64,000 nucleotides of DNA from an uncultured Actinomycetota bacterium (lineage in GTDB: Bacteria > Actinomycetota > Acidimicrobiia > Spongiisociales > UBA5794): assembly GCA_963700375.1 (NCBI GenBank), contig CAVOXF010000006.1, forward strand, positions 348,021 through 412,020. The letters run 5' to 3'. This document shows, piece after piece, positions 1 through 64,000 of the stretch. The translations under genes and the position numbers were made by a program. Below the pieces are notes generated by a model, which saw nothing but the letters and a program-made list of their open reading frames with translations, made no database searches and was not told the origin of the DNA. Each line of letters starts with the position of its first letter. The first letter of the stretch is position 1.

Positions 1-18
1 AGCTCTTCCGGCGAGTCC

Positions 19-327
19 TCAGCGGCCGAGCGCCAATCGCAGATCCGGATCAGCCGACCAGTCGACAGTGTCCCACGGTGGCGCCTTCTCCTGCCCATCG
101 AGCCGCTCCGAGGGCAACCAGGTGTCCTCGACGAACGCCATGTGCTTGAGCAGCCCACCAAGTGTCACAGAGGAAGCGGCGACAGTCGCCGCAAGCCCGG
201 CAGCATCCAGCCCAGCGCACTTCCACCGGAGCGTCGCCCGCTGGTAGTCCAGGAACCCAAGGATGGTGGCCGCCTCGTCCCCGGCGATGGGCGGCTCCCT
301 ACGTCCGTGTTCGTCAGTGTCAGACAT
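19..327 (-). CDS. DinB_2/DUF664 (mycothiol-dependent isomerase N-terminal-like) family protein
   Basis: The 102-aa ORF has the N-terminal motif FLDYQRATLRWKCAGLD typical of DUF664/DinB_2 proteins. It is shorter than typical family members (about 170 aa). Confidence 0.45.
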   Translation of the reverse strand: MSDTDEHGRREPPIAGDEAATILGFLDYQRATLRWKCAGLDAAGLAATVAASSVTLGGLLKHMAFVEDTWLPSERLDGQEKAPPWDTVDWSADPDLRLALGR

Positions 328-382
328 GAGTGGACTCTACGCCGGACGTGCGGATCAGGTACCCCGCTACTCGGCCACTCAG

Positions 383-3300
383 CTACTCGACAGGCCACAT
401 CGTCCCGAGGAACTCGAGCAGCGCCCTCGCCACATCCTTCCTCGGGGCGGGGATGAACAGTGTCGATCCCCGAAGGACCGCACCCCGGGCGATGCGGTCC
501 AGACGGACCTCCTGTGACGGCCGCAGGTCGACCTTCGACATGCGAACCTCGTTGCGGACCTGGACGATCTCGTCAAGTCCGACACGGATGGCATCGACGC
601 GAAGCCTGGCCACGGTGATGAGTTCTTCCGCTTCCGGGGGCAGGAGCCCATAGCGGTCCTCCCACTCCACGACCACATCGTCCACCTCATCATCGGTCGT
701 AGCGGCAGCCAGCCGGCGGTAGCCCTCGAGACGGCCGTCGGCGTCGGACACGTACTCGTCGGGGAGTCGCGCCTCGATCGGAAGGTCGATCCGGATGTCG
801 TGCTCGACCTTCTGCTCGATCGGCTCTCCCTTCAACTCCTGAACCGCCTCGGCGACCAGTTCGGTGTAGAGGTCGAACCCGACCGCCGCGATGTGTCCGG
901 ACTGCGTCTCGGACAGGATGCTGCCTGCTCCGCGGATCTCCAGATCTCGCATCGCGAGTTCGAACCCGGATCCAAGGTCGGAGAACTCACCGATGGCCTC
1001 GAGCCGCCGGAACGCACTCTCCCCGATCCGCTCCTCCGGGGGGTGGAACAGGTAGGCATAAGCCCGTTGGCTCGACCGCCCGACCCTTCCCCGCAATTGG
1101 TAGAGCTGGGCCAACCCGAGCCGGTCGGCCCGTTCGACGATGAGCGTGTTCACCTGTGGCAGATCCAGACCGGACTCGATGATCGTGGTGGCGACCAGCA
1201 CGTCGTAGTCGCCGTTCCAGAAGTCGTACATGACCTGTTCGAGTTGCCCTTCGTTCATCTGCCCGTGAGCAATGGCGTACCGGGCGTCCGGGACGAGATC
1301 TCGCAGACGCGTCACGGCGTGGTCAATCGACTGGACGCGGTTGTGGACGTAGAAGACCTGGCCCTCGCGCAGGATCTCCCGACGAATCGCCGCTGAGACC
1401 GCCTGGTCGTCGTACGGACCGACATAGGTGAGGATCGGGTGCCGGTCCTCGGGGGCGGTCCGAATATGGCTGACTTCACGAATCCCGGTCAGCGCCATCT
1501 CGAGGGTTCTCGGGATCGGCGTGGCGGTGAGCGTGAGCGCATCGACGGATGACCGGATCGCCTTGATTCGATCCTTGGCTGCAACACCGAACCGCTGTTC
1601 CTCATCGATCACCAGCAGTCCGAGGTCACGGAAGTCGACGTCGGCCGACAGCAGCCGGTGGGTACCAACGACGATGTCGACAGAACCATCGGCAATCCCG
1701 GCAATTACCTTGCGCTGCTGGGCCGAAGTGAGGAAGCGGCTCAGCATCTCGACCCTGACTGGGAACGGGGCGAACCGCTCTTCCATCGTCGCGAAGTGCT
1801 GCTGGGCGAGGAGCGTCGTCGGAACCAGGAGGGCTGCTTGTTTGCCATCCTGCACTGCCTTGAACATGGCGCGGAGCGCCACCTCGGTCTTCCCGTACCC
1901 GACATCGCCGAAGATCAGACGATCCATCGGGGCTTCGGCCTCCATGTCGGTCTTGACGTCGGCGATCGCCGTCAGCTGGTCCGGCGTCTCTTCGTACGGG
2001 AATGCCGCCTCGAACTCCTGCTGCCACGGCGTGTCCGGTTCGAAACCGTGACCTGCCGTCCCCGCCCTCAGGCGATGCAGGTTCACCACGGCTTCGGCAA
2101 CGACCGCAACCGCCTTCCTGACCTTGGTGCGGGTCTGGGACCAGTCTGCGCCCCCCATGCGAGAAAGGCGTGGCTTCTCACCTCCGGTGTACCGGCGTAC
2201 GGCCGCGAGCTGATCGGTCGGGACATAGATCCTGTCACCGGCCGCGTACTCGACGAGCAAGTAGTCGCGAGCCGCCCCTGCCATGTCGCGATGTACCAGA
2301 CCCTCGAACCGGCCAACGCCGTGATGATGGTGAACGACGTAGTCGCCGGGGTTCAGATCCCGGTACGCCTCGTCATGGCGCTCGCCTCTTCCCTTGCGTA
2401 CCGTCCGGTGCGAGCGGCGGCGTCCTGCCACCTCCCGCTCACCGACGACCGCCACACCAAGCGCGGGGAAGACGAACCCGTTGTGGATGCCGGTTGGGAG
2501 CACCGCCGACCCGACGGTCTCCAGCGTGTCGACGACCGGGAGGCCGGCACCGGACTCAGCGAGAAGACCCGCAACCCGCTTCGCTGCGCTCATTCCGTCC
2601 ATGGCAACGATCACATCCACGTCGCGCACGCGTCCATCCGGTGATCGTCGTCGCCACGGATTCGGGATCGCCTGCGATGGCACCGAACCCACGCATCTCG
2701 AAGCCGACGTCGCCCGGCGACGCCGCCATCGGCGGCGCCTCGAGGACATCGATCCCCTCAGCGGGTTCGAGCGGTAGGTAGAGCGGCGGGTGTGCTCCGG
2801 CGTCTGGGCCGTCCTTGCCCCACGTCCCGGACAGGACGCCGGCAAGATCGGCTTCCTCGCCGATCAGTTCGCGGCATCGATCCTTCGCCCGTTCGGGGTC
2901 GAACAGCACCACGATCGCGGCGGTCTCGTCGAGCATCGTCTTCGGCGGCGACAGCCACGGCAGCCAGGACTCGATCCCGGGGAACCGGATGCCCTCGGCA
3001 ATCCGCTCCCACGTTGATGAACCCCACGGCGCGTCGACGATCAGGTCGGCGGCGCGGCGGCGCATGCCATCCGAGATCAGAACCTCACCTGCCGGGAACA
3101 CATCGATCTCGTCGAGGGAACCCTCCGACCGCTGGGTCGAGATCACGAACGGCCGCATCTCTTCGATCGTATCGCCCCAGAAGTCGATTCGAACCGGGAG
3201 CGACGCCTGGATTGGGAAGACGTCGATGATGCCGCCTCGAACCGCGAACTCACCCCTCCCCTCGACCCGCTCCGTGCGGCGGTACCCGACGTGGGCAATT

Positions 3301-3800
3301 CGGGCGACGAGGTCGTCGAACGGCACGTCGGTCCCCGTTGTCAGGCGAATGGGGTCGACGGGGGTCGAGCTGAGTCGTTGTGTCGCAGCCCGGACGGATG
3401 CGACGACGATAGCCGGTTCCCGGCTCGCGAGGGCATGACGGGCCACAATGCGATCGGCCATCGTCGAGATGCTCGGAGACACGTGCTCGAACGGCAGCGT
3501 CTCCCACGCCGGGAGATGGAATCCGTCGCAGGTGAAGAGCGCCAGATCCTCGGCAAGGTCCTCCGCCTCCCGTTCGCCCGGGACCACGGCGAGGATGCTG
3601 CGTCCGGTGCGTTCGGCGATTCCGGCGAGCACGACAGCCCGCAGCGCGGATGCCACGACGTAGCGTCCGGGGATCGGCGGAAGCTGGTCACGCCCGAAGC
3701 GTTCGAGTACGGAGGTAAGCGGAGCGACCACGAAGAGAGAGCGTACCGATCGGACCGGCCAACGCGTCAGCGCTCGATGAATCCCTCGCTCGCGAGCCAC
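383..3800 (-). CDS. mfd: Transcription-repair coupling factor Mfd, reading frame broken by an apparent single-base frameshift near 2610-2660
   Basis: The 414-aa ORF (2556..3800) carries the UvrB-like D1/D2 N-terminal domains. The 820-aa ORF (383..2845) carries D3/D4 (GDYVVHxxHGVGRF) and the superfamily-2 translocase motifs (GYGKTEVA, LLVIDEEQRFG, helicase C). The two frames differ by +1 and together total about 1139 aa, the normal Mfd length. The true start may be an internal GTG near 3740. Confidence 0.85.
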
Positions 3801-4795
3801 TCAACGGTTCGGCTCAGGGTCTCCCCGATCGGGGTGTAGACCATGCCGAGGTCCTCGATTGACCGGGTCACGTCGAAACGGTGACCGTGGAGCAGCGTTC
3901 GGAGCATCTCCACACAGATCGGGCGCTCCCGACCGAAAAGTCCAGCGACGGCAACCAGTGGGTACGCAGCAGCGGCCGCCCATCGGGGAAGCATCACAGG
4001 GTCGATGGGACGACCGATGACCTCGCCGAGTGTCGCAACAGCATCGCGAACGGTGATGCTCGCCCCGCTAACGAGGTACCTCGCCCCGTCTGCCCCGTGT
4101 TCGGCGGCCAGGAGGTGGGCCGAGGCACAGTCGTCTACGTCGACGATCGAGAGCGTGGTGTCGATCGCGACCACCCGCTTCGCGTTCAGCGCGAGCCGGA
4201 GAAGGAACGTCGACCCCCCGGACCGCCCAGGCCCCTGGACCGACGAAGGGTTGACGGCGACTGCCTCGATTCCGGTGCGTGCGGACTCCTCGAAGAACAC
4301 CTGTTCCCCGAGGTACTTCGATCGGGCGTAATGGGACAGAAAGCCCGGACCGTGCGGCGTCGACTCCGATGCGACCGTTCCCTCGGATTCGCCGATCGTG
4401 GCGGCCGATGACGTCAACACGATCCTGCGGACTCCTGCCTCGGATGCCGCGTCAACCACCGTTCGAACACCGTCGACGTTGGTTCGGTACATTGGCCCCG
4501 GGTCCGAAGGGCACATAGCGTTGACGCCTGCGACGTGGAAGACGATGTGGCAATCGGACATCCCTTCGAGCAAGGACGTCCGGTCTTCGACATCGCCGCG
4601 AACCGGGACCGCTCCCTTCGCTGCGAGTGCCCTCGCCGACTCAGCGGACCGGGCGAGCGCCCGCACGTTCGCTCCAGACTGCAGCAGTTGATCGAGAACG
4701 GCGCCTCCGACAAACCCGGACCCGCCGGTGACGAAGACCCCTGTGTGAGAGATCCCCGAGGCTGATGCCGCGAAGGTGACCTTCGCCGACCCCAC
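3767..4795 (-). CDS. NAD-dependent epimerase/dehydratase family (SDR) protein
   Basis: It has a Rossmann motif VFVTGGSGFVGG and the general epimerase/dehydratase architecture. The start is uncertain and may be internal. Confidence 0.7.
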   Translation of the reverse strand: MGSAKVTFAASASGISHTGVFVTGGSGFVGGAVLDQLLQSGANVRALARSAESARALAAKGAVPVRGDVEDRTSLLEGMSDCHIVFHVAGVNAMCPSDPGPMYRTNVDGVRTVVDAASEAGVRRIVLTSSAATIGESEGTVASESTPHGPGFLSHYARSKYLGEQVFFEESARTGIEAVAVNPSSVQGPGRSGGSTFLLRLALNAKRVVAIDTTLSIVDVDDCASAHLLAAEHGADGARYLVSGASITVRDAVATLGEVIGRPIDPVMLPRWAAAAAYPLVAVAGLFGRERPICVEMLRTLLHGHRFDVTRSIEDLGMVYTPIGETLSRTVEWLASEGFIER

Positions 4796-4798
4796 CGA

Positions 4799-5356
4799 CT
4801 AGTCCTTCGTGCGCGAGGTGGTGAACACCGAGCGGAACCGGGAGAAGTAATCGCCGGCGGATACGACCGTCACGATGACGGCCGCCGCCATGAACCACTC
4901 GTCGAGCCGCCACGGCCCGATGACGATGTCCAACCTGAGAATCGCGAGTGCGATAGCCGTGAACTGGAGAGCCGCCTTCGACTTGCCCCACATGCTCGGC
5001 GGCACCGTGGACGAATCCAGCGCGGCCACGCTACGCAGCCCCATGATTGCGACTTCCCTGGCAATGATGATGAATGCCACCCAGGTCGACACCGTCCCAA
5101 CCTCGACCAAGGCGATGAGCGCGCCGGTGACCAGGATCTTGTCCGCCACCGTGTCGAGGAAGGCCCCGAGCGTGCTGGTGAGCTGCCACCGGCGAGCAAG
5201 GTAGCCGTCGGCGAAGTCCGTGAGCGCTGCGATCACGAATACGACGGTCGCTGCGATCCGCGTCCCCTGACTATCGGTGCCCGTGAGGATGAGCGCCATG
5301 GCGACCGGCGTGAGGATCAGCCGGGCGATCGCGAGGAGGTTCGGAATCGACATCAC
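4799..5356 (-). CDS. pgsA: CDP-alcohol phosphatidyltransferase (phosphatidylglycerophosphate synthase-like)
   Basis: It has the motif DxxDGxxAR...G...D...D (DFADGYLARRWQLTSTLGAFLDTVADK) and multiple transmembrane segments. Confidence 0.75.
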   Translation of the reverse strand: MMSIPNLLAIARLILTPVAMALILTGTDSQGTRIAATVVFVIAALTDFADGYLARRWQLTSTLGAFLDTVADKILVTGALIALVEVGTVSTWVAFIIIAREVAIMGLRSVAALDSSTVPPSMWGKSKAALQFTAIALAILRLDIVIGPWRLDEWFMAAAVIVTVVSAGDYFSRFRSVFTTSRTKD

Positions 5357-5386
5357 GGTCAGATGGTAAGCGTTCTGCGCGGTCGG

Positions 5387-6868
5387 CTACTCGACCCAAC
5401 CCATCGAACGCTCGACGGCCTTGCCCCAGTCCCTGCACCGAAGATCCCGCTCCCCCGGGTCCATCGAGGGCGTGAACGTCCGATCCTCAGCCCAGTGTGC
5501 CGCGATTTCGTCGAGGCTCTCCCAGAATCCGACGGCGAGACCGGCCGCGTATGCTGCTCCGAGCACCGTTGTCTCGCTGATCTTGGGTCGAACGACGTCG
5601 ACGTCGAGCACGTCGGCCTGGAACTGCATGAGGATGTCGTTGACGACCATGCCGCCGTCGACCTTCAGTTCGGTAAGTTCGATGCCGGCGTCCGCCTCCA
5701 TGGCCTCGAAGACATCCCTGCTCTGGAACGCGGTCGCCTCGAGGACGGCGCGGGCAAGGTGGCCCCGGTTGGCGTAGCGGGTGAGGCCGGTGACCACGCC
5801 ACGGGCATCGTCTCGCCACCACGGAGCGAACAACCCGGAGAAGGCTGGGACGAAGTAGACGCCGCCGTTGTCGTCAACCTCGGCGGCGAGCTCGCTGATC
5901 TGTTCGGCCGAGTCGATCATCCGAAGGTTGTCGCGCAACCATTGCACCCCGGCCCCTGCGATGGCGACAGACCCTTCGAGTGCGTATCGCGCCGGTGAGC
6001 CCGCGAGTTCGTATGCGACGGTGGTGAGCAGGCCGTTGTCCGACCGGACGATCTGTTCGCCGGTATTGAGCAGAAGGAAACATCCGGTGCCGTAGGTGTT
6101 CTTTGCCATGCCCGGTTCGAAACAGGCTTGGCCGAAGAGGGCAGCCTGTTGGTCACCGAGGATCCCAGCAAATGGGACGCCATCGAGCGGTTCCCGGCAC
6201 TCGGCAACGAATCCGGAAGACGGGACGATACGAGGAAGCACCGAGCGGGGTACTCCGATGGCTTCAAGCAATCCATCGTCCCACGCCAACGTCTCGAGGT
6301 CCATGAACATCGTTCGGCTGGCATTGGTGACGTCCGTGACGTGCTCCCCGGTCAGATTCCACGCGACCCACGAGTCCATGGTCCCGAAGGCCACTTCGCC
6401 GGTCTCGGCTCGCACCCGCACGTCCTCGTCGTTCTCAAGGAGCCAGCGGACCTTCGGGCCTGCAAAGTAGGTGGCGAGCGGCAGACCGGTCTGAGCGCGG
6501 AATCGGTCGGCCCCCTCGTCTCCGCCGAGACGCCGACACAGTTCGGCGGTTCGCACATCTTGCCAAACGATGGCGTTCCCGAGCGGCTCGCCGGTCTCCC
6601 GGGACCACAGCAGCGTGGTCTCGCGCTGGTTCGTGAGTCCGACGGCGACAAGGTCGTCCGGGCGTGCGCCGAGTTGGTCGAAGGCCTCTCGGATCACCAG
6701 GTCGACATTGCGGCGGATCTCCTGCGGATCGTGCTCGACCCACCCGGGCTGCGGATAGATCTGCTCGTGTTCGCGCTGGGCCATTGCAACGATCTGACCA
6801 TGGTGGTCGACCAGCGCACATCGAGAAGAGGTCGTCCCCTGATCTATTGCCGCTACGTACGAAGTCAT
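5387..6868 (-). CDS. glpK: Glycerol kinase
   Basis: It is a 493-aa FGGY kinase with the N-terminus [16 protein letters not shown] and glycerol kinase signature regions. Confidence 0.9.
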
Positions 6869-6879
6869 CGGCGCACCTT

Positions 6880-7455
6880 TCAGTTGTTCAGCGCTCCCGC
6901 CGTCTCGCGGGCCGCGGCGCCGCCGGCAGCGGCGAACACCTCGACCACGCGAACGCTTCGGATGACCGCGTCGTCGACCGAAGCCCGTTCGACCTTAGCG
7001 AATCGATCGAGCACGTAGTCCGCAGGATCAACCCGATCGGGAGGTCGACCAACACCGATCTTCAGGCGCCAGAATTCGTTGGTGCCAAGCGAGGCGGCGA
7101 TCGAGCGAATCCCATTGTGGCCACCGGTTCCGCCGCCGAACTGCACTTTCAGCTTGGCAAACGGAAGATCGATGTCGTCGTGCACGATCAGGAGGCGGTC
7201 GCCGTCCACGTGCTCGTATCGAACCAGCGGGGCGATTGCCTGGCCGCATTCGTTCATGAACGTGCGTGGCAGGGCGAAGACGATCCGGGTCTGATCGATT
7301 CGCGTCTCCGCAACGTCCGACCGGATTCCGAGCCGCGCCTTCTTGAACGTGAGATTCGGATCCGCCGCGACCACAACCTCGGCGCCAACGTTGTGGCGCG
7401 TGCCGTCGTAGCGGGAACCTGGATTCCGCAGTCCGACGATGAGCTTGGTGTCCAC
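6880..7455 (-). CDS. pth: Peptidyl-tRNA hydrolase
   Basis: It is 191 aa with the N-terminus [21 protein letters not shown]. Confidence 0.9.
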
Positions 7456-7464
7456 GAAGCGGAA

Positions 7465-8130
7465 CTAGCCCTCGTCGGACCCGTCCTCGCCGGACACAGC
7501 GCCTCCGCCCTCTTCGCCCTCTTCGCCCGCTTCGCCCTCGACGAGATCCTCGGGGGCCTCTTCTTCTGCGACGGACGGGAGGAGCACGGTCACAAGCGGA
7601 CGGTCAGCCTCGGTGATGTAGGTGACGCCTTCGAGGACCGGGAGGTCTTCGACCTTGAGCGTGTCCCCGATGCCGAGCTCGCTGATGTCGACCTCGATCG
7701 ACGTCGGAATGGCGGTCGGCAACGCGGAGAGCATCACGGCATTCTCGATCATCTCGATGAAGCCGCCCTCTTCCTTCACACCGCGCGGCGTACCGGTGAA
7801 CTCGAGCCCAACCTCGGCATCGATTGCGACGTCGAGCGAGACCTTGATGAAGTCCAGATGCATGATGTCACCACGCACGGGGTCTCGCTGCACCTCGCGA
7901 GCAACGGCGAGAATCTCGTTCCCGCCATCGATCTGAACGTTGATGAGGGCGTTGAGGCCGGCGTCGGTGTGCAGAGCGCCGTGCAATTCGCGGCGATCGA
8001 CGGCGATCTCCTCGGTCTCGATCCCAACGCCGTACACGACGGCCGGAATCTGCCCCTCACGGCGCATCCGACGCGCCGGACGGCTTCCCGATACGGTGCG
8101 CTTGAGAGCGCGCAAGGTCTCCTGTTGCAT
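7465..8130 (-). CDS. rplY: 50S ribosomal protein L25 (general stress protein Ctc form, acidic C-terminal tail)
   Basis: It has the L25 core (RREGQIPAVVYG...). The start is placed at the internal ATG (MQQETL); the upstream part of the ORF looks like a spurious extension. Confidence 0.85.
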   Translation of the reverse strand: MQQETLRALKRTVSGSRPARRMRREGQIPAVVYGVGIETEEIAVDRRELHGALHTDAGLNALINVQIDGGNEILAVAREVQRDPVRGDIMHLDFIKVSLDVAIDAEVGLEFTGTPRGVKEEGGFIEMIENAVMLSALPTAIPTSIEVDISELGIGDTLKVEDLPVLEGVTYITEADRPLVTVLLPSVAEEEAPEDLVEGEAGEEGEEGGGAVSGEDGSDEG

Positions 8131-8223
8131 GGCTGGGCTCCTCGAAGAATGCTGCCGAAGTCCCGCAAGTGTAGGGCGAGGAAGCGCACAAAGCACTTTG
8201 CGCAGCGTCTTCGGCCTCGCCGG

Positions 8224-8631
8224 CTACCCGCTCACAAACGACAGGCGGATCGTGCGCGCCGCGTTGTCTTCGTTCGGGTCGACGAGAACGATCGACTGCC
8301 AGGTTCCGAGGGCAGGGCGGCCGTCGGTCACCGGGACCGTGATCGACGGAGCCACGAAGCCGGGCATCACGTGATCGGCGCCGTGGCCGGGAGATCCGTG
8401 CCGGTGTCGGTACCGGCGGTCATCGCGTGGCAGGATCTCGTCGAGGGCGGCCAAGAGGTCGATATCGCTTCCCGCGCCCGTCTCGATGATCGCAATCCCG
8501 GCCGTTGCATGGGGAACGAAGACGTTCAGCAATCCATCTCCTCGCCCGGTGACGAACCGCACAACGTCGGCGGTGAGGTCGAAGATCCCTCGTTGGTGCC
8601 CGGTCTCGATCGTGAAGACGTGCGTATCCAT
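8224..8631 (-). CDS. YjbQ/UPF0047 family protein (secondary thiamine-phosphate synthase-like)
   Basis: It is 135 aa with the conserved HVMPGFVAPS region of the YjbQ family. Confidence 0.65.
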   Translation of the reverse strand: MDTHVFTIETGHQRGIFDLTADVVRFVTGRGDGLLNVFVPHATAGIAIIETGAGSDIDLLAALDEILPRDDRRYRHRHGSPGHGADHVMPGFVAPSITVPVTDGRPALGTWQSIVLVDPNEDNAARTIRLSFVSG

Positions 8632-8653
8632 GGGCCGTCGCCTGACCGGTCGA

Positions 8654-9625
8654 CTAGATGTTCTCCCCTTCGAAGATGTCGCTCACCGAAGCATCGGAGA
8701 AGATCGCGTTGATCGCACCGGCAAGGATTGGCCCAACCGAGAGCACCGTGATCTTGTCGAGGTTCTTGGCCTCTTCAGGCAGCGGCAGCGAGTTCGTGAT
8801 GATGAGCTCATCGATCGGTGCCGCCGCAATGCGATCGACCGCCGGCGGCGACAAGACCCCGTGCGTCGAGACAACTCGAACCGAAAGGGCACCGCGTTGT
8901 TTCAAGAGTTCTGCGGCGCCGACCACGGTGCCTGCCGTGTCGATCATGTCATCGACGATGATGGCGTTGCGGTCCTTCACATCGCCGACGACCCAGAGCG
9001 TCGAGGTTTCGTTCCGGACATCAGCGGCCCGGCGTTTGTGGACGAATGCCACACGGGCTCCAAGATGGGCGGCGTATCGGGAAGCCAGCTTGACCCGGCC
9101 GGAGTCCGGGGAGACCATTGTCGTTCGACCCTCGGTGGTCTTGCGGAGGTAAGCCGAAAACAGGTGGAGCGCGGTCAGATGGTCGAAGGGCTTGTCGACG
9201 AATCCCTGGATCTGGCCGGTATGGAGATCGAGGCTGACGATCCGGTCTGCTCCGGCGGCGACGAAGAGATCACCCATCAACCTGGCCGAGATCGGCTCGC
9301 GGGGCCGTCCCTTCTTGTCCTGCCTGGCGTAGCCGTAGAACGGCACAACTGCCGTGATCCGCTTCGCCGACGCCCGCTTGAGAGCGTCGATCATGATCAA
9401 CTGCTCCATGATGTTGAAGTTGAGCGGCTGGGTGTGGCTCTGGATCACGAAAGCGTCGGCACCCCGAACGCTCTCGGTGTAGTGGATGTAGATCTCGCCG
9501 TTGGCGAACACGGAACGCTCAACTCCACCGAGTTCCACGCCCAGAATCCGCGCCACTTCTTCGGCCAGGGGTTCATTGGCGGAACCCGAGAACACCATCA
9601 ACCGTTTCTGGCTCCGAAGCTCCAT
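8654..9625 (-). CDS. prs: Ribose-phosphate pyrophosphokinase
   Basis: It is 323 aa (LMVFSGSANEPLAEEVA...) with a PRPP-binding loop. Its start overlaps the glmU stop by 1 nt. Confidence 0.9.
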   Translation of the reverse strand: MELRSQKRLMVFSGSANEPLAEEVARILGVELGGVERSVFANGEIYIHYTESVRGADAFVIQSHTQPLNFNIMEQLIMIDALKRASAKRITAVVPFYGYARQDKKGRPREPISARLMGDLFVAAGADRIVSLDLHTGQIQGFVDKPFDHLTALHLFSAYLRKTTEGRTTMVSPDSGRVKLASRYAAHLGARVAFVHKRRAADVRNETSTLWVVGDVKDRNAIIVDDMIDTAGTVVGAAELLKQRGALSVRVVSTHGVLSPPAVDRIAAAPIDELIITNSLPLPEEAKNLDKITVLSVGPILAGAINAIFSDASVSDIFEGENI

Positions 9626-11004
9626 TACTCCCCGTCCTGAGACGCCCGATGCTTCCTTCGCTCAGCGTAGCCAGGGATCTCCTCTTGGAGCGAACGCTCG
9701 ACGGCGAGCGCCCCTGCCGAGACATCATGACTGATCACCGAACCGGCACCGGTGTAGGCGTCATCGCCCACCGTGACCGGGGCAACCAGGATCGTATCAG
9801 AGCCGATCTTGACTCGATCTCCGATCCGCGTTCGATTCTTCTCGAAACCGTTGTAGTTGGCGGTGATCGTCGCGGCCCCAATGTTCGAGTCCTCGCCGAT
9901 CGTCGTGTCCCCGATGTAGCTGAGGTGCGGGATCTTCGACCGGGGCCCGACCTGTGAGTTCTTGACTTCGACGAACGACCCGGCCTTCGTATCGACGCCA
10001 AGCTCGGTGCCTGGTCGCAGATACGTGAACGGACCGACCGCTGCCAACGGGCCGACCTTCGCACCCTCAATGACGGCGAACCGCACCACGGCCGCGGCGG
10101 CGATGCGGGCGTCGGTCGCGTGGACGCTCGGCCCCACCTCGGCTCCGTTCTCAACCGATGTGGCGCCCTGGAGGTAGACATCCGGGTAGATCGTCGCGCC
10201 TGCGGCGACCTCCACATCCACATCGATGTACACACGCTCGGGATCGAGCATTGCGACCCCGGACTCCATCAACTGCCCGTTGATCCGGCCCCGCAGGACC
10301 TTGGAGGCGACTGCGAGTTCGGCGTGCGAATTCACGCCGAGGCACTCGGCCTCCTCTGCGGCGACACTCGAAACCTTCCGAGCGTCGGCGGCGAGGATCC
10401 CGATCACGTCGGTCAGGTAGTACTCACCTTGATCGTTGTCGCTCCCGAGGCGACTGAGGGCGTCGCCGAGAACGGCAGCGTCGAAGGCGTAGACGGAGAC
10501 GTTCACTTCCGAGATCGCCCGCTGTCGCGCGTTTGCGTCCCGTTCTTCAACGACGCCGATGATCTCGTCGTTCTGCCGTTCCACCCGTCCGTACCCGGTT
10601 GGGTCGGCGAAGAACGCGGTGAGCATGGTGGCCGCGGCCCCTTCCCGGCGGTGCGTCTCGAGGACCGACTCGTACGTCGCAGTCCGCAAGAGCGGCATAT
10701 CACCGAGGATGACCAGGACGGTGTCGATCCCGGACCCGCACGCCGCGAAACCGACGCGGGCTGCGTCGCCCGTCCCGAGCTGTGGTTCCTGGACAACTCC
10801 TACGGCGTGCGCGGGCAGCGCGGCAACGACGTCGTCGGCGCCGTAGCCGACGACCACGACCGTCTCGTCAGCGGCGAGGGGTTCGGCAGCCGAAAGTGCC
10901 CACCCGACAAGGCTGCGGCCGCAGGCGCGGTGCAGCACCTTCGGCAGATCTGACTTCATCCTCGTGCCCTTCCCTGCGGCGAGCACGATCACGGCAAGAC
11001 TCAT
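9625..11004 (-). CDS. glmU: Bifunctional UDP-GlcNAc pyrophosphorylase / GlcN-1-P acetyltransferase
   Basis: Its N-terminus is MSLAVIVLAAGKGTRM and it has hexapeptide repeats. The longer ORF reads through tRNA-Gln (translated as GGWCNWQH...), so the start is placed at the internal ATG at 11004. Confidence 0.9.
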   Translation of the reverse strand: MSLAVIVLAAGKGTRMKSDLPKVLHRACGRSLVGWALSAAEPLAADETVVVVGYGADDVVAALPAHAVGVVQEPQLGTGDAARVGFAACGSGIDTVLVILGDMPLLRTATYESVLETHRREGAAATMLTAFFADPTGYGRVERQNDEIIGVVEERDANARQRAISEVNVSVYAFDAAVLGDALSRLGSDNDQGEYYLTDVIGILAADARKVSSVAAEEAECLGVNSHAELAVASKVLRGRINGQLMESGVAMLDPERVYIDVDVEVAAGATIYPDVYLQGATSVENGAEVGPSVHATDARIAAAAVVRFAVIEGAKVGPLAAVGPFTYLRPGTELGVDTKAGSFVEVKNSQVGPRSKIPHLSYIGDTTIGEDSNIGAATITANYNGFEKNRTRIGDRVKIGSDTILVAPVTVGDDAYTGAGSVISHDVSAGALAVERSLQEEIPGYAERRKHRASQDGE

Positions 11005-11020
11005 GGAACCTCCATGGAGA

Positions 11021-11095
11021 TGGCTGGGGGGACAGGACTCGAACCCGTACTGGATGGACCAAAACCACCTGTGCTGCCAGTTACACCACCCCCCA
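11021..11095 (-). tRNA. tRNA-Gln (anticodon UUG)
   Basis: It folds as a cloverleaf by hand. The acceptor stem is UGGGGGG/CCCCCCA. The anticodon stem is GGUGG/CCAUC and the loop UUUUGGU gives anticodon UUG. The T-loop is TTCGAGT and CCA is encoded. Confidence 0.85.
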
Positions 11096-11169
11096 ACGGG
11101 GTGGGTCAAGAGGTTAGACGGGGTGAGCGTGTTGCGAGCTGCGAGCAGGGCGAACCTGGACGCCGCACC

Positions 11170-12090
11170 TCATCGGCGTGGTTCGGTCTCCCAACGCCGC
11201 CCTGCGTCGTCGCTTCGCTCCTGGGCGTCACTCCGTCCTTCGGCCGAGGCGACGATTTCCCAACCTCGGTTGATCGGCGTCACGGCCCTCGCGGCGGTGG
11301 CGCCGGCCGGGACGGTGGCGAGGGCGTCTTCGGCTTCTTCCCGGGTCGGGAAGTAGGAGAATAGGGCGGCACCACTGCCGGTCATCGCGACGGGGAGGCC
11401 CCAGCGGTGCGACAGTTCGGCCCGCCACTCGTCGATCTCCGGAGCAATGGCGACCGCCGCCGGATAGAGGTCGTTGACCAGCGGGGCATGGTCACGCAGA
11501 GCGGGCGGCAGGTCGGCGCCGGCAATCCCCGGGCCATCGGGCCCGCCAAGGACATCCCATGACCGGAAGACCGCACCCGTGCGGAGGACGATCGGCGGAA
11601 CGACAACGGCGAGCGCGAATCCGACCGCGTCCGGCAGCGGGGCCACGAATTCGCCTCTCCCCGTGACGATTGCCGTACCCCCCACGACCGCGAACGGGAC
11701 ATCGGACCCGAGATCAGCGGCCAGTGTCCGGATGTCGTCGAAAGGGACTGAGAATCGCCGGGCCGCGAGGTTGAGGGCTGCTGCCGCGTCGGCGCTCCCC
11801 CCTCCGAGCCCGGCAGGCGACGGGATCTGCTTCGTCACGACCACGCGCGTCGGCGCTGGGTGCTTTCCGAGGCGACGTGCCTCCGTAACGGCTCGCCAAG
11901 CGAGGTTTGTCGTGTCCGCCGGCGCACCGCCGCCCGGCACTGCGATCGAGTCATCAGCGGCGTCCTCGACCATGATCTCGTCGTACCAATCGACGGTCTG
12001 GAACAAGCCGCGGAGGGGATGGAATCCATCCGCGTCGAGGGACCGGACGCGGAGGCTCAGGTTGACCTTTGCGTACGCCTTGGCTCTCAT
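11170..12090 (-). CDS. ispE: 4-diphosphocytidyl-2-C-methyl-D-erythritol kinase
   Basis: It has the GHMP kinase motif PSPAGLGGGSADAAAA and the N-terminus AKVNLSLRV. It overlaps the ksgA stop with ATGA. Confidence 0.85.
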   Translation of the reverse strand: MRAKAYAKVNLSLRVRSLDADGFHPLRGLFQTVDWYDEIMVEDAADDSIAVPGGGAPADTTNLAWRAVTEARRLGKHPAPTRVVVTKQIPSPAGLGGGSADAAAALNLAARRFSVPFDDIRTLAADLGSDVPFAVVGGTAIVTGRGEFVAPLPDAVGFALAVVVPPIVLRTGAVFRSWDVLGGPDGPGIAGADLPPALRDHAPLVNDLYPAAVAIAPEIDEWRAELSHRWGLPVAMTGSGAALFSYFPTREEAEDALATVPAGATAARAVTPINRGWEIVASAEGRSDAQERSDDAGRRWETEPRR

Positions 12091-12899
12091 CGACCGGCCT
12101 CCTCGGCGATCAGCAGGAACGCGTCGGGATCGAGGTCCTCCGCTCGAGAGGTCGGGTCGATGCCGCAGCGCTCGAGAGTGCCCGATGGATCCGATATCAC
12201 GCGGGCAAGGCTCCTCCGCAGCATCTTTCTACGCTGTCCGAATGCCGCGGTCGCGACCTCAACTGCGCGCTCTGCGGCTGCCGGAGCCGGATGGCGTGCC
12301 AATGCAACAACGGCAGATGAAACGGAAGGAGCCGGGTAGAAGACGGTGGGCGCCACGGCGAAGGCGATCGAGCCGCTGGCGTGGAGCGCGGTGACGATCG
12401 AAGGGATGCCGTAGATCCGTGATCCAGGATCGGCGAGGAGCCGCTCGGCGACCTCGCGCTGAACAAGCATTACGAACCGGTCGATGTTCGGTGCGAAGCG
12501 GAGGGCATCGAGGACGATCCCCGTGCCCACGTTGTACGGCAGGTTCGAGACGAACGACCACGTCCCGGGACCAAGGTCCCGGCCGAGGTCTACATCGCCG
12601 GCATCGGTGTGGCGAATCTCGACGTTCTCGAGGGCACCAACCGTATGGCGGAGCACACGCACGAGGCCCGAGTCGATCTCGTAGACGACAACATGGGCGC
12701 CGGTGGCCGCGAGGCCGACCGTCAGAGCCCCGGTCCCGCCTCCGATCTCGACCACGTTCGAGCCGGGATCGAGGTTCGCCAACCGAACGATACGTTGGAT
12801 CACGTTCGGGTCGGCGAGGAAGTTCTGCCCGTAGGCCTGGTTCGGGCGAATACCGTACTCGTCGAGGAGGCTGCGCACCCCCGCCCTCCCCTGCGGCAT
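12087..12899 (-). CDS. rsmA: 16S rRNA (adenine1518/1519-N6)-dimethyltransferase
   Basis: It has the KsgA motifs GQNFL and VVEIGGGTGALT. The start is at the internal ATG (MPQGRAG), giving about 270 aa. The long N-terminal ORF extension is R/S/P-rich junk. Confidence 0.85.
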   Translation of the reverse strand: MPQGRAGVRSLLDEYGIRPNQAYGQNFLADPNVIQRIVRLANLDPGSNVVEIGGGTGALTVGLAATGAHVVVYEIDSGLVRVLRHTVGALENVEIRHTDAGDVDLGRDLGPGTWSFVSNLPYNVGTGIVLDALRFAPNIDRFVMLVQREVAERLLADPGSRIYGIPSIVTALHASGSIAFAVAPTVFYPAPSVSSAVVALARHPAPAAAERAVEVATAAFGQRRKMLRRSLARVISDPSGTLERCGIDPTSRAEDLDPDAFLLIAEEAGR

Positions 12900-12903
12900 G
12901 GAA

Positions 12904-13665
12904 TCAGGCACGCGGCGAGCCGAAGACGCGGGCTGCGTTCTCGATCGTGAGGCGAGCGACTTCGTCTTCGGGCATGCCCCAGAGATCGGCGAGCGTCGCC
13001 CCGTTGAATCGTGTCCACTCCGGGCGGTTCGGCTCTCCGCGGTGGGGCTCCGGGGCAAGGTACGGGGTGTCGGTCTCGACGAGCGTGCGCTCCGGTGGGG
13101 CCTCTGACGCGCCGAGGCGCACCGTGTTCCCGGTCGTGTAGGTGACGGGACCGGCGAATGAGAACGTTGCTCCGAGATCACGGAAGCGCTTGGTCCATCG
13201 CGGACCACCGGTCCAACAATGGAGGACGGCCTTCTCGCCGAGGTCCGCCTCGCCAAGGATCTCATAGATGTCGGCGAACGAATCCCGCGTATGCACGATC
13301 ACGGGCTTGTCGAGGTCGGAAGCGAGCTGGACTTGGTCGCGGAACGCCGTCTTCTGGGCCTCCTTCGGCGAAAGATTGCGGTAGTAGTCGAGCCCAACCT
13401 CACCGATCGCGGTTGCTTCGAGCGCAAGCGCGGTAATTCGCAGCCGTTCCGCGTCCCACCGATCGGCGTCGTGGGGGTGGAGGCCGGCCGCCCACAGGAC
13501 CCGGTCGGGGCGGCTCATGGCGATCTGCCGCGCCTGAAGGCTGGTTTCGAGATCGACGCCGGGTATGAGCATCCACTCGATGCCCTCGGCAACCGCACGA
13601 TCCACGGCCGCAACTGGATCGTCGAGCATGAATGCATGACAGTGACTGTCGACCCAGGCAACCAT
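12904..13665 (-). CDS. tatD: TatD family metal-dependent DNase/hydrolase
   Basis: It has the WVDSHCH N-terminal motif and HTRD and HCWTG motifs. The start is at the internal ATG (MVAWVDSHCH). Confidence 0.8.
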   Translation of the reverse strand: MVAWVDSHCHAFMLDDPVAAVDRAVAEGIEWMLIPGVDLETSLQARQIAMSRPDRVLWAAGLHPHDADRWDAERLRITALALEATAIGEVGLDYYRNLSPKEAQKTAFRDQVQLASDLDKPVIVHTRDSFADIYEILGEADLGEKAVLHCWTGGPRWTKRFRDLGATFSFAGPVTYTTGNTVRLGASEAPPERTLVETDTPYLAPEPHRGEPNRPEWTRFNGATLADLWGMPEDEVARLTIENAARVFGSPRA

Positions 13666-13672
13666 CAATCCC

Positions 13673-15334
13673 TCACTCGTCTTCGTCGAAGGGCTCCATC
13701 TTGGTGTAGAGCGGTCCCAACTCACCGAGTCGTGTCCCTGCCGGTACCGACGGCCGTACCCACGTCGGGCCGTACTCACCGAGTTCGACGGAAAGCGCCT
13801 CGAGCAGTTGCACCGAGGTGAACGGCAGGTACGGGTACAAGGCTACCGCGATCCCTGCAACGGCTTCGATGGCAACGGAGAGGGTCGTCCCGGTCCGGAC
13901 GAGGTCGGTCTTCGCCGTCTTCCACGGCTCACGGTCGTTGAGATAGACGTTCACGGTCTGCGCACCGGCCATCGCTCGCTGGAGACCGCTCCGGAGTCGC
14001 ACTTCGGAGATCTGACCGCCGACCTCGGCGAGCGTCGCGTCGACGGAGGCGAGCAACGCCTCGTCCTCGGCGTCGAGATCCACCGTTTCCTGGATCACAC
14101 CGTCGAAGTAGCGTCCGGTCATGGCCACCACGCGGTTGACGAGGTTGCCCCAGGTCGCGACCAGTTCGTCGTTCACACGACGAATCATGCCCTCGTCGGA
14201 GATGTCGGTGTCGTTGGTCTCGGGGAAGCTGATGGCGACGGCATAGCGAAGCGCGTCCGGCTCGAAGTGATCGATGTACCACGAGATCGAACGCCCGACG
14301 CCACGGCTCGCAGACCCCTTCTCTCCCCGGAAGGTGATGAATTGATTGGCCGGCACATCGGTCGGAAGGTTCAACCCACCGTATCCGAGCAGCAACGCCG
14401 GCCAGTACACGGCATGGAACGGGATGTTGTCCTTGCCGATGAAGTAGTAGCTCTCGGCGTCCGGGTTTTCCCACCAGTCTCGCCACGCTTCCGGCTCGCC
14501 GCGAAGCCGAGCCCACTCCTTGGTCGCCGAGAGGTACCCCATGACGGCTTCCCACCACACGTAGATCGACTTGCCGTCGCCGAGGTCGTCCACCGGCAGC
14601 GGGACCCCCCACTCGAGGTCCCGGGTGAACGCCCGATCGTGCAGTCCGTCGTCGACCATCCCGATCGCGAAGTTGATGACATGGGGCCGCCATCCCTCCC
14701 GGGTGCGAAGCCATTCGAGGAGCGGTTCCTGGAATTCCGAGAGCTTCCAGTAGAAGTGCTCGGTCTCGTGGAGCACCGGCACGGTCGTTGACAACTTGGA
14801 TCGGGGATCGATGAGGTCGATCGGGTCGAGCGTCCGGCCGCAATCGTCGCACTGGTCGCCTCGAGCATCACCGTATCCGCAGTGGGGACAGGTTCCTTCG
14901 ACATACCGATCGGGTAGGAAACGGCCGACCTCCTCATCGAAGAACTGCTCGGTGGTCTTGCGATAGAGGTAGCCGTTCTCGAGCAACCTCATGAAGAAGT
15001 CTTGAGCGACCTCGCGGTGAGTGTCGGTCCCCGTTGTGGTGTACAGGTCGTAGGTGAAGCCGAGGTCTTTCCAGTTCTGGGCGATCTCGCTGTGGTAGCG
15101 GTCGACGATCTCGGCGGGACTGACGCCCTCGTCATCCGCCCGTACGGTGATCGGTGTGCCGTGAACATCGCTGCCGGAGACCATGAGGACATGGTTGCCG
15201 ATGGCCCGCTGGTAGCGAGCGAACACGTCGGGAGGGAGGTAGGCGCCACCGAGGTGGCCGAGGTGGCGTGAACCACTGGCGTACGGCCATGCAACGGCAA
15301 CGAGAACGTTCTTCGGTGGTTGGGTGTCAATCAC
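13673..15334 (-). CDS. metG: Methionyl-tRNA synthetase
   Basis: It is a class I aaRS (PYASGSRHLGH HIGH motif; KMSKS-like region). The start is probably the GTG at 15334 (VIDTQPPKNVLV). The ORF is open up to 15457. Confidence 0.85.
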   Translation of the reverse strand: MIDTQPPKNVLVAVAWPYASGSRHLGHLGGAYLPPDVFARYQRAIGNHVLMVSGSDVHGTPITVRADDEGVSPAEIVDRYHSEIAQNWKDLGFTYDLYTTTGTDTHREVAQDFFMRLLENGYLYRKTTEQFFDEEVGRFLPDRYVEGTCPHCGYGDARGDQCDDCGRTLDPIDLIDPRSKLSTTVPVLHETEHFYWKLSEFQEPLLEWLRTREGWRPHVINFAIGMVDDGLHDRAFTRDLEWGVPLPVDDLGDGKSIYVWWEAVMGYLSATKEWARLRGEPEAWRDWWENPDAESYYFIGKDNIPFHAVYWPALLLGYGGLNLPTDVPANQFITFRGEKGSASRGVGRSISWYIDHFEPDALRYAVAISFPETNDTDISDEGMIRRVNDELVATWGNLVNRVVAMTGRYFDGVIQETVDLDAEDEALLASVDATLAEVGGQISEVRLRSGLQRAMAGAQTVNVYLNDREPWKTAKTDLVRTGTTLSVAIEAVAGIAVALYPYLPFTSVQLLEALSVELGEYGPTWVRPSVPAGTRLGELGPLYTKMEPFDEDE

Positions 15335-15459
15335 GGTGGTGCGATGGTAGCGGTGTGGCCCGATCTGGGGCGCGGAGCGAACGCCCAATCCGGCACGGTC
15401 CACCGGTACAATCGCCTCAGGAAGACTGATCGGCTCCGACCGTTGATGGAGGTTCACCG

Positions 15460-15699
15460 TTGGATACCGTGATGGTTCGCAAAATCGACGACCTCGGACG
15501 CATCGTGGTGCCGGCGGAGACGCGACGTCTCTTCAACATCCATGAAGGGGACGAACTCGAGATCGGTGTTGAGAACGACGCGATCGTGATTCGCAAACTC
15601 GAGGCGACCTGCGTGTTCTGCGGTTCGGCCGAGAACATCGTGGCGTTCAAGGGTCGCGGCGTGTGTTCGGAATGCCGCCGCTCCCTGACCGCCGACTAG
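15460..15699 (+). CDS. AbrB/MazE/SpoVT-type DNA-binding domain protein with a C-terminal CxxC...CxxC zinc ribbon
   Basis: It has VRKIDDLGRIVVPAETRRLFNIHEGDELEI (a swapped-hairpin AbrB domain) followed by CVFCGS...CSEC. A GGAGG sequence lies 9 nt upstream of the TTG start. An alternative ATG at 15471 would give MVRKIDD. Confidence 0.6.
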   Translation: MDTVMVRKIDDLGRIVVPAETRRLFNIHEGDELEIGVENDAIVIRKLEATCVFCGSAENIVAFKGRGVCSECRRSLTAD

Positions 15700-16528
15700 C
15701 GGCCCTGGATTCGAGCGCCGCTTCGTAGAGCGCACGGCGTGACACTCCAGTCTCGGCTGCGACGTCGCGTGCCGCATTCGAGAGTCGCTCCCCCGCCGAC
15801 ATGCGGTCTTCCAGCAGCATCAGGGCGGCCGCGAGGTCCGGAGGTTCTTCCGCCTTCCCCTCCACCACCAGGGTGAACTCGCCACGCGGCTCGACGTCAG
15901 AGGTCCAATGATGGACGGCCTCTTCGAGCGTCCCGGTCCAGATCTCCTCGTGGAGTTTCGTGATCTCTCTGGCAACCACGACGATCCTGCCGGGGCCCGC
16001 TCGCGCTGCCAGAGCGCTGAGATCCTTCACCACGCGGCTCGGGGCTGAGAAGAGGACAACCGGTCGCTCATCAGCCGCGACCACGGCGATGCGCCGCTCC
16101 CGATCCTCCCCGCCGCGCGGTAGGAAGCCCTCGAAGACGAACCGGTCGCCGCCGAGGCCGGCGACCGCGATAGCCGCGGTGACGGCACTCGGACCGGGAA
16201 CGACGGAGACAACAGCGCCAACAGATCGCGCGGCGCGTACCGCGGCGACGCCGGGGTCCGATACGGCCGGCATCCCGGCATCGGTGACGAGGGCGATCGT
16301 CCTTCCCTCTTCGAGCAACGACCGGATCTCGATCGAACGCTCCTGCTCATTGCCGACGAAGAACGATCTCATCTCAGCTTCGACGCCCAGTCGTTCGAGG
16401 AGCTTGCCGGTTCGACGCGTGTCCTCGGCGAACACAACCGAAGCGTCCGCGAGCGTCTGTTTGAGGCGCGGCGAAGCGTCGTCGAGGTTCCCGATCGGGG
16501 TGGCGCAGACAACAAGGCGGCCGGTCAT
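15647..16528 (-). CDS. rsmI: 16S rRNA 2'-O-ribose C1402 methyltransferase (tetrapyrrole methylase family)
   Basis: Its N-terminus is MTGRLVVCATPIGNLDDAS followed by SAVTAAIAVAGL. The start at 16528 overlaps the stop of the upstream DUF192 ORF with ATGA. Its 3' end overlaps the convergent AbrB-like ORF by about 53 nt. Confidence 0.85.
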   Translation of the reverse strand: MTGRLVVCATPIGNLDDASPRLKQTLADASVVFAEDTRRTGKLLERLGVEAEMRSFFVGNEQERSIEIRSLLEEGRTIALVTDAGMPAVSDPGVAAVRAARSVGAVVSVVPGPSAVTAAIAVAGLGGDRFVFEGFLPRGGEDRERRIAVVAADERPVVLFSAPSRVVKDLSALAARAGPGRIVVVAREITKLHEEIWTGTLEEAVHHWTSDVEPRGEFTLVVEGKAEEPPDLAAALMLLEDRMSAGERLSNAARDVAAETGVSRRALYEAALESRAASRRSGSGGIPNTRRDP

Positions 16529-16860
16529 TCGTCTGGAGATGGTAGGACGATGAGCGATGCCCCGGTGTCCGGTCCGCGTTCGACGATGGGCAACTCGAGG
16601 ATCCAGTCGCCGCGCGATGTGACGCGACGGCCGGGCATGAGGATGTCCTGGTGGACCACCGATCCGTCGCGGTCCAAGTGAACGATGCGGAGAGGACCCA
16701 CCCGGCCTCTCGAATACACCGAACCGGCACGCAGCAGCAGACCGCCCCCTGGATTGGCGCGGATCCCGACCAGTCGACCGGTGAACGACGTCGCAACGAC
16801 GACAGGCGGCGATCGCCAGGATCCCGCCGCCACAGTCACCAACCGCCCGGACCGGTACAC
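16525..16860 (-). CDS. DUF192/UPF0127 family protein
   Basis: The PLRIVHLDRDGSVVHQDILMPG...WILELPIVERG region matches the DUF192 pattern (PLDiiFld.dGrVv...yvLEl.aG). GC3 in the core is about 80%. A GTG start at 16860 is chosen. The longer form (to 17043) would overlap the bL37-like ORF on the opposite strand. Confidence 0.5.
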   Translation of the reverse strand: MYRSGRLVTVAAGSWRSPPVVVATSFTGRLVGIRANPGGGLLLRAGSVYSRGRVGPLRIVHLDRDGSVVHQDILMPGRRVTSRGDWILELPIVERGPDTGASLIVLPSPDE

Positions 16861-16888
16861 GCCATGCCCTGGTACGCTGCCGCCCACT

Positions 16889-16972
16889 ATGGCAAAGGCA
16901 AAGCGACGCAAGCTCCGCGCTCGCCGCAGCAAGGCGAACCACGGCCGCAAGCCGAACGCCGGCCGCGGCTGA
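16889..16972 (+). CDS. Candidate ribosomal micro-protein bL37-like (27 aa, highly basic)
   Basis: The ORF encodes MAKAKRRKLRARRSKANHGRKPNAGRG with GC3 of about 85%. It resembles the about-24-aa actinobacterial bL37 peptide, which I recall as MAK(R/G)..KK(R)DRKHSKANHGKRPNA. It is not in the ORF track as a separate ORF because it is embedded in the 95-aa ORF 16685..16972. Confidence 0.45.
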   Translation: MAKAKRRKLRARRSKANHGRKPNAGRG

Positions 16973-17126
16973 CCACAACCAGCCGTCCTCCGCTTCGATC
17001 CCCCGAACCGGCCCCGGTGCCTTTCGCGCGTCATGATTGACACCGTAGGGAGTCCCTCAACGCCGGGATAGAGGGTCGCCAGTCGTTAGTCGCCCGGACG
17101 ATGAGGTCTGGAGCGACGGTGTCCGC

Positions 17127-18509
17127 TCAGATCCCCAGTTGCCGTCTGATCTCTTCGCCGGCTGCTTTGTCGGTGGAGGCGATCCAGTAGATGCCGTCGT
17201 CGATCCGGTCGAGGAACGAGTAGACATCGCCCTGGCGGTACAAGAGACCTCCTGCCGACTCCTCCGCCGGTCCGGCATCCATGTCGTCGCGGATGTGCGC
17301 AATGAGCGCGTTGGCGAGTTCTTCGGCGTCCCGCTCGGAATCCCCGACGTATGACATCACCATCGCAAGGTCATCGCCCCGGGTGAACACCCGATAGACG
17401 TCGTTCCCCCACCCCGCCGCCGCCTGCGTGATCTCTCCCGGAGAGCCCGCACCGTCGAGAACGAGACGAAGACCCCACTCTCCGAACGTCGCCTCGTCGT
17501 AGAGATCCCAACCGTCCAACTCGACGGTGAGCGGAGCGAGGTCGCGAGGAAGTTCGTTGCGGGTATAGCGCGCCGGGTCAAGGATCTGCTCAGTGGTCTG
17601 TGGAGGGCTCTGGTACGCCTCATCGACCGCGGCAAGTCCCCCGGTTGAGGAGAGAGCGTCCACGAACACGAGGCCCTGGTCGTAGGGGAAGGTGAGATCT
17701 GCCTGGATCCAGCCCGGGACCGAATCGAGGACCGACGAATCGTACGACAGCGCTTCGGTTGCCGCTTGGACCGCCTCGGCCGGACTCATCCCCTCCATGT
17801 AGACGAACTGCGACCGAGTGGCATCACCCTCGATGAGCGCCTGGAACGCCGAAAGATCGTCACCGTTGCCACCGTCGATGAGCAGCTCGAAGCCGTCGTT
17901 GAAATCGAAGTGCTGGTCGGTGAGGGCGTGCACGAGCTCATGGAGGACCGTGATCTGCTGAAGTGGAGTGAAGCCATCCGGGGCGGCGGGCACGACCATC
18001 TCCTCGGCATCGCCGTCATAGAAGCCTGCGACTTGTTCGGTGTAGAGATCGATCAGCAGCTTGTAGAGGTCGGTTCCGGGTTCGAGCATTCCGAGCATGG
18101 AGAAGAAGTCACTGTCGACGGCGAGTTCCTCTTGATCCAGATCGTCCGCCACCACGTCCGACACGCGCTGTGAGAACTCGGCAGCGTCCAGGATGACGAC
18201 CGTCGGCGTTGCGATGAACGGCAAACCTCGCACCTGTTCGGCCTCGACCATCAAGGCTGCCAACTCCGACCGCATCTCTTCGACGACGGCGGGATCGATC
18301 GACTCCGAAGCCGTTCCCGGCACGGAAATGGTGGTCTGCGGGATCGACGTCGCCGTGGTGGTCGTGGAGTCGTCTGCGGCTTCGATCGTGGTCGTAGGTT
18401 CGCCGGCGGTGGTCGATATCGGGTCCGCATCGGGGCTGCAGGCGGACGCGATCAGGCTGAGGACGACGACGAGTCCCAGCAGCAGTCGGGAGCTGTATAT
18501 GCGGTGCAC
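17127..18509 (-). CDS. Secreted lipoprotein with HExxH zinc-metallopeptidase motif
   Basis: It has a signal peptide plus lipobox (LSLIASAC), a T/S-rich linker and a VLHELVHAL HExxH motif. The family is unassigned. Confidence 0.65.
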   Translation of the reverse strand: MHRIYSSRLLLGLVVVLSLIASACSPDADPISTTAGEPTTTIEAADDSTTTTATSIPQTTISVPGTASESIDPAVVEEMRSELAALMVEAEQVRGLPFIATPTVVILDAAEFSQRVSDVVADDLDQEELAVDSDFFSMLGMLEPGTDLYKLLIDLYTEQVAGFYDGDAEEMVVPAAPDGFTPLQQITVLHELVHALTDQHFDFNDGFELLIDGGNGDDLSAFQALIEGDATRSQFVYMEGMSPAEAVQAATEALSYDSSVLDSVPGWIQADLTFPYDQGLVFVDALSSTGGLAAVDEAYQSPPQTTEQILDPARYTRNELPRDLAPLTVELDGWDLYDEATFGEWGLRLVLDGAGSPGEITQAAAGWGNDVYRVFTRGDDLAMVMSYVGDSERDAEELANALIAHIRDDMDAGPAEESAGGLLYRQGDVYSFLDRIDDGIYWIASTDKAAGEEIRRQLGI

Positions 18510-18547
18510 GGCCGAGAGGCTACCGCTCCCTCCGCCAAACGCGGGGC

Positions 18548-19780
18548 TCAGCCCTCCTTGATCTTGTCGCCCTTGCCGATTACGACGAGTCCGGTTTCGG
18601 TGACGGTGAATCGTTCGCGGTCGGCAGCCTCGTCGACACCGATCTGGAATCCCTCCGGGATCACTACGTTCTTGTCGATGATCGCCCGGCGAACGACCGC
18701 GCCGCGGCCGATGACGACGCCGTGAAGGATCAGCGAATCCTCGACCGTCGCGTACGAATGCAGCCGCACGTCCGAGGAGATGATCGACCGGCGCGCCGTG
18801 CCGCCGGAGATCACGACGCCGGCACCGACGATCGACTCATACGCCGCGCCACGCCGATCGTCGAGGTCGAATACGAGCTTGGCGGGAGGAAGCGGCGGGC
18901 GGTGCGTCAGGATCGGCCACTTCTTGTTGTAGTACGAGAAGATCGGATCGACCCTGATCGTGTCCATGTTCGCCTGGAAGTACGCATCGAGCGTCCCCAC
19001 GTCACGCCAGTAGCCATGCTCTCTCTCGGTCTGGCCGGGCACGATGTTCTCGTTGAAGTCGTAGACACAGGCGGTGCCCTGCTCCACGAACGCCGGGATG
19101 ATGTTCCCGCCCATGTCGTGTTTCGACTCGTCGTTCTCGGCGTCGCCTTTGATGACTCTCCGAAGGGCCTTGGTCTCGAATACGTAGTTGCCCATCGACG
19201 CGAAAGCCCATTCCGGCTCACCGGGGATCGGCTTGGGATGCTCAGGCTTCTCGATGAACGAGACGATCTTGCCGTGCTCGTCAGCCTCGATGATCCCGAA
19301 ATCGGAGGCCTGATCGATCGGGACCCGAATCCCGGCGACCGTCGCAGAAGCACCGGACTCCACGTGTTGATTGACCATTTGACGCGGGTCCATCCGGTAG
19401 ATGTGATCGGCGCCGAACACGATTACATGATCCGGTTGCTCGTCGGTGAGGATGTTGAAGTTCTGGTAGATGGCATCCGCCGAACCGGAGAACCAGTGGG
19501 GGCCGCGTCGCATCTGCGCGGGAACGGGCGTCACATAGTTGCCGAGCATGTTGCTCATCGACCAACCGAGTGCAAGGTGCCGGTCGAGGCTGTGGCTCTT
19601 GTACTGAGTCAGAACGGCGATCTTCCGGTAGCCGCCGTTGACGAGATTGGAGAGGACGAAGTCGATCAGCCGGTAGATCCCGCCGAATGGAACTGCGGGT
19701 TTCGATCGATCCCGTGTGAGCGGCCAGAGCCGTTTTCCCTCACCACCTGCGAGGACGAGCGCGATGACCTTTGGTTCCAT
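18548..19780 (-). CDS. glgC: Glucose-1-phosphate adenylyltransferase
   Basis: It has the N-terminal nucleotidyltransferase motif [13 protein letters not shown] and C-terminal hexapeptide repeats. The start is at the internal ATG (MEPKVIAL), giving about 410 aa. Confidence 0.9.
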
Positions 19781-19790
19781 GAAGGACAAG

Positions 19791-20492
19791 TTAGTCGTCT
19801 CGGGGCGCGCCTTGGTGCCCGGTGAAGAGGCGACCGCCGGAGTACAGCGAAACGAGTCGCGCGACCACCACGACGAGGTAGACCTGACCGACGACGGCTT
19901 CCCCCGCCGCCGCGGCCCTACCGACGACACCGACCGGGTAGAAATCCCCGTAACCGAGCGACGTAATCGTCACGAAGCTGAAGTAGGTGAACACGGTTGT
20001 CGGCTCGGTGGCACCGAAGAAGCGCCCCGATCCGGACAGGAACGTGTCGATGAACAGGAAGAGGTCCGTTGCAGCGATGCCCAGCAAGATGAAGACGCTG
20101 AGGGCACCCAGAATCGTCTCGTAGGTCACCCTGCTGTGCTCCATCAGGCGCCGTAAAGCGATGACCGGCGCCGCCAGCACGAGCAGCAGCCACGCCAGGC
20201 CAGCGAAGCCGTACTGGGTGGGTGTGAGCACCATCGAGAGCACACCGGTCAGAACGCCGATCGCGCCGATGATCAGCACAACACGCCGTCCTCGTCGCCC
20301 GACACCTGCGGCGGTCACGGCCAGGAACAGCATCGCTGCGGTGAGCAGGGTGACCGTCACGGACAGAATCTCGGCCCATCCCTCCTGGTCGAGGTCAACG
20401 AGGAGGAGCAGTCCTGCGGTCGCCACCGTGACATAGAAGAGCAGGTCGAACCGGTCGTACAGCCTCGCCAGAGGGTCGTTCCTCGTCTTCAT
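19791..20492 (-). CDS. Two-TM potassium channel (Ion_trans_2)
   Basis: It has the selectivity-filter signature TITSLGYGD flanked by transmembrane helices. Confidence 0.7.
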
Positions 20493-20581
20493 GTCGTGGA
20501 GGGTAGACGAACGGACTTCGATGCAAGGAACCGCAAACCCCGCTGACGCTCCGGGGGCCAACGCCGCGGTGGCAACGGCGG

Positions 20582-21721
20582 CTATGACGGGGGCGGTTGC
20601 AGATTGCGGGTCTCGGTCGGCACCTCGCCGGCAAACTCGACCTGAGGGAAGTAGCAGGCGACCGGATGGCCTTGGCCCCGATCCTCGAGTGCCGGGATGT
20701 CACCGGCGCACACGTCCTGCGCCTTCCAGCAGCGGGTGCGGAACCGACACCCCGACGGCGGATTTGCCGGACTCGGCACATCACCCTCGAGGACGATTCG
20801 CTTGCGGTCGGCGCGCCCTGCCGGATCCGGAACGGGCACAGCCGAGAGCAGCGCCTGTGTATACGGATGTGCCGTGTTGTCGTAGACCCCGTACTCATCG
20901 CCATGCTCGACGATCTTGCCGAGGTACATCACGGCAATCCGATCGCAGAGGTGACGCACCACCGAGAGGTCGTGGGCGATGAACAGATAGGCGATGCCAA
21001 ATTCGTCCTGGATGTCCTCGAGCAGGTTCACGACCTGAGCCTGGACCGACACGTCAAGCGCCGAGACCGGCTCGTCGGCGATGATGATGCTGGGATCCAC
21101 GGCAAGTGCCCGGGCGACTCCGACGCGCTGCCGCTGTCCGCCGGAGAACTGGTGCGGGTAGCGGTTGATGTGGTTCGGATTGAGGCCGACCACCTCGAGG
21201 AGTTCCTGCGTCCTCTTCCGCCGGTCCTTCTTCGGCGTGGTCCCGTGCACACCCCACGGCTCGGAAATGATGTTACCGACCGTCATGCGGGGGTTGAGCG
21301 AGGCGTACGGATCCTGGAAGATCACCGAGATCTCCTTGCGGAGGTCCCTGAGCTGCCGCTTGTTCATCGAGAAGATGTCCTGGCCCTGATAGTAGGCAGC
21401 GCCATCCGTTGGCTCTTCAAGACGCAGGATCGTGCGCGCCGTCGTCGTCTTGCCACAGCCCGACTCGCCGACCAGGCCGAGGGTCTCGCTGGGGTGGAGG
21501 TCAAACGACACGCCGTCAACAGCCTTGACGTCGCCGATCTTCTTCTTGAAGAGGATCCCCTGGGTGATCGGGAAGTACTTGACGAGACCTTCGACTCGAA
21601 GGATCGGATCCTTCGATGCAGCACCCTTCTTCGTCACGGTCCCATGCTCCACGAGAGCAGCGGCAGCCTCGTGCGGCGAGACGGGCCAATCTTGAGGCTC
21701 CGGCGCGTCATCAGCGGTCAC
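20582..21721 (-). CDS. ABC transporter ATP-binding protein (OppF/DppF-like, with oligopeptide C-terminal domain)
   Basis: It has a Walker A motif GESGCGKTT, an ABC signature, a Walker B motif and a C-terminal oligo_HPY-type region. Confidence 0.85.
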   Translation of the reverse strand: MTADDAPEPQDWPVSPHEAAAALVEHGTVTKKGAASKDPILRVEGLVKYFPITQGILFKKKIGDVKAVDGVSFDLHPSETLGLVGESGCGKTTTARTILRLEEPTDGAAYYQGQDIFSMNKRQLRDLRKEISVIFQDPYASLNPRMTVGNIISEPWGVHGTTPKKDRRKRTQELLEVVGLNPNHINRYPHQFSGGQRQRVGVARALAVDPSIIIADEPVSALDVSVQAQVVNLLEDIQDEFGIAYLFIAHDLSVVRHLCDRIAVMYLGKIVEHGDEYGVYDNTAHPYTQALLSAVPVPDPAGRADRKRIVLEGDVPSPANPPSGCRFRTRCWKAQDVCAGDIPALEDRGQGHPVACYFPQVEFAGEVPTETRNLQPPPS

Positions 21722-22760
21722 GCTGCACCTCCTCCCAGTAGAAGCAAGAACTCTGGTGTCCGTCTCGGCCGATGCTCACCGGTTTGATCTCGTTCTGCGA
21801 ACACCGCGGCTGGACGAACGGGCACCTCGGATGGAACGGACAACCGGACGGGATGTTCAGAAGATCCGGCGGAGCACCCTGAATCGGCAAGAGCCGTTCG
21901 GTATGCATGTCGGTGCGCGGGATCGAGTCCATGAGGCCGAGCGTGTACGGATGGGCCGGATGGTGATACACGTCGTTGATCTCGCCGTCTTCCATGATCT
22001 CACCGGCATACATCACGACGACCCGGTCACAGACTTCGGCCACCACACCGAGGTCGTGGGTGATGAGGATCAGGCCCATGCCGGTGTCCTGCTGGAGATC
22101 GGCCAGGAGTTCCATGATCTGCGCCTGGACGGTGACATCGAGCGCGGTCGTCGGCTCGTCCGCGATCAACACATCGGGATCGAGCGATAGCGCCATCGCA
22201 ATCATCGCGCGTTGGCGCATGCCCCCGGAGAACTCGTGCGGGTAGGCGTTGACGCGCTGGCGAGCGTCGGGGATCCTGACCCGTTCCATCAGGTCGATGG
22301 CCTGCTCCTTCGCCTCCTTCTTGGAGAGGCCGCGGTGCTTGCGGAGCATCTCACCGATCTGCCACCCCACCGTGAAGACCGGATTCAGCGCCGTGAGCGC
22401 ATCCTGGAAGATCATCGCGATCTTCTGTCCGCGCACCTGCTTGGCCATGACGTTTTCGGGCAGTTGCAGCAGATCGACACCCCGGAACTTGACGCTCCCC
22501 TGCGTCACGAAGCCCGGGGGCGTGTCGAGGATCCCCATCACGGCCTGGGCGCTCACGCTCTTGCCGCTGCCGGACTCGCCGAGAATGGCGAGCGTCTCGT
22601 GTTCGTCGAGCGCGTACGTCAGCCCGTTCACAGCCTTGACGATCCCGTCCTCGATCCGGAATTCGACATGGAGATTGTCGACCTCCAGCAAGTGGGCATT
22701 CGGGTCGAATGGCTCGTCGCCGAGTTTGTTGTTCGTCGGTTCGATCGTGGTTGCCATCAC
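21711..22760 (-). CDS. ABC transporter ATP-binding protein (OppD/DppD-like)
   Basis: It has a Walker A motif GESGSGKS, an LSGGMRQR signature and an oligopeptide-type C-terminus. Confidence 0.85.
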
Positions 22761-23767
22761 CGAAGCTTCGGGTCGAGGGCATCGCGGAGTGCGTCACCCA
22801 TGAGAATGAACGAGAACACGGTGATGCTGAGGAAGGCACCGGGGAAGAGAAGTAGGTACGGCGACGTGAGGATGCGAGCCTGGGCGCCGCTGATCATCAA
22901 CCCCCACGAGATCGCCGGAAGCTGCAGCCCGACGCCAAGGAATGACAGCGCCGCCTCCGCAGAGATGACCGCACCGACGGTGATCGTGGCATACACGATG
23001 ACCGGTGCGAGCGAGTTCGGGAGGACGTGCTTCGTGATGATGTGGAGATTGCTCCCACCCATGGAGCGCGCGGCATCCACGTAGTCGGCGGATTTCGCGG
23101 CGATCACGGAGGACCGGACCAGGCGGAGCATGGTGGCCCATCCGAGGATGATGAGGACCAGGCTCACCTGAGCGACACCGCGTGTCGGGAACAGGCTCAA
23201 GATCACGATGCCGCCCAGGATGAACGGGATCACGAACATGATGTCCGTCAACCTGGCGATGATCGTGTCGGTCATGCCTCCGTAGTACCCGGCGGCCGAC
23301 CCGCCGATGAGGGCAATGAGGGTCGCAAAGAAGGTGACGACCAGCCCGATCGTGATCGAGACCCTGGCTCCGTAGATGGTTCGTGCGTAGTAGTCGCATC
23401 CTTGAATGTCGGTACCGAACCAATGCTCGCTGCTCGGAGGGAGCAGCGACTCGGAGAGGCTGCAGGCCCGTGGGTCGATCCTGGTGAACAGGATCGGGAA
23501 CAGCGCCATGACGACCATGATGATGATGAGGCCTGCCGATATCATGAAGATCGGCTTGCGGCGGAGTTGGCGCCAGGCGTCGCTCCAGAGGCTCGCGGTG
23601 CGGGCCTTCTCCTGATTCCCTTCTTCGATCCCAAGGACCGACTCGGTCGGGATTCTGGCTCCCATCGAGAACCGGGAACGGTCCTCCTTCTCGACCTGTG
23701 CCTCCAACGAGGCGGCGTCCTTCGAATGATCGCCGCCCTGCCGTGGGTAGCGCGGATTGTCAGTCAT
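22757..23767 (-). CDS. ABC transporter permease (OppC/DppC-like, BPD_transp_1)
   Basis: It is a multi-TM permease with an EAA-like loop. The start is placed at the ATG at 23767, which gives an ATGACTGA overlap with the upstream permease stop. Confidence 0.8.
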   Translation of the reverse strand: MTDNPRYPRQGGDHSKDAASLEAQVEKEDRSRFSMGARIPTESVLGIEEGNQEKARTASLWSDAWRQLRRKPIFMISAGLIIIMVVMALFPILFTRIDPRACSLSESLLPPSSEHWFGTDIQGCDYYARTIYGARVSITIGLVVTFFATLIALIGGSAAGYYGGMTDTIIARLTDIMFVIPFILGGIVILSLFPTRGVAQVSLVLIILGWATMLRLVRSSVIAAKSADYVDAARSMGGSNLHIITKHVLPNSLAPVIVYATITVGAVISAEAALSFLGVGLQLPAISWGLMISGAQARILTSPYLLLFPGAFLSITVFSFILMGDALRDALDPKLR

Positions 23768-24683
23768 AGCGAATCCGGGGGTCGAGGATGCCGTAGAGGA
23801 GATCGGCAACCAGGTTGGCAAACATGTAGACGACGATCATGAAGGTGGCGATGCCGACCACCACCGTTCCCTCTTGCCGCTGGACACCCTCATAGACCGC
23901 ACGACCGATGCCCGGAAGATTGAAGATGGTTTCCGTGATGATGGCACCGCCCATGAGGGCGCCGAGGTCGATAGCGAGGAAGGTCACGACCGGGATCATC
24001 GAGTTCCGGAGGGCGTGGATCCCCACCACCCGGCGACGGGACAATCCCTTCGAAGTCGCCGTCCGCACGTAGTCGGCCCGCAGGTTCTCGACGAGGCTCG
24101 TCCGCTGGAGCCGGGCAATGTAGGCGAGCGAAAGCGAGCCGAGGACCATCGCCGGCAGGAGGTAGCTGAACCAGCCGTCCCTGACACCCGACACCGGGAA
24201 CCATCCGAGCTTCACGCCAAACACAATCTGGGCGAGGAATGCCAATACGAAGATCGGGATCGCGATGACGACCAGCGTCGAAACCAAGACGAGGTTGTCG
24301 AAGAATTTCCCCTTCCTCACCCCGGCAAGGATCCCGGCGCCGATGCCGATCACCACCTCGAACGCGAAGGCGAGCAACGCGAGGCGAATCGTGACGGGAA
24401 GCCGTTGCTTCAGGAGTTCCGTCACCGGCCGATCGCGAAAGTCGACCCCGAAGTCACCCTGAGCCACATTGGTGATGTAGATCGTGTACTGCTTCCACAG
24501 CGGCTCGTCGAGGTGGTATCGCTCGTTGAGCGTGTCCAGAACCGTCTGGGGCATCACCTTCTCCCCGGCGAGCGCCCGGATCGGATCACCGGGGATCGCG
24601 AACACCAGGGCAAAGATCAAGAATGTGGCACCAAAGAACACGGGGATGAACTGAAGCATCCTACGTGCAATGTATCGGCCCAC
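23760..24683 (-). CDS. ABC transporter permease (OppB/DppB-like)
   Basis: Its N-terminus is VGRYIARRMLQFIPV. A GTG start at 24683 is preceded by GGGAGG. Confidence 0.8.
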   Translation of the reverse strand: MGRYIARRMLQFIPVFFGATFLIFALVFAIPGDPIRALAGEKVMPQTVLDTLNERYHLDEPLWKQYTIYITNVAQGDFGVDFRDRPVTELLKQRLPVTIRLALLAFAFEVVIGIGAGILAGVRKGKFFDNLVLVSTLVVIAIPIFVLAFLAQIVFGVKLGWFPVSGVRDGWFSYLLPAMVLGSLSLAYIARLQRTSLVENLRADYVRTATSKGLSRRRVVGIHALRNSMIPVVTFLAIDLGALMGGAIITETIFNLPGIGRAVYEGVQRQEGTVVVGIATFMIVVYMFANLVADLLYGILDPRIRYD

Positions 24684-24827
24684 GTGTCCTCCCGTTGTCG
24701 TCGGGCACTCTAGTTGATCTGGCACGCACTGTTCGCCAACCGTCCGAGACACAGTTGTGGGGCGGTCGATTGACCGCCCCACAACGTTTCAGGCTTCTTC
24801 CCTGGGACTAACCCTCAAAGTCGGGGT

Positions 24828-26538
24828 TCATTCAGGGTTCATCTCGGCATAGCCGACGATGTTGGAATAGAAGCTGTTGTTCTGCTGACCGTTTGCACCA
24901 TCAGCGCCGAAGCTCCAGGTGCGAACATAATCGGCTGCCGTGATCGGCGTCCCGTCGTGGAAGGTCCACCCGGGGTTCAGAGCAATCGTCCAGGTCTTGC
25001 CACCGTCCTCAGACGTTACCGCCTGCCGCGTGGACCAGGTACTGCTCGTTCGTCTTCGCATTGAAGTTGACGAGCGGTGCGTAGATCGCCCGCAGGACCG
25101 AGATGCCCTCGGACTCGTTGGAGTTCGTGGGGAACAGGTGCTCCGGTTCACTGACGTCCTGTGTGACGTTCCCGTCGATCGACTCGATCAGGGTGTAGCC
25201 GAGATCGTTGTAGGCGTCGATCCACACTTCGCTCACGTCCTCCGACCATACGTACTGGGTCTTGCCGAAGTAGACCGGCATGACCTGCGCGTCCTCACAA
25301 AGCATGTCCTCTGCCGCCCAGTAGTCGGCGAGGCCGTCTTCGAGGAGACCGCTGGCTGCGACCTTCTGAACGCCTGCTGCCAGGGCTGCATCGAAGTCGG
25401 GGTTGTTGTAGAACGTGTTGTTCGAACCGACCGGAGGAGCGTTGTACGAGGCGTACAGCGGCTCGAGGAAGTTGTACGGAGACGGATAGTCCTGGCCCCA
25501 CCCGAGGCGGAACGGACCGGTCGCTTCCTGGTTGTCCAACTTCGGAAGGTACTCGGAGAACTCGAGGGTCTCGAACGTGACGGTGCTCGTGTCGATGCCG
25601 AGGTACTCACCCCACATGTTCACGACCGCCTCGATCCAATCCTCGTGACCGGCACCGCTGTTGAACCAGACGGTGATCGGACCCGGGTCGCCTGCGGCGT
25701 CCCAGAGTTCCTTCGCCATCACCGGATCGAAGTTCCAGCTCGGGCAGACATCCGCACGGCCCTGCAGGTTCGGAGGAACCACTGAGTGCGCGGCGTCACG
25801 GCCACCGAGGAAGATCTTCTCCGCGATCGCCTCGCGGTCGACGGCCATCGAGAGCGCCTGACGGTGCTCCTTGGTGAACTGCGGCAGGTACGTCGGGAAC
25901 CCGAGATACGCGAAGCTCGTCGTGTAGACGTCGTTGTTGCGATCCGGGAAGTCCGTCTGATAGGTCGACAGGTTCTCGGTCGGGACGCTCGCCATCACGT
26001 CGAGGTTGCCGGCCAGCGCCTCGTTGTACGCGGTGGCTATCTCAGCGATGATCTCGAAGTCGAACGTGTCGATCTTCGCGGGATCCGGACCCTGGTAGTC
26101 CGCGTACTTCTCCAGCGAGATGCGCACGTCGTGCTCCCACGGAGCGGCCATCTTGAACGGACCGCTACCTACCGGCATCTCCTCGAAGGCGGCGGGATCT
26201 TCGAATGCCTGCGGGGGCATCGCGAAGTACGCCGCGTACGCCAGACGGAGTGGGAACTCCGGGTCTGCCGCTTCGAGCTCCACCGTGAAGGTGTTGTCAT
26301 CGACGACGGCCATACCTGCCAGCTGGCCCTCCATGGGCTCCGGCGGCGTGGTGTCGTCGGTGGGTGCTGTTGTCGTTGTGTCCGCGGCGGCCGGAGCCGT
26401 CGTGGTTGTCTCTGCGGCGGCCGGAGCCGTCGTGGTTGTCGAATCTGACGTATCGTCCGAATCCCCGCACGCTGCTGCTACAAGAGCAAGAACAGCGAGC
26501 AGGAGAACAAAGCGCCATAGCGATTTCTGTGATCGCAT
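24828..26538 (-). CDS. Family-5 (Opp/Dpp-type) ABC substrate-binding lipoprotein, apparently circularly permuted and frameshifted near 25010-25030
   Basis: It has a signal peptide plus lipobox (LVAAAC) and a T/A-rich linker. Canonical mid and C-terminal regions follow (VVDDNTFTVEL...PVGSGPFK...GWGQDYPSPYNFLEPLY...MPVYF). The canonical N-terminal segment comes last: LRAIYAPLVNFNAKTNEQYLVHAA, then a -1 frame change, then SEDGGKTWTIALNPGWTFHDGTPITAADYV. Confidence 0.7.
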
Positions 26539-26850
26539 GCCTTTCGCCTCCTGGTTGGTGTCGAGCTATCTCGACAATCGCGTGCCCGAGCATCGGACCG
26601 ATCGGTCAACTTGAGAGTGGATCGGCCGCTCCGTGCCCGTTGCACACGACACAATCTACACCGGTTGGCACGTCGAACGCTCCGATCTGCCCAGTTTCCC
26701 CGGTCCGCCGACGACCGCACCGCTGCCGCGCACAGCCTCCGCGGGCGGACGACCATCCGGCCTCGCCGGCAAAGAACCGGCACGCGCGGGTATTGGCCGA
26801 CCGCTGAAAGGCATTGAGGCCGCGACGATCGGCCGGTCGGCCGACACCGC

Positions 26851-27786
26851 CTACCGCTCCAGGAGAGACTCGACCTCGCCGACGGTCGGAGTCGATCGCG
26901 CCCCGGGTCTGGTGATCGTGAGTGCTGCGACCGCGTTGCCCCACCGGAGCGACTCCCCAACCGTTGAGCCACGAAGACGCGCTGCGATGAATCCGGCGTT
27001 GAACGCATCCCCCGCTCCGACACTGTCCACCATCGAGACCTCGAAGCCGGGAGCGACGACCACTTCGTCCGACGAACCGGCAACTGCTCCCTCCGGCCCG
27101 AGACGAGCGACCACGATTCGATCCTCACCAGCGAGTTCGACGGCGGCCGCGACGGGATCAGCGATTCCGGTGAGGGCTCCGACCTCGTCCGACGCGGCTC
27201 CGAGAACCACGTCCGAACATTCGACGGCCGCCTCGACGATCGCGCGGAATCCGTCGTCCCACCCCCAGTTCTCGAGCCGGAGGTTGAGATCGAACGACAC
27301 CGGGATCCCGGAAGAGTTCGCGACCGCCATAGCGTCGAGCAGCGCTTCGCGCGCCGGGGAGACCCGGAGGCAGATCCCGGACACGTGGAGCCACTCGACT
27401 CCGGAGACAGCGTTGACGGCATCGGTCGGAGCAAGGACGCTGTGGGCTCCGCCGATAGGTGGCCACACGTATATGAGTCGGTCGCCGTCCGATTGCACAA
27501 CGGCGATCACCGCGACGGTCGGAGCGTCGGTCGCGACCGACACGGTCGCCGTGTCGACTCCCGCCATTTCGAGGTCCGATACCGCGAACCGTCCAAATGA
27601 GTCGTCGCCGACGCTGCCGGCGAATCCCGTTGCGACACCGAGGCGAGCGAGCGCAGCTGCCGTGTTCGCGGCGGACCCGCCTCCGAACATACGCGGTTCT
27701 GGATTGGCGTGGGTTTCGAGTCGGTGCTCCGACGGGAGGCGGATCTCAATATCGACGTTGGCGTCACCGATCACGAGGACACTCAT
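26851..27786 (-). CDS. PfkB/ribokinase-family carbohydrate kinase
   Basis: It has N-terminal GG and MFGGGSAANTA motifs and a C-terminal VGAGDAFNAGF motif. Confidence 0.85.
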   Translation of the reverse strand: MSVLVIGDANVDIEIRLPSEHRLETHANPEPRMFGGGSAANTAAALARLGVATGFAGSVGDDSFGRFAVSDLEMAGVDTATVSVATDAPTVAVIAVVQSDGDRLIYVWPPIGGAHSVLAPTDAVNAVSGVEWLHVSGICLRVSPAREALLDAMAVANSSGIPVSFDLNLRLENWGWDDGFRAIVEAAVECSDVVLGAASDEVGALTGIADPVAAAVELAGEDRIVVARLGPEGAVAGSSDEVVVAPGFEVSMVDSVGAGDAFNAGFIAARLRGSTVGESLRWGNAVAALTITRPGARSTPTVGEVESLLER

Positions 27787-28457
27787 GTGAGAGCCTCGCT
27801 GTGAGCCGCTTCCCGGAAGCGGGCAACCAGGTCCAGGTCCTTGCTGAACCCGCCGGCCCCCGATGGCCGATTGGTGCGAGTCAATGAATCAACGCCCCAC
27901 GGTCGGACCGCGGCGATCGCTGCCGCCACGTTTTCGGGGTCGAGTCCGCCGGCGAGGATCACCGGCACGCCCACGGCTTCGACGATGGCGGCGCTCACAT
28001 CCCAGTCGTGGACAACGCCCGCTGCGCCGATGCCGGGGATATCGGGTGCGACCGAGTCGAGGATCAGATAGTCGACCACCTGTTCGTACGACCGGGCGAC
28101 GTCGACCGCCTCCGGTCCCGTCACCGCGATCGCCTGCATCACGGCGATGTCCGGCAGCGCGAGTCGCAGGTCGGCGACTGCATCAGGGCCAACCGCGCCG
28201 GACGCCCCACAGAGATGCAGGACATCGGGCTTCACCGTGCGGACCATGTGCTCGATCGCTCGCAGGTCGACCTCCACGCTGAGTGCCACCGATGTCGCAA
28301 TCCCCCCGAGCGATGCGCAGATGTCCTTCGCGAGGTCCAGAGCGATCTCGCCGGGCAGCCCGGTGGCGGCGGGGGTCACGCCCACGTGGTCGACACCGAG
28401 GCCGGCAACCGCCAGAGCCTCATCGACCGACTGCATCGTGTAGACCTGAACCCTCAC
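27783..28457 (-). CDS. Phosphoribosylanthranilate isomerase (TrpF)-like TIM-barrel protein lacking the catalytic Cys
   Basis: It has VHLCGASG and ILAGGLDPENVAAAIAAVRPWGVDS regions matching TrpF. The position of the conserved KICGiT Cys is occupied by VYTMQS. It overlaps the kinase with ATGA. Confidence 0.65.
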   Translation of the reverse strand: MRVQVYTMQSVDEALAVAGLGVDHVGVTPAATGLPGEIALDLAKDICASLGGIATSVALSVEVDLRAIEHMVRTVKPDVLHLCGASGAVGPDAVADLRLALPDIAVMQAIAVTGPEAVDVARSYEQVVDYLILDSVAPDIPGIGAAGVVHDWDVSAAIVEAVGVPVILAGGLDPENVAAAIAAVRPWGVDSLTRTNRPSGAGGFSKDLDLVARFREAAHSEALT

Positions 28458-28590
28458 GGACCCTCCATGTCTGCCCGGACGGTAGTGGAGTGTCCGAAAA
28501 TGGATGTGCCGAACGATCGGTGGAGGTTCGCGGTCGGTCGCCGGCCACCAGTCGTCAGTCGCGCGCCGCCGGGTTGGAATACGCGGTAGG

Positions 28591-28667
28591 CCTCATCTTG
28601 GTGGTTCAAGCTCCCGGAGGCCCTCCTGTCAACCGGCCTCCTCTTGGTGGTACAAGCTCCCAGGCGC
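28591..28667. promoter_or_regulatory. Two copies of a 30-nt direct repeat (26/30 identical) flanking an 11-bp palindrome GGAGGcCCTCC, in the sulfatase/TrpF-like intergenic region
   Basis: The copies are cctcAtcttggtggtTcaagctcccGgagg (28591-28620) and cctcCtcttggtggtAcaagctcccAggcg (28638-28667). A perfect 10-bp hairpin gcggattcgc-gga-gcgaatccgc lies at 28674-28696. Confidence 0.3.
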
Positions 28668-28732
28668 CCCCCTGCGGATTCGCGGAGCGAATCCGCGTCC
28701 CCCACCCTCCGGGCGGGGGGACAGGGGACCGC

Positions 28733-30142
28733 CTAGGTACCGGGGTAGGGGGCGTCGCCAACTTCTCGTTGAAGCCGGGCCAGTTCGGCCGAGAGTTCGG
28801 CCCGGATCTTCTGGTATTCCGGGTCGTCGATCACGTTGTTGACCTCGAGCGGATCTGTGACCAGGTCGTACAACTCCCACTCAATCGGATCGACAGGACC
28901 GTGGGCGCCCAGCTGTCCGAGCGGATCGTTGTAGTAGCAGATGAGCTTGTGGGTATTCGTACGCACCCCGTAGTGCGCCGGGCAGTTGTGGGCCGAATCT
29001 CGATGCATCCAGTAGCGGTAGTACATCGACTCGGGCCAGTCGTCGGGCGTGTCGCCTTCGAGGATCGGAGCGAACGATCGGCCCTGGACGTGTTCGGGGA
29101 TCTCGACCCCCATGAGGGCGAGCAGCGTTGGGCCGAAGTCGACGTTCACCACGATGTCGTCGCTGATCGAGCCAGGAGCAATCCGATTCGGGTACTGCAT
29201 GAGGAGCGGCATGCGGAGCGACTCCTCGAACATGAGCCGCTTGTCGAACCATCCGTGATCGCCGAGGAAGAACCCCTGGTCGGATGTGTAGACAACGATG
29301 GTGTTGTCGATCAGTCCGCATTCATCGAGGTGGTCCAAGAGTCGTCCGACGCTCTCATCCACAGCGGCGATGACACCGAGGTATCGCCGCATGTACCGCT
29401 GGTAGCGCCACGCGATCTCCTCGTCCTCGGTCAGTCCCTCTGGCACCACCGCGTTGAGATCGGTGATGGGGTCGAGATCCATCATGTGCATCCGCATCGC
29501 CTTGATCACGTCGGAGCGACCGTTGAGATCATCCCGCAGCGTGTAGGGCTCGGGGATATCGACGTCGTCGTACATCGTGAAATGCCGGGCCGCCGGTTCC
29601 CACGTTCGGTGTGGCGCTTTGTGGTGGCAGAAGAGCGCGAACGGCCGGTCTGCGTGGTCGTCGATGAATTCGATCGAGTCGTCGGTGATGAGGTCGGTGA
29701 CGTATCCGCCGCGCTCGACGATGCGACCGCCCTCTTCGATCATCACGGGATTGTGATAGTGCCCCTGACCGGGGAGCACCCGCCAGAAGTCGAAGCCGAC
29801 GGGATCATGGTTCGGACCGTGCCCCAGGTGCCATTTACCGATGAGGCCCGTCGCGTACCCGGCGTCCTGGAGAGCCTGAGGGAATGTCCAGAGGCTGTTG
29901 TCGAGTGGTGTATCAAGCGTCGTGACGCTATTCACGTGGTTGTACGTGCCCGTGAGGATCGCCGCACGGCTGGGCGTACAAATGCCGTTCGTGCAGAACG
30001 CCGAGTCCATGCGGATCCCGTTGTCGGCGATGCGATCGAGGTTCGGCGTCTGATTGACGCGGCTTCCATATGCCGAGATTGCGTGCGCCGCATGGTCGTC
30101 GGTCAGGATGAACAACAGGTTCGGTCGGGCGTTCATGTTCAT
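28733..30142 (-). CDS. Sulfatase (formylglycine-dependent arylsulfatase family), cytoplasmic
   Basis: It has the CTPSRAAILTG (C-x-P-x-R) signature and a GKWHLG motif. There is no signal peptide. The start is placed at MNMNARPNLLFILTDDH. Confidence 0.85.
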   Translation of the reverse strand: MNMNARPNLLFILTDDHAAHAISAYGSRVNQTPNLDRIADNGIRMDSAFCTNGICTPSRAAILTGTYNHVNSVTTLDTPLDNSLWTFPQALQDAGYATGLIGKWHLGHGPNHDPVGFDFWRVLPGQGHYHNPVMIEEGGRIVERGGYVTDLITDDSIEFIDDHADRPFALFCHHKAPHRTWEPAARHFTMYDDVDIPEPYTLRDDLNGRSDVIKAMRMHMMDLDPITDLNAVVPEGLTEDEEIAWRYQRYMRRYLGVIAAVDESVGRLLDHLDECGLIDNTIVVYTSDQGFFLGDHGWFDKRLMFEESLRMPLLMQYPNRIAPGSISDDIVVNVDFGPTLLALMGVEIPEHVQGRSFAPILEGDTPDDWPESMYYRYWMHRDSAHNCPAHYGVRTNTHKLICYYNDPLGQLGAHGPVDPIEWELYDLVTDPLEVNNVIDDPEYQKIRAELSAELARLQREVGDAPYPGT

Positions 30143-30465
30143 GCGGTCGCGATTCTCTTCACCATGGGTCCACGTTAGGTCGATGCGGAGCCTCGATGGC
30201 CTGGTCGGGATCCTGCTCACCATGCCAGTTCCGGGGATCGACGCCGACGGGCCGGCGTTGAGGGAACCCGGTTCGTTGCGCCGCTGCATGAACCGATAGT
30301 CAGCCCATGGACAGCTCGAGTCTCGAACTCAAGGGCGTAGGTCCTGCGACTGCGGAACTGCTCGCCGAGGCAGGAACGTGTCGGCCGAAAGGACGACACC
30401 GAGGAGACGAGATTCGAGGCCGGACAGGGCTCGAATCGAAGCCGACCGTTCACAGCCAAGTGCCC

Positions 30466-30542
30466 TGGTGGAGGTGAGGGGATTTGAACCCCTGACCCCT
30501 ACGTTGCGAACGTAGTGCTCTGCCGAACTGAGCTACACCCCC
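30466..30542 (-). tRNA. tRNA-Ala (anticodon CGC)
   Basis: It folds as a cloverleaf by hand with a G3:U70 identity pair. The anticodon loop is UUCGCAA and the T-loop is TTCAAAT. CCA is encoded. Confidence 0.85.
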
Positions 30543-30619
30543 GGACGGTCCGGGAGTGTATCAGGAGGTCGCCGTCATCGGTACCCGAGGTTGCGGCCAA
30601 AGGATCGACCAGCGGCCGG

Positions 30620-31246
30620 TCAGACACTGCCGAGTTGGGACCGCAGGCGCTCCTGGACGACAGCCGTTGTGAGGTCCGAACGGCTGCGCTCGATCAGCGA
30701 CCGGGCCACATCGGTCGTTCGGCGGAGGCCGGCGGTCATCCCATCGGGGTAGTCGAGCGATGTCAGCAAGTCGAGAACCGTTTCCATCGCCACGAACATC
30801 GCTTCGGCATCGCCGATCTTCCCGGCGCGCAGGAAATCGAGCATTCGCCTCCGCTGCTCGCCGATGGCCTCTCCCAAACCCTTGAGATACGGAACCGAAT
30901 GAACACCGATGTCGACCGGCAACGGAAGGGGTTGACCGGCCAGCAGAGCCGAGGTGAGCACTCCTTCTGCATACTCCTTGACCGCGTCGTAGAAGAATCC
31001 GGCGTGGTAGATGTCCTGGTGGGCGATCAACGACGCCTCGGCCTCCGCAATCAGCGCCCGGGCCTCGGCAAGCAGGACCTGCGCCTCCTCCCGCTCCCCT
31101 CGATGAAGCGCCCGGATGGCGTTGGCCGACGTGCGAATGATCAACCGGCAGTTCTTGAGCGCAAGCTCGCGTGCGGCGTTCTTCTGATCGAGGTCGGCGC
31201 GTACCGCCACTTCGATGGCGGTGAGGTCGGGTCGGGCGGCTTCCAC
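30620..31246 (-). CDS. Translin-family-like alpha-helical protein (tentative)
   Basis: It is 208 aa and all-helical. Its YLKGLGEAIGEQRRRM region resembles the translin/TRAX motif YLxGLxDLTGELxR. I cannot confirm the assignment without a profile search. Confidence 0.35.
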   Translation of the reverse strand: MEAARPDLTAIEVAVRADLDQKNAARELALKNCRLIIRTSANAIRALHRGEREEAQVLLAEARALIAEAEASLIAHQDIYHAGFFYDAVKEYAEGVLTSALLAGQPLPLPVDIGVHSVPYLKGLGEAIGEQRRRMLDFLRAGKIGDAEAMFVAMETVLDLLTSLDYPDGMTAGLRRTTDVARSLIERSRSDLTTAVVQERLRSQLGSV

Positions 31247-31250
31247 CGTC

Positions 31251-31724
31251 TCAGCCGGCTATGACCCGGACCGTCGGCGGAGCCGATTCGAAATCGAGAT
31301 CGGCTGCGGTAGTCGGTGCATCGAGAATCGATGTCTGGATCGGGACAACCGGAGCACGACGGACGGCGTTGGGCTGTTTCGCCGACAGCAGCATCGCCAC
31401 GTAGACACCGACGGCGAGGTCGACGGCGATCGTGATCCCGAGCCAGAGCATGCTCGACTGCACAACGGCAATCACAAGGGTGGCGAGCGCTGTGGCCAAC
31501 AGGACGATGAAGATGCGCTGCCGACGCCGCTCGGCATGGTGTTGGGCATACGCCGGACTCCCGACCTGCGCCGCCGTGATGCTCGCCAACTTCTCCTTCG
31601 AACGCGCGAACGCACGGGTCGTCGCCCGTGGGTTTTCACGTCGATGATCGAAGAAGGAGGGAAGCAAGAACGCTGCCCAACCGCCCGCGATCAGTATGAA
31701 AAAGATGATTTCCATCAGGTGCAC
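31251..31724 (-). CDS. Hypothetical membrane protein (2 predicted TM helices)
   Basis: It has hydrophobic segments IIFFILIAGGWAAFLL and IFIVLLATALATLVIAVV. It lies 4 nt upstream of the translin-like gene. Confidence 0.4.
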   Translation of the reverse strand: MHLMEIIFFILIAGGWAAFLLPSFFDHRRENPRATTRAFARSKEKLASITAAQVGSPAYAQHHAERRRQRIFIVLLATALATLVIAVVQSSMLWLGITIAVDLAVGVYVAMLLSAKQPNAVRRAPVVPIQTSILDAPTTAADLDFESAPPTVRVIAG

Positions 31725-31789
31725 TCCGCCGTTGCGCCGAGCGTAGGCTCGTGCCGCGCGGCCTCAAAGCACTGTTGCTGCCCGACCAC

Positions 31790-32278
31790 TCACACATTGT
31801 GGTCCGAAGTACCACGTACTAGCAACTCAATTCCGTGCGAGAGCGCCGGCAGGACCACCGCAAGCGACTCCTGAACGCCCTTGACCGAACCTGGAAGATT
31901 GACGATGAGCGTGGCCCCGACCGTCCCTGCGACCCCTCTCGACAGCATGCCATGCGGGTTTTCCCCGAAGGTCGCGGAGCGCATCGCCTCGGCGAGGCCG
32001 GGTGCCTCGCGCTCGAGAACCGCCTTCGTCCCCTCGGGCGTCAGGTCGCGTGGTGTGAGCCCCGTGCCACCGGTCGTCAGGATCAGGTCGACGGTCCCGG
32101 CGATCTCCGACAGCGTGGTTGCGACCGACTCGACGCCGTCGGGAATCACCCGATACTCGAGCACCTCGAGGCCGATCGATTCGAGCAGAGCGATGGCCGC
32201 AGGTCCCGACCGGTCCTCCGCAGACCCTTGCGAAACGCGGTCGGAAACCGTCACGACCGCGGCGGTTCGCTCACTCAC
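31790..32278 (-). CDS. mogA: Molybdenum cofactor biosynthesis protein MogA/MoaB
   Basis: It has the signature LILTTGGTGLTPRDLTPE. A GTG start is chosen because it overlaps the moaC stop (GTGAGTGA). Confidence 0.8.
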   Translation of the reverse strand: MSERTAAVVTVSDRVSQGSAEDRSGPAAIALLESIGLEVLEYRVIPDGVESVATTLSEIAGTVDLILTTGGTGLTPRDLTPEGTKAVLEREAPGLAEAMRSATFGENPHGMLSRGVAGTVGATLIVNLPGSVKGVQESLAVVLPALSHGIELLVRGTSDHNV

Positions 32279-32744
32279 GGCGCCACTCCCCCGACCGCCC
32301 GCCGGACTTCTCGAGGAGGCGAACCGATCCAATCTGTGATCCCCGGTCGACACCCTTGATCATGTCGTAGAGCGCCACGGCTCCGACTGCGGCGCCGGTC
32401 ATGGCCTCCATCTCAACACCCGTCTTGGCGGTCACGGTCGCGGTGACCGTGATCACGGCACCGTCGTGCGCCGGTTCGATCGCAACCGAGACCGACTCGA
32501 TCGGCAACGGATGACACAAGGGAACGAGCGCTGAGGTCTGCTTCGCCCCTTGGATGGCTGCGATCCGCACGGTCGCAACCGCGTCGCCTTTCGGAAGGTC
32601 ATCAGCAAACAATCTCTCCCTGGTCGACGCAGCCATCAACACGGTCGCTTCGGCCACGGCTCGGCGCGCGGTCGGCGTCTTCTCCCCGACATCGACCATC
32701 CGGACGTTCCCCGCCTCGTCTATGTGGGTGAGTTCATCGGTCAC
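32271..32744 (-). CDS. moaC: Cyclic pyranopterin monophosphate synthase MoaC
   Basis: It is 157 aa with MoaC conserved regions (MVDVGEKTPT..., ALVPLCHPLPI). Confidence 0.9.
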   Translation of the reverse strand: MTDELTHIDEAGNVRMVDVGEKTPTARRAVAEATVLMAASTRERLFADDLPKGDAVATVRIAAIQGAKQTSALVPLCHPLPIESVSVAIEPAHDGAVITVTATVTAKTGVEMEAMTGAAVGAVALYDMIKGVDRGSQIGSVRLLEKSGGRSGEWRRE

Positions 32745-33978
32745 CGAGTGCCTCCTTGCGGGTCCGCATTTCCGGCCAGTGAATCATCTCGAGCTCCACG
32801 CTACCGCCGGGCTCGACGCGTCCGACACCTACCGGCACCACGGCGAGGGCATCGGCAAAGGCCAGCGCCGACAGGACGTTCGACGACTGGCCTCCGGACA
32901 GGCGGGCGTGCCACACCCCGTCGCTGTCACGTTCGGTGCTGACCCGGACGAACACATTCTTCTCCGGGTTCGTATCGATCCCCGGATCGAGAACGCCCGC
33001 TACCCGATCCCGGAAGACCCGCTCGGCCCCCATCATGGTGAGGAGCGCCGGCCGCATGAACTGCTCGAACGAGACGAACACGGAGACCGGGTTGCCGGGA
33101 AGTCCGAAAAAGGGAATGCCGTCGACGGTGCCAAACCCGAACGGCTTGCCCGGCTGTATCGCGATCTTCCAGAAGTCAACCGTGCCGCGTTCACGGAGAG
33201 TCAGCTTCACCACGTCGTATGCCCCCATCGACACGCCACCGCTCGTCACCACCACATCGGCGTCGTGGACCGCGTCGTCGAGCGCGGCTTCGAAAGACCC
33301 CGGCGTGTCGGTGACGATGCCGTAGTCCCGCACGTCCGCGCCGAGTTCGTGGAGGAGTCCATGCAGCAGGGTGCGGTTGGAATCGCGGATCGCACCCGGT
33401 TGCAGGATCTGGGTCGACGGCGGAACCAACTCGTCCCCGGTCGACATGACGGCGACGATAGGCCGGTGCCGAACGAAGGGACGGACGCCCATCGATGCCA
33501 TGACCGAGGCGTGGGGCGCCCGCAGCCGCAGCCCGGCATTGAAGACCAGGGTTCCGGCCCGCACGCTTCCACCGGTCGGACGTATGTGGTCGCCGGCCGC
33601 CGCCGCCTCGAGGATCCGGACCCGGTCGTCGCCGACCGGCACGGTCGCCTCGACCGGCACGATGGCATCGGCCCCAACGGGGATCGGAGCACCGGTCATG
33701 ACCCGTGCTGCCGTACCGGGGGTGACTTCGGCGGTTGGGATCGACCCCGCGGCAACGTCGTCGACGACGATGAGGTCAGCGGGCGGTTGGGAGACGTCGG
33801 CGGACAGGACAGCGAAGCCGTCCATCGCCGAGTTCTCAAAACCGGGAAGGTCTTCGGGAGCGATGACGGCGCCGGCGAGGACGGCGCCGGCGGCTTCCTC
33901 AAAGTCGACCTCGGCCGGCACGAGCAGCGGGACGGAATCCAGAACCTCGGCCTGCATCTCTGCGAGCGGACGCATCAT
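32734..33978 (-). CDS. moeA: Molybdopterin molybdenumtransferase MoeA
   Basis: It has MoeA N- and C-terminal domains (SGGVSMGAYD, GLPGNPVS). The start is at MMRPLAEMQ and overlaps the plsY stop with ATGA. Confidence 0.85.
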   Translation of the reverse strand: MMRPLAEMQAEVLDSVPLLVPAEVDFEEAAGAVLAGAVIAPEDLPGFENSAMDGFAVLSADVSQPPADLIVVDDVAAGSIPTAEVTPGTAARVMTGAPIPVGADAIVPVEATVPVGDDRVRILEAAAAGDHIRPTGGSVRAGTLVFNAGLRLRAPHASVMASMGVRPFVRHRPIVAVMSTGDELVPPSTQILQPGAIRDSNRTLLHGLLHELGADVRDYGIVTDTPGSFEAALDDAVHDADVVVTSGGVSMGAYDVVKLTLRERGTVDFWKIAIQPGKPFGFGTVDGIPFFGLPGNPVSVFVSFEQFMRPALLTMMGAERVFRDRVAGVLDPGIDTNPEKNVFVRVSTERDSDGVWHARLSGGQSSNVLSALAFADALAVVPVGVGRVEPGGSVELEMIHWPEMRTRKEALGDR

Positions 33979-34577
33979 CCCGATACCGTTCGCTCGGAGC
34001 CGGCCGCCAGGCGCTTGATGTTCGGCACGTGCCGGGCGATCACCAGCACCGTGATGGCACCGGCCCAGGCGAGCGCCCAGCCTCGATAGCCGGAGATCGC
34101 GAGACCGGGGACGTACAGCACCATGGCACCGAGCGAGGCGATCGACGCCACCTTGAAGACGAGCGTTACGACAAGCCACGCGACGGCAAGGATCAGGCCA
34201 AACAGCGGGGCGAGGTAGACGGCGGCGCCGATAGCGGTGGCAACCCCCTTCCCCCCTCGGAAGCGGTGCCAGATCGGTGCGATGTGGCCGAGCACGGCGG
34301 CAAATGCGCACGCAACGGCAAGCGTCTCCGGTGTGACCGGGCCGCTGACCGATCCGGCCCACATGGATCCGATCGCTGCCGCCGCCGCACCCTTGACGGC
34401 GTCGCCGAGCAGCACCAGGGCGGCCGGGCCCTTGCCGAGGGAGCGCAGAACGTTTGAGGTGCCGGGGTTCCCGCTGCCGACGGTGTAGATGTCGACGCCG
34501 AGGAGCTTCGGCACGATGACCCCGAAGTCGATCGAGCCGATGAGATATGCGATCGCGAGGGGTATCAGAACGTCCAC
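33975..34577 (-). CDS. plsY: Glycerol-3-phosphate acyltransferase PlsY
   Basis: It has AYLIGSIDFG and GSGNPGTSN motifs. The start is probably GTG (VDVLIPL). The long N-terminal ORF extension is rejected. Confidence 0.8.
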   Translation of the reverse strand: MDVLIPLAIAYLIGSIDFGVIVPKLLGVDIYTVGSGNPGTSNVLRSLGKGPAALVLLGDAVKGAAAAAIGSMWAGSVSGPVTPETLAVACAFAAVLGHIAPIWHRFRGGKGVATAIGAAVYLAPLFGLILAVAWLVVTLVFKVASIASLGAMVLYVPGLAISGYRGWALAWAGAITVLVIARHVPNIKRLAAGSERTVSG

Positions 34578-34727
34578 CAGAGGAAGTTTATGCGGCCAAT
34601 GGAGCGAAGCTGCTTCCGCATTGCGCTCCAACGCGCAACAATGGGACCGACCCCTTCTCGCGGACAACCGAACGCAGGCCCCCCACCATTCCCCCTGCTT
34701 GCGTAAGGCGACCGCGGGGAGGGGTCG

Positions 34728-35294
34728 TTGATCGAACACCTTCCATCGCCCGTGCTCGGTCGATACCTTCAACGGGTGTTCTGGCTGATACGCCCTCCCT
34801 ACCTCCGATGGGTGGCCGCAGCAGCGGTCGTGCTCGCCGCTCTTCTGTGGGATCTCAAGGGCCGTGCCGAGTCTCCCTATCCGTTCGCCGCCAGTGAGAT
34901 CGCCGCCGGGACACCGATCACGGATTCAATGGTCGAGTGGCGCAACCTGCCTGACGGAGCCATGGCACTCCCTGACCTCAGCCGCCCCGTTGCGGCGAGA
35001 GACCTTCCGGCCGGTGAGCCGATCGTGCCTTCCGCCGTGTCGGAGACGACCGTGATACCTGACGGGTGGTGGTCCGTTCCCGTGCCGCTGTCGGCGGTGG
35101 CCGTCGCCGGGACCCCCGTACGTCTCATCGACACCGCATCAGGGATCGAGTCGGACGGCATCGTGGTCGCGGCCGGCACCGACGACCTGATGTCAATCGA
35201 CACATCGGGTATGGTCGCCGTCCCGCCGGAGACTGCCACCGCCGTCGCGATCGCGGCGAGAGAAGGATCCCTGGTCGTGCTCCTTGTGCCATGA
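34728..35294 (+). CDS. SAF-domain protein (CpaB/RcpC-like), N-terminal TM anchor
   Basis: It has a TM segment followed by IAAGTPITDSMVEWRNLP, a SAF-type beta region. It lies 21 nt upstream of uppP. Confidence 0.55.
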   Translation: MIEHLPSPVLGRYLQRVFWLIRPPYLRWVAAAAVVLAALLWDLKGRAESPYPFAASEIAAGTPITDSMVEWRNLPDGAMALPDLSRPVAARDLPAGEPIVPSAVSETTVIPDGWWSVPVPLSAVAVAGTPVRLIDTASGIESDGIVVAAGTDDLMSIDTSGMVAVPPETATAVAIAAREGSLVVLLVP

Positions 35295-35315
35295 CAGTCT
35301 CCTAGTCTCACGGCC

Positions 35316-36074
35316 ATGCTGAACGCCATCCTGTGGGGAGCGATCCAGGGCCTCACCGAATTCCTCCCGATCTCATCGAGCGGACACCTCGTGCTGATCC
35401 CGGCCCTGTTGGGGCGCGACGGGCCCGATCTCGCAACATCGGCGATGCTCCACCTCGGGACGCTGGTCGCCGTTCTCGTCTACTTCCGCACGGACCTCGC
35501 CCGCATGGCCCGGTTCGACCGTGCCGGCCGAAGAACGATCACCATCATCGCGATCGGGACGATCCCGGCCGTCATCCTCGGCCTCGCGTTCGAAAGCAAA
35601 CTCGACGAACTCACCGAACGGCCGACGGTGGTGGCGGCGATGCTGATCCTCACCGGGGTCATCCTCATGGCGACGATGCTGCTCCGCCCTGGAGACAAGC
35701 CCATCGAAGAACTCAGCCCGACCGACTCCGCGATCATCGGCTTCGCTCAGTCGTTCGCCCTGATCCCGGGGATCTCTCGTTCCGGAATGACGATCTCTGG
35801 CGGCCTGGTGCGGGGGATGTCGAGAGTCGACGCAGCCCGGTTCGCGTTCCTCCTCGGCATTCCGGTGATCGCCGGTGCCGGCCTCCTCTCCGTGGCGAAG
35901 GCCATCTCCGACGGAGAGGGCATCACGGCGTCCACCCTGGCCGGCATGGCGGTCGCCGCGATCACGGGCTACTGGGCGATCGCGTTCCTTCTCCGCGTGA
36001 TAGCCAAGGCGGGACTGGCCCCGTTCGGGATCTACTGCATCGCATTCGGGGTGGTGGCGCTGGTGCTTCTCTAG
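35316..36074 (+). CDS. uppP: Undecaprenyl-diphosphate phosphatase
   Basis: It is a BacA/UppP with N-terminus MLNAILWGAIQGLTEFLPISSSGHL and multiple TM helices. Confidence 0.9.
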   Translation: MLNAILWGAIQGLTEFLPISSSGHLVLIPALLGRDGPDLATSAMLHLGTLVAVLVYFRTDLARMARFDRAGRRTITIIAIGTIPAVILGLAFESKLDELTERPTVVAAMLILTGVILMATMLLRPGDKPIEELSPTDSAIIGFAQSFALIPGISRSGMTISGGLVRGMSRVDAARFAFLLGIPVIAGAGLLSVAKAISDGEGITASTLAGMAVAAITGYWAIAFLLRVIAKAGLAPFGIYCIAFGVVALVLL

Positions 36075-36189
36075 GTCGCCAGTTGCCAGTCGCCAGTCGC
36101 CGGAAGGACCAGATGCCGGTACATGATCGACTGAGGCGCCGCTCGAGCAGAACGACGCAGCAGACGGCGTATCGCTCCCGGTGACTGGA

Positions 36190-36220
36190 GACCGGGGACT
36201 GCCGACCGGGGACTGCCGAC
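36190..36220. repeat. Short tandem repeat (gaccggggactgcc x2.2) and nearby gccagt hexamer repeats (36066-36093) in a convergent intergenic region
   Basis: Both repeats are visible directly in the sequence. Confidence 0.5.
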
Positions 36221-36222
36221 TC

Positions 36223-37857
36223 TCAACCCCCGTACGCGCTGCTCATTCTCAGTTGTTCAGCGATGTGCACGTTGACGAGGGCGGGGACACCACTCTCCTG
36301 GGCCCGTTCGAGCGCAGGCCGGAGCTGTGCGGCGTCCTGCACGAACTCGCCGTAGCCGCCGAGCCCTTCGACCACGAGGTCGTAGCGCCGGACTCCGAGA
36401 TCTGAAGCGACGAGGCGGTCGGGATACAGCATCCGATGGATCGACTTGATGTTGTTCCATGCGCCGTCGTTCCCGACGACGCCGACCACCGGCATCCCGT
36501 GACGAACCAGCGAATCGAACTCCATCCCGTTGAACCCGAACGATCCGTCGCCGAACACGATGCCCACTCGTGTATCGGGTTCGACGGCCTTCGCCGCGAG
36601 GGCGAAAGGCGCTCCAATGCCGAGACAACCGAACGGGCCGGGGTCGAGGAGGCCACCGGGCCGACTCGTCCGAAGCCACTTGGCGGTGGTCGAAACGATG
36701 TCGCCACCATCGGCAGCGACGATGGTGTCGTCACCGAAGAAGTCGGCGACCTCACGCGCAAACCGTTCGGCATGCACCGGGCCACCACCGAGCGCCGCCA
36801 GTTCGTCTGCAACCGCCTGCTTCATCCGCTCGATGCCTGCGATCTGCTCGACCCAGGCGTCGCGTCCTGTGCCCTCGACGCGGTCCGCGAGCTGAGCGGC
36901 CACGGCGCCCGGATCGGCGACCACACCGATCGACGCGGCCCGGTTCCATCCGACCCGGGATGGCTCGGCGTCGACCTGGATCACGGCGGCGTTCGGAGCG
37001 ACCTGCTTCCCGAATCCGGTCCGAAAGTCCCAGTCAACCCCGAGAGCCAGGACCACATCGGCCGAGCGGAGGGCATCTGATCGAGTTCGATTACCGAGGA
37101 GCGGATGATCCCAACGCAGCGACCCGCGAGCGAGGCTGTTGAGGTAGACGGGGGCCTGCATCGCGTCGACGAGTCCGTTGATGGCCCCGATCGGATCACT
37201 GAAACGACTCCAGCGGTAGCCGGTGCCGGCAAACACCACAGGCCGCTTGGCGCGATTGAGTCGATCGACGACTTCCGTGAGCGTGTCATCGTCGAAGGCG
37301 GCCGGCCGGTCCGACCGGTAGCCGGACGGCCATCCAATTGAGTCCTCCTCGACCATCCCGGCCTGAACATCCCAGGGGATGTCGAGGAACACCGGGCCAC
37401 CGCGGCCCGCGAACGCATACCGGGCGGCGGTCGCGATGTACTCAGGTAGCCGGGCGGTCTCGTGCGCGGTGCCCGCCCACTTGGTGATCGAGTGGAACAT
37501 CCTCGGGTGGTCCATCTCCTGTAGGCCGCCGCGCAAGTCCTCCGTTGTGAGGTGCCTCCCACCGATGAGCAGCACCGGACTGTTCGCGAACCAGGCGTTC
37601 GCTATCCCGGTGATCGTATCGGTGACGCCGGGGCCGGCTGTTGAGAGAACGACCCCGAGGCGGCCGGTCAGCCGTGCGTACGCGTCGGCCGCATGGGCTG
37701 CGGCCTGCTCGTGCCGCACGTCGACGACGCGGATCCCCTCGTCGACGCACCCGTCGATGATCGGAAGGATGTGACCACCGGTCAGGACGAATACGGCGTC
37801 GACGCCCTCCGCCCGCAGCGCCCTCGCGATCGCCCGTCCGCCGTGGATCTTCGCCAT
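36223..37857 (-). CDS. Thiamine pyrophosphate-dependent enzyme (acetolactate synthase large-subunit-like)
   Basis: It has TPP_enzyme N, M and C regions (GPGVTDTITGIANA; GDGSFGFN...NDGAWNNI). The start is at MAKIHGG, giving about 544 aa. Confidence 0.8.
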   Translation of the reverse strand: MAKIHGGRAIARALRAEGVDAVFVLTGGHILPIIDGCVDEGIRVVDVRHEQAAAHAADAYARLTGRLGVVLSTAGPGVTDTITGIANAWFANSPVLLIGGRHLTTEDLRGGLQEMDHPRMFHSITKWAGTAHETARLPEYIATAARYAFAGRGGPVFLDIPWDVQAGMVEEDSIGWPSGYRSDRPAAFDDDTLTEVVDRLNRAKRPVVFAGTGYRWSRFSDPIGAINGLVDAMQAPVYLNSLARGSLRWDHPLLGNRTRSDALRSADVVLALGVDWDFRTGFGKQVAPNAAVIQVDAEPSRVGWNRAASIGVVADPGAVAAQLADRVEGTGRDAWVEQIAGIERMKQAVADELAALGGGPVHAERFAREVADFFGDDTIVAADGGDIVSTTAKWLRTSRPGGLLDPGPFGCLGIGAPFALAAKAVEPDTRVGIVFGDGSFGFNGMEFDSLVRHGMPVVGVVGNDGAWNNIKSIHRMLYPDRLVASDLGVRRYDLVVEGLGGYGEFVQDAAQLRPALERAQESGVPALVNVHIAEQLRMSSAYGG

Positions 37858-37995
37858 CGTGGTCTCCCAGGTCGAGTTCGGCCCATTCTGGTCGCTACGG
37901 TTGAGCCGCGGACGGAGACTCCGGACGATTAGTTCGTGGGAGCGGTTTACTTCCCGCTCCCCGTCCGCGAATGCGCGGACACCGGAGAGGACACG

Positions 37996-38415
37996 ATGTT
38001 CAAGCGCAAGACCAAAGCCCGCAAGATCCACCGCCTCAACGAACTGCAGCCGATGGTTGCATCGGGGCGCCCGGTTCTGATCAACTTCTTCCAGGTCGGC
38101 TGCGCTCCGTGTCAGGTGATGGACGGAATCGTCAACGAACTCGCCCAGGAGTATGGGGAGACGGCGCACGTCGTGAAGGCCGACATCGGTCGCGTGCCCG
38201 GCGCCATCGAGACCTACAAGATCCGCTCGACCCCCACCACGGTCCTGATCGCCCGGCCTCCCGACAAGACATCGAAGAGGGCCCAGAGGAAGACCCAGGG
38301 CACCAAGAATCGAACAGCACGGCCGACGCAGCGCTGGCGCGCCTCGGGCCTCGTCAAGAAGGATCAACTCCGGCGCGTGCTCGAGTCCAATGGCGCCACC
38401 CGCCTCGAGGCATAG
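37996..38415 (+). CDS. Thioredoxin-like protein (CxxC = CAPC) with a basic insertion before the C-terminal helix
   Basis: It has PVLINFFQVGCAPCQ and IRSTPTTVLI regions. A 25-aa K/R-rich insert sits between the last strand and the final helix. Confidence 0.55.
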   Translation: MFKRKTKARKIHRLNELQPMVASGRPVLINFFQVGCAPCQVMDGIVNELAQEYGETAHVVKADIGRVPGAIETYKIRSTPTTVLIARPPDKTSKRAQRKTQGTKNRTARPTQRWRASGLVKKDQLRRVLESNGATRLEA

Positions 38416-38442
38416 GCAGGCGGAACGACCGGCGACCGGACC

Positions 38443-39393
38443 CTACGCGTGGCCGGGTGCCTGCGGGATCGCGGCGAACGCCTGCTGCCGGGCCTCGATG
38501 ATCTCGTACCCGATCTGCTCAATGCTGTCCATGAGCCAGAGATAGGCGGCCTTTCCCGGCCGGAAGTCGGCTTCGGCCATCCCCTGGATCCGCCCCTGCT
38601 CCTGCAACTGCTTGACTCGGCGATGGTTGTCGACGGGTTCGAGGGTGTAGACGCCGAGCGTCTTGCCACCGTTCTGGTTCAGGATCGAGAAGCACGGCAC
38701 GTCTGAGGGGCCGTCGGCAATGTAGATCATGTGCCGCAGTGGAACCCTCCGTTCCTCTTCTCCGATTCTGGCGTTGACGTCGACCCCCGAGTTCCGGTTG
38801 ATGCCCTTGTTGATCTCGAAGAGAGCTCGGGTCTTGGCGGTGTTGTCGATCGCGTAGCCGAGGCGGGTGACCGGAGCGGAAGCCGAAGCCACCGGAAGCT
38901 GATCGAGATAGCCGGCCGGCGCCGGAGTCTCGATGAGGGTATTGGCCCAGATGCCGTCGACGTGATCGGCGAAGACACTGCCTTCGATCATCGGCAGGAT
39001 CCCGGTGGACACGATGTAGTGCTCAACGGTGATCCCCTGGGAGGCGAACTCCGGAATGTCAGCGACGCGCCGGCGGGTCTCTTTGAGGAAGTCCGGCATG
39101 CCGGGGGCGGGAAGGAGATCTGCGCCGAGTTCGAAGAGCCGTTCGTTCGTGAGGCCCTTGAAGATGCCCTCGCGAACGTAGGTGAGGAGATGGCCGAGAT
39201 ACGCGATGTCCCGCTGGATGCGAATCCCCTGTCGACCGTAGTACTCGACGAGACCGTCGACTTCGGCCCAGAAGACGGCCGGATCCACGTCGTACGCGTC
39301 GAAGATGGGGTCCTGCATGTTCCCCGGGATGAGCGTGCGGTCGAAATCCCAGACCAGGGCGATCACGGTCTGGGTGTAGAGGGGAACCGGCAT
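38443..39393 (-). CDS. HAD-superfamily hydrolase
   Basis: It has motif I LVWDFDRTLI and motif IV IYIADGPSD. Confidence 0.65.
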   Translation of the reverse strand: MPVPLYTQTVIALVWDFDRTLIPGNMQDPIFDAYDVDPAVFWAEVDGLVEYYGRQGIRIQRDIAYLGHLLTYVREGIFKGLTNERLFELGADLLPAPGMPDFLKETRRRVADIPEFASQGITVEHYIVSTGILPMIEGSVFADHVDGIWANTLIETPAPAGYLDQLPVASASAPVTRLGYAIDNTAKTRALFEINKGINRNSGVDVNARIGEEERRVPLRHMIYIADGPSDVPCFSILNQNGGKTLGVYTLEPVDNHRRVKQLQEQGRIQGMAEADFRPGKAAYLWLMDSIEQIGYEIIEARQQAFAAIPQAPGHA

Positions 39394-39435
39394 GATGGAG
39401 AGGTTAGATGCTCCGCCGACGACGGTGCGATCCCA

Positions 39436-39822
39436 TCAGGGCGTCTCGAAAGCCCCGAACACAACCGAGTCCTCGACCGTCCACCATCCCTGCAGCTTGC
39501 ACGGGGTGCCGCGGAGCCCGTCATGGGCTTCGCCGAGGCGGTCGAGGGAGACGAGCACGATCGTGGAGAACCCCTTCGCGTTCAGCGCCCACGTGGCCGA
39601 GGCGATGGCAGCGGCATCGACGTCGGCGTCGAGGACGATCTCAATCGCTCGGTCGGCCGACCCGACGACGGCACGGACTGCTCCAAGATCGGAGGGAACC
39701 GAGAGAAGCTCGGCAAGCGGCACCTCGGTGGCGAGATCACAGCGTCTGGCGTACACGTCGAGTGTCGCCTCCATCACGCGATCAACATCCGTGATCGCCG
39801 ATTCTCGTACTGCTACCGCCAT
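39436..39822 (-). CDS. Hypothetical protein (128 aa)
   Basis: It is an ORF with protein-like composition, co-directional with and 42 nt upstream of the HAD gene. No family was recognised. Confidence 0.35.
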   Translation of the reverse strand: MAVAVRESAITDVDRVMEATLDVYARRCDLATEVPLAELLSVPSDLGAVRAVVGSADRAIEIVLDADVDAAAIASATWALNAKGFSTIVLVSLDRLGEAHDGLRGTPCKLQGWWTVEDSVVFGAFETP

Positions 39823-40023
39823 AATCCCCTCCGTGTCTTACACCAGTGTAATTCGCCGGAACCCTTGAGGCAAAAGGAATCCAACGTCGACGGCACGGCG
39901 GTGCGTCGGGAGCAGGGCCGGCACTGAGTGCCGGCAACGGGGATCGAACCACACGCGCTCCCGTCTCGAGACCGCTTCACGGGCGTTGCGAGGCTATCGT
40001 CTCGACCCGTCAAGGAGCAGCAG

Positions 40024-41418
40024 ATGCAACGCGAACTCGTCAGACACATCCTCGAACGAGAAGACTTCGGAGCCACCGTCACCGTGGCAGGATGGGTCAG
40101 GACCCGCCGCGACTCCAAAGGTGGGTTCTCGTTCATCGAGCTCACCGACGGTTCGACGATGACCGGGCTTCAGATCATCGCCGACAACGAACTCACAAAC
40201 TACGTATCCGATGTCCTCAGCCTCACGATCGGCAGCTCGGCACGGATTACGGGGGTTCTCACCAAGTCGCCCGGCAAGGGTCAGCGGGTCGAGATCAAGG
40301 CCACCGAGGTCGAACCCTTCGGTCTCGCCGACCCCGAGACCTACCCGCTGCAGAAGAAGCGCATTTCGTTCGAGCACCTCCGCGAGATCGCTCACTTGCG
40401 CCCGCGCACGAACACCCTCGGTGCCGTCGCTCGGGTGCGCAGCGCCTTGTCGTACGCCACACACCGATTCTTCCAGGAACGGGACTTCCTCTATCTCCAC
40501 ACGCCGCTGATCACCGCGAGCGATGCTGAGGGCGTTGGCGAGATGTTCCGGGTCACAACGCTCGACCCGGCCGCTCCCCCGCGCACGGACGACGGAGCGG
40601 TCGACTACTCGCAAGACTTCTTTGGGAAGTCGGCGTTCCTGACCGTGAGCGGCCAGCTCAACGCCGAGGCCTACGCACTCGCCGTCGACCGCGTCTACAC
40701 GTTCGGGCCGACATTTCGTGCAGAGAACTCGAACACCCGGCGCCATCTTGCCGAGTTCTGGATGATTGAACCCGAGATCGCATTCGCGGACATCAACGAT
40801 GACAGCGACCTCGCCGAGGACTACGTGAAGTACCTCATCCGATACGTGCTCGACAACAACATGACCGACCTGGAGTTCTTCAACCAGTGGGTCGACGAGA
40901 CGCTGCTCGGCACGCTGATGTCGGTCGCCGACAGCAGCTTCGAACGGATCACCTACACGGAAGCGGTCGACCTCTTGGCGAAGGCGGACGTGTCGTTCGA
41001 GTTCCCGGCCGACTGGGGCCAGGACTTGCAGTCCGAGCACGAGCGCTACCTGACCGAGCAGGTGTTCAGGAAGCCGGTGATCGTCACCGACTTCCCATTC
41101 GAGTTCAAAGCGTTCTACATGCGACGGAACGACGACGGAAAGACCGTCGCCGCCATGGACGTCCTCGTGCCGGGGATCGGTGAGATCGTCGGCGGGAGCC
41201 AACGGGAAGAGCGCCTCGACGTGCTCGTCGACAGCATGCGACTCAAGGGCATGAACGAGGATCACTACTGGTGGTACCTCGATCTGCGACGATTCGGCAG
41301 CGCCCCGCACGCAGGGTTCGGGCTGGGGCTCGAACGCGTGGTTCAGTTCACCACGGGCATGCAGAACATCCGCGACGTCATCCCGTTCCCGCGCACGCCC
41401 CGCAACGTCGAGTTCTAG
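40024..41418 (+). CDS. asnS: Asparaginyl-tRNA synthetase
   Basis: It has an N-terminal OB fold and class II motifs, including [21 protein letters not shown] and [12 protein letters not shown]. The start is at MQRELVRH. Confidence 0.9.
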
Positions 41419-41439
41419 TCCCCGCGGTCGGCGACGGGT

Positions 41440-42453
41440 TCACGGGGCGGACACGACGTAGTCGTCGGACTCGTCGTCCCAGAGGAGATCCACATACCCG
41501 CTGGCAGCTGCTGCCTTGACGAATTGGAGGAAGCCGGAGTATCCGAGTTTCTTCTCCGAGAAACTGCCGTCCCGTTTGCGCATTTCGTTCTTCAGGCCCG
41601 ACAGAGCGACCGGTACGCCGCCCTTGCCGAGAGAAGCGACGGCGTCATTGAGCATACCGAAGCCCGCTTCCTCTCCCCTCCCGGACTTCGAGAACCGAAC
41701 GGCCGGATCACCTTGGGAGTCCTCGTAGTCGAGTTCGACTACGCCCTGATCGGCGAGGTGGCGCATGAGTTCGCCGAATGCGCGGAACCCGTAGTCGGTC
41801 TCGGTGAACGTGGGGTCCTTGCGCAGCAGAGCCCGCTTGAGGCTCGAAGCCCGGACGTCGCCGTTCCCGGCCCGGATCAATCCGGCGAGCGTGGGGACGA
41901 TCAAGGCGTCGGGCGACTCGGTGGTCGCCGCGATCGCCTTCTCCTCCTTGGGCCGTTCCTTCTTCGGCTTCCGATCGGGGATATCGACTCCGGCAAGGTT
42001 CTCGTAGAACAGAAACTCGTCACAGGCGGCAGGAAGCAGTTTCGACGTCGAACCCTTGAGTCCAACACCGACGACCCGCCGGTTCCGCTCGCGCAGCTTG
42101 TGGACGAGGGGCGTGAAGTCCGAGTCGCCGGTGCACAACACGAACATCGTGACGTAGTCGCGTTCGAAAGCGAGTTCGACCGCGTCGACCGCCATCTTGA
42201 TGTCTGCGGCGTTCTTACGGACCGCGCCTTTCCGCTGTGGAATCTCGATCAATTCGATCTGGTTGTCGGTGAGCATCCGACGGTCCTTCTCGAAGTAGGT
42301 CCAGTCGGCATAGGCGCGGCGAACCACCACACGACCGCGCTCTGCGAGGGCGTCGGCGACAGGCTTGAAATCGAACTCGATCCCAAGGTCTTCTCGCGCG
42401 CCGATCGCGAGGTTCTCGTAGTCGATGAACAGGCCGATGCGTTCTTCTTCCAT
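41440..42453 (-). CDS. NYN (LabA-like) domain protein with two C-terminal OST-HTH/LOTUS domains
   Basis: It has an N-terminal NYN region (GLFIDYENL...RAYADW...TGDSDFTPLV) and two LOTUS-like repeats (LIRAGNGDV...LADQGVVEL; SGLKNEMRKRDG...SGYVDLL). Confidence 0.7.
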   Translation of the reverse strand: MEEERIGLFIDYENLAIGAREDLGIEFDFKPVADALAERGRVVVRRAYADWTYFEKDRRMLTDNQIELIEIPQRKGAVRKNAADIKMAVDAVELAFERDYVTMFVLCTGDSDFTPLVHKLRERNRRVVGVGLKGSTSKLLPAACDEFLFYENLAGVDIPDRKPKKERPKEEKAIAATTESPDALIVPTLAGLIRAGNGDVRASSLKRALLRKDPTFTETDYGFRAFGELMRHLADQGVVELDYEDSQGDPAVRFSKSGRGEEAGFGMLNDAVASLGKGGVPVALSGLKNEMRKRDGSFSEKKLGYSGFLQFVKAAAASGYVDLLWDDESDDYVVSAP

Positions 42454-42465
42454 GCACGCAGCGTA

Positions 42466-43224
42466 TCAGGCGGCGCGGTCCGGGGATCTCCACTCCTGGA
42501 GCGTGTGCGAGATCCACGCCTGGCAGCGGTCGAGAATCTCAACCGGGGACTCACCTGGGTGACGGAATACCGGCTCGCCGAAACGCACCCGCACCTTCGT
42601 TCCGTAAGGAATCGGGAACATGTTTCGCTGGAAGACCCTCCATGAGCCTTCGATGGCGGTCGGGATGATCGGAAGGCTCGGTGCAGCCTCCATGATCGCC
42701 GCGAGGCCACCGACTCGGAAGTCCCCCAGTTCGCCTGCTCGTGAGCGCGTCCCCTCGGGGAAGATGACGACCGACACATCTCGTCGCTCGGCCTCGGACG
42801 CCATCTCGGCGATCGCCTCCATTGCCTGGTCGCGGTGTTCACGGTCGATGACAGCGTTGCCGCCGTATCTCAGATTGAGCGACACGCTCGGGAGGCCTCT
42901 GGCGAGTTGCTTCTTCGCGACGTACTTCGGATAGTTGCGGGGCAGCAGACCGCCGAAGATCGGCACGTCGTACATCGACTGGTGGTTCGACACGAAGATG
43001 AAGCCGCCGTCCGGAGCGAACCGGTCTCTCCCCTCGGTCTCGACACGGATCCCGGAGATGCGGAACACAGCGACGAGCGTCTTCTGGAGGCCGGCCATCG
43101 CTTTCTCGAATGGGCGTTGTCCGAACGGCAGGGCACACAGGCCGATGAGGTGGAAGACCGCGAGTGTGAGGCCGAAGGCGGCGACGGTCGGGACCGTGAA
43201 CAACCAATCTCGAAAACGCTTCAA
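42466..43224 (-). CDS. plsC: 1-acyl-sn-glycerol-3-phosphate acyltransferase
   Basis: It has NHQSMYD and FPEGTRS motifs. A TTG start at 43224 overlaps the hydrolase stop (TTGA), giving about 252 aa. Confidence 0.8.
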   Translation of the reverse strand: MKRFRDWLFTVPTVAAFGLTLAVFHLIGLCALPFGQRPFEKAMAGLQKTLVAVFRISGIRVETEGRDRFAPDGGFIFVSNHQSMYDVPIFGGLLPRNYPKYVAKKQLARGLPSVSLNLRYGGNAVIDREHRDQAMEAIAEMASEAERRDVSVVIFPEGTRSRAGELGDFRVGGLAAIMEAAPSLPIIPTAIEGSWRVFQRNMFPIPYGTKVRVRFGEPVFRHPGESPVEILDRCQAWISHTLQEWRSPDRAA

Positions 43225-44097
43225 TTCAGGCTCGATTCTCTGCGCAGGAAGAGGATAAGTGCATCGTTGACCTGTTCGGGCTGCTCCTGTTGGGTCCAAT
43301 GGCCGCTGCCGGTGATCGGGACCACCTCGAGGTTCGGCACCCATCGTCGCATGCCGTCGGCGAGGGTCGGCGGCAGGATCGGATCGCGATCAGCGGTGAG
43401 CATGAGGGTCGGCTGCGTGATCGGCGCGTTGGCGAGGCTCATGGTGGCCGCGGCATTGGCATCGATGTTGCGATACGGGCCGAGCGGACCGAAGACACCA
43501 CCCCGGATGAAGGCCTCCCGATAGACGGCGAAGTCGGTGTCGGTCATGAATCCGGGGTCGGCAGCGATGCCCATGATAGACGGCGCGCAACCATGCATCC
43601 GGGTCGGAGTCGAAGGCTGCCTCCGTCACGCCGACCTCCTGGAAGCCGAGGACATAGCCGAAACGGTCGGCGAGGTGCTCCCGGATGACCGCCGTCGACG
43701 GAAAGCCGGCGCAGTAACCGCGGTACGGGACGTTGAGGCTGACGACCCTTTCGACCCGATCCGGGTGCAGGAGCGCGGTGCTCCAGACGACGATGCTGCC
43801 CCAGTCGTGCCCCACGAGCGTCGCTCGCTCGATATCGAGCACGTCGAGCAGGCGGACGGCGTCGGCGACCAGGCTGCGCAGACCGTACGCCTCCACGTCG
43901 TCGGGCTTGGAGGAGCCGCCATATCCGCGCTGGTCATAGGCAATCGCCCGGAAACCCGCTGCGGCGAGAGCCGGCACCTGGTGGCGCCACGAATAGGCGA
44001 GTTCGGGAAAACCGTGGATGAAGACGACGGCCTCACCGGCCCCCTCGTCGACGGTCGCGAGGTCCACGCCATTGAGGGCGTGCATGGTCTGATCCAT
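43221..44097 (-). CDS. Alpha/beta-hydrolase (epoxide hydrolase/haloalkane dehalogenase-like), frame broken by an apparent single-base frameshift near 43553-43575
   Basis: The 235-aa ORF has HGFPELAYSWRHQ and GHDWGS motifs. The 125-aa ORF in the -1 frame has the cap and C-terminal regions (TDTDFAVYREAF...GPYRNID...GSGHWTQQEQPE). Together they total about 292 aa. Confidence 0.7.
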
Positions 44098-44137
44098 ACC
44101 CCGAGGCTAGCGCAGGCAATCAACGGGCTCCATGACG

Positions 44138-44262
44138 CTGCGAACCCAGGGTTCTCCGCTTTCTATTTGGCGCCGACCGCCCACAGAACGATCGGGGCCA
44201 CCGCGGCCCTCCATTCCGCGGGCTGTCGGCGCCACATACGGGGTGGAGAACCCTGGGTTCGC
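44138..44262. repeat. Nested perfect inverted repeats (19-bp outer TGCGAACCCAGGGTTCTCC/GGAGAACCCTGGGTTCGCA; 9-bp inner GGCGCCGAC/GTCGGCGCC)
   Basis: The repeats were found by direct inspection. The outer arms are at 44138-44156 and 44244-44262. The inner arms are at 44168-44176 and 44224-44232. Confidence 0.6.
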
Positions 44263-44271
44263 AGATGAAGA

Positions 44272-44350
44272 TGACCGCTTCGTGCCGAAGGGGGGACACG
44301 GCACGAAGCGGTCGACTTGGACGACCGGCGGTTGGGGCCGATCGGTCGTC
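44272..44350 (-). ncRNA. Candidate structured sRNA / terminator: two adjacent hairpins with C-rich loops on the minus strand (6C-RNA-like)
   Basis: A 15-bp perfect stem gaccgcttcgtgccg/cggcacgaagcggtc has a loop that reads UGUCCCCCCUU on the minus strand. A 9-bp stem ggacgaccg/cggtcgtcc (44318-44350) has a loop that reads AUCGGCCCCAACCGC on the minus strand. The strand and identity are uncertain. Confidence 0.3.
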
Positions 44351-44569
44351 CGCAGCCCATCGGACCTGACCGCGGGAGAAAGAAGGGGGATGCGGCCGCG
44401 TCCAATGAACAGTCTGAATTGTGAGGCCCTTCACAGGACGGACGGGCGGAAACATGCCTTCCGAGCTGCTGGGGTTGCCGATCCTCGAGAGATCGGCTCC
44501 AAGGACCTCATCGGAGGCTACCGACAGGCCCGGATAGCGGCACCAATGTGAGACAGAATCTCCGGGATT

Positions 44570-45046
44570 TCAGCCGGGCGATTGCCAGCGATCTTCCGGG
44601 ATCTCCACGAGGACCGCTGAGCCCTTCGCCGTCACGACTCCGTCCACCGAGAGATCCGTTTCGACGATTGCTTTCCGTCCCGTGATCTCGACGAGCCGGC
44701 CGGTGAGGTGCATCGTTCCAAGCGGCGTCGGCAGCACATAGTCGATCTCGAGATGGGCCGTGACGAACCGCGGCGACGGATCGTCACCGACCCTCTTACC
44801 GTCGCGCTGCATCGCGAAGATCGCGGCCGAGCCGGTCGAATGGCAGTCGATGATCGAGGCTACGATCCCGCCGTACGCATACCCGGGAACGGCCGTGTGA
44901 TGGGGCTCCGGCGTGAACTCGGTCACGGTACCGCCGTCATCGGAGCGAGTCTTGATCTGATGCCCGACCTCGTTGAGCCGACCACAGCCGTAGCAGTGGG
45001 ATACGTCCTCTGGATACAGATCCTGGACCGCAATCCCGTCAGCCAT
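44570..45046 (-). CDS. Hotdog-fold thioesterase (PaaI/YbgC-like)
   Basis: It is about 158 aa. The GGIVASIIDCHSTGSAA region is typical of PaaI-type thioesterases. The start is at MADGIAV, 7 nt after the S9 peptidase stop. Confidence 0.65.
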   Translation of the reverse strand: MADGIAVQDLYPEDVSHCYGCGRLNEVGHQIKTRSDDGGTVTEFTPEPHHTAVPGYAYGGIVASIIDCHSTGSAAIFAMQRDGKRVGDDPSPRFVTAHLEIDYVLPTPLGTMHLTGRLVEITGRKAIVETDLSVDGVVTAKGSAVLVEIPEDRWQSPG

Positions 45047-46970
45047 CGCTGTGGCCTTCCGCCGACCCGCCACCCAGGTCGAGGATCGGGATGTCTCCCG
45101 AGGGCGTGAATCCGAACACGATTCCGTAGAACGCCAGCTCGGTTTCGAGGCTGTGGATGACATTGGCGGCCTGACGGAATCCATGCCCTTCGCCTTCGTA
45201 TTCGATGTGCACGTGAGGAATGCCGCGGCTCGCGAGCGCCTCGGCGATCACGACCGCTTGACTCGGAGGAACGACCTTGTCCTCGAGCCCCTGGAACAAC
45301 GCCACCGGAACGTCGATCTCGTCGACCGAGTGCAGCGGGGATCGCTTGCGCCACACCACGGGGTCGTTGCCGATCAGGCGCGTCTCGTAGCGTGACTCGA
45401 ACTTGTGGCTGTCGCCCATCAGCATCTCGATGTCGGCGATGCCGTAGTAGGAAGCACCGGCGGCGAAGCAATCACGGAAGGCCAGCGCGGCGAGCGTTGT
45501 GTACCCACCAGCGCTCCCGCCGCTGATAGCGAGCCGTTCGCCGTCGACCTCGCCGATCGACGCCAAGTACTCCGCGGCTGCGACCGCATCATCGACGTCG
45601 ACGACGCCCCACTCCCCTTCGAGCTTCTCGCGGTATTCCCGTCCGAAGCCCGTCGACCCGCGGTAGTTGACATCTACAACACCGAACCCGCGGGACGTCC
45701 AGAACATGGTCTCAAGGCTGAATACCGGTGAGACACTCGACGTCGGCCCGCCGTGGATGTGCACGAGCAACGGCGGACGCTTCCCCGCCGGCCCCTCGAA
45801 ATCGGGATTCGCGGGCGGGTAGTAGACGGCGTGAGCGGTGTCGCCGCCCGTCGTGGGGAATGCGATGAGACGCGGATCGGACCCGTACGCGGCATCGACA
45901 TGCGAGGGATTCGAGCGGACGACTGATGCCCTACCGGCGTCGGCATCGAACTCGACAAGCGCCGTCGGTCGGTGCGGGTGTGCGCCGATGAACCAGACTC
46001 GGTGATCGCCGTCGGTGATGAGGTGGTGCCCGTAGCTGGAATAGTCGAGATCGGTCCGCACCACCGTGCCGTCGCGGCCGATGATCCCGAGGCGTTGCGT
46101 CCCGTTCTCTGTGATGACCGCTGCGATCCGACCGTCGGAGAGGAATCCGTACCACGAGGATCCGAACACCCACGCTGGTCCGGCGAACTCGGCAGCCGTC
46201 GAGACGATCGGACTCGTTGTCCCGCCGTCGAAGCGATGAAGGTTCCACCATCCGGTTCGGTCCGAGGCGAAGACGAGGCTCCCGTCGGTGTCCCACTCGG
46301 GCTGAACGACCGACTCGTCGACTCCGCCGGCAACCACACTCCGGTCGGTCGGATCGGCTGCGTCCGCAACGACCAGGCGAGTCCCGTCCCACGGCATATT
46401 GGGGTGGTCCCATTCGACCCAGGCCAGTCGCGTTCCGTCAGGCGAGACCCCCGGCGATGCGTAGAAGTCGCTGCCGGTCGCGAGAACGCTGCACGTGCCA
46501 TCGGCGCCGACGGCGACCAATTCGTTGACCGCTTCTCCCTCAGCCGGATGTGTCTCGCGGACGGCTATCAGCGTCCCGTCCTCCATGCGCACGACGTCCG
46601 CGAACCGTACCGAGAGCGGTCGCTCAGGTTCGGCCGTCAGCGGTGCCACTCCCCCACCGCCGTCCGAGCGGTACAGACGTTGATCCTCGAAGTCCGAGTA
46701 GACGAGGACTCCCCCGTCGGCCCGGTATGCACCGCCCCCGTATTCGTGGGCCGTCGTGCGGACGCTCACCGTGTCGGGCAGCACGTCGCCGACGTCGCCG
46801 GACGCGGCGCGGCGCACGAGCGCCGTGCGGCCACCTTCCGACGGGCGCATCTCGAGCCAGTACAAGGACCCCGCGTCGAACTGAATATCGGAGAACCGGA
46901 CGATGCCGGCGACGGTATCCGCGGCCGCGACCGGCGACTCCCACGATCCGAAGGGTGCAATGGTGCTCAT
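45039..46970 (-). CDS. S9 family serine peptidase (prolyl oligopeptidase/acylaminoacyl-peptidase-like)
   Basis: It has an N-terminal beta-propeller and a C-terminal alpha/beta catalytic domain with the GGSAGGYT nucleophile elbow. Confidence 0.85.
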   Translation of the reverse strand: MSTIAPFGSWESPVAAADTVAGIVRFSDIQFDAGSLYWLEMRPSEGGRTALVRRAASGDVGDVLPDTVSVRTTAHEYGGGAYRADGGVLVYSDFEDQRLYRSDGGGGVAPLTAEPERPLSVRFADVVRMEDGTLIAVRETHPAEGEAVNELVAVGADGTCSVLATGSDFYASPGVSPDGTRLAWVEWDHPNMPWDGTRLVVADAADPTDRSVVAGGVDESVVQPEWDTDGSLVFASDRTGWWNLHRFDGGTTSPIVSTAAEFAGPAWVFGSSWYGFLSDGRIAAVITENGTQRLGIIGRDGTVVRTDLDYSSYGHHLITDGDHRVWFIGAHPHRPTALVEFDADAGRASVVRSNPSHVDAAYGSDPRLIAFPTTGGDTAHAVYYPPANPDFEGPAGKRPPLLVHIHGGPTSSVSPVFSLETMFWTSRGFGVVDVNYRGSTGFGREYREKLEGEWGVVDVDDAVAAAEYLASIGEVDGERLAISGGSAGGYTTLAALAFRDCFAAGASYYGIADIEMLMGDSHKFESRYETRLIGNDPVVWRKRSPLHSVDEIDVPVALFQGLEDKVVPPSQAVVIAEALASRGIPHVHIEYEGEGHGFRQAANVIHSLETELAFYGIVFGFTPSGDIPILDLGGGSAEGHSDG

Positions 46971-46986
46971 TGCCGGATGGTAGGCC

Positions 46987-48726
46987 TCAGCGGTACATCG
47001 CCTCGATCTGGTCGCTGAAGTGCTCGCGCACGACCTTCCGCTTCACCTTCATCGTCGGGGTGAGCTCCCCGTGCTCGATCGAGAGCGGCTCATCGAGGAT
47101 GACGAACTTCTTCAACTGTCGTACGCGAGCGTTCGAGCCGTTCACCTCGTCGACAGCGGCTTGCACCGAAGCCTGGACTTCATCCTCGGTCATCCCCTCA
47201 GCGGCCTCGGGATCAACCGAGATCAAGGCGGTGAGGAACGGTCGCTGATCACCGATCACCACAACTGTTCCGATCAACGGGTTCGTCTGGAGGGCCGTTT
47301 CGATCAACGACGGCGTCACGTTCTCACCACCGGCGGTGATGATGATGTCCTTCTTGCGGTCGGTGATGAACAGGAACCCGTCGTCGTCGATTTCGCCGAT
47401 ATCGCCGGACTTGAGCCAACCGTCCTCGGTGAGCGCCTCGGCGGTTGCCTCGGGGTTGTTGAGGTAGCCGAGGAACAGATTGGGGCCACGGACGAGGATC
47501 TCGCCGTCCTCGCCGATCTTGAGCTCGACGCCGGGGAGCGCCGGCCCGACCGACCCGATGCGATTCCCGTCCGGCTCGTTGAACGAGCACACGCCGGTGC
47601 ACTCCGACTGCCCATAGAGCTGCAAGAGCTGCATCCCGAGGCCGGAGAAGAACTCCGCAATCGTCGGCGACAGCGGCGCAGCAGACGAGAACATGTAGCG
47701 GCAGCGATCGAGGCCCATGGCCTCCTTCGCCTTGGAATAGACGAGCTTGTCGAACAGGCCGTACTGCGCGGCGACCAATCCACCGGGCTGGTCTCCGCGG
47801 TCCAACGCGTCAGTGTGTTGGCGCCCCACCGAGAGCGCGCGGTTCGCTATCGCCGCCTTGACGCCGCTGGCTTCACCTAGCTTCTCCGAAACCGCGGCGT
47901 AGAACTTCTCCCACACCCGCGGAACGGCGAAGAACGCCGTCGGGCGGACCTCTTTGAGGGTGTCGGCGAGCCGGAAGATGTCCGGTTCGAAGTAGATCTT
48001 GATGCCCATCACGGCGGGCGCGAGGATCGACACGATCTGTTCGGCGATGTGAGATAGGGGCAGATACGAGACGGCGGAGTCGGCTGGGCCGAGCTTGATG
48101 AATCCCTGAACGGACTCTGGGAGGAACACGAGCGCCTCGTGCGGCAGGACCACGGCCTTCGGCGGACCGGTCGTGCCCGAGGTGTAGATGAGCACGGCCC
48201 CATCACGGGGCCCGAGCGCCGCGAGGCGATCGTCAACGAGGCCCATTTCGACTTCACTACCCGCTCCAATGAACTCGTCCCACGTCATCACCCCATCCGC
48301 GTTGGAGGATGTGCCCGGCATGAGGACGATGTGGTTGAGGGTCGGGATGTCATCGCGAATCGCCAGGATCTTCTCGAGCTGCGCAGCGTTCTGGACGAGA
48401 ACGACGGGTGACTGGGAGTGCCCGACAACGTAGGCGCACTCTTCGGGCGAGCTCGTCGGATAGATTCCGGCCGGCATCGCGCCGACGGCCATCGCAGCCA
48501 CGTCGAAAATGACCCACTCCGGGGTATTCGTTCCCAGGATCGAGACCGCCGATCCCGACTCGACACCAAGGCCGATCAATGCACGCGCTGCGGCCTTGAC
48601 GTGATCCGCATAGCTCGACCAGCTCGTCGAAACCCATTGGCCATCACTGCGAACCGCATATGCATCATCCGGGCCGCGCTCGGCCCCGGTCTTGAGAATC
48701 TTGTGGGGGATCGTCTCGTACGCCAT
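46987..48726 (-). CDS. Long-chain-fatty-acid--CoA ligase (AMP-binding, FadD-like)
   Basis: It has YTSGTTGPPK, GQSECTG and GWLKSGD AMP-binding motifs. Confidence 0.85.
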   Translation of the reverse strand: MAYETIPHKILKTGAERGPDDAYAVRSDGQWVSTSWSSYADHVKAAARALIGLGVESGSAVSILGTNTPEWVIFDVAAMAVGAMPAGIYPTSSPEECAYVVGHSQSPVVLVQNAAQLEKILAIRDDIPTLNHIVLMPGTSSNADGVMTWDEFIGAGSEVEMGLVDDRLAALGPRDGAVLIYTSGTTGPPKAVVLPHEALVFLPESVQGFIKLGPADSAVSYLPLSHIAEQIVSILAPAVMGIKIYFEPDIFRLADTLKEVRPTAFFAVPRVWEKFYAAVSEKLGEASGVKAAIANRALSVGRQHTDALDRGDQPGGLVAAQYGLFDKLVYSKAKEAMGLDRCRYMFSSAAPLSPTIAEFFSGLGMQLLQLYGQSECTGVCSFNEPDGNRIGSVGPALPGVELKIGEDGEILVRGPNLFLGYLNNPEATAEALTEDGWLKSGDIGEIDDDGFLFITDRKKDIIITAGGENVTPSLIETALQTNPLIGTVVVIGDQRPFLTALISVDPEAAEGMTEDEVQASVQAAVDEVNGSNARVRQLKKFVILDEPLSIEHGELTPTMKVKRKVVREHFSDQIEAMYR

Positions 48727-48871
48727 GGCGACTCCTCTTCACACCGCGGACACGTGACGTCAATCTACGCTGTACCGCAGGTGCATGTCGCCGAAATGCC
48801 GGGTTTTCCTCCAGTCGAACCCGCCTCAGCGAGCCTGGCACACCATCCGGGCCGCCCGCGGGACGCCGTAC

Positions 48872-49657
48872 CTATAGCTCGGTCCGGTTCCACATCCAGT
48901 AGGCGACGACGGTGAAGACGACACACGCGAGGCTCGTCGTCACGATGGCGCCGTACGACGGTACGGGGAGCCCCGAGATGATCGCACCGACAACGCTCGT
49001 CTCCTCCCCGTCGATCGGAACGACGAGGGACCACGGCAAGAGCGCCAGCAGACCGGGCAGGCTTCCCAACAACTGCTGGCCGAACGCGAACGCGAGAGGG
49101 ATCGCGATGACCGGCCCTGCCGAGTCGAAGACGGTTCCGAGCATGAGCGTGAGTGCGAGATAGAAGAGGAGATTGAGCGCTGCAACCGCTGCTCCGGCAG
49201 CGAACCGTGGGATCGAGACCTCGATGCCCGCGAGAGCCAATTGGATGAGCAGGGCTGCCGATGGGATCGCGATCATCGTGGCAACCACGCCAACCGCATT
49301 CGGTACGAGTTTGGCCGTCAGGAAGGCCTGCCTGGAGACCGGTTTGGACAGGACCCAGGCCGCGGTGCCGCTGCGCTTCTCGCCGACGACCACCTCCTGC
49401 ATGAGGATGGCGACGGCGATCGCAGCAAACATCGTCATCACGCCGTACAGGGTGAAGACATCAAGTCCGTCTGAAGCATCACTCCAAATGACCACGGCGA
49501 GGGATCCGTTGATCACCAGTGTCCAGAGCAAGGACTGCACCCACCAGTTGTTCGTCCGCCACCACGAGCCGAACGCTGCTCCCATCAGGTTGGACAGACC
49601 GCTGCGCCACCCACTCTGGCCGACCCGATCGAGGCCGGTCACACCCGTGTCAGACAT
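48872..49657 (-). CDS. ABC-2 type transporter permease
   Basis: It has six predicted TM helices. It immediately follows the ABC ATPase with a 4-nt gap. Confidence 0.65.
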   Translation of the reverse strand: MSDTGVTGLDRVGQSGWRSGLSNLMGAAFGSWWRTNNWWVQSLLWTLVINGSLAVVIWSDASDGLDVFTLYGVMTMFAAIAVAILMQEVVVGEKRSGTAAWVLSKPVSRQAFLTAKLVPNAVGVVATMIAIPSAALLIQLALAGIEVSIPRFAAGAAVAALNLLFYLALTLMLGTVFDSAGPVIAIPLAFAFGQQLLGSLPGLLALLPWSLVVPIDGEETSVVGAIISGLPVPSYGAIVTTSLACVVFTVVAYWMWNRTEL

Positions 49658-50612
49658 CGCTGCGGTCCTGTTGCACGAGATCAACGAACACGTCTTCGAG
49701 ACTGGCCCTGTTCCGCTTGAATTCCCTTACGACGAGCGAGTCGTCGGCAAGGAGGACTCGCTGGATTTGCGAGTCGGCGGCTTCGGTATCCGAGACCGCG
49801 ATGGTCAGGTGAGCTGAGTCCCCGGTCTCATCGACGGTGACTTCATCTACCCATGACTGTGCGACGAGCGCCGATCTCGCCCGTTCGACGTCGCCCTGCA
49901 CCTCCACCGAGTAGGAGGACTTGGTCTCCCTCTCGAGGATTGTGCCGATGGGGCCTTGAGCGACGATCTCTCCATGATTCAGGATGCACACGGTGTCGCT
50001 CACGCGTTGAACATCGTCGAGGATGTGGGTCGAGTAGAACACGGTCGACGTCGTGCGGAACTGCTCGAGTATCGAGAGTACATCCCGCCGACCGATCGGA
50101 TCGAGCGCGGCTGCGGGTTCATCGAGGATGAGCAGCTCCGGTGCGTGAATCTGTGCCTGCGCGATCCCGAGACGCTGCATCTCCCCGCCCGAAAACGTCT
50201 TGACGGGTCGGTCGCTCTTGTCGTTCAGGCCGACGAGCTCCAACATCTCCGAGACACGGTCGTCGATTCGGCTCGCGGGGCCCGAGAAGAAGAAGCCGGC
50301 CGCGAAGCGCAGCGTCTCTCGGGCCGTCATGTGCTCGTAGAACCTCGGTTCCTGTGGTAGGTATCCGACCCGGGAGCGGATGGCGGGGCTTTCACGCTCG
50401 ATGTCGAGACCGAAGATGGTTCCCGATCCTGCAGTCGGGCGAACCAGGCCGAGGAGCATCTTCATCGTGGTTGTCTTCCCCGCACCGTTCGGGCCGAGGA
50501 AGCCGAAGATTGAGTGGCGCGGCACCACGAGGTCCAGGTTCCTGACCACATCTACATCGTCGTAGGTCTTGGTCAGGTTCTCAGTGCGGACAATCGTCTC
50601 GTCGCGAATCAT
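49650..50612 (-). CDS. ABC transporter ATP-binding protein (ABC-2/DrrA-like)
   Basis: It has a Walker A motif GPNGAGKTT, an LSGGEMQR signature and a Walker B motif. The start is at MIRDETIVRTENL. Confidence 0.85.
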   Translation of the reverse strand: MIRDETIVRTENLTKTYDDVDVVRNLDLVVPRHSIFGFLGPNGAGKTTTMKMLLGLVRPTAGSGTIFGLDIERESPAIRSRVGYLPQEPRFYEHMTARETLRFAAGFFFSGPASRIDDRVSEMLELVGLNDKSDRPVKTFSGGEMQRLGIAQAQIHAPELLILDEPAAALDPIGRRDVLSILEQFRTTSTVFYSTHILDDVQRVSDTVCILNHGEIVAQGPIGTILERETKSSYSVEVQGDVERARSALVAQSWVDEVTVDETGDSAHLTIAVSDTEAADSQIQRVLLADDSLVVREFKRNRASLEDVFVDLVQQDRSDV

Positions 50613-50747
50613 GCCGTCATCCCGTGCGTCCGATCGAGGTCGAGTCCAGAACCTAGCGGAAATGCCCGCGGCGGGACCGACAATATGGCCGACTTCGTGA
50701 GCAGAGTGAACGGTGCCATCAATTGCCGGCGGCGATCCGGTCACGGA

Positions 50748-53700
50748 CTACCGCGTGGCGGCCCGCCTCGTTGCTCCCACGGCTTCGCCGAGCGGTCTCG
50801 CCTTGAGGGCGACCGCTCTTTCTTCCGCCTCGTCCAACAGCCGAGCCGCTTCGGGATCGGCTGCGTCGCGCTGGAGGAGAGCCTGTGCCAGCCGCCACTT
50901 GGCCTTGGCCGCGAGATAGGGCACATCGCTCCAGGCCTCGAGGGCGAGCCGCCAGAGGTCGGGGTCGTTCACCCCGTGTGCGCGTGCGAGGTCAGCAGTC
51001 GCCGTGGCCTCGGCAGCACGAGAGAACGGTGTCGAGACGCCGCCTGCTGCAAAACGACCGTGCCATTCATCGGCCGCCTGGATCCATTCTGACGTGGCAA
51101 TGCCCGACTCGACGCAGTCAGCAACGGTCTCGATCGCAATCGTTGCGAGGTACATCACCTGTCCCCATGCCTCATTCCTGTCGAGCAGCCGGAGACCCTC
51201 CGCTGCGACGCCGTATGCAGCCGACAGGTCTCCATGCCATCTGAGGTCTGAGACGCGACTCGCCCAGTAGGGACCCTGGAGCTGTGCATCCATCTCCTCG
51301 ATCGCCAGAGCTCCCATCCGATCGAGTTCGCGTTGCGTTGCCGCGTCATCACCACGCTCGGCCGCAAGTTCAAGGACACCGAGTGAGAGGTTGATATCGG
51401 CATGCTCCAGGTCCGCAGACTGGGGCATCGCCGCGAGGTGCTGCTGCGATTCATCCCAGCGACCCATTTCGAAGAGGAGACCTGAGGCATTCCCGTGCGG
51501 CATGACTTCCCACAAGTGCCAGCCCACCTCCCGGGCGCGCGCGATGCCCCGCTCGGTGAGTTCGAGAGCCTCCGCAAGCCGGCCGTTCTGACCCAACACC
51601 GACCCTTGGTTGACGAACACGATGAGCTGTTGCCGCAGCACCCCGAGCGTCTGCGAGCGCTCAGCCAGCAGTTTGAAGCAGTGGCTCGATTCGTCGATGT
51701 CCCCAAGACTGCCGGTCGCCGTCACCAGCGCGACGAGGGCTTGGAGTTCGGCCTTCTCGCTCCCCGTCTCCTTCGACAGCGCCAGCGCCTCCCGAGCGGT
51801 TTCGATCGCCTCGGAGTACTGGGCATTCAGCATGAGTCCCGCGGCCGTGCGCGCGAGGATCTCCGCATGGGACCGATTCGGCGGTTCCTTGGGTACAAGG
51901 CGCAGGGCTTCGTCGGCCATCTCGCGCGATTGCACCTGCCGACCCTGGAGCCACACCTGCTGGCTCATCGCGTTGATCAACAGAGCTCGTGTTCGATCAT
52001 CGAGATCCTTTCGGGCCAGCTCGGTAGAGATTCGGTCGGTCGCCGCCTCCGGGTATCCGCCGACGGCACCCTGCACTTCGACGAGTCGGCTCACGAGGTC
52101 GGCATGGTCCGCCCCTGCCGTGCGTTCCGGATCATCGAGGTCGTCCCAGAGGTCAAGGGCAAGTTCCATATAGCCAATCGCGTCTGAATCAGCGAACGCT
52201 GCCTCTGCGGCGTCGGCTGCGGCCATGGAGCACTCGAGCGCCTTGTCGGGCCGCTCGGCGTGGAGCCAGTGCTTCAACAGGCCGGCCGGTGGCGCGTTCC
52301 GCCGTTCGAGAGCCTCACCGACGGCCCGGTGCAGGCGAGTACGACGCCTGATTGCGAGTCCGTCGTACAGTGTCTGACGAACGAGCGCATGGGCGAATGC
52401 GAACTCATCGGCACCGTCACCTTCGACGACGACCCTGGCATTGACCGCCGCATCGACAACAGCATCAACCGAACGCTCATCGAGACCCGCGATTGACCCT
52501 GCCACATCGATCGAGAAGGTCGGTCCAATCACCGCCGCCACTTCGAGTGTGGATACCGCGTCTGCGCCGAGCCGATCGACCCGTGGGCCGATGACCTCGC
52601 ACAACCCTTCCGCAATGCCGTAGTCATCGATGGCCGTGTCGGAGTTCCACTGACCGTTGGCATCGACGGCGCCCTCATCCTGAAGGTGGCTCGCGATCTC
52701 TTCAATGAAGAACGGGTTGCCCTGCGTGTCCTCTGCGATCGACTCGACGACGTCCGCCCCTGCCACGGCGCCGAAACGGGCAGACACCATCTCGTGAACC
52801 TCACCGTCGGTCAACCGCTGGAGAGGAATCCGGATGATGCGGTGCTCTTGGCGGAGGTCCGTGAGGAGGCTGGGAAGAGGGTGGCTCCGAACGAGATCCG
52901 TGTCGCGGTATGTACCGATCAGGAGTGCGGTGAGCTCATCCTTGCGGGCCAGGTGGGCCAGCACCGCGACGGTGTGTTCATCGGCCCAGTGAAGATCGTC
53001 GAGCACGACCACGGTCGGTGGCTCATCTTCTTCTGACGCAAGGAGAGCGGCAAACGCCTCGGCCATCAGGTACTGCGTAGTGTCGAGGTCGGTCTGGATC
53101 GGCACCGGCAGCCCCTTGGGCACCTCGATACCGGGCACCAACTGTGCGATGTTGCCCGCAGCCGGACCAACGCCCTGCAAGAGGCGCGGTCGCGCCCCAA
53201 GCACTGAGCGGGCGACCTCGAGGAATGGCTGATAGGGAGTCGCCGCGTCCGGAGTGCACCGACCGGCAACGACGACGGCTCCCCGATCGGCGGCTGTCCG
53301 ACACCAGGCCGAGGTCAGCGCTGTCTTGCCCAACCCGGGCTCTCCGATGACAGCGGCGAACTGCACCGATTCGTTGGTTGCGGCATGGGCATCATCGAGT
53401 TGCTCGAGCGGCGCCTCGAGACCGATGAGGCTTGTCGGAATGGCACGACTGAGAAGAACAGGGAATGGAACAGCGGTGCGATCCTTCGTGCTTGCTTCCC
53501 GCGGTGTGTCGGATATCGACCAAAGCTCGATCGCATCGTCGACGCCCTTGACGTGCTGCGCGCCGATCGACGTGTATCCGAAGTGAGCTCTCCGACCAAT
53601 CAGGGACCGGACCGTGTCGGCAATGAGGAATTACCCTGCATCAGCCGCGTCGCAGACCCTCGAGGCCACAGCCACCGGAAGACCGATGACATCGCCGTCT

Positions 53701-54020
53701 TCCTTGGCGACTTCGTCGGCGTTGATCCCGATCCGTACGCCGATCCGGCGAGCCTCTTCGGCCTGGCTGCTGTAGAGGGCGATCCCTTCCTGGATGCCCT
53801 GGGCCGCTACCACGGCATCCACCGACGAGTCAAAGACGGCGAGGGCACCGTCGCCGAGATTCTTGATGAGCCGACCACCAGTCGGCAGCAGGGCGTCGCC
53901 AATGATCCGGTCGTGTTCTGCGCCAATCGCGTCGGCGACATCATCTCCGAGTCGCTCCCGGAGGCGCGTTGAACCGACAAGATCCGTGAACAGAACCGTC
54001 GCCAATCCACTCGTCGCCAT
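50748..54020 (-). CDS. Class III adenylate/guanylate cyclase - AAA/STAND ATPase - TPR regulator, interrupted by one in-frame TAA at 53631-53633
   Basis: The cyclase domain (VLFTDLVGST...IKNLGDG...GINADEV) is at 53631..54020. The same reading frame continues after the TAA as FLIADTVRSLIGRRAHF...LKGV..., then a P-loop AVIGEPGLGKTAL, a VVVLDDLHWAD motif and about 500 aa of TPR-like helices (50748..53366). Confidence 0.75.
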
Positions 54021-54141
54021 GAATCTGAACCTATCAGTGCCGCACCCGGTACCCCCCGGACAAGTCGAGGCGTTCCCCGTTCCTCGCCGATGCGGCCGAT
54101 CTCACAGCGCACGCATCCTGCGAGGGTATCCTCCGGCGCCA

Positions 54142-54192
54142 CGCCCTCGTAGCTCAGGGGATAGAGCACCGGTTTCCTAAACCGTTGTTGGG
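54142..54192 (+). pseudogene. tRNA-Arg (anticodon CCU) 5' fragment: acceptor 5' strand, D-arm, anticodon arm and variable region only
   Basis: The fragment GCCCTCGTAGCTCAGGGGATAGAGCACCGGTTTCCTAAACCGT matches the actinobacterial tRNA-Arg(CCT) 5' two-thirds. No T-arm or 3' acceptor strand follows. The antisense ORF translates as the classic tRNA artefact LYPLSYEG. Confidence 0.5.
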
Positions 54193-54653
54193 GGTCTTTC
54201 CCGCCAAGGAAGAACGGCTGGAAGCCTTGCTGTGCTTGCGTTTTCGCCTCTCATCCTCTCGCATCATTTCTCGCGTTTTCACTCCCGTTGCGGCCCAGGT
54301 GCGGCCCAAACGCGGCCCAGAGCTTCCGCACTCGAAACGAGCAGCGGCAAGTGTCCGTCGAGGAGTTTCAACGAGTATCGACACAGAACCGGCGCGGGGA
54401 ACCCGAGCAGCAGCGTCGGCCATGGTTGGCCAGCGACTTGGAGGCAGGATTCCGGGCCAGCGTTGGAGCTCGGAGCCGAATCAGGCCAATCTCCTGACCA
54501 GATCTTCATGGCGAACCACAACGCCATCCCTCCACCTTCATCGCGAGGAGTCACGTTCACGGGTGTGGTGTATGGGGGGTTCCGTTCTGAGGGTGCTTCC
54601 TGTTGGGTGATCACCGCGTCAGGCGCACAGTTGTACGTGCCAAGTGACCGTGA

Positions 54654-54863
54654 GGAGAACGCGGTGTGTGGCGCTTCGACCGGGGTGACCGAGCTACCAG
54701 CCGGCAAACGGTTCGCCGCTATCGGCGGGATCTACCCGGCGAGCTGACCGACGCGTATGCCGGATTCATCCACTTCCACGATCACCACCGAGTCCACCGA
54801 GTACTCGGATGGGCCACCCCCACCAGCCTCATCCAGGACAACCTCCCCGTAGAGCACATCTAG
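54654..54863 (+). mobile_element. Remnant of an IS481/IS3-type (rve) transposase C-terminus inside a lower-GC, non-coding-looking stretch (about 54190-54860)
   Basis: The tail ...DLPGELTDAYAGFIHFHDHHRVHRVLGWATPTSLIQ matches the integrase-core C-terminal motif (YNxxRxHxxLGxxTPxx). Stops lie directly upstream in the same frame. No intact DDE domain was found. Confidence 0.45.
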
Positions 54864-56809
54864 GCGCTCTTGATCCTCGTACCGTTCATCACGCGCCGTG
54901 ATCGGATCAGTTCGGCGACGGACCACGCTTGGAACGGGCATCCTGTTGCCTGGTGAGGCACGGTTCCTTCGGCCGTCTCCGATACGGACCCGAGGCCGTA
55001 CTCGGTGAGGTGCAATTCGAGGCCATCGAGAAGCCCCCCAAGGTCGCCGCCGGCGCGGTCGACCGCGTCGGTGAACGGGCCGATCATCCACGGCCACACG
55101 GTCCCTTGGTGGTAGGCGGCGTCGCGTTCGGCGGGGCCTCCGCGGTGGCGGCCCTGATACGCCGGGTCACGAGGAGAGAGCGAACGCAAGCCTATGGACG
55201 TCAACAGGTCAGCGCGGCACGCAGCCACGATTCGGGCCGCTTGCGCAGGGTCGTCGATGGGTCCATACGGAAGCGAGACCGCGAGGAGTTGGTTCGGCCG
55301 GAGTTCCATCGAGACTGCGCCGGAGGGGTCGATCCGATCCGCGAGACCGAGCCCGTTGACGGGGAAGGTTCGTCTGAACGACGCCACGGCCCGCTGTCGC
55401 AGGGCCTCCCACTCGCCGGCGTCGAGTCCGACCCGGGTCAGCAGATCGACCGCTGTCCCAAGCCCGTTGATCCACAGCGCCTCTACCTCGACCGGATACC
55501 CGGCCCGCGATGTCACCGGTCGGCCGTCGATACGGGCGTCCATCCATGTCAGCGCCCAGCCGTCCGCACCGCCCCGCAACAGTCCGGTCTTCTCGTCGAC
55601 GCCGATACCGAAACGAGTTCCAGCTCGGTGTGATGTCAGCACGCTCACGACGGTGTCGGCCAGGTCGGCGGCGAGATCGAGATCGCCGGTGACGGTGACG
55701 TGCCGTCCGAGGGCGTGGAGGAACCACAGGGTTCCGTCGATGGTGTTGTACTCCAGGGTTCCGACGTCGGCGGTATTGGCGAGCATGCCTTCCGATACGG
55801 TGTCGGCCGCCCGAGCGAGGACCGACCGGCCCTCTGCGGCCCGACCGGTGCACAGGAAGAGGCCCTCGTACGATGTGAACAGGTCGCGGGACCATTCCCC
55901 GAACCAGGGGTAGCCGGCGACGGCTCCGCGTCCGCCGGGTGTCTCGACGATGAATTGGTCAGCCGCCACGGCGAGGATGCGGTCGATGTCGTCCCGCGCA
56001 CCGGCCTGCACGGCGAGTGCGGCGCTGCGCGTCCGCGCTGCGGCGATGATCGCCGCAGCGTCAGTCGGCGCGGCGCCGAGATCGGTCGTCGCCGTGACTC
56101 CCATCACGTCGCCGGCCTTGAGGTCCGCGTGGAAGGTACCGGCCGCCCAGAGGTCCTCGGTGGCGCCCAGTCCTCTGGCCGCCTCCTCACGATGGAATTC
56201 GCCGCGGTACCACGATCCGCCGGGCACATAGCCAGGTCCGTCCACGCGATAGCGATCCTCGAACACGAAGCCGGACGCCGTCGGCTCGATGTCCGGGTCG
56301 GCCGCGGCGAACCGGTCCCCGTGCTGGTCACGCCAAGTGCATAGGGGCGTTACCTCCAGTCGAGCCTCACCGGTAGTGACCCGGTGGACAATCGCGACGG
56401 TGGCCGTTCCGTGCGCCATGGCCACCTCGACTTCGATCTGGACCGACCCGAGGTCATAGCGCCAACGCGGTACCCCGTCGTCCAGGTCGAATCCAGCCAG
56501 GTACTCGTCTCCGCGAGGGTCGACGGAGTTGGCCCATTCGTGGGTGGCCAGACGGATCCGATGGTCGCCGATCACCACGACCGCGTCCAACGCGGCGAGG
56601 CCGAGCATCCGTGAGGCACCGGCCGGTGCCGTGGCCGCGATCAGCAGCCCGTGATACCTTCTCGTGCGCATTCCTGCCACGGTGCCTGCGGCGTAGCCCC
56701 CCAACCCGTCGGCCACCAGCCATTCGCGCGTGTCGCGGCTTCGTCGAGGGAGCCGCAGACGCCGCGACCGAACGCGATGCGGACTCCCGGCATCATCGGG
56801 TCCAATCAC
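54860..56809 (-). CDS. Glycogen debranching enzyme-like protein (GDE_N + amylo-alpha-1,6-glucosidase GDE_C)
   Basis: It has an N-terminal GDE_N-like region and a C-terminal (alpha/alpha)6 region with YHQGTVWPW. Confidence 0.75.
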   Translation of the reverse strand: MIGPDDAGSPHRVRSRRLRLPRRSRDTREWLVADGLGGYAAGTVAGMRTRRYHGLLIAATAPAGASRMLGLAALDAVVVIGDHRIRLATHEWANSVDPRGDEYLAGFDLDDGVPRWRYDLGSVQIEVEVAMAHGTATVAIVHRVTTGEARLEVTPLCTWRDQHGDRFAAADPDIEPTASGFVFEDRYRVDGPGYVPGGSWYRGEFHREEAARGLGATEDLWAAGTFHADLKAGDVMGVTATTDLGAAPTDAAAIIAAARTRSAALAVQAGARDDIDRILAVAADQFIVETPGGRGAVAGYPWFGEWSRDLFTSYEGLFLCTGRAAEGRSVLARAADTVSEGMLANTADVGTLEYNTIDGTLWFLHALGRHVTVTGDLDLAADLADTVVSVLTSHRAGTRFGIGVDEKTGLLRGGADGWALTWMDARIDGRPVTSRAGYPVEVEALWINGLGTAVDLLTRVGLDAGEWEALRQRAVASFRRTFPVNGLGLADRIDPSGAVSMELRPNQLLAVSLPYGPIDDPAQAARIVAACRADLLTSIGLRSLSPRDPAYQGRHRGGPAERDAAYHQGTVWPWMIGPFTDAVDRAGGDLGGLLDGLELHLTEYGLGSVSETAEGTVPHQATGCPFQAWSVAELIRSRRVMNGTRIKSA

Positions 56810-59450
56810 CTGCGTAGGGATCTGGGCGACAGATAAGGTCGGCTACCAACCCGGTCCAGCCGGTCTGGTGTGTGGCCCCGAGCCCGGCGCCGTCATCCCC
56901 GTGGAAGTACTCGTTGAACACGATGTTGTCCCTCCACCGCGGGTCGTTCTGCAGCTTGTCGACCCATCCGTGGCACGGCCGACGACCGTCGGGTCCGCGG
57001 AGGAACAACGAGATGAGCCGGCGCCGGAGGGCCTCTGCAGCCTCATCGAGCGTCGCCATCTGGCCGCTGCCGGTCGGGTATTCGAGGGTGACGTCCCTTC
57101 CGAGGGAGCGAGCGGAGTTCTGCAGGCCGCGGAGCACGAGAAAGTTGACGGGCATCCACACGGGCCCGCGCCAGTTGGAGTTGCCGCCAAACATCCCCGT
57201 CGTCGACTCGGCAGGCTCGTAGTCAACGGAGACGACCGACCCGCCGAGCTCAACCCGCACCGGGTGGTCCTGGTGGTATTTGGACAAAGCGCGCAACCCG
57301 TAGGGAGAGAGAAACTCGGCCTCGTCGAACACCCGGCCGAGGACCCGGACTCCGTCTCCCGGGGGAATGACCCCAAGGGCGATTCTGTCCCCGTCGGCGT
57401 CGGCAATCACCCGTCCGCGTGTCCCGGCGAGCGCCTCGACGTCGAGACGTCCGCGAGTCGAGGCGAAGCGCTTGTTCAGGGTTCCCAGCGATCCCAGGGC
57501 TTCGGGACCGAGCACGGCGGTCGCCATGAGTGGCAGTACGCCAACGATCGATCGAACCTTGATGGGCACCCCTGCGCCGTCGGCGGAGCGGAATACGTCG
57601 TAGTAGAAGCCATCCTCCGCATCCCACAGGCCCGACGCCCGCATGGCGTCGACGATCAGGACGTAGTGCGCTACGAACTTCACTTCGATGTCCGTCCATG
57701 CGTCGTCTTCCTCGGCAAGGACTCTGGCCATTTCCAGGAGGTTGAGCGCGTAGAACGCCATCCATGTGGTTCCGTCCACTTGCTCGAGGGTCCCCCCGGG
57801 GGGGAGGTTGGACCGGTCGATGGCACTGATGTTGTCCAATCCGAGGAAGCCGCCGGAGAAGACGTTGTTGCCGTCCGGGTCGACGCGGTTGACCCACCAG
57901 GTGAAGTTCAGCAGCAGCTTCGGCAGCAGGCGTGCAAGGAAGGTTCGATCGCGCCGACCGTCGATATCCCACACGTGCAGTGCGGCCCAGGCGTGCACCG
58001 GCGGGTTCACGTCACCGAACGCCCATTCGTACGCCGGCAGTGCCCCATTGGGGTGTTGGAACCATTCCCGGCACAGCGCCAGCAGCTGGTACTTGGCGAA
58101 TGCAGGATCGAGATGTGCCAGGGCGATCGTATGGAAGGCCAGGTCCCAGGCGGCGAACCACGGGTATTCCCAGGGGTCGGGCATCGACAAGATGTCTCTG
58201 GCGTCCATGTGCGTCCACCCGGCATTTCGGCCACGTCGACGTTCCGGCGGCGGTTGCGGCTGGGTCGGGTCGCCGTCCAGCCAGCGTTTCAGGTCGTAGT
58301 AGTAGAACTGCTTTCCCCAGATCATGCCCGCGAATGCTTGACGCGCAACGAGGTGCTCGTCGTCGTTGGCCGTCACCGGGATGACCTCGTCGTAGAACTC
58401 GTCTGCCTCCGTGCGTCGCGCCGCGAGGACCTTGTCGAACGGCTTGCCGAACGCCGGTTTCGTGGACGGTGGACGCAGGCGGACGCGCACGACCTGGGTC
58501 TCTCCCGGCGCAACGGACAGCTGATACCAGGCGGCGCACTTGGTCCCCTTGCGATCGGGATTCACCGTCGGTGCGCCGTCCACGACGTGGTCGTTGATGC
58601 CGTCCTTCGCGTACGCGGGTGAATCCTCGGAACCGTACAACCGTTCCAGATTGGTGTCGTTGTCGCAGAACAGCAGATCCGGCGACGAACCATCCGGCGC
58701 GACATCGAGATCCCAAAAGAGATCGCCGAATACGGGATGCTCCACGGTGACACGGTCGGGCTTGGCTGTCTGCAACACCGGGCGGTCCGCCTCGGCTGCC
58801 CATGACCAGGTGTTGCGGAACCACACGTGAGGAAGCACATGCAGCGTTGCCTGGTCCGGGCCGGCGTTTGTGACGCTGATCTCCATGAGCACGTCGTGCG
58901 GATCGGCCTTGGCAAATGCCACGTCGACCACCCAGTACCGGTCGTCATCGAACACGCCGGTATCCATCAACTCGTATTCGGGCTGGCTCTGGTCACGCCG
59001 ACCGTTCTCTGCCACCAGCTCGCCGTACGGAAACTCGGCCTGGGGGTAGTGGTAGCGCCACCGCAACCACGAGTGGCTGGGGAGCGCGTCGAGGTACCAC
59101 CAGTATTCCTTGACGTCCTCGCCGTGGTTCCCTTGCGGACCGGTGAGGCCGAACATGCGTTCCTTGAGGATCGGGTCGCGACCATTCCACAGGGCGAGGG
59201 CCATGCAGAGGTTCTGGTGCACGTCGCTGATGCCGGCCATGCCGTCTTCGCCCCAGCGGAAGGCACGGGATCGGGCGTGATCGTGAGGGAAGAAGTCCCA
59301 TGCCGTACCGTCGCGGCTGTAGTCCTCCCGCACGGTCCCCCAGGAACGCTCGGATAGGTAGGGCCCCCAGTGGTACCAGGGCGTCGACTCGGCCAAACCG
59401 TCCTCGGGATGGCCGAAGGACTCGACTCGCTTGCGTTCGGCACCGCTCAT
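56793..59450 (-). CDS. GH63-family glycoside hydrolase (processing alpha-glucosidase / mannosylglycerate-hydrolase-like)
   Basis: It is about 885 aa with GH63 (alpha/alpha)6 catalytic-domain signatures (WGKQFYYYD, GGFLGLDNI, GPVWMPVNFL). An ATG at 59450 overlaps the gluconolactonase stop with ATGA. Confidence 0.7.
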   Translation of the reverse strand: MSGAERKRVESFGHPEDGLAESTPWYHWGPYLSERSWGTVREDYSRDGTAWDFFPHDHARSRAFRWGEDGMAGISDVHQNLCMALALWNGRDPILKERMFGLTGPQGNHGEDVKEYWWYLDALPSHSWLRWRYHYPQAEFPYGELVAENGRRDQSQPEYELMDTGVFDDDRYWVVDVAFAKADPHDVLMEISVTNAGPDQATLHVLPHVWFRNTWSWAAEADRPVLQTAKPDRVTVEHPVFGDLFWDLDVAPDGSSPDLLFCDNDTNLERLYGSEDSPAYAKDGINDHVVDGAPTVNPDRKGTKCAAWYQLSVAPGETQVVRVRLRPPSTKPAFGKPFDKVLAARRTEADEFYDEVIPVTANDDEHLVARQAFAGMIWGKQFYYYDLKRWLDGDPTQPQPPPERRRGRNAGWTHMDARDILSMPDPWEYPWFAAWDLAFHTIALAHLDPAFAKYQLLALCREWFQHPNGALPAYEWAFGDVNPPVHAWAALHVWDIDGRRDRTFLARLLPKLLLNFTWWVNRVDPDGNNVFSGGFLGLDNISAIDRSNLPPGGTLEQVDGTTWMAFYALNLLEMARVLAEEDDAWTDIEVKFVAHYVLIVDAMRASGLWDAEDGFYYDVFRSADGAGVPIKVRSIVGVLPLMATAVLGPEALGSLGTLNKRFASTRGRLDVEALAGTRGRVIADADGDRIALGVIPPGDGVRVLGRVFDEAEFLSPYGLRALSKYHQDHPVRVELGGSVVSVDYEPAESTTGMFGGNSNWRGPVWMPVNFLVLRGLQNSARSLGRDVTLEYPTGSGQMATLDEAAEALRRRLISLFLRGPDGRRPCHGWVDKLQNDPRWRDNIVFNEYFHGDDGAGLGATHQTGWTGLVADLICRPDPYAGDWTR

Positions 59451-60430
59451 GGGGCGCTCCTTCTCTTGGTTGGTGGATCGATGACCCGACCGGTGATCGT
59501 CTGCCACCAGTCGGTGTCCGGGATGAATCGTGTGGCGGGTCGGCCCGTAGCGTGCGTATCGGTCCGGTATACGAGGCCGGCGGCGGGCTCAGTGCGACGC
59601 CGCGCATCGGTCCAGCCTTCGGTCCCGGTCGTGACGTAGAGCCGGTTCATCTCAACGCCTCCGAAGGCGCAGCTCGTGGTTTGTTGGGCCGGAACGGGCA
59701 CGACGGCGCGCTGTGAACCATCCGGTGCATAGCGATTGACCCGTCCCCCTCCGTAGATGGCGATCCACAGGTCTCCGGCTGCGTCCACGGTCAATCCGTC
59801 TGGCGCCCCAAAATCGTCGGGCACGGTGATAAGAGCCGTTCCCCCGGAAATCGTGCCTCTGAAGGCGTCGAACTCGAAGGCGTAGACGATTCGAGGACCG
59901 CTATCCACCATGTACATGGTGCCGCCGTCGGGACTCCACCCTATGCCGTTGGGGATCGTCAGGCCGTCGAGTATCTGTTCCGTCTGACCGGTCGGGCCGA
60001 GGCGGTGGAGGGCGCCGCCTCCCGTGTGGTGATCATCCGCCATGGATCCGGCCCAGAAGCGGCCCTGAGGATCGCAGGCGCCATCGTTCATCCGTGCCCC
60101 GACTGGAGCCACCTCGACGATGGCCCGCAAGGGCCCGTCGGGAGCCAGATAGACGAAGCCTTGCCCGGCCGCGAGCAGCCAGCCGTCATCTCCCTCGATC
60201 GGCGCGATCGCACCTACCGTCCCGGGAACCTCGTACACACGGACAGGCGTCAGCCCGCCGTCATCATCAACCGTGTCCCGGTAGACCCGTCCAGCCAGGA
60301 TGTCTACCCGCAGCAGCTCCTGGCGGCGGTCGTCCCATCGCGCACCTTCGCCGAGGACGGTCTGGTGAGCCGTGCAGGCCACGACCGTGGCTTCCCCTTC
60401 TATCTCGAACGAGTCGTCCCGGACTGTCAT
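59447..60430 (-). CDS. SMP-30/gluconolactonase/LRE-like beta-propeller protein
   Basis: It has SGL-family repeats (NDGACDPQGRFWAGSM, PNGIGWSPDG, PDGLTVDAAGDLWIA). Confidence 0.75.
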   Translation of the reverse strand: MTVRDDSFEIEGEATVVACTAHQTVLGEGARWDDRRQELLRVDILAGRVYRDTVDDDGGLTPVRVYEVPGTVGAIAPIEGDDGWLLAAGQGFVYLAPDGPLRAIVEVAPVGARMNDGACDPQGRFWAGSMADDHHTGGGALHRLGPTGQTEQILDGLTIPNGIGWSPDGGTMYMVDSGPRIVYAFEFDAFRGTISGGTALITVPDDFGAPDGLTVDAAGDLWIAIYGGGRVNRYAPDGSQRAVVPVPAQQTTSCAFGGVEMNRLYVTTGTEGWTDARRRTEPAAGLVYRTDTHATGRPATRFIPDTDWWQTITGRVIDPPTKRRSAP

Positions 60431-60432
60431 CG

Positions 60433-61479
60433 TCAGCCTCCGAAGTCGACGACAACCTTGATGTCATCTGGGCCGCGCACCAGTGCGTCTTCAATATTCC
60501 CGGGCGGCACGCGCCGCGAGATCAGCCGCCCGAGCCAAGCCGGGTCAGCCACCGCGAGCGCTTCGGCTGCCCGGTAGAAGTGCCGCCGGTTGGCGTTGAC
60601 CGAGCCGACGATCACGTTGTTGCGAAGGACGAGAGCCGTCGCCACGTCGGCGGCCGGCAGTTCGGCCGATCGCCCACCGCTTCCCACGCCCGTCAGGCAG
60701 ACGACGCCGCCCGCAGCGACGTGTGCGATCGAATCCACAATCACCTGGCCCACCCCGGTGCACTCGATGATGGCGTCGGGTTCAAACCCAACGTCGGCGA
60801 CGGCCCCGGAGTGGAAAGTAGCGCCGAGATCGCGCACGAGTTCCGGCTTGACGCCTCCTGTGACGCGATCGAGAACGTGGACCTCGAGCCCGTGCTCGAC
60901 ACCGATGAGTGCAGCGAGCAGCCCGATCGGGCCTGCGCCGGTGACGAGTGCCCTCCGCGGATTCCAGAATGCACGCGCTCGCATGGCCGCGACTTGTTCC
61001 CAGGCCTTCACCACCACGGTCGTCGGCTCGAGGAGCACGCCGAGGGTTCCGAGGGCGGGGTCCACCTTCGTGAGAAAGCCCGGCTCGATCCGCCAGCGCT
61101 CGGACATGAACCCGTCGATCTCCTTGATGCCGCGTTCGGTGTAGCGCCCGTTTCGGCACATGTCCCATTCGCCGACTGCGCAGTTGGGGCAAGGTACGGG
61201 GTCGGGGCGCCGAACGATCCCGACGACGAGGTCGCCGCGCTCGACGCCGCTGTTGTGCCCTGGGTCCACGACCCGACCGAGCGACTCGTGGCCAAGTATC
61301 AGCCGATCCCGCCCAGGGGGCGCCCATCCGTAGTTGCCGGAAGCGATTTCCACGTCCGTGCCACAGATGCCGACGGCAACAGCCTCGACGAGGATCGATC
61401 CGTGGCTGTCGTCGGGTTCGGGTACCTCCTCGTAGCGCGCGGTCCCGGCCTGACCCGGCCGAACGGTTACGGCTCTCAT
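60433..61479 (-). CDS. Zinc-binding medium-chain dehydrogenase (glucose/sorbitol/threonine-DH-like)
   Basis: It has GICGTDVE and GHE zinc motifs and a GAGPIG Rossmann motif. The start at MRAVTVRPG overlaps the upstream stop with ATGA. Confidence 0.85.
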   Translation of the reverse strand: MRAVTVRPGQAGTARYEEVPEPDDSHGSILVEAVAVGICGTDVEIASGNYGWAPPGRDRLILGHESLGRVVDPGHNSGVERGDLVVGIVRRPDPVPCPNCAVGEWDMCRNGRYTERGIKEIDGFMSERWRIEPGFLTKVDPALGTLGVLLEPTTVVVKAWEQVAAMRARAFWNPRRALVTGAGPIGLLAALIGVEHGLEVHVLDRVTGGVKPELVRDLGATFHSGAVADVGFEPDAIIECTGVGQVIVDSIAHVAAGGVVCLTGVGSGGRSAELPAADVATALVLRNNVIVGSVNANRRHFYRAAEALAVADPAWLGRLISRRVPPGNIEDALVRGPDDIKVVVDFGG

Positions 61480-63203
61480 CGGGCGGCTCTCTCGCCCATT
61501 GGTGAGGGATTCTGTTCGCCGGTCATGAGGATCGCGTGCGAGAGCATCCCGCCGGAGCGGGTCTTGGCATCGAAACCGTGCTGGACCAGGAGGCGCGTCG
61601 CCGTGTAGGCGCGCTGCCCGGAGCGACACAGGACATGGATCTCTCGATCCTTCGGAAGCTCATCGAGCCGGGAACGCAGCTCACCGAGGGGGATATTCGT
61701 TGCACCCGGCACGTGTTCGACGGCCAGCTCGATCTCCTCTCGGATGTCGAGGATGAACTCTGTCTCGTTCTGCCCCCAATGGCTGATCGGCATGTCGCCC
61801 CGAAGAACGTCCGCGCCGATCATGCCCGCGAAGTTCACCGCGTCCTTGGCGCTGCCGTACGGCGGCGAATAGCACAACTCCGCCTCTTCGAGGTCGTAGA
61901 CCGTTGCGCCGAGCTGAATCGCCAAGGCAAGATCGCTGATGCGCTTGTCGACACCGTCGGGGCCTGCGGCCTGGGCACCGAGCAGCCGTCCATCCGAAGC
62001 GCGGAACAGGATCTTCATCGCGATCGGCGCCGCGCCCGGGTAGTAGCCGGCATGCGAATTCGGGTACAGGTAGACCTTCTCGAAATCGGTGTCACCCCGC
62101 CGGACGAGGGTCTTCTCGTTCACGCCGGTCCACGCGACCGCCGAACCGAAGAGGCCGATGATGGACGTTCCCTGGGTGCCGCGGAACCGAGAATCCCTTC
62201 CCGCGATCACATCGGCCGCGATTCGCCCCTGCCGGTTGGCAGGACCGGCGAGCGCCATGAGCGTCCACTCCCCGGTGAGAGCATCTCGCACCTCGACAAC
62301 GTCCCCGACGGCGAAGATGTCGGGGTTGCTGGTCCGCATGTGCTCGTCGACGCGGATGCCGCCACGATCGCCGATCTCGACCCCCGCGGCGTTGGCAAGC
62401 GTCGTGTCGGGCCGCACACCGAGGGCGAGAATCACCAGCTCTGCTTCGTACAGCGCCCCTGACCGTGTCGACACACGAAGGGATCCGCTTGCGGACTGCT
62501 CGAATCCGGCAACGCCATCGCCGAGCACAACCTTCACGCCGTGAATCTTGAGGAAGTCCTCGACGAGCCGTCCATACTCCTGATCGAGCGGTGTCAGCAA
62601 TTGGTCCGCCAACTCGAGGACGGTGACCTCGAAACCCCGCTGGGTGAGATTCTCAGCGGTCTCGAGACCGATGAAGCCACCTCCCACCACCACGGCCTTC
62701 TGTTTCGGCCGAACGGTCTGGAACCCCGAGTAGCGCTCCATCCCCGCGAGGAAGCTTGTTCCACCGTCGATCCATTCGCGGATCTCGCGGGCGTCAGGGA
62801 CCGTGCGGACCTGGAAGATGCCCGGCAGGTCGATGCCGGGCAACGGCGGATGGATCGATGCCGCTCCAGGAGAAAGCACGAGCTTGTCGTAGCTCTCCGT
62901 CGAGACGCTGCCGGAGGCAACGTCTCTCAATGTGACGTTCTTGTCGGCTGCCGAGATGTCGATGACCTCACAGCCCGTGCGGCAGTCGATCCCGAACTGT
63001 GTGCGGAACAACTCTTCGTTCGCCACCAGCAAATCCGAATCCTGCTCGATCACGCCTCCAATGCGGTAGGGCAACCCGCAATTGGCATATGACACGTATG
63101 GGCCGCGTTCGAGGAGGAGGATGTCCGCCTGCTCGTCCAATCGGCGCAACCGCGCCGCACACGATGCACCGCCCGCCACGCCACCAACAATTATGATTCT
63201 CAT
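61476..63203 (-). CDS. CoA-disulfide reductase fused to a C-terminal rhodanese domain (CoADR-RHD)
   Basis: It has an FAD motif IIIVGGVAGGASCA, a redox Cys in SYANCGLPY and an NADH motif VVVGGGFIGLE. A C-terminal rhodanese region has HVLCRSGQRA (the active Cys). Confidence 0.85.
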   Translation of the reverse strand: MRIIIVGGVAGGASCAARLRRLDEQADILLLERGPYVSYANCGLPYRIGGVIEQDSDLLVANEELFRTQFGIDCRTGCEVIDISAADKNVTLRDVASGSVSTESYDKLVLSPGAASIHPPLPGIDLPGIFQVRTVPDAREIREWIDGGTSFLAGMERYSGFQTVRPKQKAVVVGGGFIGLETAENLTQRGFEVTVLELADQLLTPLDQEYGRLVEDFLKIHGVKVVLGDGVAGFEQSASGSLRVSTRSGALYEAELVILALGVRPDTTLANAAGVEIGDRGGIRVDEHMRTSNPDIFAVGDVVEVRDALTGEWTLMALAGPANRQGRIAADVIAGRDSRFRGTQGTSIIGLFGSAVAWTGVNEKTLVRRGDTDFEKVYLYPNSHAGYYPGAAPIAMKILFRASDGRLLGAQAAGPDGVDKRISDLALAIQLGATVYDLEEAELCYSPPYGSAKDAVNFAGMIGADVLRGDMPISHWGQNETEFILDIREEIELAVEHVPGATNIPLGELRSRLDELPKDREIHVLCRSGQRAYTATRLLVQHGFDAKTRSGGMLSHAILMTGEQNPSPMGERAAR

Positions 63204-63617
63204 GCAGTCAAGTATCGCACCAGGTGGCGCCAACTCGCTCGTCCGGGCGGCACGCGGATGCACGGCCGCCAGACTTGCCGTCCGTGGCCACGGTAGTTGC
63301 TCCAAGGATCCGCGTTGGCGTTCCGCGCGGACTCCGGGGCCGATCCGCCCGATGCACCCGATGCCGACTCCGCTCACCGTCGCGTGCCAGCTCGCGTGAA
63401 ACCGTTGATGGTGCACGACCCAATCGGCGGCCGATCCCACACCTCGACCCGCTCCACCTCAGTGACCTACGCCACAACCACCTCCTCGATGAGACACCAC
63501 AACTCTCACCGAGTGTGTTGCGTCCACCCCCAGAGACCACAGCCGACATGGGCGGGACGAGGCTGGATGGAAGCTCCGGTACGCATATGATCCGCGAGCG
63601 AATGGAGGAGGAGAATC

Positions 63618-64000
63618 GTGTCGGAGTTGGTTGTTGTTACAGGTGCCCTTGGAAATGTTGGTGGAGGAGTCGTTGCGTCGCTCGCTGAACGAGGCGTCCC
63701 AGTCCGTGTGGCTGACATCAATGAGGGTGCCCTCGCAGAACGGTTCCCAGAGTGTGATCGTGCCTTTCTGGACTACACCGAGCCGTCGACATTTGATACG
63801 GTCGTGGCGGACGCTCGTCGAGTGTTCCTGATCCGGCCTCCCGCAATCTCCCGGGTGTCGAACACGATCAACCCGTTCATCGATGCGGCCCAGGAACACG
63901 GTGTCGAACACGTCGTGTTCTCGTCGGTTGCCGGAGCAGAGTCGAATCGGATCGTGCCCCACCATCGCATCGAGAAACACTTGATGGAGTCATCGATGGC
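63618..64000 (+). CDS. NmrA-like / NAD(P)H-binding family protein (5' partial, runs off window end)
   Basis: A GTG start is preceded by GGAGGAGGAG. Its N-terminus is VVVTGALGNVGGGVV. GC3 is only about 63%, well below the rest of the window. It is not in the ORF track because it has no in-window stop. Confidence 0.55.
   Translation, partial: MSELVVVTGALGNVGGGVVASLAERGVPVRVADINEGALAERFPECDRAFLDYTEPSTFDTVVADARRVFLIRPPAISRVSNTINPFIDAAQEHGVEHVVFSSVAGAESNRIVPHHRIEKHLMESSM

Follow-up and report, generated by a model that had tools for sequence, protein, structure and literature searches.

The window analysed here (the whole stretch of DNA, 64,000 nucleotides) encodes a 27-residue basic peptide on its plus strand, opposite a longer minus-strand ORF that precedes rsmI (Table 1). 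The peptide ORF runs from an ATG at 16889 to a TGA at 16970-16972 and has a GC3 of 0.85, in line with the 27-aa ORF of about 85% GC3 described in an earlier note on this DNA. Position 16860, which the note quoted as the start of this ORF, is that of a minus-strand GTG. The product, MAKAKRRKLRARRSKANHGRKPNAGRG, contains five Lys, seven Arg and one His, and neither Asp nor Glu, with a charge of +12. A minus-strand ORF spans 16525..17043, and the complement of the peptide gene within it reads ...QPRPAFGLRPWFALLRRARSLRRFAFAIV... The third codon positions of both ORFs fall on the same residue modulo 3, and their wobble positions are thus common, as had been pointed out. The first base of the minus-strand GTG is indeed 16860, which leaves 28 nt (16861-16888) to the peptide ATG.

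Table 1 Features of the peptide locus and the observations on which each entry is based. Positions are those of the window.
Feature	Position	Strand	Basis
rsmI, 16S rRNA C1402 2'-O-methyltransferase	15647..16528	-	TIGR00096, E = 2e-62
DUF192-like gene, long form, 169 aa	16525..17034	-	Public calls, leaderless-type start, coding GC of core
GTG, short-form start proposed earlier	16858..16860	-	At the aligned position in 11 close relatives, a start codon just in the window (GTG) and in L003 (TTG)
Extended -10 TGG-TACGCT (TGGTACGCT)	16870..16878	+	TANNNT motif conservation across loci; motif definition of PMC3898074
bL37-like micro-protein gene, 27 codons, MAKAKRRKLRARRSKANHGRKPNAGRG	16889..16972 (including stop)	+	Sequence, bL37 similarity, codon conservation
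-10-like hexamer TACGGT	17042..17047	-	7 nt before the ATG with first base 17034 on the minus strand
DUF8575/Hvo_1808-like gene, upstream minus-strand neighbour, convergent with the peptide gene	17127..18509	-	Conserved in most MAKAK-class loci

The ATG of rsmI overlaps the stop codon of the minus-strand DUF192-like gene in the tetranucleotide ATGA (minus-strand sequence GAATGACC), and the same 4-nt stop/start overlap with rsmI is present in a close relative (L003). This overlap indicates that the DUF192-like ORF is a real gene forming an operon with rsmI, to which it is translationally coupled. Its core (about 16528-16860) has coding-type GC contents at the three codon positions (0.71/0.55/0.75), and its product is conserved but fast-evolving in about 40 loci. 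The minus-strand gene of the earlier note is therefore real; its assignment to DUF192 is weakly supported. The window protein had no Pfam match to PF02643 (DUF192) at E <= 10, one of 31 relatives matched this family (E = 0.03), and no precomputed Pfam domain was found on 28 homologues. A family profile gave no match among PDB sequences (solved DUF192 structures include 3PJY and 3M7A), and the structure model was of low confidence (pLDDT 62.5). "DUF192-like" is the most that can be said of this product. The conserved gene order at the locus is ksgA-tatD-metG, an AbrB-family gene (+), rsmI (-), the DUF192-like gene (-), the peptide gene (+) and the DUF8575/Hvo_1808-like gene (-).

Homologues of the peptide were retrieved with a 40-codon slice containing the ORF (window 16850-16969). 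One genome per species was scanned, which gave at least 167 relatives, and 80 of the at least 167 loci were fetched, nearly all from Acidimicrobiia MAGs. The slice retrieved 32 predicted metagenome proteins of 27-69 aa, in all of which the 27-residue core was nearly unchanged. The N-terminal extensions added to this core by gene callers showed no relation to one another, so conservation begins exactly at Met1; in many loci an upstream stop codon lies just 2-14 codons before the ATG. Two classes of peptides were recognized. The first, MAKAKRRKLRARR(S/K)KANHGR(K/R)PNAGRG, is mostly 27 aa long and includes the window peptide (MAKAK class), and the second, MSKKT.KRK..ARR.KANHGRKPNAGRG, is 28 aa long and occurs in Microthrixaceae, Iamiaceae and others (MSKKT class). 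The neighbours of MSKKT-class genes are different, and in one further locus (L049) rsmI lies 71 nt from the peptide gene with no DUF192-like gene between them; the peptide is thus kept without a DUF192-like neighbour in both cases. There was one match per genome in at least 80 species genomes of the Acidimicrobiia type and one per locus in the 6-kb loci examined.

The variation among these loci is that of a protein-coding gene. In the 27-aa class, 49 distinct 81-nt DNA sequences from 54 related Acidimicrobiia loci encode eight peptides, and the 36 variable columns are distributed as 25, 6 and 5 over codon positions 3, 2 and 1; as the loci are phylogenetically related, these locus counts overstate the number of independent observations. 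Switches between codon families were observed for Ser (AGC<->TCN), Arg (CGN<->AGR) and Leu (CTN<->TTG), and the stop codon also varies. For the peptide frame the Nei-Gojobori pN/pS ratio was 0.116. The minus frame that shares wobble positions gave 0.229 and contained in-frame stops in four of the 49 sequences, and the ratio was above 3 in the remaining four frames. Between close relatives, DNA identity was 96% in the peptide ORF versus 64% in the DUF192-like core. The plus-strand 27-codon ORF is therefore a protein-coding gene under strong purifying selection, and a chance ORF in GC-rich DNA was rejected. Whereas the earlier note had held that codon bias cannot choose between the two ORFs, which share wobble positions, the codon-family switches, the in-frame stops and the frame shifts in some lineages favour the plus-strand peptide. 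The note had also named an outcome that would count against the peptide, namely orthologues conserving the minus-strand extension and not the peptide; the orthologous loci keep the peptide and not the extension. In our reading it is chiefly the peptide that constrains the evolution of these 84 nt, and the antisense frame is kept open and carried along. No Rfam family was found in 15000-19000, and an RNA-element explanation was therefore dropped.

A search for the exact 27-aa sequence among some 15 billion predicted proteins found no copy, in agreement with the expectation that such genes are missing from annotations. No public source calls the 27-aa gene; the public calls are over-extended ORFs of 44-69 aa or the 169-aa antisense ORF, and the relatives are labelled "hypothetical protein", with false extensions. 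The peptide gene is unannotated because gene finders call the longer gene on the opposite strand. Known bL37 genes are likewise often unannotated, among them the M. tuberculosis copy (PMC10081302).

A promoter and terminator scan of 16400-17300 with an E. coli-type consensus found nothing. Actinobacterial promoters have no -35 consensus, and the TANNNT hexamer was therefore searched for directly. Upstream of the peptide gene an extended -10 box is followed by a 10-nt C/T-rich spacer (gccgcccact) with no Shine-Dalgarno sequence and no GGAGG. Of 77 loci, 75 have a TANNNT hexamer that ends 6-10 nt ahead of the ATG, and in 55 of these 75 a TGN precedes it and makes an extended -10; the two exceptions (L068 and L070) have an apparent start at an upstream GTG, not at the scored ATG. 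MSKKT-class loci, with their other neighbours, retain both the peptide and its -10 box. The minus-strand codons that lie over the box (GTA, CCA) are rare A-ending codons and are invariant in close relatives, suggesting a promoter constraint at the DNA level. The dominant promoter element of M. tuberculosis is TANNNT with its centre 7-12 bp upstream of the transcription start, and TGN occurs on just 7% of such elements and marks stronger promoters (PMC3898074). A transcript is defined as leaderless if it begins within 5 bp of the start codon (PMC3898074, Cortes et al. 2013).

By its motifs the peptide gene has the features of a leaderless gene, namely the placement of TANNNT and the lack of a Shine-Dalgarno sequence, and a box at this distance from the ATG (6-10 nt) implies an mRNA that is leaderless or almost so. 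Transcription likely starts at A16886, which would give a 3-nt leader and a functionally leaderless message. The gene thus looks like a strongly promoted unit with no leader or a leader of at most 3 nt, in which the extended -10 would drive a transcript beginning at the ATG or no more than about 3 nt away, and such an mRNA would be translated without a Shine-Dalgarno sequence. A leaderless ribosomal protein gene would be atypical, since none was found in M. tuberculosis (PMC3898074). An intrinsic terminator was sought 3' of the peptide stop codon, and the MFE folds disagreed between loci; the conserved block ACGCGTCAT in this region is the minus-strand start region.

The earlier note proposed that the minus-strand gene starts at GTG 16860. 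This codon is a start codon in two of 11 close relatives, and no -10 or Shine-Dalgarno signal was found before it. The long form is backed by ATG 17034 and a promoter-like hexamer, TACGGT, which sits in the gap of 92 nt that follows the upstream gene on this strand. The same configuration recurs among the relatives, with TANNNT 6-7 nt before a minus-strand ATG or GTG that lies 97-166 nt beyond the peptide ATG, past the peptide stop codon. Such a distal leaderless-type start was found in 34 of 54 MAKAK-class loci, versus 6.9 +/- 2.4 in shuffled sequences and about 3 predicted from background; 30 of these 34 starts use the wobble-sharing frame. No leaderless-type start was found on the plus strand of the same regions or in 18 MSKKT-class loci. 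In 26 loci, including the window, the distal start opens an ORF of 158-217 codons that carries the DUF192-like domain in its C-terminal two thirds; the domain was located by a profile search of long ORFs, and the matches include loci outside the profile set. The start positions and hexamers differ between subclades, implying that the long ORF has stayed in frame and open in about 8-10 independent lineages. The 169-170-aa form is also what public gene callers predict.

If translated in its long form, the minus-strand gene would carry residues 22-49 antisense to the whole peptide gene in the wobble-sharing frame, which is the frame that tolerates double coding best. For the window's lineage we judge the long form to be probably real, at somewhat better than even chances, and the bL37-like gene would then be wholly antisense inside the 5' coding region of the operon; the earlier proposal of a shorter minus-strand gene from GTG 16860 is probably wrong. 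The relationship between frame and start in the typed loci is consistent with this. Among the 28 loci with the domain in the wobble-sharing frame, 19 have the distal start in frame, whereas in the 13 of 41 typed loci with the domain in another frame, none has a distal start in the domain's own frame (one of the 13, L033, which is frameshifted, has a distal start in the wobble-sharing frame). Other lineages have frame shifts or stops in the extension and an intact peptide. Sequence constraint on the extension is modest: pN/pS is 0.65, indicating weak constraint, over the first 21 codons of the long form, and in the antisense segment it is 0.200 in loci with the long form versus 0.248 in loci without it, a marginal difference.

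It is possible, at rather less than even chances, that the bL37-like gene is real and that there is no overlap, the DUF192-like gene starting at GTG 16860 or at a GTG with first base 16887 in a divergent head-to-head arrangement and the distal ATG and -10 being a mere transcription start or unrelated. Both gene calls would then be compatible. All 11 of the 11 close relatives keep GTG 16887, which is better conserved than 16860, the gene must start proximally in the 13 loci whose domain and antisense ORF differ in frame, and the weak constraint on the first 21 codons also fits. However, neither proximal start is preceded by a Shine-Dalgarno sequence or a -10 box, the start at 16860 is seldom conserved, and the CAC at 16885-16887 could just as well be conserved as part of the context in which transcription of the peptide gene starts. 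Moreover, the distal -10 with an in-frame open ORF occurs in those 26 loci and about 8-10 lineages, far above the shuffle and background expectations.

The identity of the peptide was examined by searches against protein families and structures. Its sole NCBIfam match was NF047428, 50S ribosomal protein bL37 (E = 0.001, 19.2 bits), which is under the curated equivalog cut-off of 30 bits; the Acidimicrobiia variants tested scored 17-26 bits and M. smegmatis bL37 scored 51.8. A phmmer search of 177,635 PDB sequences matched bL37 chains only (5o60_3, 7kgb_v, 8crx_V), as did a profile of 15 Acidimicrobiia peptides, with higher significance (8crx_V, E = 4.8e-6; 7kgb_v, 1.6e-4; 5o60_3, 2.3e-4). A tblastn search of the 64-kb window with M. 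smegmatis bL37 gave E = 1.35e-6 at 16889-16960; the second match was an Arg-rich stretch with E = 0.005. Residues 1-24 of the peptide align with residues 1-24 of 5o60_3 and 7kgb_v with SKANHG..PN invariant, and the peptide contains the conserved bL37 C-terminal motif (S/G)-K-A-N-H-G-(K/R)2-P-N-(A/S). Like bL37 (about 24 aa, strongly basic, with no acidic residues in the core), it is tiny and basic, with three extra C-terminal residues, GRG, that form an invariant tail. The bL37 described in the earlier note, of about 24 aa and with a characteristic C-terminal end, matches the 24-aa M. smegmatis chain in PDB 5O60, MAKRGRKKRDRKHSKANHGKRPNA, and the note's proposal that the micro-ORF is a real gene and a relative of bL37 is borne out by the conserved peptide and the bL37-only matches. 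The local Pfam copy contained no family matching the peptide. PF26427 was precomputed on two homologues, and no mention of PF26427 was found in the literature.

These similarities support well the homology of the peptide to bL37, as a divergent orthologue representing an Acidimicrobiia version. bL37 of M. smegmatis, M. tuberculosis and C. acnes (NF047428; 5O60 chain 3, 7KGB chain v, 8CRX chain V) is, like the window peptide, a tiny and highly basic protein of Actinomycetota. The M. smegmatis protein shares 58% identity with the window peptide from Met1 over 24 residues, with M-A-K, S-K-A-N-H-G and P-N invariant. The differences are the length of 27 aa with the GRG extension, RK or RR after NHG in the Acidimicrobiia peptides versus KR in bL37, the sub-threshold family score, and the position of the gene, nested antisense in another coding sequence. 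The neighbourhood also differs: the window gene lies by rsmI, metG and tatD, while the M. tuberculosis copy is at 3.598 Mb, presumably not near rsmI. The planctomycetal bL37 (NF047429, a 32-residue model) carries the same NCBI protein name; it matched one Acidimicrobiia variant weakly (E = 0.086), much more weakly than the actinobacterial model, and did not match the window peptide. The proteins bS22, bL36, bTHX and bL38 are likewise very short, very basic and often missed by annotation, and similarity to them was absent from the PDB and NCBIfam match lists; identity with bS22, bL36 or THX was rejected. One depositor's label for 7kgb_v, "THX", is another name for the bL37 chain.

bL37 (MSMEG_1916) is a 24-aa protein with a pI of about 12 that is "conserved throughout the Actinobacteria" (PMC10081302), and its phylum-wide conservation in Actinomycetota is also stated in PMC5876184. 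In M. smegmatis and C. acnes ribosomes it occupies a pocket formed by H39, H40, H41/42, H72 and H89, adjoining the peptidyl-transferase centre (PMC5876184, PMC10085706). The Acidimicrobiia peptide may, by homology, insert in the same 23S rRNA pocket (H39-H42/H72/H89), beneath the tip of 5S rRNA. The PDB matches of the peptide and of the profile included no Acidimicrobiia ribosome structure. In Borreliella burgdorferi the bL37 pocket is occupied by an N-terminal helical extension of uL30 (PMC10618245), which shows that more than one kind of polypeptide can fill it. This extension is part of a larger protein, unlike a separate peptide gene, and what it has in common with bL37 is the pocket.

It is unlikely that the peptide is instead a conserved basic micro-protein with no place in the ribosome, for example of a nucleic-acid-binding or antimicrobial type, that shares a short KANHG-KRPN motif with bL37. 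Such a reading could draw on the score under the family cut-off, the extra GRG tail, the antibacterial activity of isolated C. acnes bL37 (PMC10085706) and the deletion of M. smegmatis bL37, which gives no phenotype and shows the protein to be dispensable in the laboratory (PMC10081302), so that function is loosely defined even for the type members of bL37. However, the similarity covers all 24 residues from M1 to A24 in the same length register and with the same basic N-terminal half, the PDB matches are bL37 chains only, and the host phylum is the one said to conserve bL37 throughout (PMC10081302; PMC5876184). The strong-type promoter and the class-wide conservation, apparently in single copy, also fit a housekeeping role. 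The current public annotation, in which the minus-strand long ORF is the sole real gene and the plus-strand ORF a by-product of its conserved N-terminal extension, agrees with the 169-170-aa calls and with the near invariance of QPRPAFGLRPWFALLRRARSLRRFAFAIV in close relatives, but it is highly improbable and already refuted by the comparative data, as the peptide stays intact in many loci where the extension is lost, frame-shifted or stopped, occurs with no DUF192-like neighbour and has its own conserved extended -10 box, the Ser AGC/TCN, Arg and Leu switches hold the plus-strand residue and alter the minus-strand one, and an extension 96% identical beside a domain of its own at 64% makes little sense.

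We are fairly confident in the model as a whole, in which the Acidimicrobiia version of bL37 would be expressed from an extended -10 as a near-leaderless transcript and be nested antisense in a leaderless DUF192-like-rsmI operon. The first codon of this operon would be ATG 17034 on the minus strand, and its N-terminal extension would be encoded by the strand opposite the peptide gene, in the wobble-sharing frame. More tentatively, and with somewhat less than an even chance in our judgement, the bL37 gene may be kept across many Acidimicrobiia inside, and antisense to, a translated 5' region of this operon, so that the 84 nt would encode two proteins and overlapping transcripts would couple their expression. 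Under this dual-coding reading, a large-subunit protein and a small-subunit rRNA modifier might be coupled by transcriptional interference or RNA pairing, and the antisense segment (..SLRRFAFAIVGGSVPG..) might supply a twin-arginine-like export signal. Prokaryotic antisense overlapping pairs, or overprinting, likewise involve two opposite-strand ORFs, here over 84 nt with coinciding third positions. Unlike other antisense pairs, one partner here is a deeply conserved gene of housekeeping type and the arrangement is kept across many species, with translation of the long ORF through the overlap predicted.

The assignment of the family is in itself unsurprising, because bL37 is already known in Actinobacteria. 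What is new is the GRG-tailed variant of Acidimicrobiia, the expression signal of leaderless type with its extended -10 and the conserved nested antisense arrangement with the DUF192-like-rsmI operon. An entire bacterial class is without this gene in its annotation, and NF047428 misses every variant tested; a lower cut-off or an Acidimicrobiia seed would fix hundreds of genomes. The range of bL37 is widened from Actinomycetes to a deep-branching actinobacterial class, and its truly invariant residues can be defined as M1, R7, K8, R12, R13, ANHG, P, N and A. The lineage-specific GRG tail may be useful for structural work on the pocket beside the peptidyl-transferase centre. The locus is also an example of a micro-gene masked by a longer antisense ORF and, if the long form is translated, would be a case, rare among bacteria, of two overlapping genes on opposite strands that persist across a phylogeny.

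In L012, L017, L021, L022, L028, L037, L044-L046, L050, L051, L053, L056, L057 and L060, all loci from related genomes, a CATG palindrome at the start of the peptide gene, a 27-codon bL37-like micro-protein gene, supplies an ATG on both strands, the two overlapping by 2 nt. In each of these loci the minus-strand ATG opens the frame of the antisense DUF192-like gene exactly at the peptide start codon. Upstream of the peptide ATG, an invariant CCGGTAC spans the stretch from 33 to 39 nt before it and occupies the -35 position of the putative peptide promoter. Read on the minus strand, this heptamer corresponds to an invariant Tyr-Arg.

Features in the window around and beyond the peptide gene
Feature	Position	Strand	Remark
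tRNA-Gln(TTG)	11021..11095	-	
AbrB/MazE-family gene	15460..15699	+	TIGR01439, E = 2e-12
rsmI	15647..16528	-	
CCGGTAC, invariant	16850..16856	+	same position in L003-L033
Hvo_1808-like protein, 460 aa	17127..18509	-	NF038145, E = 3.5e-36, below cut-off
tRNA-Ala(CGC)	30466..30542	-	

In locus L033, the peptide gene is intact and the DUF192-like ORF is frame-shifted. The shift precedes the peptide ATG by about 120 nt; it leaves an ORF of 90 codons, with the domain going on in another frame, and reflects a pseudogene or else an error in the assembly.

The AbrB/MazE-family gene, whose product ends in a Cys-rich C-terminal tail, converges on rsmI and shares about 53 nt with the 3′ end of that gene. 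This overlap was also called in the close relative L003, and the gene pair is kept in most loci. On the other side of the peptide gene, the Hvo_1808-like product resembles the Hvo_1808 surface-protein family, and PF26686 (DUF8575) is precomputed on its relatives. Because it carries a lipobox-like LIASAC close to the N-terminus and a HELVH (HEXXH) motif, this protein may be a lipoprotein metalloprotease. The tRNA genes of the window are limited to the two tabulated.

Eight loci (L005, L007, L036, L042, L045, L047, L068 and L075) combine the peptide with synteny typical of Acidimicrobiia on contigs from MAGs labelled Armatimonadetes, Saprospiraceae, Kiloniellales, Gemmatimonadales, Acidobacteria, Bifidobacteriaceae or Verrucomicrobiales. 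These contigs were probably mis-binned, or the MAGs mislabelled. The NCBIfam library contains a second bL37 model, NF047429 'ribo_Plancto_bL37' (32 positions), to which the form from Acidimicrobiia is only very weakly related, one variant hitting it at E = 0.086. With this model, bL37 outside Actinomycetota has already been recognised by NCBI.

What the first reader, a model, noticed from the sequence alone, without database searches (positions are those of the whole stretch)
24828..26538. Circularly permuted family-5 ABC substrate-binding protein
After the signal peptide, lipobox and T/A-rich linker, the protein starts with what is normally the middle of an Opp/Dpp-type SBP (VVDDNTFTVEL...PVGSGPFK...YADYQG). 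It then runs through the canonical C-terminal region (GWGQDYPSPYNFLEPLY...MPVYFGKTQYVW).

It ends with the segment that normally opens the mature domain (LRAIYAPLVNFNAKTNEQYLV...SEDGGKTWTIALNPGWTFHDGTPITAADYV...GYAEMNPE). The very last residues abut, in canonical order, the first residues after the linker (GQLAGMAVVDDNT).

This is the signature of a circular permutation, the outcome expected from a tandem duplication followed by truncation at both ends. I am not aware of such a permutation described for cluster-C SBPs. The two lobes of these proteins are each built from both N- and C-terminal segments, so a permutation could be tolerated structurally.
Basis: partly seen in the sequence, partly recalled or inferred. 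Interest (0 to 1): 0.7.

Follow-up and report, generated by a model that had tools for sequence, protein, structure and literature searches.

The report
Circularly permuted peptide-binding lipoprotein (DppA-like)
The gene encodes the binding protein of a peptide ABC importer whose chain order is rotated: the usual first ~115 residues sit at the end. This order is conserved in a whole clade of Acidimicrobiia, and related Actinobacteria carry other rotations of the same protein, which I could not find described in the literature.

Summary
The gene (minus strand, 24828-26538) is 1711 nt. Two near-identical assemblies (99.7-99.8 %) carry the intact 569-aa gene.

Against M. tuberculosis DppA, residues 71-441 align to chain 127-503 and residues 464-567 align to chain 17-118. 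Moving the last 114 residues to the front gives one colinear alignment (E 6.5e-75).

All 120 best database homologues (52-100 % identity, Acidimicrobiia metagenome genomes) share the permuted order. dN/dS is 0.08-0.19 in both parts. AlphaFold2 gives pLDDT 89.5 and pTM 0.83. No PDB entry is colinear with the protein. The gene heads an intact dppBCDF-like operon, and the peptide-contacting Trp and Asp are invariant.

Relatives show three further permutation types with different cut points. Each has its own signal peptide and heads its own operon. One type is widespread in cultured Actinomyces. Each type groups with canonical proteins rather than with the other types, so the events look independent.

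The only natural precedent I found is Treponema MglB-2, a cluster B binding protein. Verdict: a new topological variant of a known family. Interest 0.62.

The parts
26467..26538 (-). Signal peptide and lipobox (residues 1-24, lipidated Cys24). An AGGAGG ribosome-binding site lies 8 nt upstream.
   Evidence: Sequence. Cys24 is invariant in 100 homologues.
26329..26466 (-). Low-complexity T/A/P/E/D tether linker (residues 25-70). It contains a 30-nt tandem repeat at 26375-26440.
   Evidence: AlphaFold2 pLDDT is below 50 for residues 22-63 of the homologue.
25180..26328 (-). Canonical middle and C-terminal part of the cluster C binding protein (residues 71-453; segments S2-S5). It includes the peptide-contacting Trp/Asp motif RLGWGQDYPS at 25480-25509.
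   Evidence: PF00496 HMM 46-366, E 1e-47. Aligns to Mtb DppA 127-503. The Trp and Asp are invariant and correspond to W442/D445 of Mtb DppA.
25174..25179 (-). Two-residue junction (Ile-Asp) that joins the canonical C-terminus (…GYTLIES) to the canonical mature N-terminus (GNVTQDV…).
   Evidence: Sequence. Comparison with the termini of canonical relatives. pLDDT is 91-98 across the junction.
25027..25173 (-). Relocated N-terminal segment, first part (residues 456-504), still in the ORF1 frame.
   Evidence: Aligns to Mtb DppA chain 17 onward. 100 % identical to P0392.
25026..25027 (-). Site of the single extra G that shifts the frame (one of these two G bases).
   Evidence: It is the only difference inside the gene between the window and L008 or L009. 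It is also seen against L001-L003.
24831..25025 (-). Relocated N-terminal segment, second part (65 residues, QAVTSEDGG…GYAEMNPE), in the other reading frame.
   Evidence: PF00496 HMM 11-61, E 2.8e-11. The string matches residues 505-569 of P0392 exactly; tblastn places P0392 480-569 in frame -3.
25009..25011 (-). Premature TGA that ends the 509-aa ORF1 in the window as assembled.
24828..24830 (-). True stop codon of the intact gene.
24754..24785 (-). Perfect 14-bp GC-rich hairpin in the 168-nt spacer between the binding-protein gene and the permease gene. It has no T tract. It is likely an mRNA-stabilising or partial-termination element.
   Evidence: Fold energy -45.5 kcal/mol, z -5.2. A palindromic match is conserved in L002.
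20582..24659 (-). Four downstream transporter genes: a DppB-like permease (about 23760-24659), a DppC-like permease (22757-23821), and two ATPases with an oligo_HPY domain (21711-22760 and 20582-21721). All are intact.
   Evidence: Pfam. Single-frame tblastn matches to relatives. Gene calls in L008.

Best explanation
The gene encodes the membrane-tethered lipoprotein substrate-binding protein of a five-gene Dpp/Opp-type peptide ABC importer. The protein is a natural circular permutant of a DppA-like cluster C binding protein (Pfam PF00496).

The chain starts with a signal peptide, a lipidated Cys and a ~45-residue flexible linker. It then enters the fold in the middle of the N-lobe extra domain, at the strand LxGMxVVDD. 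It runs through the rest of the N-lobe, the C-lobe and the canonical C-terminal strands. Two residues later it continues with the canonical first strand and the next ~110 residues. It stops at …GY(A/D)EMNPE.

That stop is exactly where canonical relatives have a long Pro/Glu/Thr-rich surface loop. The old termini are therefore fused and new termini are opened in that loop.

Shown here:
- the permuted order
- its conservation across a clade
- purifying selection on both parts
- a confident predicted fold
- the operon context
- conserved peptide-contacting residues

Inferred:
- The protein binds short peptides and delivers them to DppBC like its canonical relatives.
- The permutation arose from an in-frame fusion of tandem copies followed by loss of the first N-segment and of the second copy's remainder. 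This may have been helped by the similarity between the lipoprotein linker and the low-complexity loop.
- The main physical consequence is that the lipid tether now leaves the protein from a different surface point.

The copy in this window carries a 1-nt insertion. This is most likely an assembly error (about 70 %). Otherwise it is a very recent inactivating mutation.
For: Order:
- Pfam hits are split with reversed HMM coordinates.
- phmmer against PDB gives two stretches in swapped order relative to Mtb DppA.
- The rotated sequence gives one stretch, 9-484 against 18-503, E 6.5e-75.

Conservation:
- 120 of 120 best hits are permuted.
- 114 full-length type A sequences were found.
- Independent assemblies L001-L004, L008 and L009 share the order.

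Selection: dN/dS is 0.08-0.19 in both the middle/C part and the relocated N segment.

Fold:
- AlphaFold2 gives pLDDT 89.5 and pTM 0.83, with the junction above 90.

Function:
- The DppB/C/D/F genes downstream are intact.
- The Trp and Asp equivalent to Mtb DppA W442/D445 are invariant.

Cut site: canonical relatives P0122, P0124 and the L005/L006 ORFs have a 15-35-residue acidic/Pro loop exactly between GY(D/A)E(M/V)NP and L(S/T)GLxVVDD.

Frameshift: a single extra G is the only difference from L008 and L009 inside the gene. The neighbouring genes have no frame breaks.
Against: - There is no experimental structure or binding data.
- The window copy itself is not an intact ORF.
- No tandem-fused duplication intermediate was found among the 150 best cluster representatives. 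The long hits P0155 and P0202 are other fusions, and P0417 is a frameshift artefact.
- The substrate is inferred from 36 % identity to Mtb DppA.
Confidence: 0.9

Rival explanations
1. The permuted order is an assembly or gene-calling artefact, for example a chimeric join of two tandem family 5 binding-protein genes.
For: The window does contain a sequence defect (a 1-nt indel) inside the gene. Some related Actinomyces genes are broken at contig ends.
Against: - The same order occurs in more than 100 homologues from JGI, ENA, NCBI and Logan.
- It occurs in an 820-kb contig and in an independent short-read contig at 99.7-99.8 % identity.
- Every copy has a signal peptide and linker fused in frame to the mid-protein start, and a stop followed by the permease gene.
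- Both parts are under purifying selection.
- The AlphaFold2 model is confident.
Confidence: 0.02
2. In this particular strain the gene is a real, very recent pseudogene. The extra G is genuine, and the 509-aa product lacks the last 65 residues of the relocated segment and is non-functional.
For: The frameshift is in the deposited sequence, and the 509-aa ORF is itself a database entry (P0002). The insertion is not in a long homopolymer (GCG[G]CAG). The window and L008 are distinct strains, with 15 SNPs in 7.7 kb.
Against: - There are no other changes in 1.7 kb of gene relative to L008.
- The out-of-frame tail is 100 % identical to the intact protein.
- The four downstream transporter genes are intact.
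- The only other indel in the 7.7 kb compared is in a C-run in an intergenic region, which is the pattern of long-read consensus errors.
- The short-read contig L009 has the intact version.
Confidence: 0.28
3. The C-terminal segment was acquired from a different family 5 gene by recombination or domain shuffling rather than by rotation of one gene. This is the possibility Brautigam et al. raised for TpMglB-2.
For: Duplication intermediates were not found. In TpMglB-2 the permuted part is poorly conserved relative to canonical MglB (PMC4990184).
Against: - The relocated segment and the rest of the protein have similar identity to the same nearest canonical relative. For P0122 the values are 40-41 % and 47 %.
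- The two parts co-vary in identity across the whole family.
- Their dN and dS values are the same.
- In the Actinomyces type C proteins the new termini and the junction match contiguous sequence of canonical congeners residue by residue.
Confidence: 0.05
4. The frameshift is programmed: ribosomal +1 frameshifting yields the full-length protein.
For: The full-length frame is preserved downstream of the shift.
Against: Near-identical strains and all other family members have a plain continuous ORF at this site. There is no slippery motif and the site is not conserved.
Confidence: 0.01

Closest known systems
Mycobacterium tuberculosis DppA (Rv3666c; PDB 7JLS, 6E3D, 8WD9), a cluster C lipoprotein binding protein of the DppABCD peptide/heme importer
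   Same: - Both are lipoproteins.
- Both sit in the same operon type.
- The peptide-contacting W442/D445 are conserved.
   Different: Mtb DppA has the canonical order. Its short N-terminal loop runs from Cys25 along DppB TMH2 and is recognised by the permease (PMC10954201). In the window protein the tether is a ~45-residue disordered linker that enters the fold about 110 residues 'later', in the extra domain of the N-lobe, and the canonical termini are fused.
Treponema pallidum Tp0684 (MglB-2), the founding 'Cluster Bc / Type Ic' circularly permuted binding protein (Brautigam et al. 2016, PMC4990184)
   Same: - It is a natural circular permutation of an ABC-transporter binding lipoprotein.
- The first ~100 canonical residues are moved to the C-terminus.
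- The permutation is shared by a clade.
- The authors suggest a link with membrane tethering.
   Different: It belongs to a different structural cluster (B, sugar binding). It needs a fourth hinge crossing. Its permuted part has weak sequence similarity to the canonical N-terminus. Only a single permutation type has been described.
Other permuted forms of the same DppA-like subfamily found here: type B (P0126, P0140), type C (P0213; P0264/P0428 in Actinomyces) and type D (P0135)
   Same: - They have the same fused C-to-N junction.
- Each has its own signal peptide, lipobox and linker.
- Each is the first gene of a dppBCDF-like operon.
   Different: The cut points lie at three other loops, all in the C-lobe (about residues 225, 285 and 340 of P0001). 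Each type groups with different canonical proteins.
Engineered circular permutants of periplasmic binding proteins, and PDZ domains with four natural permuted forms (CIRPIN, PMC13552848)
   Same: Both show that the bilobed fold, and other folds, tolerate relocated termini. The PDZ case shows that several natural permutations of one fold can coexist.
   Different: The engineered permutants are artificial. The CIRPIN main text does not mention binding proteins.

Membership tests
Cluster C substrate-binding protein / Pfam PF00496 (SBP_bac_5) | Significant match to the PF00496 profile above the gathering score | tested here: met
   163.5 bits for ORF1 and 43.6 bits for the downstream frame, against a cut-off of 32.4. 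207 bits for the intact homologue P0001.
Cluster C substrate-binding protein / Pfam PF00496 (SBP_bac_5) | Three-domain OppA/DppA-type fold | tested here: met
   [not shown]
Cluster C substrate-binding protein / Pfam PF00496 (SBP_bac_5) | Canonical N-to-C order of the chain segments | tested here: not met
   Segment order is S2-S3-S4-S5-S1. This is the finding itself. It makes the protein a topological variant of the family rather than a non-member.
Cluster C substrate-binding protein / Pfam PF00496 (SBP_bac_5) | Encoded with Opp/Dpp-type permeases and oligo_HPY ATPases | tested here: met
   BPD_transp_1 (twice), OppC_N, and ABC_tran with oligo_HPY (twice) lie directly downstream.
Cluster C substrate-binding protein / Pfam PF00496 (SBP_bac_5) | Peptide-contacting Trp/Asp motif (Mtb DppA W442/D445) | tested here: met
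   GWGQDYPS aligns to GWRGDYPS. W348 and D351 are invariant in 100 sequences. Their role is taken from PMC10954201.
Cluster C substrate-binding protein / Pfam PF00496 (SBP_bac_5) | Actual binding of peptides and delivery to the transporter | not testable with these tools
   Needs ITC or DSF with peptides and uptake assays.
Natural circular permutant | Two segments each significantly homologous to the reference but in swapped order | tested here: met
   i-E 1.3e-58 and 4.4e-14 against Mtb DppA, with the order reversed.
Natural circular permutant | Rotation of the sequence restores one colinear full-length alignment | tested here: met
   One stretch, 9-484 against 18-503, E 6.5e-75. The alignment is also a single stretch for OppA, YliB and MppA.
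Natural circular permutant | Original termini joined by a short connector; new termini at a surface loop | tested here: met
   …GYTLIES-ID-GNVTQDV…. The cut lies at the long loop of canonical relatives.
Natural circular permutant | Same three-dimensional structure shown by non-sequential superposition | tested here: inconclusive
   Only sequential aligners were available. They align 374-403 residues, which is what a permutant should give. No CP-aware superposition was possible.
Permutation by duplication and truncation (origin model) | Existence of tandem-fused, full or partial duplicate intermediates | tested here: not met
   None were found among the 150 best 50 %-cluster representatives. 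The long proteins are a kinase fusion (P0155), an N-terminal extension with no Pfam match (P0202) and a frameshift fusion (P0417). Only a small part of the 22,028 homologues was inspected.
TpMglB-2-type 'Cluster Bc' binding proteins | Cluster B (type I) sugar-binding fold | tested here: not met
   [not shown]

The most novel reading that the evidence does not exclude
DppA-like cluster C binding lipoproteins of Actinomycetota have been circularly permuted repeatedly and independently. There are at least five events at four different cut points. They include a clade-wide form in Acidimicrobiia (this window) and a form that is common in cultured human-associated Actinomyces.

All forms keep the same fused old termini, and each acquires the lipid tether at a new surface loop. 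As far as I could find this has not been described.

It would make this family a natural series of permutants for asking how tether position, and the recognition of the binding protein's N-terminal region by the permease, matter for tethered ABC importers. It would also allow study of how permutations arise in secreted lipoproteins.
Probability: 0.6. Interest if true: 0.75.

Novelty: new variant of a known kind. Interest (0 to 1): 0.62.

Why it matters
1. As far as eight full-text searches could show, it would be only the second natural circular permutation reported for an ABC-transporter binding protein, and the first in cluster C. Cluster C is the largest and most complex of these folds.

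2. It is not a curiosity of one contig. It defines a conserved clade, and sister lineages carry three other rotations of the same protein. One of these is in cultured Actinomyces and is 51 % identical to the well-studied Mtb DppA, so experiments are feasible.

3. [quoted passage not shown] Natural permutants move that tether to other points of either lobe. They therefore test that proposal.

4. The natural cut sites mark positions that tolerate new termini. This is useful for biosensor design with family 5 scaffolds.

Tried and rejected
- The look-up of encoding contigs for the 509-aa ORF (P0002) returned nothing. The intact sister protein P0392 was found only through the cluster listing.
- The afdb50 fold library was not available. 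I therefore could not list UniProt/AFDB members or their annotations.
- A profile of the fused C-to-N junction from the non-A types (alignment A3) was searched to pull out all permuted forms. The word prefilter returned mostly short fragments. About 10 hits spanned the junction (P0269-P0276, P0160, P0299). It gave no family sizes.
- Duplication intermediates were sought among the long hits. P0155 is a Ser/Thr kinase fused to a family 5 domain. P0202 has an N-terminal ~400-residue extension with no Pfam match. P0417 is a frameshift fusion of the binding protein with the permease. None is an intermediate.
- Misassembly, programmed frameshifting and acquisition of the segment from another gene were considered and rejected (see rivals).
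- The promoter and terminator scan found no sigma-70-like promoter or canonical terminator upstream of or after the gene. Rfam found nothing in the region beyond a chance sub-threshold hit.
- Eight literature searches found no description of a natural permutation in OppA/DppA-type proteins. The library lacks many subscription papers, and the 18-million-pair CIRPIN-DB could contain such pairs unremarked.
- The neighbour-joining tree is only a rough phylogeny (identity and BLOSUM distances, 50 bootstraps). The separate origin of the two type B proteins, and of P0157 relative to the main type A clade, is unresolved.
Full report
**What is in the window**

On the minus strand, the ORF listing gives a 509-aa ORF at 25009-26538. 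It starts MRSQKSLWRFVLLLAVLALVAAAC (signal peptide and lipobox), followed by a T/A/P/E-rich linker. A second, overlapping 107-aa ORF lies in another frame at 24828-25151, and its last 65 residues read QAVTSEDGGKTWTIALNPGWTFHDGTPITAADYV…GYAEMNPE.

Every quoted peptide is present and in the stated order. The frameshift was not noticed.

**The frameshift**

Alignment with three 84-85 % identical loci from Acidimicrobiia metagenome genomes (L001-L003) shows one extra base in the window, at CACGCG[G]CAGGCGG.

The cluster listing of the closest intact homologue turned up P0392 (569 aa). It is identical to the window's ORF1 over residues 1-504 and to the out-of-frame tail over residues 505-569. P0392 is encoded on an 820,706-bp ENA contig (L008, 99.78 % identical over 7.7 kb) and on an independent short-read contig (L009, 99.67 %). 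Inside the gene, the only difference from the window is that one G at 25026/25027.

The neighbouring genes show no frame breaks against relatives. I read the frameshift as most likely a consensus error of the window's assembly (about 70 %). Otherwise it is a very recent null allele. The data here cannot decide between these.

**Is it a circular permutation?**

Yes. Four lines of evidence agree.

- **Pfam.** PF00496 matches ORF1 residues 57-367 at HMM positions 46-366 (E 1e-47). It matches the downstream frame at HMM positions 11-61 (E 2.8e-11).
- **Pairwise alignment.** For the intact homologue P0001 (89 % identical) against the PDB, residues 71-441 align to chain 127-503 of M. tuberculosis DppA (i-E 1.3e-58). 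Residues 464-567 align to chain 17-118 (i-E 4.4e-14). The order is swapped.
- **No colinear solved structure.** Every other PDB hit matches only one part or shows the same split.
- **Rotation test.** I moved the last 114 residues of the corrected window protein to the front. It then aligns as a single stretch, 9-484 against 18-503 of Mtb DppA (E 6.5e-75). It also aligns as a single stretch to B. subtilis OppA and to E. coli YliB and MppA.

The canonical C-terminus (…GYTLIES) is joined through two residues (ID) to the canonical first strand (GNVTQDVSEPEH…). The chain ends at …GYAEMNPE.

Canonical relatives continue from that motif through a 15-35-residue Pro/Glu/Thr/Asp-rich loop into L(S/T)GLxVVDD. 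That motif is the first structured element after the linker in the window protein. The new termini therefore lie in a long, probably flexible surface loop of the extra domain of the N-lobe.

**Is it real and functional?**

- **Distribution.** All 120 best hits among 5.8 billion clustered proteins share the order. They have 52-100 % identity and lengths of about 570 aa. They come from JGI, ENA, NCBI and Logan, and the named ones are Acidimicrobiia or Actinomycetota metagenome genomes. In all, 114 full-length type A sequences were classified.
- **Selection.** Among L008 and L001-L003, dN/dS is 0.08-0.15 for the middle/C part and 0.08-0.19 for the relocated N segment. The relocated piece is as constrained as the rest.
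- **Predicted fold.** AlphaFold2 with 100 homologues gives mean pLDDT 89.5 and pTM 0.83. Only the signal peptide and linker are disordered, and the junction scores 91-98.
- **Operon.** Downstream lie intact DppB-like and DppC-like permeases and two oligo_HPY ATPases.
- **Binding residues.** Mtb DppA W442 and D445 contact the bound peptide, and their mutation lowers transporter ATPase activity (PMC10954201). The equivalent GWGQDYPS Trp and Asp are invariant in the family.

The best-supported function is therefore a tethered peptide-binding protein feeding a Dpp-type importer. Ligand identity is inferred, not shown.

**Wider finding**

A full HMMER scan of 1.84 billion cluster representatives showed canonical-order relatives starting at about 49 % identity. 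It also showed proteins whose best stretch mapped query residues 226-570, or 282-567, onto their own N-terminal halves.

I cut a canonical relative (P0122) into five segments, S1 to S5, and located each by BLAST. This gave four rotated orders:

- **Type A:** S2-S3-S4-S5-S1 (the window's type).
- **Type B:** S3-S4-S5-S1-S2 (P0126; P0140, with six cluster members of about 595 aa).
- **Type C:** S4-S5-S1-S2-S3 (P0213, three members; P0264).
- **Type D:** S5-S1-S2-S3-S4 (P0135, a single sequence).

Pfam coordinates agree with these orders. Each protein has its own signal peptide, lipobox and linker. Each is the first gene of a dppBCDF-like operon on its contig.

A search with P0264 showed that type C is widespread in cultured Actinomyces: A. 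gerencseriae, A. gaoshouyii, A. ruminicola, A. respiraculi, A. wuliandei, A. bovis and others. Of 118 sequences classified from that search (query included), 82 were type C. Other Actinomyces (A. glycerinitolerans, A. oricola, A. qiguomingii), together with Georgenia, Xylanimonas and Cellulomonas, have the canonical order at about 50-55 % identity.

In these Actinomyces proteins the match is residue-exact.

- The type C C-terminus …AEAISPF* corresponds to the canonical internal …ADAISPF-SGSFTIAYNSDGPHK.
- The type C start GGRLTLAYNSDGPHK corresponds to what follows that point in the canonical protein.
- The junction …YDSITTTASDGVVRANGTEPQNPL equals the canonical C-terminus …YYAITKA* plus the tail of the canonical linker …ADGVVTALGTEPQNPL.

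I rotated all sequences into canonical order and aligned them (494 columns). In that alignment each permuted type has a canonical protein as its nearest neighbour:

- P0213 is 54.6 % identical to canonical P0196, against 39 % or less to any other permuted type.
- P0135 is 55.2 % identical to canonical P0134.
- P0264 is 47.8 % identical to canonical P0159.

In 50 neighbour-joining bootstraps, monophyly of all permuted proteins was never recovered. The main type A clade was recovered 50 of 50 times, P0135 with P0134 48 of 50, and P0213 with P0196 49 of 50.

This points to at least five independent permutation events, subject to the crudeness of the tree. Whether the two type B proteins, and the divergent type A protein P0157, arose separately is unresolved.

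**How it probably arose, and what it changes (inference)**

The standard route is an in-frame fusion of tandem copies followed by loss of the outer parts. The direct C-to-N junctions fit this route. So does the residual linker tail at the Actinomyces junction.

For type A, the lipoprotein linker (TTTTAPAAAE repeats, encoded by a 30-nt tandem repeat) resembles the Pro/Thr/Glu-rich loop at the cut site. Recombination between these two could have removed the first N segment precisely. No intermediate was found.

In Mtb DppABCD the N-terminal loop and lipid anchor of DppA run along DppB TMH2 and were proposed to be needed for assembly. DppA docks through its hinge and N-lobe. In the permutants the tether leaves from the extra domain of the N-lobe (type A) or from C-lobe loops (types B-D).

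In Actinomyces the type C linker is about twice as long as that of canonical congeners, about 24 against about 12 residues. Whether relocation of the tether is adaptive or neutral is unknown. The same idea was raised for TpMglB-2.

**Comparison with what is known**

The protein meets the Pfam, fold, operon and binding-residue tests for a cluster C / PF00496 binding protein. It fails only the canonical chain order.

The one natural permuted ABC binding protein I could find in the literature is Treponema pallidum MglB-2, the 'Cluster Bc' founder (PMC4990184). It has a different fold class and a single permutation type.

Eight full-text searches found no description of a permuted OppA/DppA-type protein. 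A 2026 systematic survey of circular permutations (CIRPIN, PMC13552848) does not mention binding proteins in its text, although its bulk database might contain such pairs.

The sequences themselves are public and are annotated simply as 'ABC transporter substrate-binding protein'.

**Verdict**

The novelty class is a new variant of a known kind. Interest is 0.62. It is raised by the clade-wide conservation and the recurrent, independent permutations, including those in cultured Actinomyces. It is limited because circular permutation is a known phenomenon and the function appears ordinary.

Noticed in passing
Related proteins P0126, P0140 (L010 5001-6788), P0213/P0403 (L011 1276-2985), P0264 (L013 2807-4444), P0135 (L012 721-2379), P0428: Three further circular-permutation types of the same DppA-like subfamily, with different cut points. 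Each has its own signal peptide and linker and heads a dppBCDF-like operon. Type C is widespread in cultured Actinomyces species, while other Actinomyces keep the canonical order.
   Followed up: yes
window 24754-24785 (minus strand): A perfect 14-bp GC-rich hairpin (GUUGUGGGGCGGUC-AAUC-GACCGCCCCACAAC; z -5.2) lies in the 168-nt spacer between the binding-protein stop and the likely permease start (ATG at 24659). It has no T tract. It is conserved as a palindrome in L002. It may stabilise the binding-protein mRNA or partly terminate transcription.
   Followed up: partly
window 26375-26440: A 30-nt tandem repeat (2.2 copies, 94 % match) encodes the TTTTAPAAA(E/D) units of the lipoprotein linker. 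Its composition resembles the low-complexity loop at the permutation cut site of canonical relatives.
   Followed up: partly
window 28722/28723: This is the only other indel between the window and the 99.78 % identical contig L008 in 7.7 kb. It is an extra T inside a C-run (CCCC[T]GTCCCCCC) in an intergenic region. This is consistent with consensus indel errors in one of the two assemblies.
   Followed up: no
window 23760-24782 (minus strand): The mechanical ORF for the DppB-like permease starts at a GTG inside the hairpin (340 aa). Relatives and the gene call in L008 indicate the real start is the ATG at 24659 (299 aa, MLQFIPVFFG…).
   Followed up: partly
P0155 (930 aa) and P0202 (876 aa), representatives: P0155 is a Ser/Thr protein kinase domain (Pkinase, residues 13-266) fused to a complete canonical DppA-like family 5 domain (residues 472-848). 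This suggests a peptide-sensing receptor kinase. P0202 has an N-terminal ~400 residues with no Pfam match ahead of the family 5 domain.
   Followed up: partly
P0270 cluster (18 members, Actinomyces; includes WP_021606285.1 from A. johnsonii F0510) and P0417: Of the 15 members listed, all but one are truncated at 157-411 aa. P0270 itself runs into the repeat-derived peptide …RSEERRVGKECRSRWSPYH. P0417 (856 aa) is a frameshift read-through that fuses the binding protein to the permease. This suggests the locus is hard to assemble or annotate in oral Actinomyces.
   Followed up: no
P0394 and P0395 (494 aa; contigs of 375 kb and 238 kb, the latter being the contig of L003): Gene callers started these type A genes at the internal Met of M(A/T)VVDDNTF. 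This drops the signal peptide and linker, although the full ORF is open in L003. The low-complexity linker seems to mislead start prediction.
   Followed up: partly
window 24940-25785 (+), 25786-26448 (+), 26633-27790 (+) and others: Long antisense or overlapping ORFs of 220-385 aa opposite the real genes. They are typical high-GC artefacts with Arg/Gly/Pro-rich translations, not genes.
   Followed up: no
window 11021-11095 and 30466-30542 (minus strand): tRNA-Gln(TTG) and tRNA-Ala(CGC) are the only Rfam or ARAGORN hits in the 64-kb window. No other member of this family 5 subfamily is encoded in the window.
   Followed up: yes

Follow-up and report, generated by a model that had tools for sequence, protein, structure and literature searches.

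A sulfatase, a TrpF-like/PfkB cassette and an Opp importer side by side on an Acidimicrobiia chromosome: a probable mosaic of independent units

Do the eight neighboring genes examined here constitute a single locus for the catabolism of a sulfated sugar? They lie in a 64,000 nt stretch of DNA (hereafter, the window) from an uncultured Actinomycetota bacterium of the class Acidimicrobiia, and encode, in this order and co-directionally on the minus strand, a sulfatase, a TrpF-like protein, a PfkB kinase, a binding protein (SBP), OppB, OppC, OppD and OppF. The first-pass annotation, which had read gene order and direction correctly, interpreted them as one locus in which the Opp system would import a sulfated or otherwise modified sugar for its desulfation, phosphorylation by the PfkB kinase and isomerization by the TrpF-like protein. 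The span it gave for the whole locus (24828–30142), however, holds only the genes from the sulfatase through the SBP, leaving oppBCDF outside, and its description of the modules as fused is too strong, because there are gaps of 275 nt between the sulfatase and TrpF-like genes and of 312 nt between the PfkB and SBP genes.

Gene neighborhoods and the sulfatase

The genes lie on a conserved chromosomal backbone with the order TPP enzyme, BacA, PlsY, MoeA, MoaC, tRNA-Ala, TrpF-like–PfkB, ion channel, NTP-transferase and DUF8575. The tRNA-Ala(CGC) gene (30466..30542, minus strand; detected by ARAGORN and Rfam), also found in the syntenic relatives L001, L002, L005, L006 and L007, is a conserved landmark. 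The segment downstream of it is variable, and the interval between the tRNA gene and the TrpF-like gene has a different gene content in each syntenic relative. One side of the TrpF-like/PfkB pair is occupied by a sulfatase gene, with or without a GNAT gene, by a CHAD gene or by unrelated genes, and the other by an amidohydrolase, GSDH or Opp genes, or by nothing; close relatives contain either the sulfatase or the Opp genes, never both, and some contain neither. Outside a single small group of Acidimicrobiia, the sulfatase, the pair and the Opp transporter are not neighbors, and they therefore do not have the appearance of a single sulfated-sugar pathway.

A genome scan retrieved 428 species-level relatives of the TrpF-like protein. 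In 61 (82%) of the 74 informative species-level loci, the TrpF-like gene was immediately followed by a PfkB gene, in most cases with an overlap or a spacing of less than 10 nt, whereas a sulfatase gene occurred within 5 kb in four of the 74 and an Opp system was near in none; apart from PfkB, no neighbor was common to more than 17 of 87 TrpF-like loci. The picture from the sulfatase side was the same: neither a TrpF-like gene nor an orthologous PfkB gene was found in any of 80 loci of sulfatase relatives (51–82% identity; 41 loci with at least 2.5 kb of downstream sequence and 37 with as much upstream), which had no conserved neighbor genes. Likewise, orthologous Opp operons were found in unrelated contexts, without the sulfatase or the TrpF-like/PfkB pair. 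The three units are thus not co-conserved in orthologous loci, the outcome of the neighborhood comparison that the first-pass annotation had named beforehand as refuting its proposal, and they behave as independent of each other.

The sulfatase gene (28733..30142, minus strand, in an ORF that extends to 30289) is a free-standing gene in the variable segment downstream of tRNA-Ala. Its product contains the Pfam Sulfatase (PF00884, 174.5 bits) and SGSH_C domains and, as was initially noticed, has an intact C-x-P-x-R formylglycine motif (CTPSR) and no hydrophobic signal sequence ahead of MNMNARPNLLF. The best solved relative is an N-acetylglucosamine-6-sulfatase (5g2v, E 2.5e-127), and the domain, the motif and the similarity to characterized 6-O-sulfatases indicate a formylglycine-dependent S1 sulfatase that is closest to the GlcNAc-6-O-sulfatases and is predicted to be cytoplasmic. 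No FGE or anSME maturation enzyme was recognized among the window ORFs scanned. Directly 3′ of the sulfatase stop codon, in the gap before the TrpF-like gene, there is a terminator-like double hairpin lacking a U-tail (28661..28732, minus strand); the fold of 28655–28735 reaches -59.5 kcal/mol (z -4.67), and none of 200 shuffles folded as well. A repeat search also found a 40-nt direct repeat ahead of the TrpF-like gene, in two copies (28589..28674, minus strand) that are 46 nt apart and 85% identical, with a 27-nt core that had two matches against none expected; this repeat is a possible operator.

Some observations do favor a single catabolic locus. Besides the co-directionality of the eight genes, the sulfatase is nearest to exo-acting 6-O-sulfatases, and removal of a 6-sulfate would free the hydroxyl needed by a 6-kinase. 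A sulfatase gene also adjoins the TrpF-like gene in three phyla: in the small Acidimicrobiia clade (L001, L002/L003/L019, L006/L010), in Lentisphaeria (L039), where the stop and start codons of both genes overlap, and in Neomarinimicrobiota (L049), accompanied by a GH97 gene. Nevertheless, the genomes of Lentisphaeria and Marinimicrobia are rich in sulfatases, so chance adjacency is likely in them, and the strong hairpin and the 275-nt gap following the sulfatase gene also argue against a joint role. Together with the lack of co-conservation, this makes a single pathway very improbable, although the sulfatase and the TrpF-like protein may be functionally linked in those lineages where the sulfatase recurs. 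Instead, the region is probably a mosaic, with three units that are independent of each other set on a chromosomal backbone conserved in Acidimicrobiia.

The TrpF-like protein and its coupled kinase

The stop codon of the TrpF-like gene (27783..28457, minus strand) overlaps the start codon of the PfkB gene (26851..27786, minus strand) as ATGA, as had been annotated. Both genes form a translationally coupled cassette that is conserved across phyla and is the only functional pair in the region. Close relatives carry a GNAT gene 60 nt ahead of the TrpF-like gene; it is absent from the window, where the cassette may therefore be incomplete. The kinase shows the PfkB domain (PF00294, 185 bits) and the motifs GGGSAAN and VGAGDAF, but it does not reach any substrate-specific equivalog cut-off of NCBIfam (the best being IolC_N, with 170.7 vs. 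300). Its best relatives in the PDB are fructokinase, aminoimidazole riboside kinase, KDG kinase and ribokinase, and it matches weakly (77 bits) the fructoselysine 6-kinase model.

Among known structures, the (beta-alpha)8 barrel of the TrpF-like protein is closest to those of TrpF; the protein matches PF00697 above the gathering score and has the general-acid Asp on beta-6 (Asp134) and the C-terminal phosphate-binding motifs. It lacks, however, the general-base Cys of the K-I-C-G motif on beta-1, which aligns with Tyr6, from a Q-V-Y sequence, in family alignments; the loss of this Cys had been correctly noticed in the first-pass annotation, but its supposed replacement by Thr resulted from an alignment off by one residue. 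Tyr6 is invariant in 36 members of what we designate the Q-x-Y family, and the Q-x-Y motif occurs in all 85 orthologous ORFs. Residues Q4, Y6, D134, D190 and S191, plus the AGGL motif, are invariant across the family; G170, G171 and L172 of this motif and D190 are so with and without canonical TrpFs in the alignment, G188 is nearly invariant, and D134 is nearly invariant once canonical TrpFs are added. With the NCBIfam TrpF models the protein reaches 85.2 bits at best (cut-off, 216), and no trp genes were recognized among the annotated neighbors of the 87 TrpF-like loci or among the window ORFs scanned against Pfam. As initially proposed, then, this does not look like a standard TrpF; on sequence grounds, it belongs to a large cross-phylum family.

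The premise of that proposal, that PriA replaces TrpF in Actinobacteria, fails nonetheless for this class: the HisA of Acidimicrobium ferrooxidans is ProFAR-specific (PMC4462073), and Acidimicrobiia therefore need a separate TrpF. Could the TrpF-like protein be the real PRA isomerase of the organism for tryptophan synthesis, with Tyr for Cys and an incidental coupling to PfkB? Its fold, the retained Asp134 and phosphate-binding motifs, and public annotations as phosphoribosylanthranilate isomerase would all agree with this role. Yet the defining catalytic Cys is missing throughout the Q-x-Y family, scores fall far under every NCBIfam TrpF equivalog cut-off, and a trp gene was recognized among the annotated neighbors in none of the 87 loci, in contrast with the predominance of PfkB downstream. 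Additionally, the megaplasmids of Rhizobiaceae harbor members of the same family (58% identity) within sugar-transport clusters under RpiR regulation, and these Rhizobiaceae are expected to possess a chromosomal trpFBA operon. In these megaplasmids, as in Micromonospora, the TrpF-like gene is preceded by a MurR/RpiR phosphosugar regulator gene and adjoins genes for a CUT1 sugar ABC transporter, a class I/II aminotransferase and a PfkB kinase. We thus consider a role as the PRA isomerase very improbable. The PfkB partner from Rhizobiaceae is only around 31% identical to that from the window, so lineages may differ in the kinase step.

A member of the Q-x-Y family acting together with its kinase on a phosphosugar fits these data better, and the kinase-then-isomerase order suggested in the first-pass annotation is plausible because of the translational coupling of both genes. 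We infer that the pair most likely phosphorylates and then isomerizes a sugar derivative: the PfkB kinase would phosphorylate a sugar, or an N-glycosyl or amino-sugar derivative, at its terminal hydroxyl, and the barrel would bind that phosphate at the retained AGGL/GVDS site and carry out an aldose-ketose (Amadori-type) isomerization, with Asp134 as the putative acid and the family-specific Tyr6, instead of Cys, as the putative base.

The Opp importer and its binding protein

All five components of an Opp/Dpp importer are present: a lipoprotein SBP of the DppA/OppA type (24828..26538, minus strand), with the SBP_bac_5 domain, and the two permeases and two ATPases with an oligo_HPY C-terminus encoded by oppBCDF (20582..24782, minus strand; OppB, 23760–24782; OppC, 22757–23821; OppD, 21711–22760; OppF, 20582–21721), recognized by the Pfam domains BPD_transp_1, OppC_N, ABC_tran and oligo_HPY. 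Orthologous operons are present in L005, L088, L090 and L091. The closest solved relative of the SBP is not a sugar binder but DppA (Rv3666c) from Mycobacterium tuberculosis (E 2e-74, about 35% identity), which binds tri- and tetrapeptides (PMC10954201, PMC6751184), in disagreement with the earlier idea of a sugar carrier. The Opp unit is, as predicted from these similarities, a self-contained peptide importer; a putative peptide binder whose operon stands alone elsewhere speaks further against the uptake of a sulfated sugar for the neighboring genes.

The SBP does not follow the canonical domain order, with query residues 464–567 aligning to DppA 17–118 and query residues 71–441 to DppA 127–503. 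The permuted order occurs in all of the 120 best homologs, and the AF2 model keeps its confidence across the segment that is relocated; the protein is a member of a DppA family in which circular permutation is natural, different from canonical family-5 SBPs.

A 1-nt insertion near 25025 breaks the reading frame of the SBP. Three-frame translation shows that the ORF stops at 509 aa, ending at 25009, and that the last ca. 65 codons run on in another frame to 24828; Pfam SBP_bac_5 matches span positions 46–366 of the main ORF and 11–61 of the tail ORF. Nucleotide alignment with L088 likewise reveals one extra base in the window, and intact orthologs are 571–573 aa long. The gene could therefore be a true pseudogene, with a dead Opp unit whose transport role was lost in this strain: the ca. 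65 lost residues match DppA at about 55–118, and the public copy of the contig has the identical 509-aa gene call (P0272). However, mfd is also split in the window into two overlapping frames, as expected from assembly indels, and, apart from this insertion, the SBP gene is intact, as is oppBCDF, with 85% nucleotide identity to an intact ortholog. Furthermore, a perfect 14-bp, terminator-like hairpin (24754..24785, minus strand; the fold of 24740–24800 is -33.5 kcal/mol, z -5.5) is placed after the end of the full-length frame (24828) rather than that of the truncated one (25009). Loss of the gene is thus possible but rather doubtful.

Comparison with known systems

The sulfatase is strongly similar over its full length (429 bits) to the GlcNAc-6-O-sulfatase BT4656 from Bacteroides thetaiotaomicron (5G2V) and the related 7P24 and 7LHA, with which it shares the CxPxR formylglycine motif and the SGSH_C domain. 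Unlike the periplasmic BT4656-type enzymes, it is predicted to be cytoplasmic, from the lack of a signal peptide, and it is outside any polysaccharide utilization locus, with no conserved neighbors. The importer has the same layout as DppABCD from M. tuberculosis (DppA 6E3D, 7JLS, 8WD9), that is, a lipoprotein SBP, two permeases and two oligo_HPY ATPases; nevertheless, the first ca. 100 mature residues of the mycobacterial DppA correspond to the C-terminus of the Acidimicrobiia SBP, which also differs in having a Thr/Pro-rich linker after the lipobox.

In comparison with TrpF (EC 5.3.1.24; 5LHF from T. kodakarensis, 1V5X from T. thermophilus, 1PII from E. coli), the TrpF-like protein retains the general-acid Asp (LILDS), the HDW motif, the AGGL and GVD phosphate-binding motifs and the C-terminal KD motif, but it is only 21–27% identical and scores far under the equivalog cut-offs. 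It contains Q-x-Y instead of K-I-C, with Tyr for the catalytic Cys and Gln for the preceding Lys, and S-L-T-x-T instead of S-S-G-V-E after beta-8; also unlike TrpF, its gene is coupled to a PfkB kinase gene and was never found in a trp operon. The FrlD/FrlB and FraD/FraB pairs from E. coli and Salmonella, each consisting of a PfkB kinase and a deglycase for Amadori compounds, offer a lead, by analogy: as proposed for the pair from the window, a PfkB kinase adjoins an Amadori-type aldose/ketose enzyme, although the FrlB and FraB deglycases have a SIS fold (GlmS-like) and the partner described here a TrpF fold.

Independent assortment of sulfatase, TrpF-like/PfkB pair and importer

The window, whose G+C content is around 64% and which synteny and protein matches place in an Acidimicrobiia genome, carries a head-to-tail row of eight genes on its minus strand: those for the sulfatase (28733–30142, in an ORF that stays open to 30289), the TrpF-like protein (27783–28457), the PfkB kinase (26851–27786), the family-5 substrate-binding protein (SBP; 24828–26538), and the importer components OppB (23760–24782), OppC (22757–23821), OppD (21711–22760) and OppF (20582–21721). 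The stop codon of the TrpF-like gene overlaps the PfkB start codon in an ATGA, and gaps of 275 and 312 nt flank this pair. The first-pass annotation had described this array largely correctly, including the order of the eight co-directional genes, the ATGA overlap, and the intact C-x-P-x-R motif (CTPSR in the sequence) and missing signal sequence of the sulfatase; its coordinates for the whole locus end at the SBP. Its interpretation as one sulfated-sugar uptake and catabolic pathway is, however, not supported by gene co-conservation, the test that it had itself put forward and that we ran from the TrpF-like, the sulfatase and the transporter sides.

A scan with one genome per species yielded 428 relatives of the TrpF-like protein, and 74 of the best 80 were informative, with at least 1 kb of downstream sequence. 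An orthologous PfkB gene is found directly 3′ of the TrpF-like gene in 61 of these 74 loci, mostly overlapping it or at no more than 10 nt, whereas a sulfatase occurs within 5 kb in four and an Opp system is near the gene in none. From the sulfatase side, we compared 80 metagenome loci containing relatives with 51–82% identity, with at least 2.5 kb downstream in 41 and upstream in 37; the TrpF-like gene was present in none, a distant PfkB on the opposite strand was present in one, and the sulfatase had no conserved neighbour at all. Likewise, orthologues of the Opp operon that include an SBP of this type are located beside genes for 2-oxoglutarate dehydrogenase and PspA in one locus (L090) and beside glycolysis genes in another (L091), both lacking the pair and the sulfatase. 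Therefore, the sulfatase, the TrpF-like/PfkB pair and Opp are independently assorting units.

A single pathway finds some support in that the TrpF-like gene has a sulfatase gene directly beside it in a Lentisphaeria (L039) and a Neomarinimicrobiota (L049) locus as well, although this is a weak lead because both phyla are rich in sulfatases. The order in L049 is GH97, sulfatase, TrpF-like, PfkB and EEP phosphatase. The L039 operon (positions 3801–14431 of a metagenome-assembled genome, MAG) is tightly packed, with overlapping stop and start codons, and comprises a CUT2 ABC system (ATPase and permease), a nucleoside hydrolase, an ADP-ribosylglycohydrolase, a different PfkB, the TrpF-like gene and the sulfatase, a gene content that hints at a link of the TrpF-like family to ribosyl compounds. 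Its PfkB is ribokinase-like, and a GH31 gene lies on the opposite strand.

The closest solved structure to the window sulfatase is the GlcNAc-6-O-sulfatase of B. thetaiotaomicron (5G2V; E = 2.5e-127), followed by a mucin-desulfating sulfatase and an exo-L-galactose-6-sulfatase. In Acidimicrobiia it is part of a very well conserved family (70–88% identity over more than 100 clusters) of proteins of around 470 aa that have no signal peptide; the window enzyme probably acts on a small 6-O-sulfated sugar imported by another route.

We thus see the region as a free-standing cytoplasmic sulfatase, in a variable segment adjacent to a tRNA gene, plus a conserved TrpF-like/PfkB cassette and a peptide importer, which is ordinary except for its unusual, permuted SBP. 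If true, the sulfated-sugar pathway would be a new catabolic route, and rejecting it averts a misleading annotation.

Gene turnover and intergenic elements around the pair

Close relatives among the Acidimicrobiia share a backbone of genes for a TPP enzyme, BacA, PlsY, MoeA, MoaC and tRNA-Ala, followed by the TrpF-like–PfkB pair and, 3′ of it, by an ion channel, an NTP-transferase and DUF8575; what lies between the tRNA gene and the pair, and what follows the pair, varies from genome to genome. The tRNA-Ala(CGC) gene, at 30466–30542 in the window and just upstream of the sulfatase, is a fixed landmark in L001, L002, L005, L006 and L007. The 2–7 kb interval between it and the TrpF-like gene is a hot spot of gene turnover, having a different content in every relative (sulfatase, GNAT, HNH, CHAD, molybdoenzyme and sigma factor genes, among others). 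For instance, L002 and L003 contain a sulfatase and a GNAT gene upstream of the pair and an amidohydrolase downstream, and L006 a sulfatase, an HNH gene and a GNAT gene upstream and an amidohydrolase fragment downstream, all three without Opp; L007 has CHAD and HHH genes upstream and GSDH downstream, and L005 seven unrelated genes upstream. GSDH plus Opp follow the pair in L005 and L088, while L001, with sulfatase and GNAT genes upstream, has a different Opp (35% identity) downstream, and L004 has none of sulfatase, GNAT, CHAD, GSDH, amidohydrolase or Opp.

Upstream of the TrpF-like gene, at the position occupied by the GNAT gene in relatives, the window contains a direct repeat of 40 nt (28589–28628 and 28635–28674; 85% identity, 46 nt apart), with the core GGGAGCTTG(A/T)ACCACCAAGA(T/G)GAGGCC enclosing a short palindrome, which may be an operator. 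Two very stable hairpins are likely terminators or attenuators, both without a U-tail: one (28661–28732; −59.5 kcal/mol, z = −4.7) starts at the sulfatase stop codon, and the other, a perfect hairpin (24754–24785; −33.5 kcal/mol), is placed after the stop of the full-length SBP frame and not after the premature SBP stop. With Rfam gathering thresholds, two tRNAs were the only matches in the whole window, and none of the intergenic gaps showed a riboswitch; nor did we find in these gaps any remnants of the GNAT, amidohydrolase or GSDH genes of relatives. Consensus scans were uninformative, with no sigma-70 promoters and with terminator matches at chance level.

A circularly permuted binding protein

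The SBP gene is broken by an extra base near 25025, a 1-nt insertion that truncates the ORF: Pfam profile positions 46–366 fall in an ORF of 509 aa, and positions 11–61 in a second ORF downstream, in another frame. Both parts are found in the same order in a single frame in the orthologues (573 aa in L005, 571 aa in protein P0271, and more than 100 clusters). The gene call of the window SBP, used as an exact-sequence query, matched no contig. An assembly indel is as likely as a true pseudogene because the window also has mfd divided between two overlapping ORFs in different frames (RID/helicase/TRCF part, 383–2845; UvrB_inter part, 2556–3800; overlap, 2556–2845); the occurrence of both frameshifts within 64 kb points to assembly indels.

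Compared with DppA of M. tuberculosis, the SBP aligns in two swapped stretches, with query residues 464–567 corresponding to DppA 17–118 and residues 71–441 to DppA 127–503. The N-terminal segment of DppA (the first 100 or so mature residues) is at the C-terminus in all of the 120 best SBP homologues, mostly from Acidimicrobiia MAGs, and an AF2 model is confident through the relocated segment. These SBPs (window, 24828–26538, minus strand; L005, 13902–15623; L088, 3970–5685) are thus natural circular permutations of a cluster C SBP, and our search of the literature did not turn up any account of circular permutation in DppA-type or cluster C SBPs. Near the N-terminus (26380–26470), three TTTTAP(A/T) repeats lie between the lipobox Cys and the folded domain of this lipoprotein and cause a spurious, weak Pfam match to New_glue. 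Foldseek ranked first the peptide-binding proteins DppA, MppA and OppA. Since DppA of M. tuberculosis, for which a link to haem uptake has also been described, binds tri- and tetrapeptides (PMC10954201; PMC6751184), by analogy the ligand would by default be a peptide rather than a sugar. The permuted DppA-type SBPs of Acidimicrobiia bear on SBP folding and evolution and on biosensor design, and are one of two uncharacterised variants of known families that emerge from this region, the other being the TrpF-like branch.

The TrpF-like/PfkB cassette

The TrpF-like protein matches the Pfam PRAI profile with 42.8 bits and scores 85 bits against the NCBIfam TrpF equivalogs, far under all of their cut-offs (around 216). 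An exhaustive search of representatives retrieved 825 clusters (E ≤ 1e-10), and alignment revealed a large family whose N-terminus, M-x-x-Q-I-Y, aligns with V-K-I-C-G of TrpF, so that Gln replaces the Lys and Tyr the catalytic Cys. The first-pass annotation had recognized the loss of this Cys, although its assignment of Thr was one residue off. This Q-x-Y signature is kept in all orthologues of the 87 loci compared, and the family alignment shows no variation at Q4, Y6, D134 (the general acid of TrpF), the AGGL motif, D190 and S191. The protein is thus a TrpF-fold enzyme that retains the acid and the phosphate site, and is predicted to use a different base.

The premise that Actinobacteria lack trpF thanks to PriA fails for Acidimicrobiia, in view of the ProFAR-specific HisA of Acidimicrobium ferrooxidans (Noda-Garcia et al., 2015; PMC4462073). 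The same specificity would favour the TrpF-like protein being the real TrpF of the organism; nevertheless, the missing catalytic Cys, the absence of a trp context, the coupling to PfkB and the occurrence of the family in sugar clusters of Rhizobiaceae make this very improbable. In these clusters, on megaplasmids of Ensifer, Shinella and Sinorhizobium medicae (L172, 5675–12678; L173, 3770–10678; L174, 3768–10678), the homologue (58% identity), annotated as phosphoribosylanthranilate isomerase, follows a MurR/RpiR gene, and a divergent operon contains a CUT1 SBP, two permeases, a class I/II aminotransferase and a PfkB. Similarly, an RpiR gene directly precedes the TrpF-like gene in a Chloroflexi locus; in Micromonospora and one Shinella MAG, an RpiR gene comes before it and the gene of a transketolase/PDH-E1-like enzyme of 800 aa after it. 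These RpiR, CUT1 and PfkB contexts tie the Q-x-Y family to phosphosugar catabolism and not to tryptophan synthesis. The thiamine-diphosphate enzymes encoded beside the TrpF-like gene in Micromonospora and the Shinella MAG (around 800–855 aa; L085, 10552–13119; L087, 10733–13141) have only weak matches to Transketolase_N, PDH_E1_M and Transketolase_C.

Clustering of ORFs from 6 kb upstream to 7 kb downstream in the 87 loci did not reveal a third conserved partner of the pair, the next commonest neighbours after PfkB being generic ABC ATPases (17/87); loci without PfkB had heterogeneous neighbours, except for a recurring RpiR regulator. Gene fusions produced a single case, too isolated to be a functional clue: P0180, a metagenome protein of 390 aa that joins a TrpF-like domain to a Maf nucleotide pyrophosphatase domain and may be a gene-calling artefact. 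Literature searches for the TrpF-like plus PfkB combination and for the Rhizobiaceae cluster found no relevant report and no published function.

The Q-x-Y proteins form a large, uncharacterised branch of the TrpF family that lost the catalytic Cys. Among abundant uncultured heterotrophs, including Acidimicrobiia, Chloroflexota and Marinimicrobia, the branch is firmly tied to a sugar kinase; the cassette occurs in more than 400 species, most of them uncultured, and on megaplasmids of Rhizobiaceae. Members of the branch are routinely mis-annotated as a tryptophan biosynthesis enzyme, which skews metabolic reconstructions of the MAGs of these heterotrophs; their presence in culturable Ensifer, Sinorhizobium and Shinella makes the family testable.

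The window PfkB is nearest to fructokinases, aminoimidazole-riboside kinase, KDG kinases and ribokinases, and did not reach any specific equivalog cut-off. Most likely, the kinase acts first, phosphorylating a terminal hydroxyl of the substrate, and the TrpF-like enzyme, through Asp134 and Tyr6, would then isomerise the product of the kinase in an Amadori-type or aldose-ketose reaction, an order and a chemistry that we infer. It is conceivable, although on balance unlikely, that the cassette constitutes an undescribed two-step route for N-glycosyl/Amadori-type compounds or ribosyl derivatives, in which phosphorylation would be followed by an Amadori-type rearrangement with Tyr instead of Cys as the base, or by the reverse reaction, releasing an aldose phosphate and an amine. 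In such a route, the TrpF-fold enzyme would correspond to the deglycases FrlB and FraB, which have an SIS fold and are not homologous to it.

Follow-up and report, generated by a model that had tools for sequence, protein, structure and literature searches.

A translin/TRAX-like protein encoded at the end of a conserved gene block in Acidimicrobiia

Gene order at the locus

Analysis of the 64-kb window (the whole stretch of DNA under study) led to an ORF of 208 aa, which is a real gene and no chance frame because 80 species-level genomes have homologs with 62-87% identity in the same gene order. Its GTG start codon lies 4 nt past the stop of a 157-aa ORF and its own stop codon 77 nt before the 5' end of a tRNA-Ala, in agreement with an earlier note on this DNA, which had described a 4-nt spacing to a membrane-protein ORF and a distance of about 80 nt to a tRNA-Ala on the same strand. 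The motif YLKGLGEAIGEQRRRM pointed out there is present, and the description of the protein as all-helical was borne out by the AF2 model (mean pLDDT 89.2, pTM 0.81), which consists of seven helices and no strands. All features are listed in Table 1.

Table 1. Position and source of the features annotated around the TRAX-like gene.
Feature	Position	Strand	Basis or remark
tRNA-Ala (anticodon CGC)	30466..30542	(-)	ARAGORN
TACACT, -10-like hexamer ending 12 nt before tRNA 5' end	30555..30560	(-)	Sequence and locus comparison
TRAX/C3PO-like gene	30620..31246	(-)	208-aa ORF, GTG start
Putative catalytic helix YLKGLGEAIGEQRRRM, residues 120-135, bearing E126, E130, R133	30842..30889	(-)	Aligned to AfTRAX/NeC3PO
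First acidic pair E91, E94 (KEYAEG)	30965..30976	(-)	Equivalent to NeC3PO E82/E85 by alignment
Small GlpR/SepX-like membrane protein, 157 aa	31251..31724	(-)	ORF; weak SepX_GlpR matches
mog/moaB	31790-32353	(-)	Pfam and NCBIfam
moaC	32271-32744	(-)	Pfam and NCBIfam
moeA/glp-like	32734-34362	(-)	Pfam and NCBIfam; true start further downstream
plsY	33975-34772	(-)	Pfam and NCBIfam; true start further downstream

The order plsY-moeA-moaC-mog-(GlpR/SepX-like)-TRAX-tRNA-Ala is found in about 80 Acidimicrobiia genomes/loci. Within this block the TRAX-like gene is the most conserved, with a mean identity of 72.6%, followed by MoaC (67.7%), Mog (66.4%), MoeA (56.7%) and the GlpR-like protein (50.8%). 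It is the final protein-coding gene of this conserved Acidimicrobiia block, which is presumably transcribed as an operon.

Family assignment and known relatives

A phmmer search against PDB sequences gave a full-length alignment of the 208-aa protein (query residues 16-206) with AfTRAX of Archaeoglobus fulgidus (3zc1; E-value = 6e-20), while NEQ131, the NeC3PO of Nanoarchaeum equitans, was matched at an E-value of 0.009. When the AF2 model was compared with PDB by Foldseek, AfC3PO (PDB 3ZC0, 3ZC1) came first with a TM of 0.82-0.90, an rmsd of about 2 A, 32-33% identity and the same seven-helix fold. It was followed by NeC3PO (PDB 5JR9, 5JRC, 5JRE), which has the same fold (TM 0.72-0.82) at an identity of about 18%, and by the human C3PO chains 3pja J/K/L, with translins ranked below them; human TRAX and translin scored 0.6-0.8 and members of the family made up all of the top 44 matches. 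The earlier note had likened the protein to translin and suggested this structural comparison, and its call holds for both sequence and fold. Profile searches gave a divided answer. The Pfam scan of the 208-aa protein itself returned no PF01997 (Translin) match at E<=1, whereas 54 of the 68 relatives (33-57% identity) match this profile, the best with an E-value of 2.8e-12. We did not take the missing match as a refutation, because the PDB sequence search, the fold search and the relatives all support membership. NCBIfam PRK14562.1-5 scored 213 bits (E-value = 2.8e-63), under its 291-bit cutoff, and the protein stayed below every NCBIfam cutoff. Many relatives carry the label "translin" at JGI. 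By sequence comparison and predicted fold, this bacterial 208-aa protein belongs to the translin/TRAX superfamily.

Structural and biochemical studies of C3PO/TRAX nucleases exist for eukaryotes and for two archaea. AfTRAX is alike in size (about 200 aa), and its acidic metal ligands and GE..RR helix are conserved in the 208-aa protein, which differs in having a bacterial host (Acidimicrobiia), Glu126 for D114 and another genomic context, after a GlpR/SepX-like gene and before a tRNA-Ala; for the bacterial protein, octamer and activity are predictions. Eukaryotic C3PO, the translin-TRAX hetero-octamer (PDB 3PJA), is a 6:2 heteromer that acts in RNAi and in the clearance of pre-tRNA fragments. 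It shares superfamily and fold with the 208-aa protein at only 12-18% identity; by Foldseek the latter comes nearer to the catalytic TRAX chains than it does to translin, and no separate translin partner is evident for it. The protein thus resembles the archaeal homo-oligomeric C3PO (AfTRAX, NeTRAX) more than translin.

The earlier note also held translin-family proteins to be rare in bacteria. They are indeed confined to few phyla, but within these they are common, with 239 species genomes matching the Acidimicrobiia-type patterns and 6288 proteins scoring E<=1e-5. The closest relatives outside Acidimicrobiia (45-57% identity) belong to Chloroflexota, Dehalococcoidia, Anaerolineae and Armatimonadota and bear the same catalytic residues. 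Their genes lie in a different block, RNase HII-YraN-Zn_ribbon_8-ThiD2/ThiE-TRAX-H+-PPase, and in Chloroflexota and Armatimonadota neither a tRNA nor a GlpR-like gene is found nearby. To these closest relatives belong the bacterial translin-superfamily proteins of Chloroflexi (Gupta, Kale & Kumar 2012, as cited in PMC5100593). One relative carries a fused HRDC domain and the gene of another overlaps that of a CCA-adding enzyme, so that together with the RNase HII-YraN block a nucleic-acid theme can be noticed among the relatives.

Putative catalytic site and proposed activity

The YLKGLGEAIGEQRRRM helix aligns to GFADAVGELRR of AfTRAX and to GIGDIAGEILRK of NeC3PO. Residues E91, E94, E126 and E130 are aligned to E82, E85, D117 and E121 of NeC3PO and R133 to its substrate-binding R124, while E126 occupies the position of AfTRAX D114. 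Among these, AfTRAX D114 and NeC3PO D117/E121/R124 are described as metal or substrate ligands (PMC5100593). All five residues are invariant among close relatives. In a broader alignment of 102 sequences, made up of the query and 101 representative clusters, E91, E94 and E130 are each kept in 101 and R133 in every one, and position 126 has E or D without exception (79 and 23 sequences, respectively). The TRAX-type tetrad (Glu, Glu, Asp, Glu), which marks the nuclease subunit, is therefore present with Glu for Asp at its third position. This replacement of the M2-site Asp of the solved archaeal and eukaryotic enzymes would be a conservative change.

By analogy with these enzymes, the 208-aa protein is likely an active C3PO-like nuclease. 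Most likely it would assemble into a hollow oligomer, as AfTRAX and NeTRAX do; a second translin-like gene was not found within the 64-kb window, and a single TRAX-like gene is in keeping with a homo-oligomer. Inside the cavity, two Mg2+/Mn2+ ions would be coordinated by E91, E94, E126 and E130, and short RNA, possibly also DNA, would be cut endonucleolytically. In vitro, NeC3PO cuts both RNA and DNA, single- as well as double-stranded. A housekeeping role in nucleic-acid clean-up may be proposed on the same grounds, although it could overlook a more specific role that may lie behind the gene being so tightly coupled to its GlpR-like neighbor. As a whole, our preferred reading is that of a C3PO-like nuclease encoded by the terminal gene of the block, coupled to the membrane protein and followed by a tRNA that forms a transcription unit of its own. 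We give it a probability of roughly 70%; homology, fold, residue conservation, gene order and the promoter motif are shown by the analysis, and from them we infer the oligomeric state, the activity as a nuclease, the substrate and transcription as an operon.

Our literature search found no report of the TRAX/translin family in Actinobacteria and no study of a bacterial C3PO/TRAX member. The present analysis places a well-conserved and probably active TRAX-like enzyme in Actinomycetota (class Acidimicrobiia), and this could offer a compact single-subunit bacterial system for C3PO-type function outside RNAi.

Alternative readings of the gene and its neighbors

Hydropathy gave three hydrophobic segments for the 157-aa protein upstream (1-26, about 68-91 and about 95-116), rather than the two transmembrane segments attributed to it in the earlier note. 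All four NCBIfam SepX_GlpR models match it (E-values 7.6e-8 to 9e-4), although the best score of 32.5 bits does not reach the 160-bit cutoff. Its orthologs in other loci are likewise under the SepX_GlpR cutoffs, and its precomputed match to PF28211 (GlpR) is flagged faint or weak. Both GlpR and SepX have an established place in the divisome and contain three transmembrane helices (PMC10522489; PMC8748795), and in GlpR of C. glutamicum the region IDR1 spans residues 27-218 (PMC10522489). The 157-aa protein is like GlpR/SepX of Actinobacteria in its three hydrophobic segments, in the presence of moeA nearby and in its weak model matches, whereas it is much shorter than C. glutamicum GlpR, with linkers of only about 40 residues, and scores far below the curated cutoffs. 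In the majority of 81 loci the TRAX start codon is found 0-13 nt past the GlpR-like stop (modal gap 4 nt), and the TRAX-like protein and the membrane protein are translationally coupled.

Such strict coupling is a concrete lead on the TRAX-like protein. It could mean that the nuclease works specifically with a GlpR/SepX-like divisome protein, for instance recruited to the septum and acting on nucleic acid in division. The constant short spacing argues for a partnership of this kind, and so do the retention of the pair in a locus with 57% identity despite a missing mog (L084), the position of the block with the envelope genes plsY and uppP, and the divisome role of GlpR and SepX themselves. The assignment of the membrane protein is nevertheless weak, and its disordered linkers are much shorter than those of C. 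glutamicum GlpR. Moreover, it is not possible to say whether the adjacent MoeA is a Glp or an ordinary MoeA, as the product of moeA, three genes upstream, scores 355.8 bits with Glp_gephyrin (cutoff 475) and 353.5 bits with the E. coli-type MoeA model, and the Chloroflexota/Armatimonadota homologs manage with the same catalytic residues and no GlpR-like neighbor. A dedicated partnership is for these reasons unlikely. A more far-reaching version, in which a C3PO-type nuclease is wired into the actinobacterial Glp/GlpR (SepX) division module in Acidimicrobiia and acts at the septum or targets transcripts of the locus, including read-through pre-tRNA-Ala, is quite doubtful; if true, it would physically link RNA/DNA cleavage with bacterial division. 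In this version the coupling would extend, in some genomes, to a small Zn-ribbon protein of 72 aa, whose ORF is seen in related loci and is absent from the 64-kb window.

The second neighbor, the tRNA-Ala(CGC), has a G3:U70 pair and an encoded CCA end. It had been suggested in the earlier note that its co-transcription with the TRAX-like gene is a clue to function, and a nuclease tied to this tRNA might serve in processing or clearing the tRNA precursor or its 5' leader, much as in Neurospora, where C3PO degrades 5' pre-tRNA fragments (PMC5100593). In 66 related loci the TRAX-like gene is followed by a same-strand tRNA-Ala(cgc), which amounts to about 90% of the loci reaching far enough and includes the relative with 57% identity; the spacing is only 15-30 nt in 15 loci. 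A TRAX-SepRS operon is also present in archaea (PMC5424206), and the CCA-adding enzyme gene overlapped in one relative, an Armatimonadota homolog, would fit a connection to tRNA. A scan of 30300-32500 gave no promoter- or terminator-like sites, the scan being based on the sigma-70 consensus and thus uninformative for high-GC actinobacterial promoters. The RNA between the TRAX stop and the tRNA is not more stable than its shuffles (z=+0.94), and since this intergenic RNA is unstructured and no terminator was found, read-through into the tRNA-Ala may occur.

Comparison of the loci, through which alone the -10-like box was found, points in another direction. A TAnnnT hexamer ending 9-14 nt before the tRNA is present in 65 of 66 distinct upstream regions, against a mean of 4.1 and a maximum of 10 in shuffles, and it is kept even where the gap to the TRAX-like gene is only 15-30 nt. 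Its commonest forms are TACACT (41) and TACAAT (10), and a G stands two bases 5' of it in 52 of the 65 regions (GnTAnnnT form). The other tRNA of the window, a tRNA-Gln, has TAACCT 14 nt upstream. The distance from the TRAX-like gene to the tRNA lies between 15 and 1958 nt, and some genomes have unrelated ORFs inserted there. In six Acidimicrobiia loci whose sequence reaches at least 1 kb downstream, the TRAX gene is intact and no tRNA is present. Genes past the tRNA vary among loci, with an integrase in one locus, which gives this end the look of a synteny-block boundary. As for the phyletic distribution of the adjacency, it is conserved within Acidimicrobiia and absent from 88 loci of other phyla (452 kb), where the only tRNA was a tRNA-Ser 2 kb off on the opposite strand. 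Co-transcription does not stand as a functional clue in view of the conserved -10 box, the variable spacing, the inserted genes and these 88 loci. There is no clear sign that the tRNA-Ala is a dedicated substrate of the TRAX-like protein or a partner transcribed together with its gene, a functional link between the two is weak, and processing of this tRNA as the task of the nuclease seems rather improbable. The adjacency is best explained as conserved gene order beside an independently transcribed tRNA, the tRNA-Ala(CGC) being a separate transcription unit with a putative -10 promoter of its own that marks the end of the block. In Rfam, the only relevant match within 28000-37000 was the tRNA itself, hit as a tmRNA; this candidate was rejected for its sub-threshold score (42.4 bits vs 47) and clan overlap. 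No riboswitch or sRNA was found by Rfam in 28000-37000, and 12 related loci gave the tRNA alone.

Finally, the reading as a haloacid dehalogenase (HAD)-superfamily hydrolase, which is the name given in NCBI records and in the NCBIfam PRK14562 models ("haloacid dehalogenase (superfamily protein)"), or as a member of some other helical family (PhoU, DUF47 or YfdX, for example), is effectively refuted by the fold and sequence results: no HAD match was returned by Pfam and the all-helical model matches C3PO structures, while weak Pfam matches of the 208-aa protein concern YfdX (E-value = 0.017) and DUF1771 (E-value = 0.12), PhoU is matched in only 2 of the 68 relatives (best E-value 0.0054) and not in the query, and DUF47 is not among the reported matches, so that PhoU and DUF47, which the earlier note had named as possible refuting families, found no support. 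HAD enzymes have an alpha/beta Rossmann-like fold. The NCBI name is a misnomer for these TRAX-like proteins, and its correction is useful in itself. In one locus a true HAD gene follows directly downstream of the homolog, and one may speculate that the name came from there.

A translin/TRAX-type protein and its predicted catalytic residues

The 208-aa protein belongs, by sequence and predicted fold, to the translin/TRAX superfamily. A phmmer search against PDB sequences matched TRAX of Archaeoglobus fulgidus (AfTRAX; 3zc1, 3zc0) over residues 16–206 (E-value = 6e-20) and Nanoarchaeum NEQ131 (NeC3PO; E-value = 0.009). The AlphaFold2 model, for which 21 homologues were the input, contains seven helices (pLDDT 89.2, pTM 0.81), in agreement with the all-helical description in the earlier note. 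Foldseek ranked AfC3PO, the A. fulgidus translin/TRAX nuclease complex, first among PDB structures (TM 0.82–0.90, rmsd about 2 Å), followed by NeC3PO, the human C3PO chains 3pja J/K/L and then translins, with the first unrelated helical repeats at rank 45. Direct Pfam scanning of the protein itself gave no match to PF01997 (Translin) at E ≤ 1 and returned only YfdX and DUF1771 at noise level; PF01997 was matched by 54 of 68 diverse relatives (33–57% identity, best E-value = 2.8e-12). Together, the PDB sequence match, the modelled fold and the matches of the relatives settle the translin-like reading of the earlier note despite the null Pfam scan. The motif YLKGLGEAIGEQRRRM on which that reading had drawn corresponds to residues 120–135.

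NCBI records use the name "haloacid dehalogenase superfamily protein", as does the best NCBIfam model (PRK14562.1-5, 213 bits, below the 291-bit cutoff), while JGI names the relatives "translin". The HAD identity is wrong, because the fold is all-helical and no HAD profile was matched. At one related locus (L086) a true HAD-family hydrolase gene (4186–4884) lies 13 nt downstream of the TRAX-like gene; speculatively, such a neighbour may be the source of the misnomer across NCBI names. Another relative, P0179 (409 aa), has its TRAX-like region at 206–393 and about 200 extra N-terminal residues.

Catalysis by C3PO is performed by four acidic residues (E82, E85, D117 and E121 in NeC3PO; E123, E126, D193 and E197 in human TRAX), AfC3PO D114 being the counterpart of NeC3PO D117, and NeC3PO R124 contacts the substrate (PMC5100593). 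In the phmmer alignments these positions fall on E91, E94, E126, E130 and R133 of the TRAX-like protein, all invariant across 21 close homologues. Within the wider family (102 sequences: 101 representative clusters and the query), E91, E94 and E130 are each present in 101 sequences and R133 in all, and position 126 holds an acidic residue throughout (79 E, 23 D). In these aligned, conserved residues the protein resembles the nuclease subunit TRAX and not the non-catalytic translin, and it would most likely function as a C3PO-like metal-dependent nuclease on short RNA.

A whole-database search gave 3230 proteins at E ≤ 1e-3, an exhaustive representative search 1464 clusters at 50% identity (784 of them below 1e-10), and a profile built from diverse members 6288 proteins at E ≤ 1e-5, with Chloroflexota, Dehalococcoidia, Anaerolineae and Armatimonadota as named sources. 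Acidimicrobiia-type peptide patterns were matched by 239 species-representative genomes, the best 80 of which carry, with few exceptions, the label Acidimicrobiia or Actinomycetota; all relatives of the window derive from Acidimicrobiia metagenome-assembled genomes. According to a published survey cited in PMC5100593, among bacterial phyla only Chloroflexi has the family, and our literature search found no paper placing it in Actinobacteria. Given the match counts and phylum spread, the statement that the family is rare in bacteria is better replaced: it is restricted to few phyla and common within those.

A predicted operon with a GlpR/SepX-like gene

ORF reading and ARAGORN confirmed the arrangement described earlier: the GTG of the TRAX-like ORF starts 4 nt past the membrane-protein ORF, 77 nt separate its stop codon from tRNA-Ala, and the whole group lies on the minus strand, in a window of 65% GC.

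Coordinates of features in the window and of a small ORF at two related loci
Feature	Position	Strand	Basis or remark
TRAX-like gene	30620-31246	-	ORF, GTG start, 208 aa
Small hydrophobic membrane protein	31251-31724	-	ORF, 157 aa
tRNA-Ala(cgc)	30466-30542	-	ARAGORN
TACACT, -10-like hexamer of tRNA-Ala	30560-30555	-	motif comparison across loci
moeA of conserved block	32734-34362	-	scores on NCBIfam Glp_gephyrin and E. coli-type MoeA
tRNA-Gln(ttg), with TAACCT upstream	11096-11120	-	unrelated to tRNA-Ala
72–89-aa ORF	L008 5617-5835
72–89-aa ORF	L022 5631-5849

The order plsY, moeA, moaC, mog/moaB, small membrane protein, TRAX-like gene is found in essentially all 80 Acidimicrobiia loci (the best 80 of the 239 genomes). 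In most of 81 loci the TRAX-like start codon falls 0–13 nt past the membrane-protein stop (modal gap 4 nt), spacing which indicates that the two genes would form one operon with translational coupling. In the 72 loci where all five genes are present, the highest conservation within the block is that of the TRAX-like protein (mean identity 72.6%), followed by MoaC (67.7%), Mog (66.4%), PlsY (60.9%, 61 of the 72 loci), MoeA (56.7%) and the membrane protein (50.8%).

The membrane protein is hydrophobic and lies upstream as noted earlier, with three hydrophobic segments instead of the two then counted. All four NCBIfam SepX/GlpR models give weak matches to it (E-values 7.6e-8 to 9e-4, scores far below cutoffs), and so does the newer PF28211 GlpR family (flagged faint or weak). 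GlpR and SepX belong to the actinobacterial divisome, span the membrane with three helices and are encoded near the MoeA paralogue Glp (PMC10522489; PMC8748795), and a GlpR/SepX-type identity is plausible here. The block moeA scored 355.8 bits on NCBIfam Glp_gephyrin vs 353.5 bits on E. coli-type MoeA, both below cutoffs, and, standing beside moaC and mog, could be an undifferentiated MoeA/Glp. In this lineage the TRAX-like gene is at the end of a putative glp/glpR-type operon, and the tightness of its coupling to the GlpR/SepX-like gene throughout the lineage is of more interest than its adjacency to tRNA-Ala.

Adjacency to tRNA-Ala

The tRNA is an ordinary tRNA-Ala, because its sequence has the G3:U70 pair and an encoded CCA end. 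A tmRNA match at the same place (Rfam, 42.4 bits, below the gathering score of 47) was rejected, as it reflects clan overlap with the tRNA-Ala-like domain of tmRNA.

In 66 loci, about 90% of those extending far enough, the TRAX-like gene is followed by tRNA-Ala(cgc) on its own strand, and this is so even at L084, whose relative has only 57% identity. Of 66 distinct upstream sequences, 65 have a TAnnnT hexamer that ends 9–14 nt (mode 12) before the mature tRNA 5' end (41 TACACT, 10 TACAAT), vs 4.1 on average and at most 10 after shuffling; 52 of the 65 carry a G two bases 5' of the hexamer, giving GnTAnnnT, which we take to be the actinobacterial -10 form. The hexamer is kept even where the TRAX-like stop is only 15–30 nt away, and the tRNA-Gln(ttg) of the window shows the same promoter layout, its TAACCT lying 14 nt upstream of the 5' end. 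These motifs argue that tRNA-Ala has its own promoter. Read-through from the TRAX-like gene is possible, as the window scan found no terminator-like element between the two and the spacer RNA is unstructured. The distance between them varies from 15 to 1958 nt across loci, some genomes having unrelated ORFs in between, and the TRAX-like gene is kept without the tRNA in six loci whose downstream sequence extends 1 kb or more.

Genes past tRNA-Ala are not conserved across Acidimicrobiia loci. At L084 the tRNA (6699–6773) is directly followed by a tyrosine integrase (7018–8187) and IS110 transposases, which suggests that it is an integration site at the edge of the conserved block; such surroundings are usual for a tRNA that bounds a synteny block. 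The adjacency itself is real. The probable separate promoter, the variable spacing, the loss of the tRNA with the gene kept and the block boundary argue that it would reflect inherited gene order, not a functional unit. Co-transcription with the tRNA, which the earlier note had found provocative, finds no support as a functional clue.

In the interval from the TRAX-like stop to the tRNA promoter, 19 loci carry a 72–89-aa ORF with the motif CPxC...CxNGHxHP(D/E)RVGFD(I/L)EW (among them, besides the two tabulated, L003, L004, L006, L009–L014, L027, L067, L069, L071, L076 and L077). Its product looks like a Zn ribbon and matched no Pfam family. The ORF starts 4 nt past the TRAX-like stop or, as with TGATG in L004, overlaps that stop. 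Its distribution across loci is patchy: L020 has a remnant of 20 aa, and the window has no copy. In L044, L045, L064 and L068 the same interval holds a long conserved inverted repeat (ggcgtcccagaacgg...ccggtt..gacgcc), a candidate regulatory hairpin or terminator lacking a U-tract.

Relatives in other phyla

Seven loci retrieved one by one and 80 metagenome loci of the Chloroflexota-type clade were compared, and a block recurs among them: (MnmA), RNase HII, UPF0102/YraN, Zn_ribbon_8, ThiD2/ThiE, TRAX-like gene and H+-pyrophosphatase, with a metallo-beta-lactamase-fold protein or GlyRS as the last member. ThiE is directly upstream of the TRAX-like gene in 36/63 loci and H+-pyrophosphatase directly downstream in 16/60. 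None of these 7 + 80 loci has a GlpR-like gene, and the sole tRNA in 452 kb of other-phyla loci is a tRNA-Ser, 2 kb off on the opposite strand.

One relative within an RNase HII-YraN-ThiE block, P0136 (309 aa; L088 2808–3737), combines its TRAX-like domain, by fusion, with an HRDC domain at the C-terminus, a domain that binds nucleic acid. In a single case, an Armatimonadota metagenome-assembled genome (L091), the TRAX-like gene (1359–2012) shares 35 nt with the start of a gene for a CCA-adding enzyme or poly(A) polymerase (1978–3330; PolyA_pol + HD). With the TRAX-SepRS operon of archaea (PMC5424206), this fusion and overlap are scattered hints that keep a general role of the family in RNA or tRNA metabolism plausible, tRNA-Ala not being singled out.
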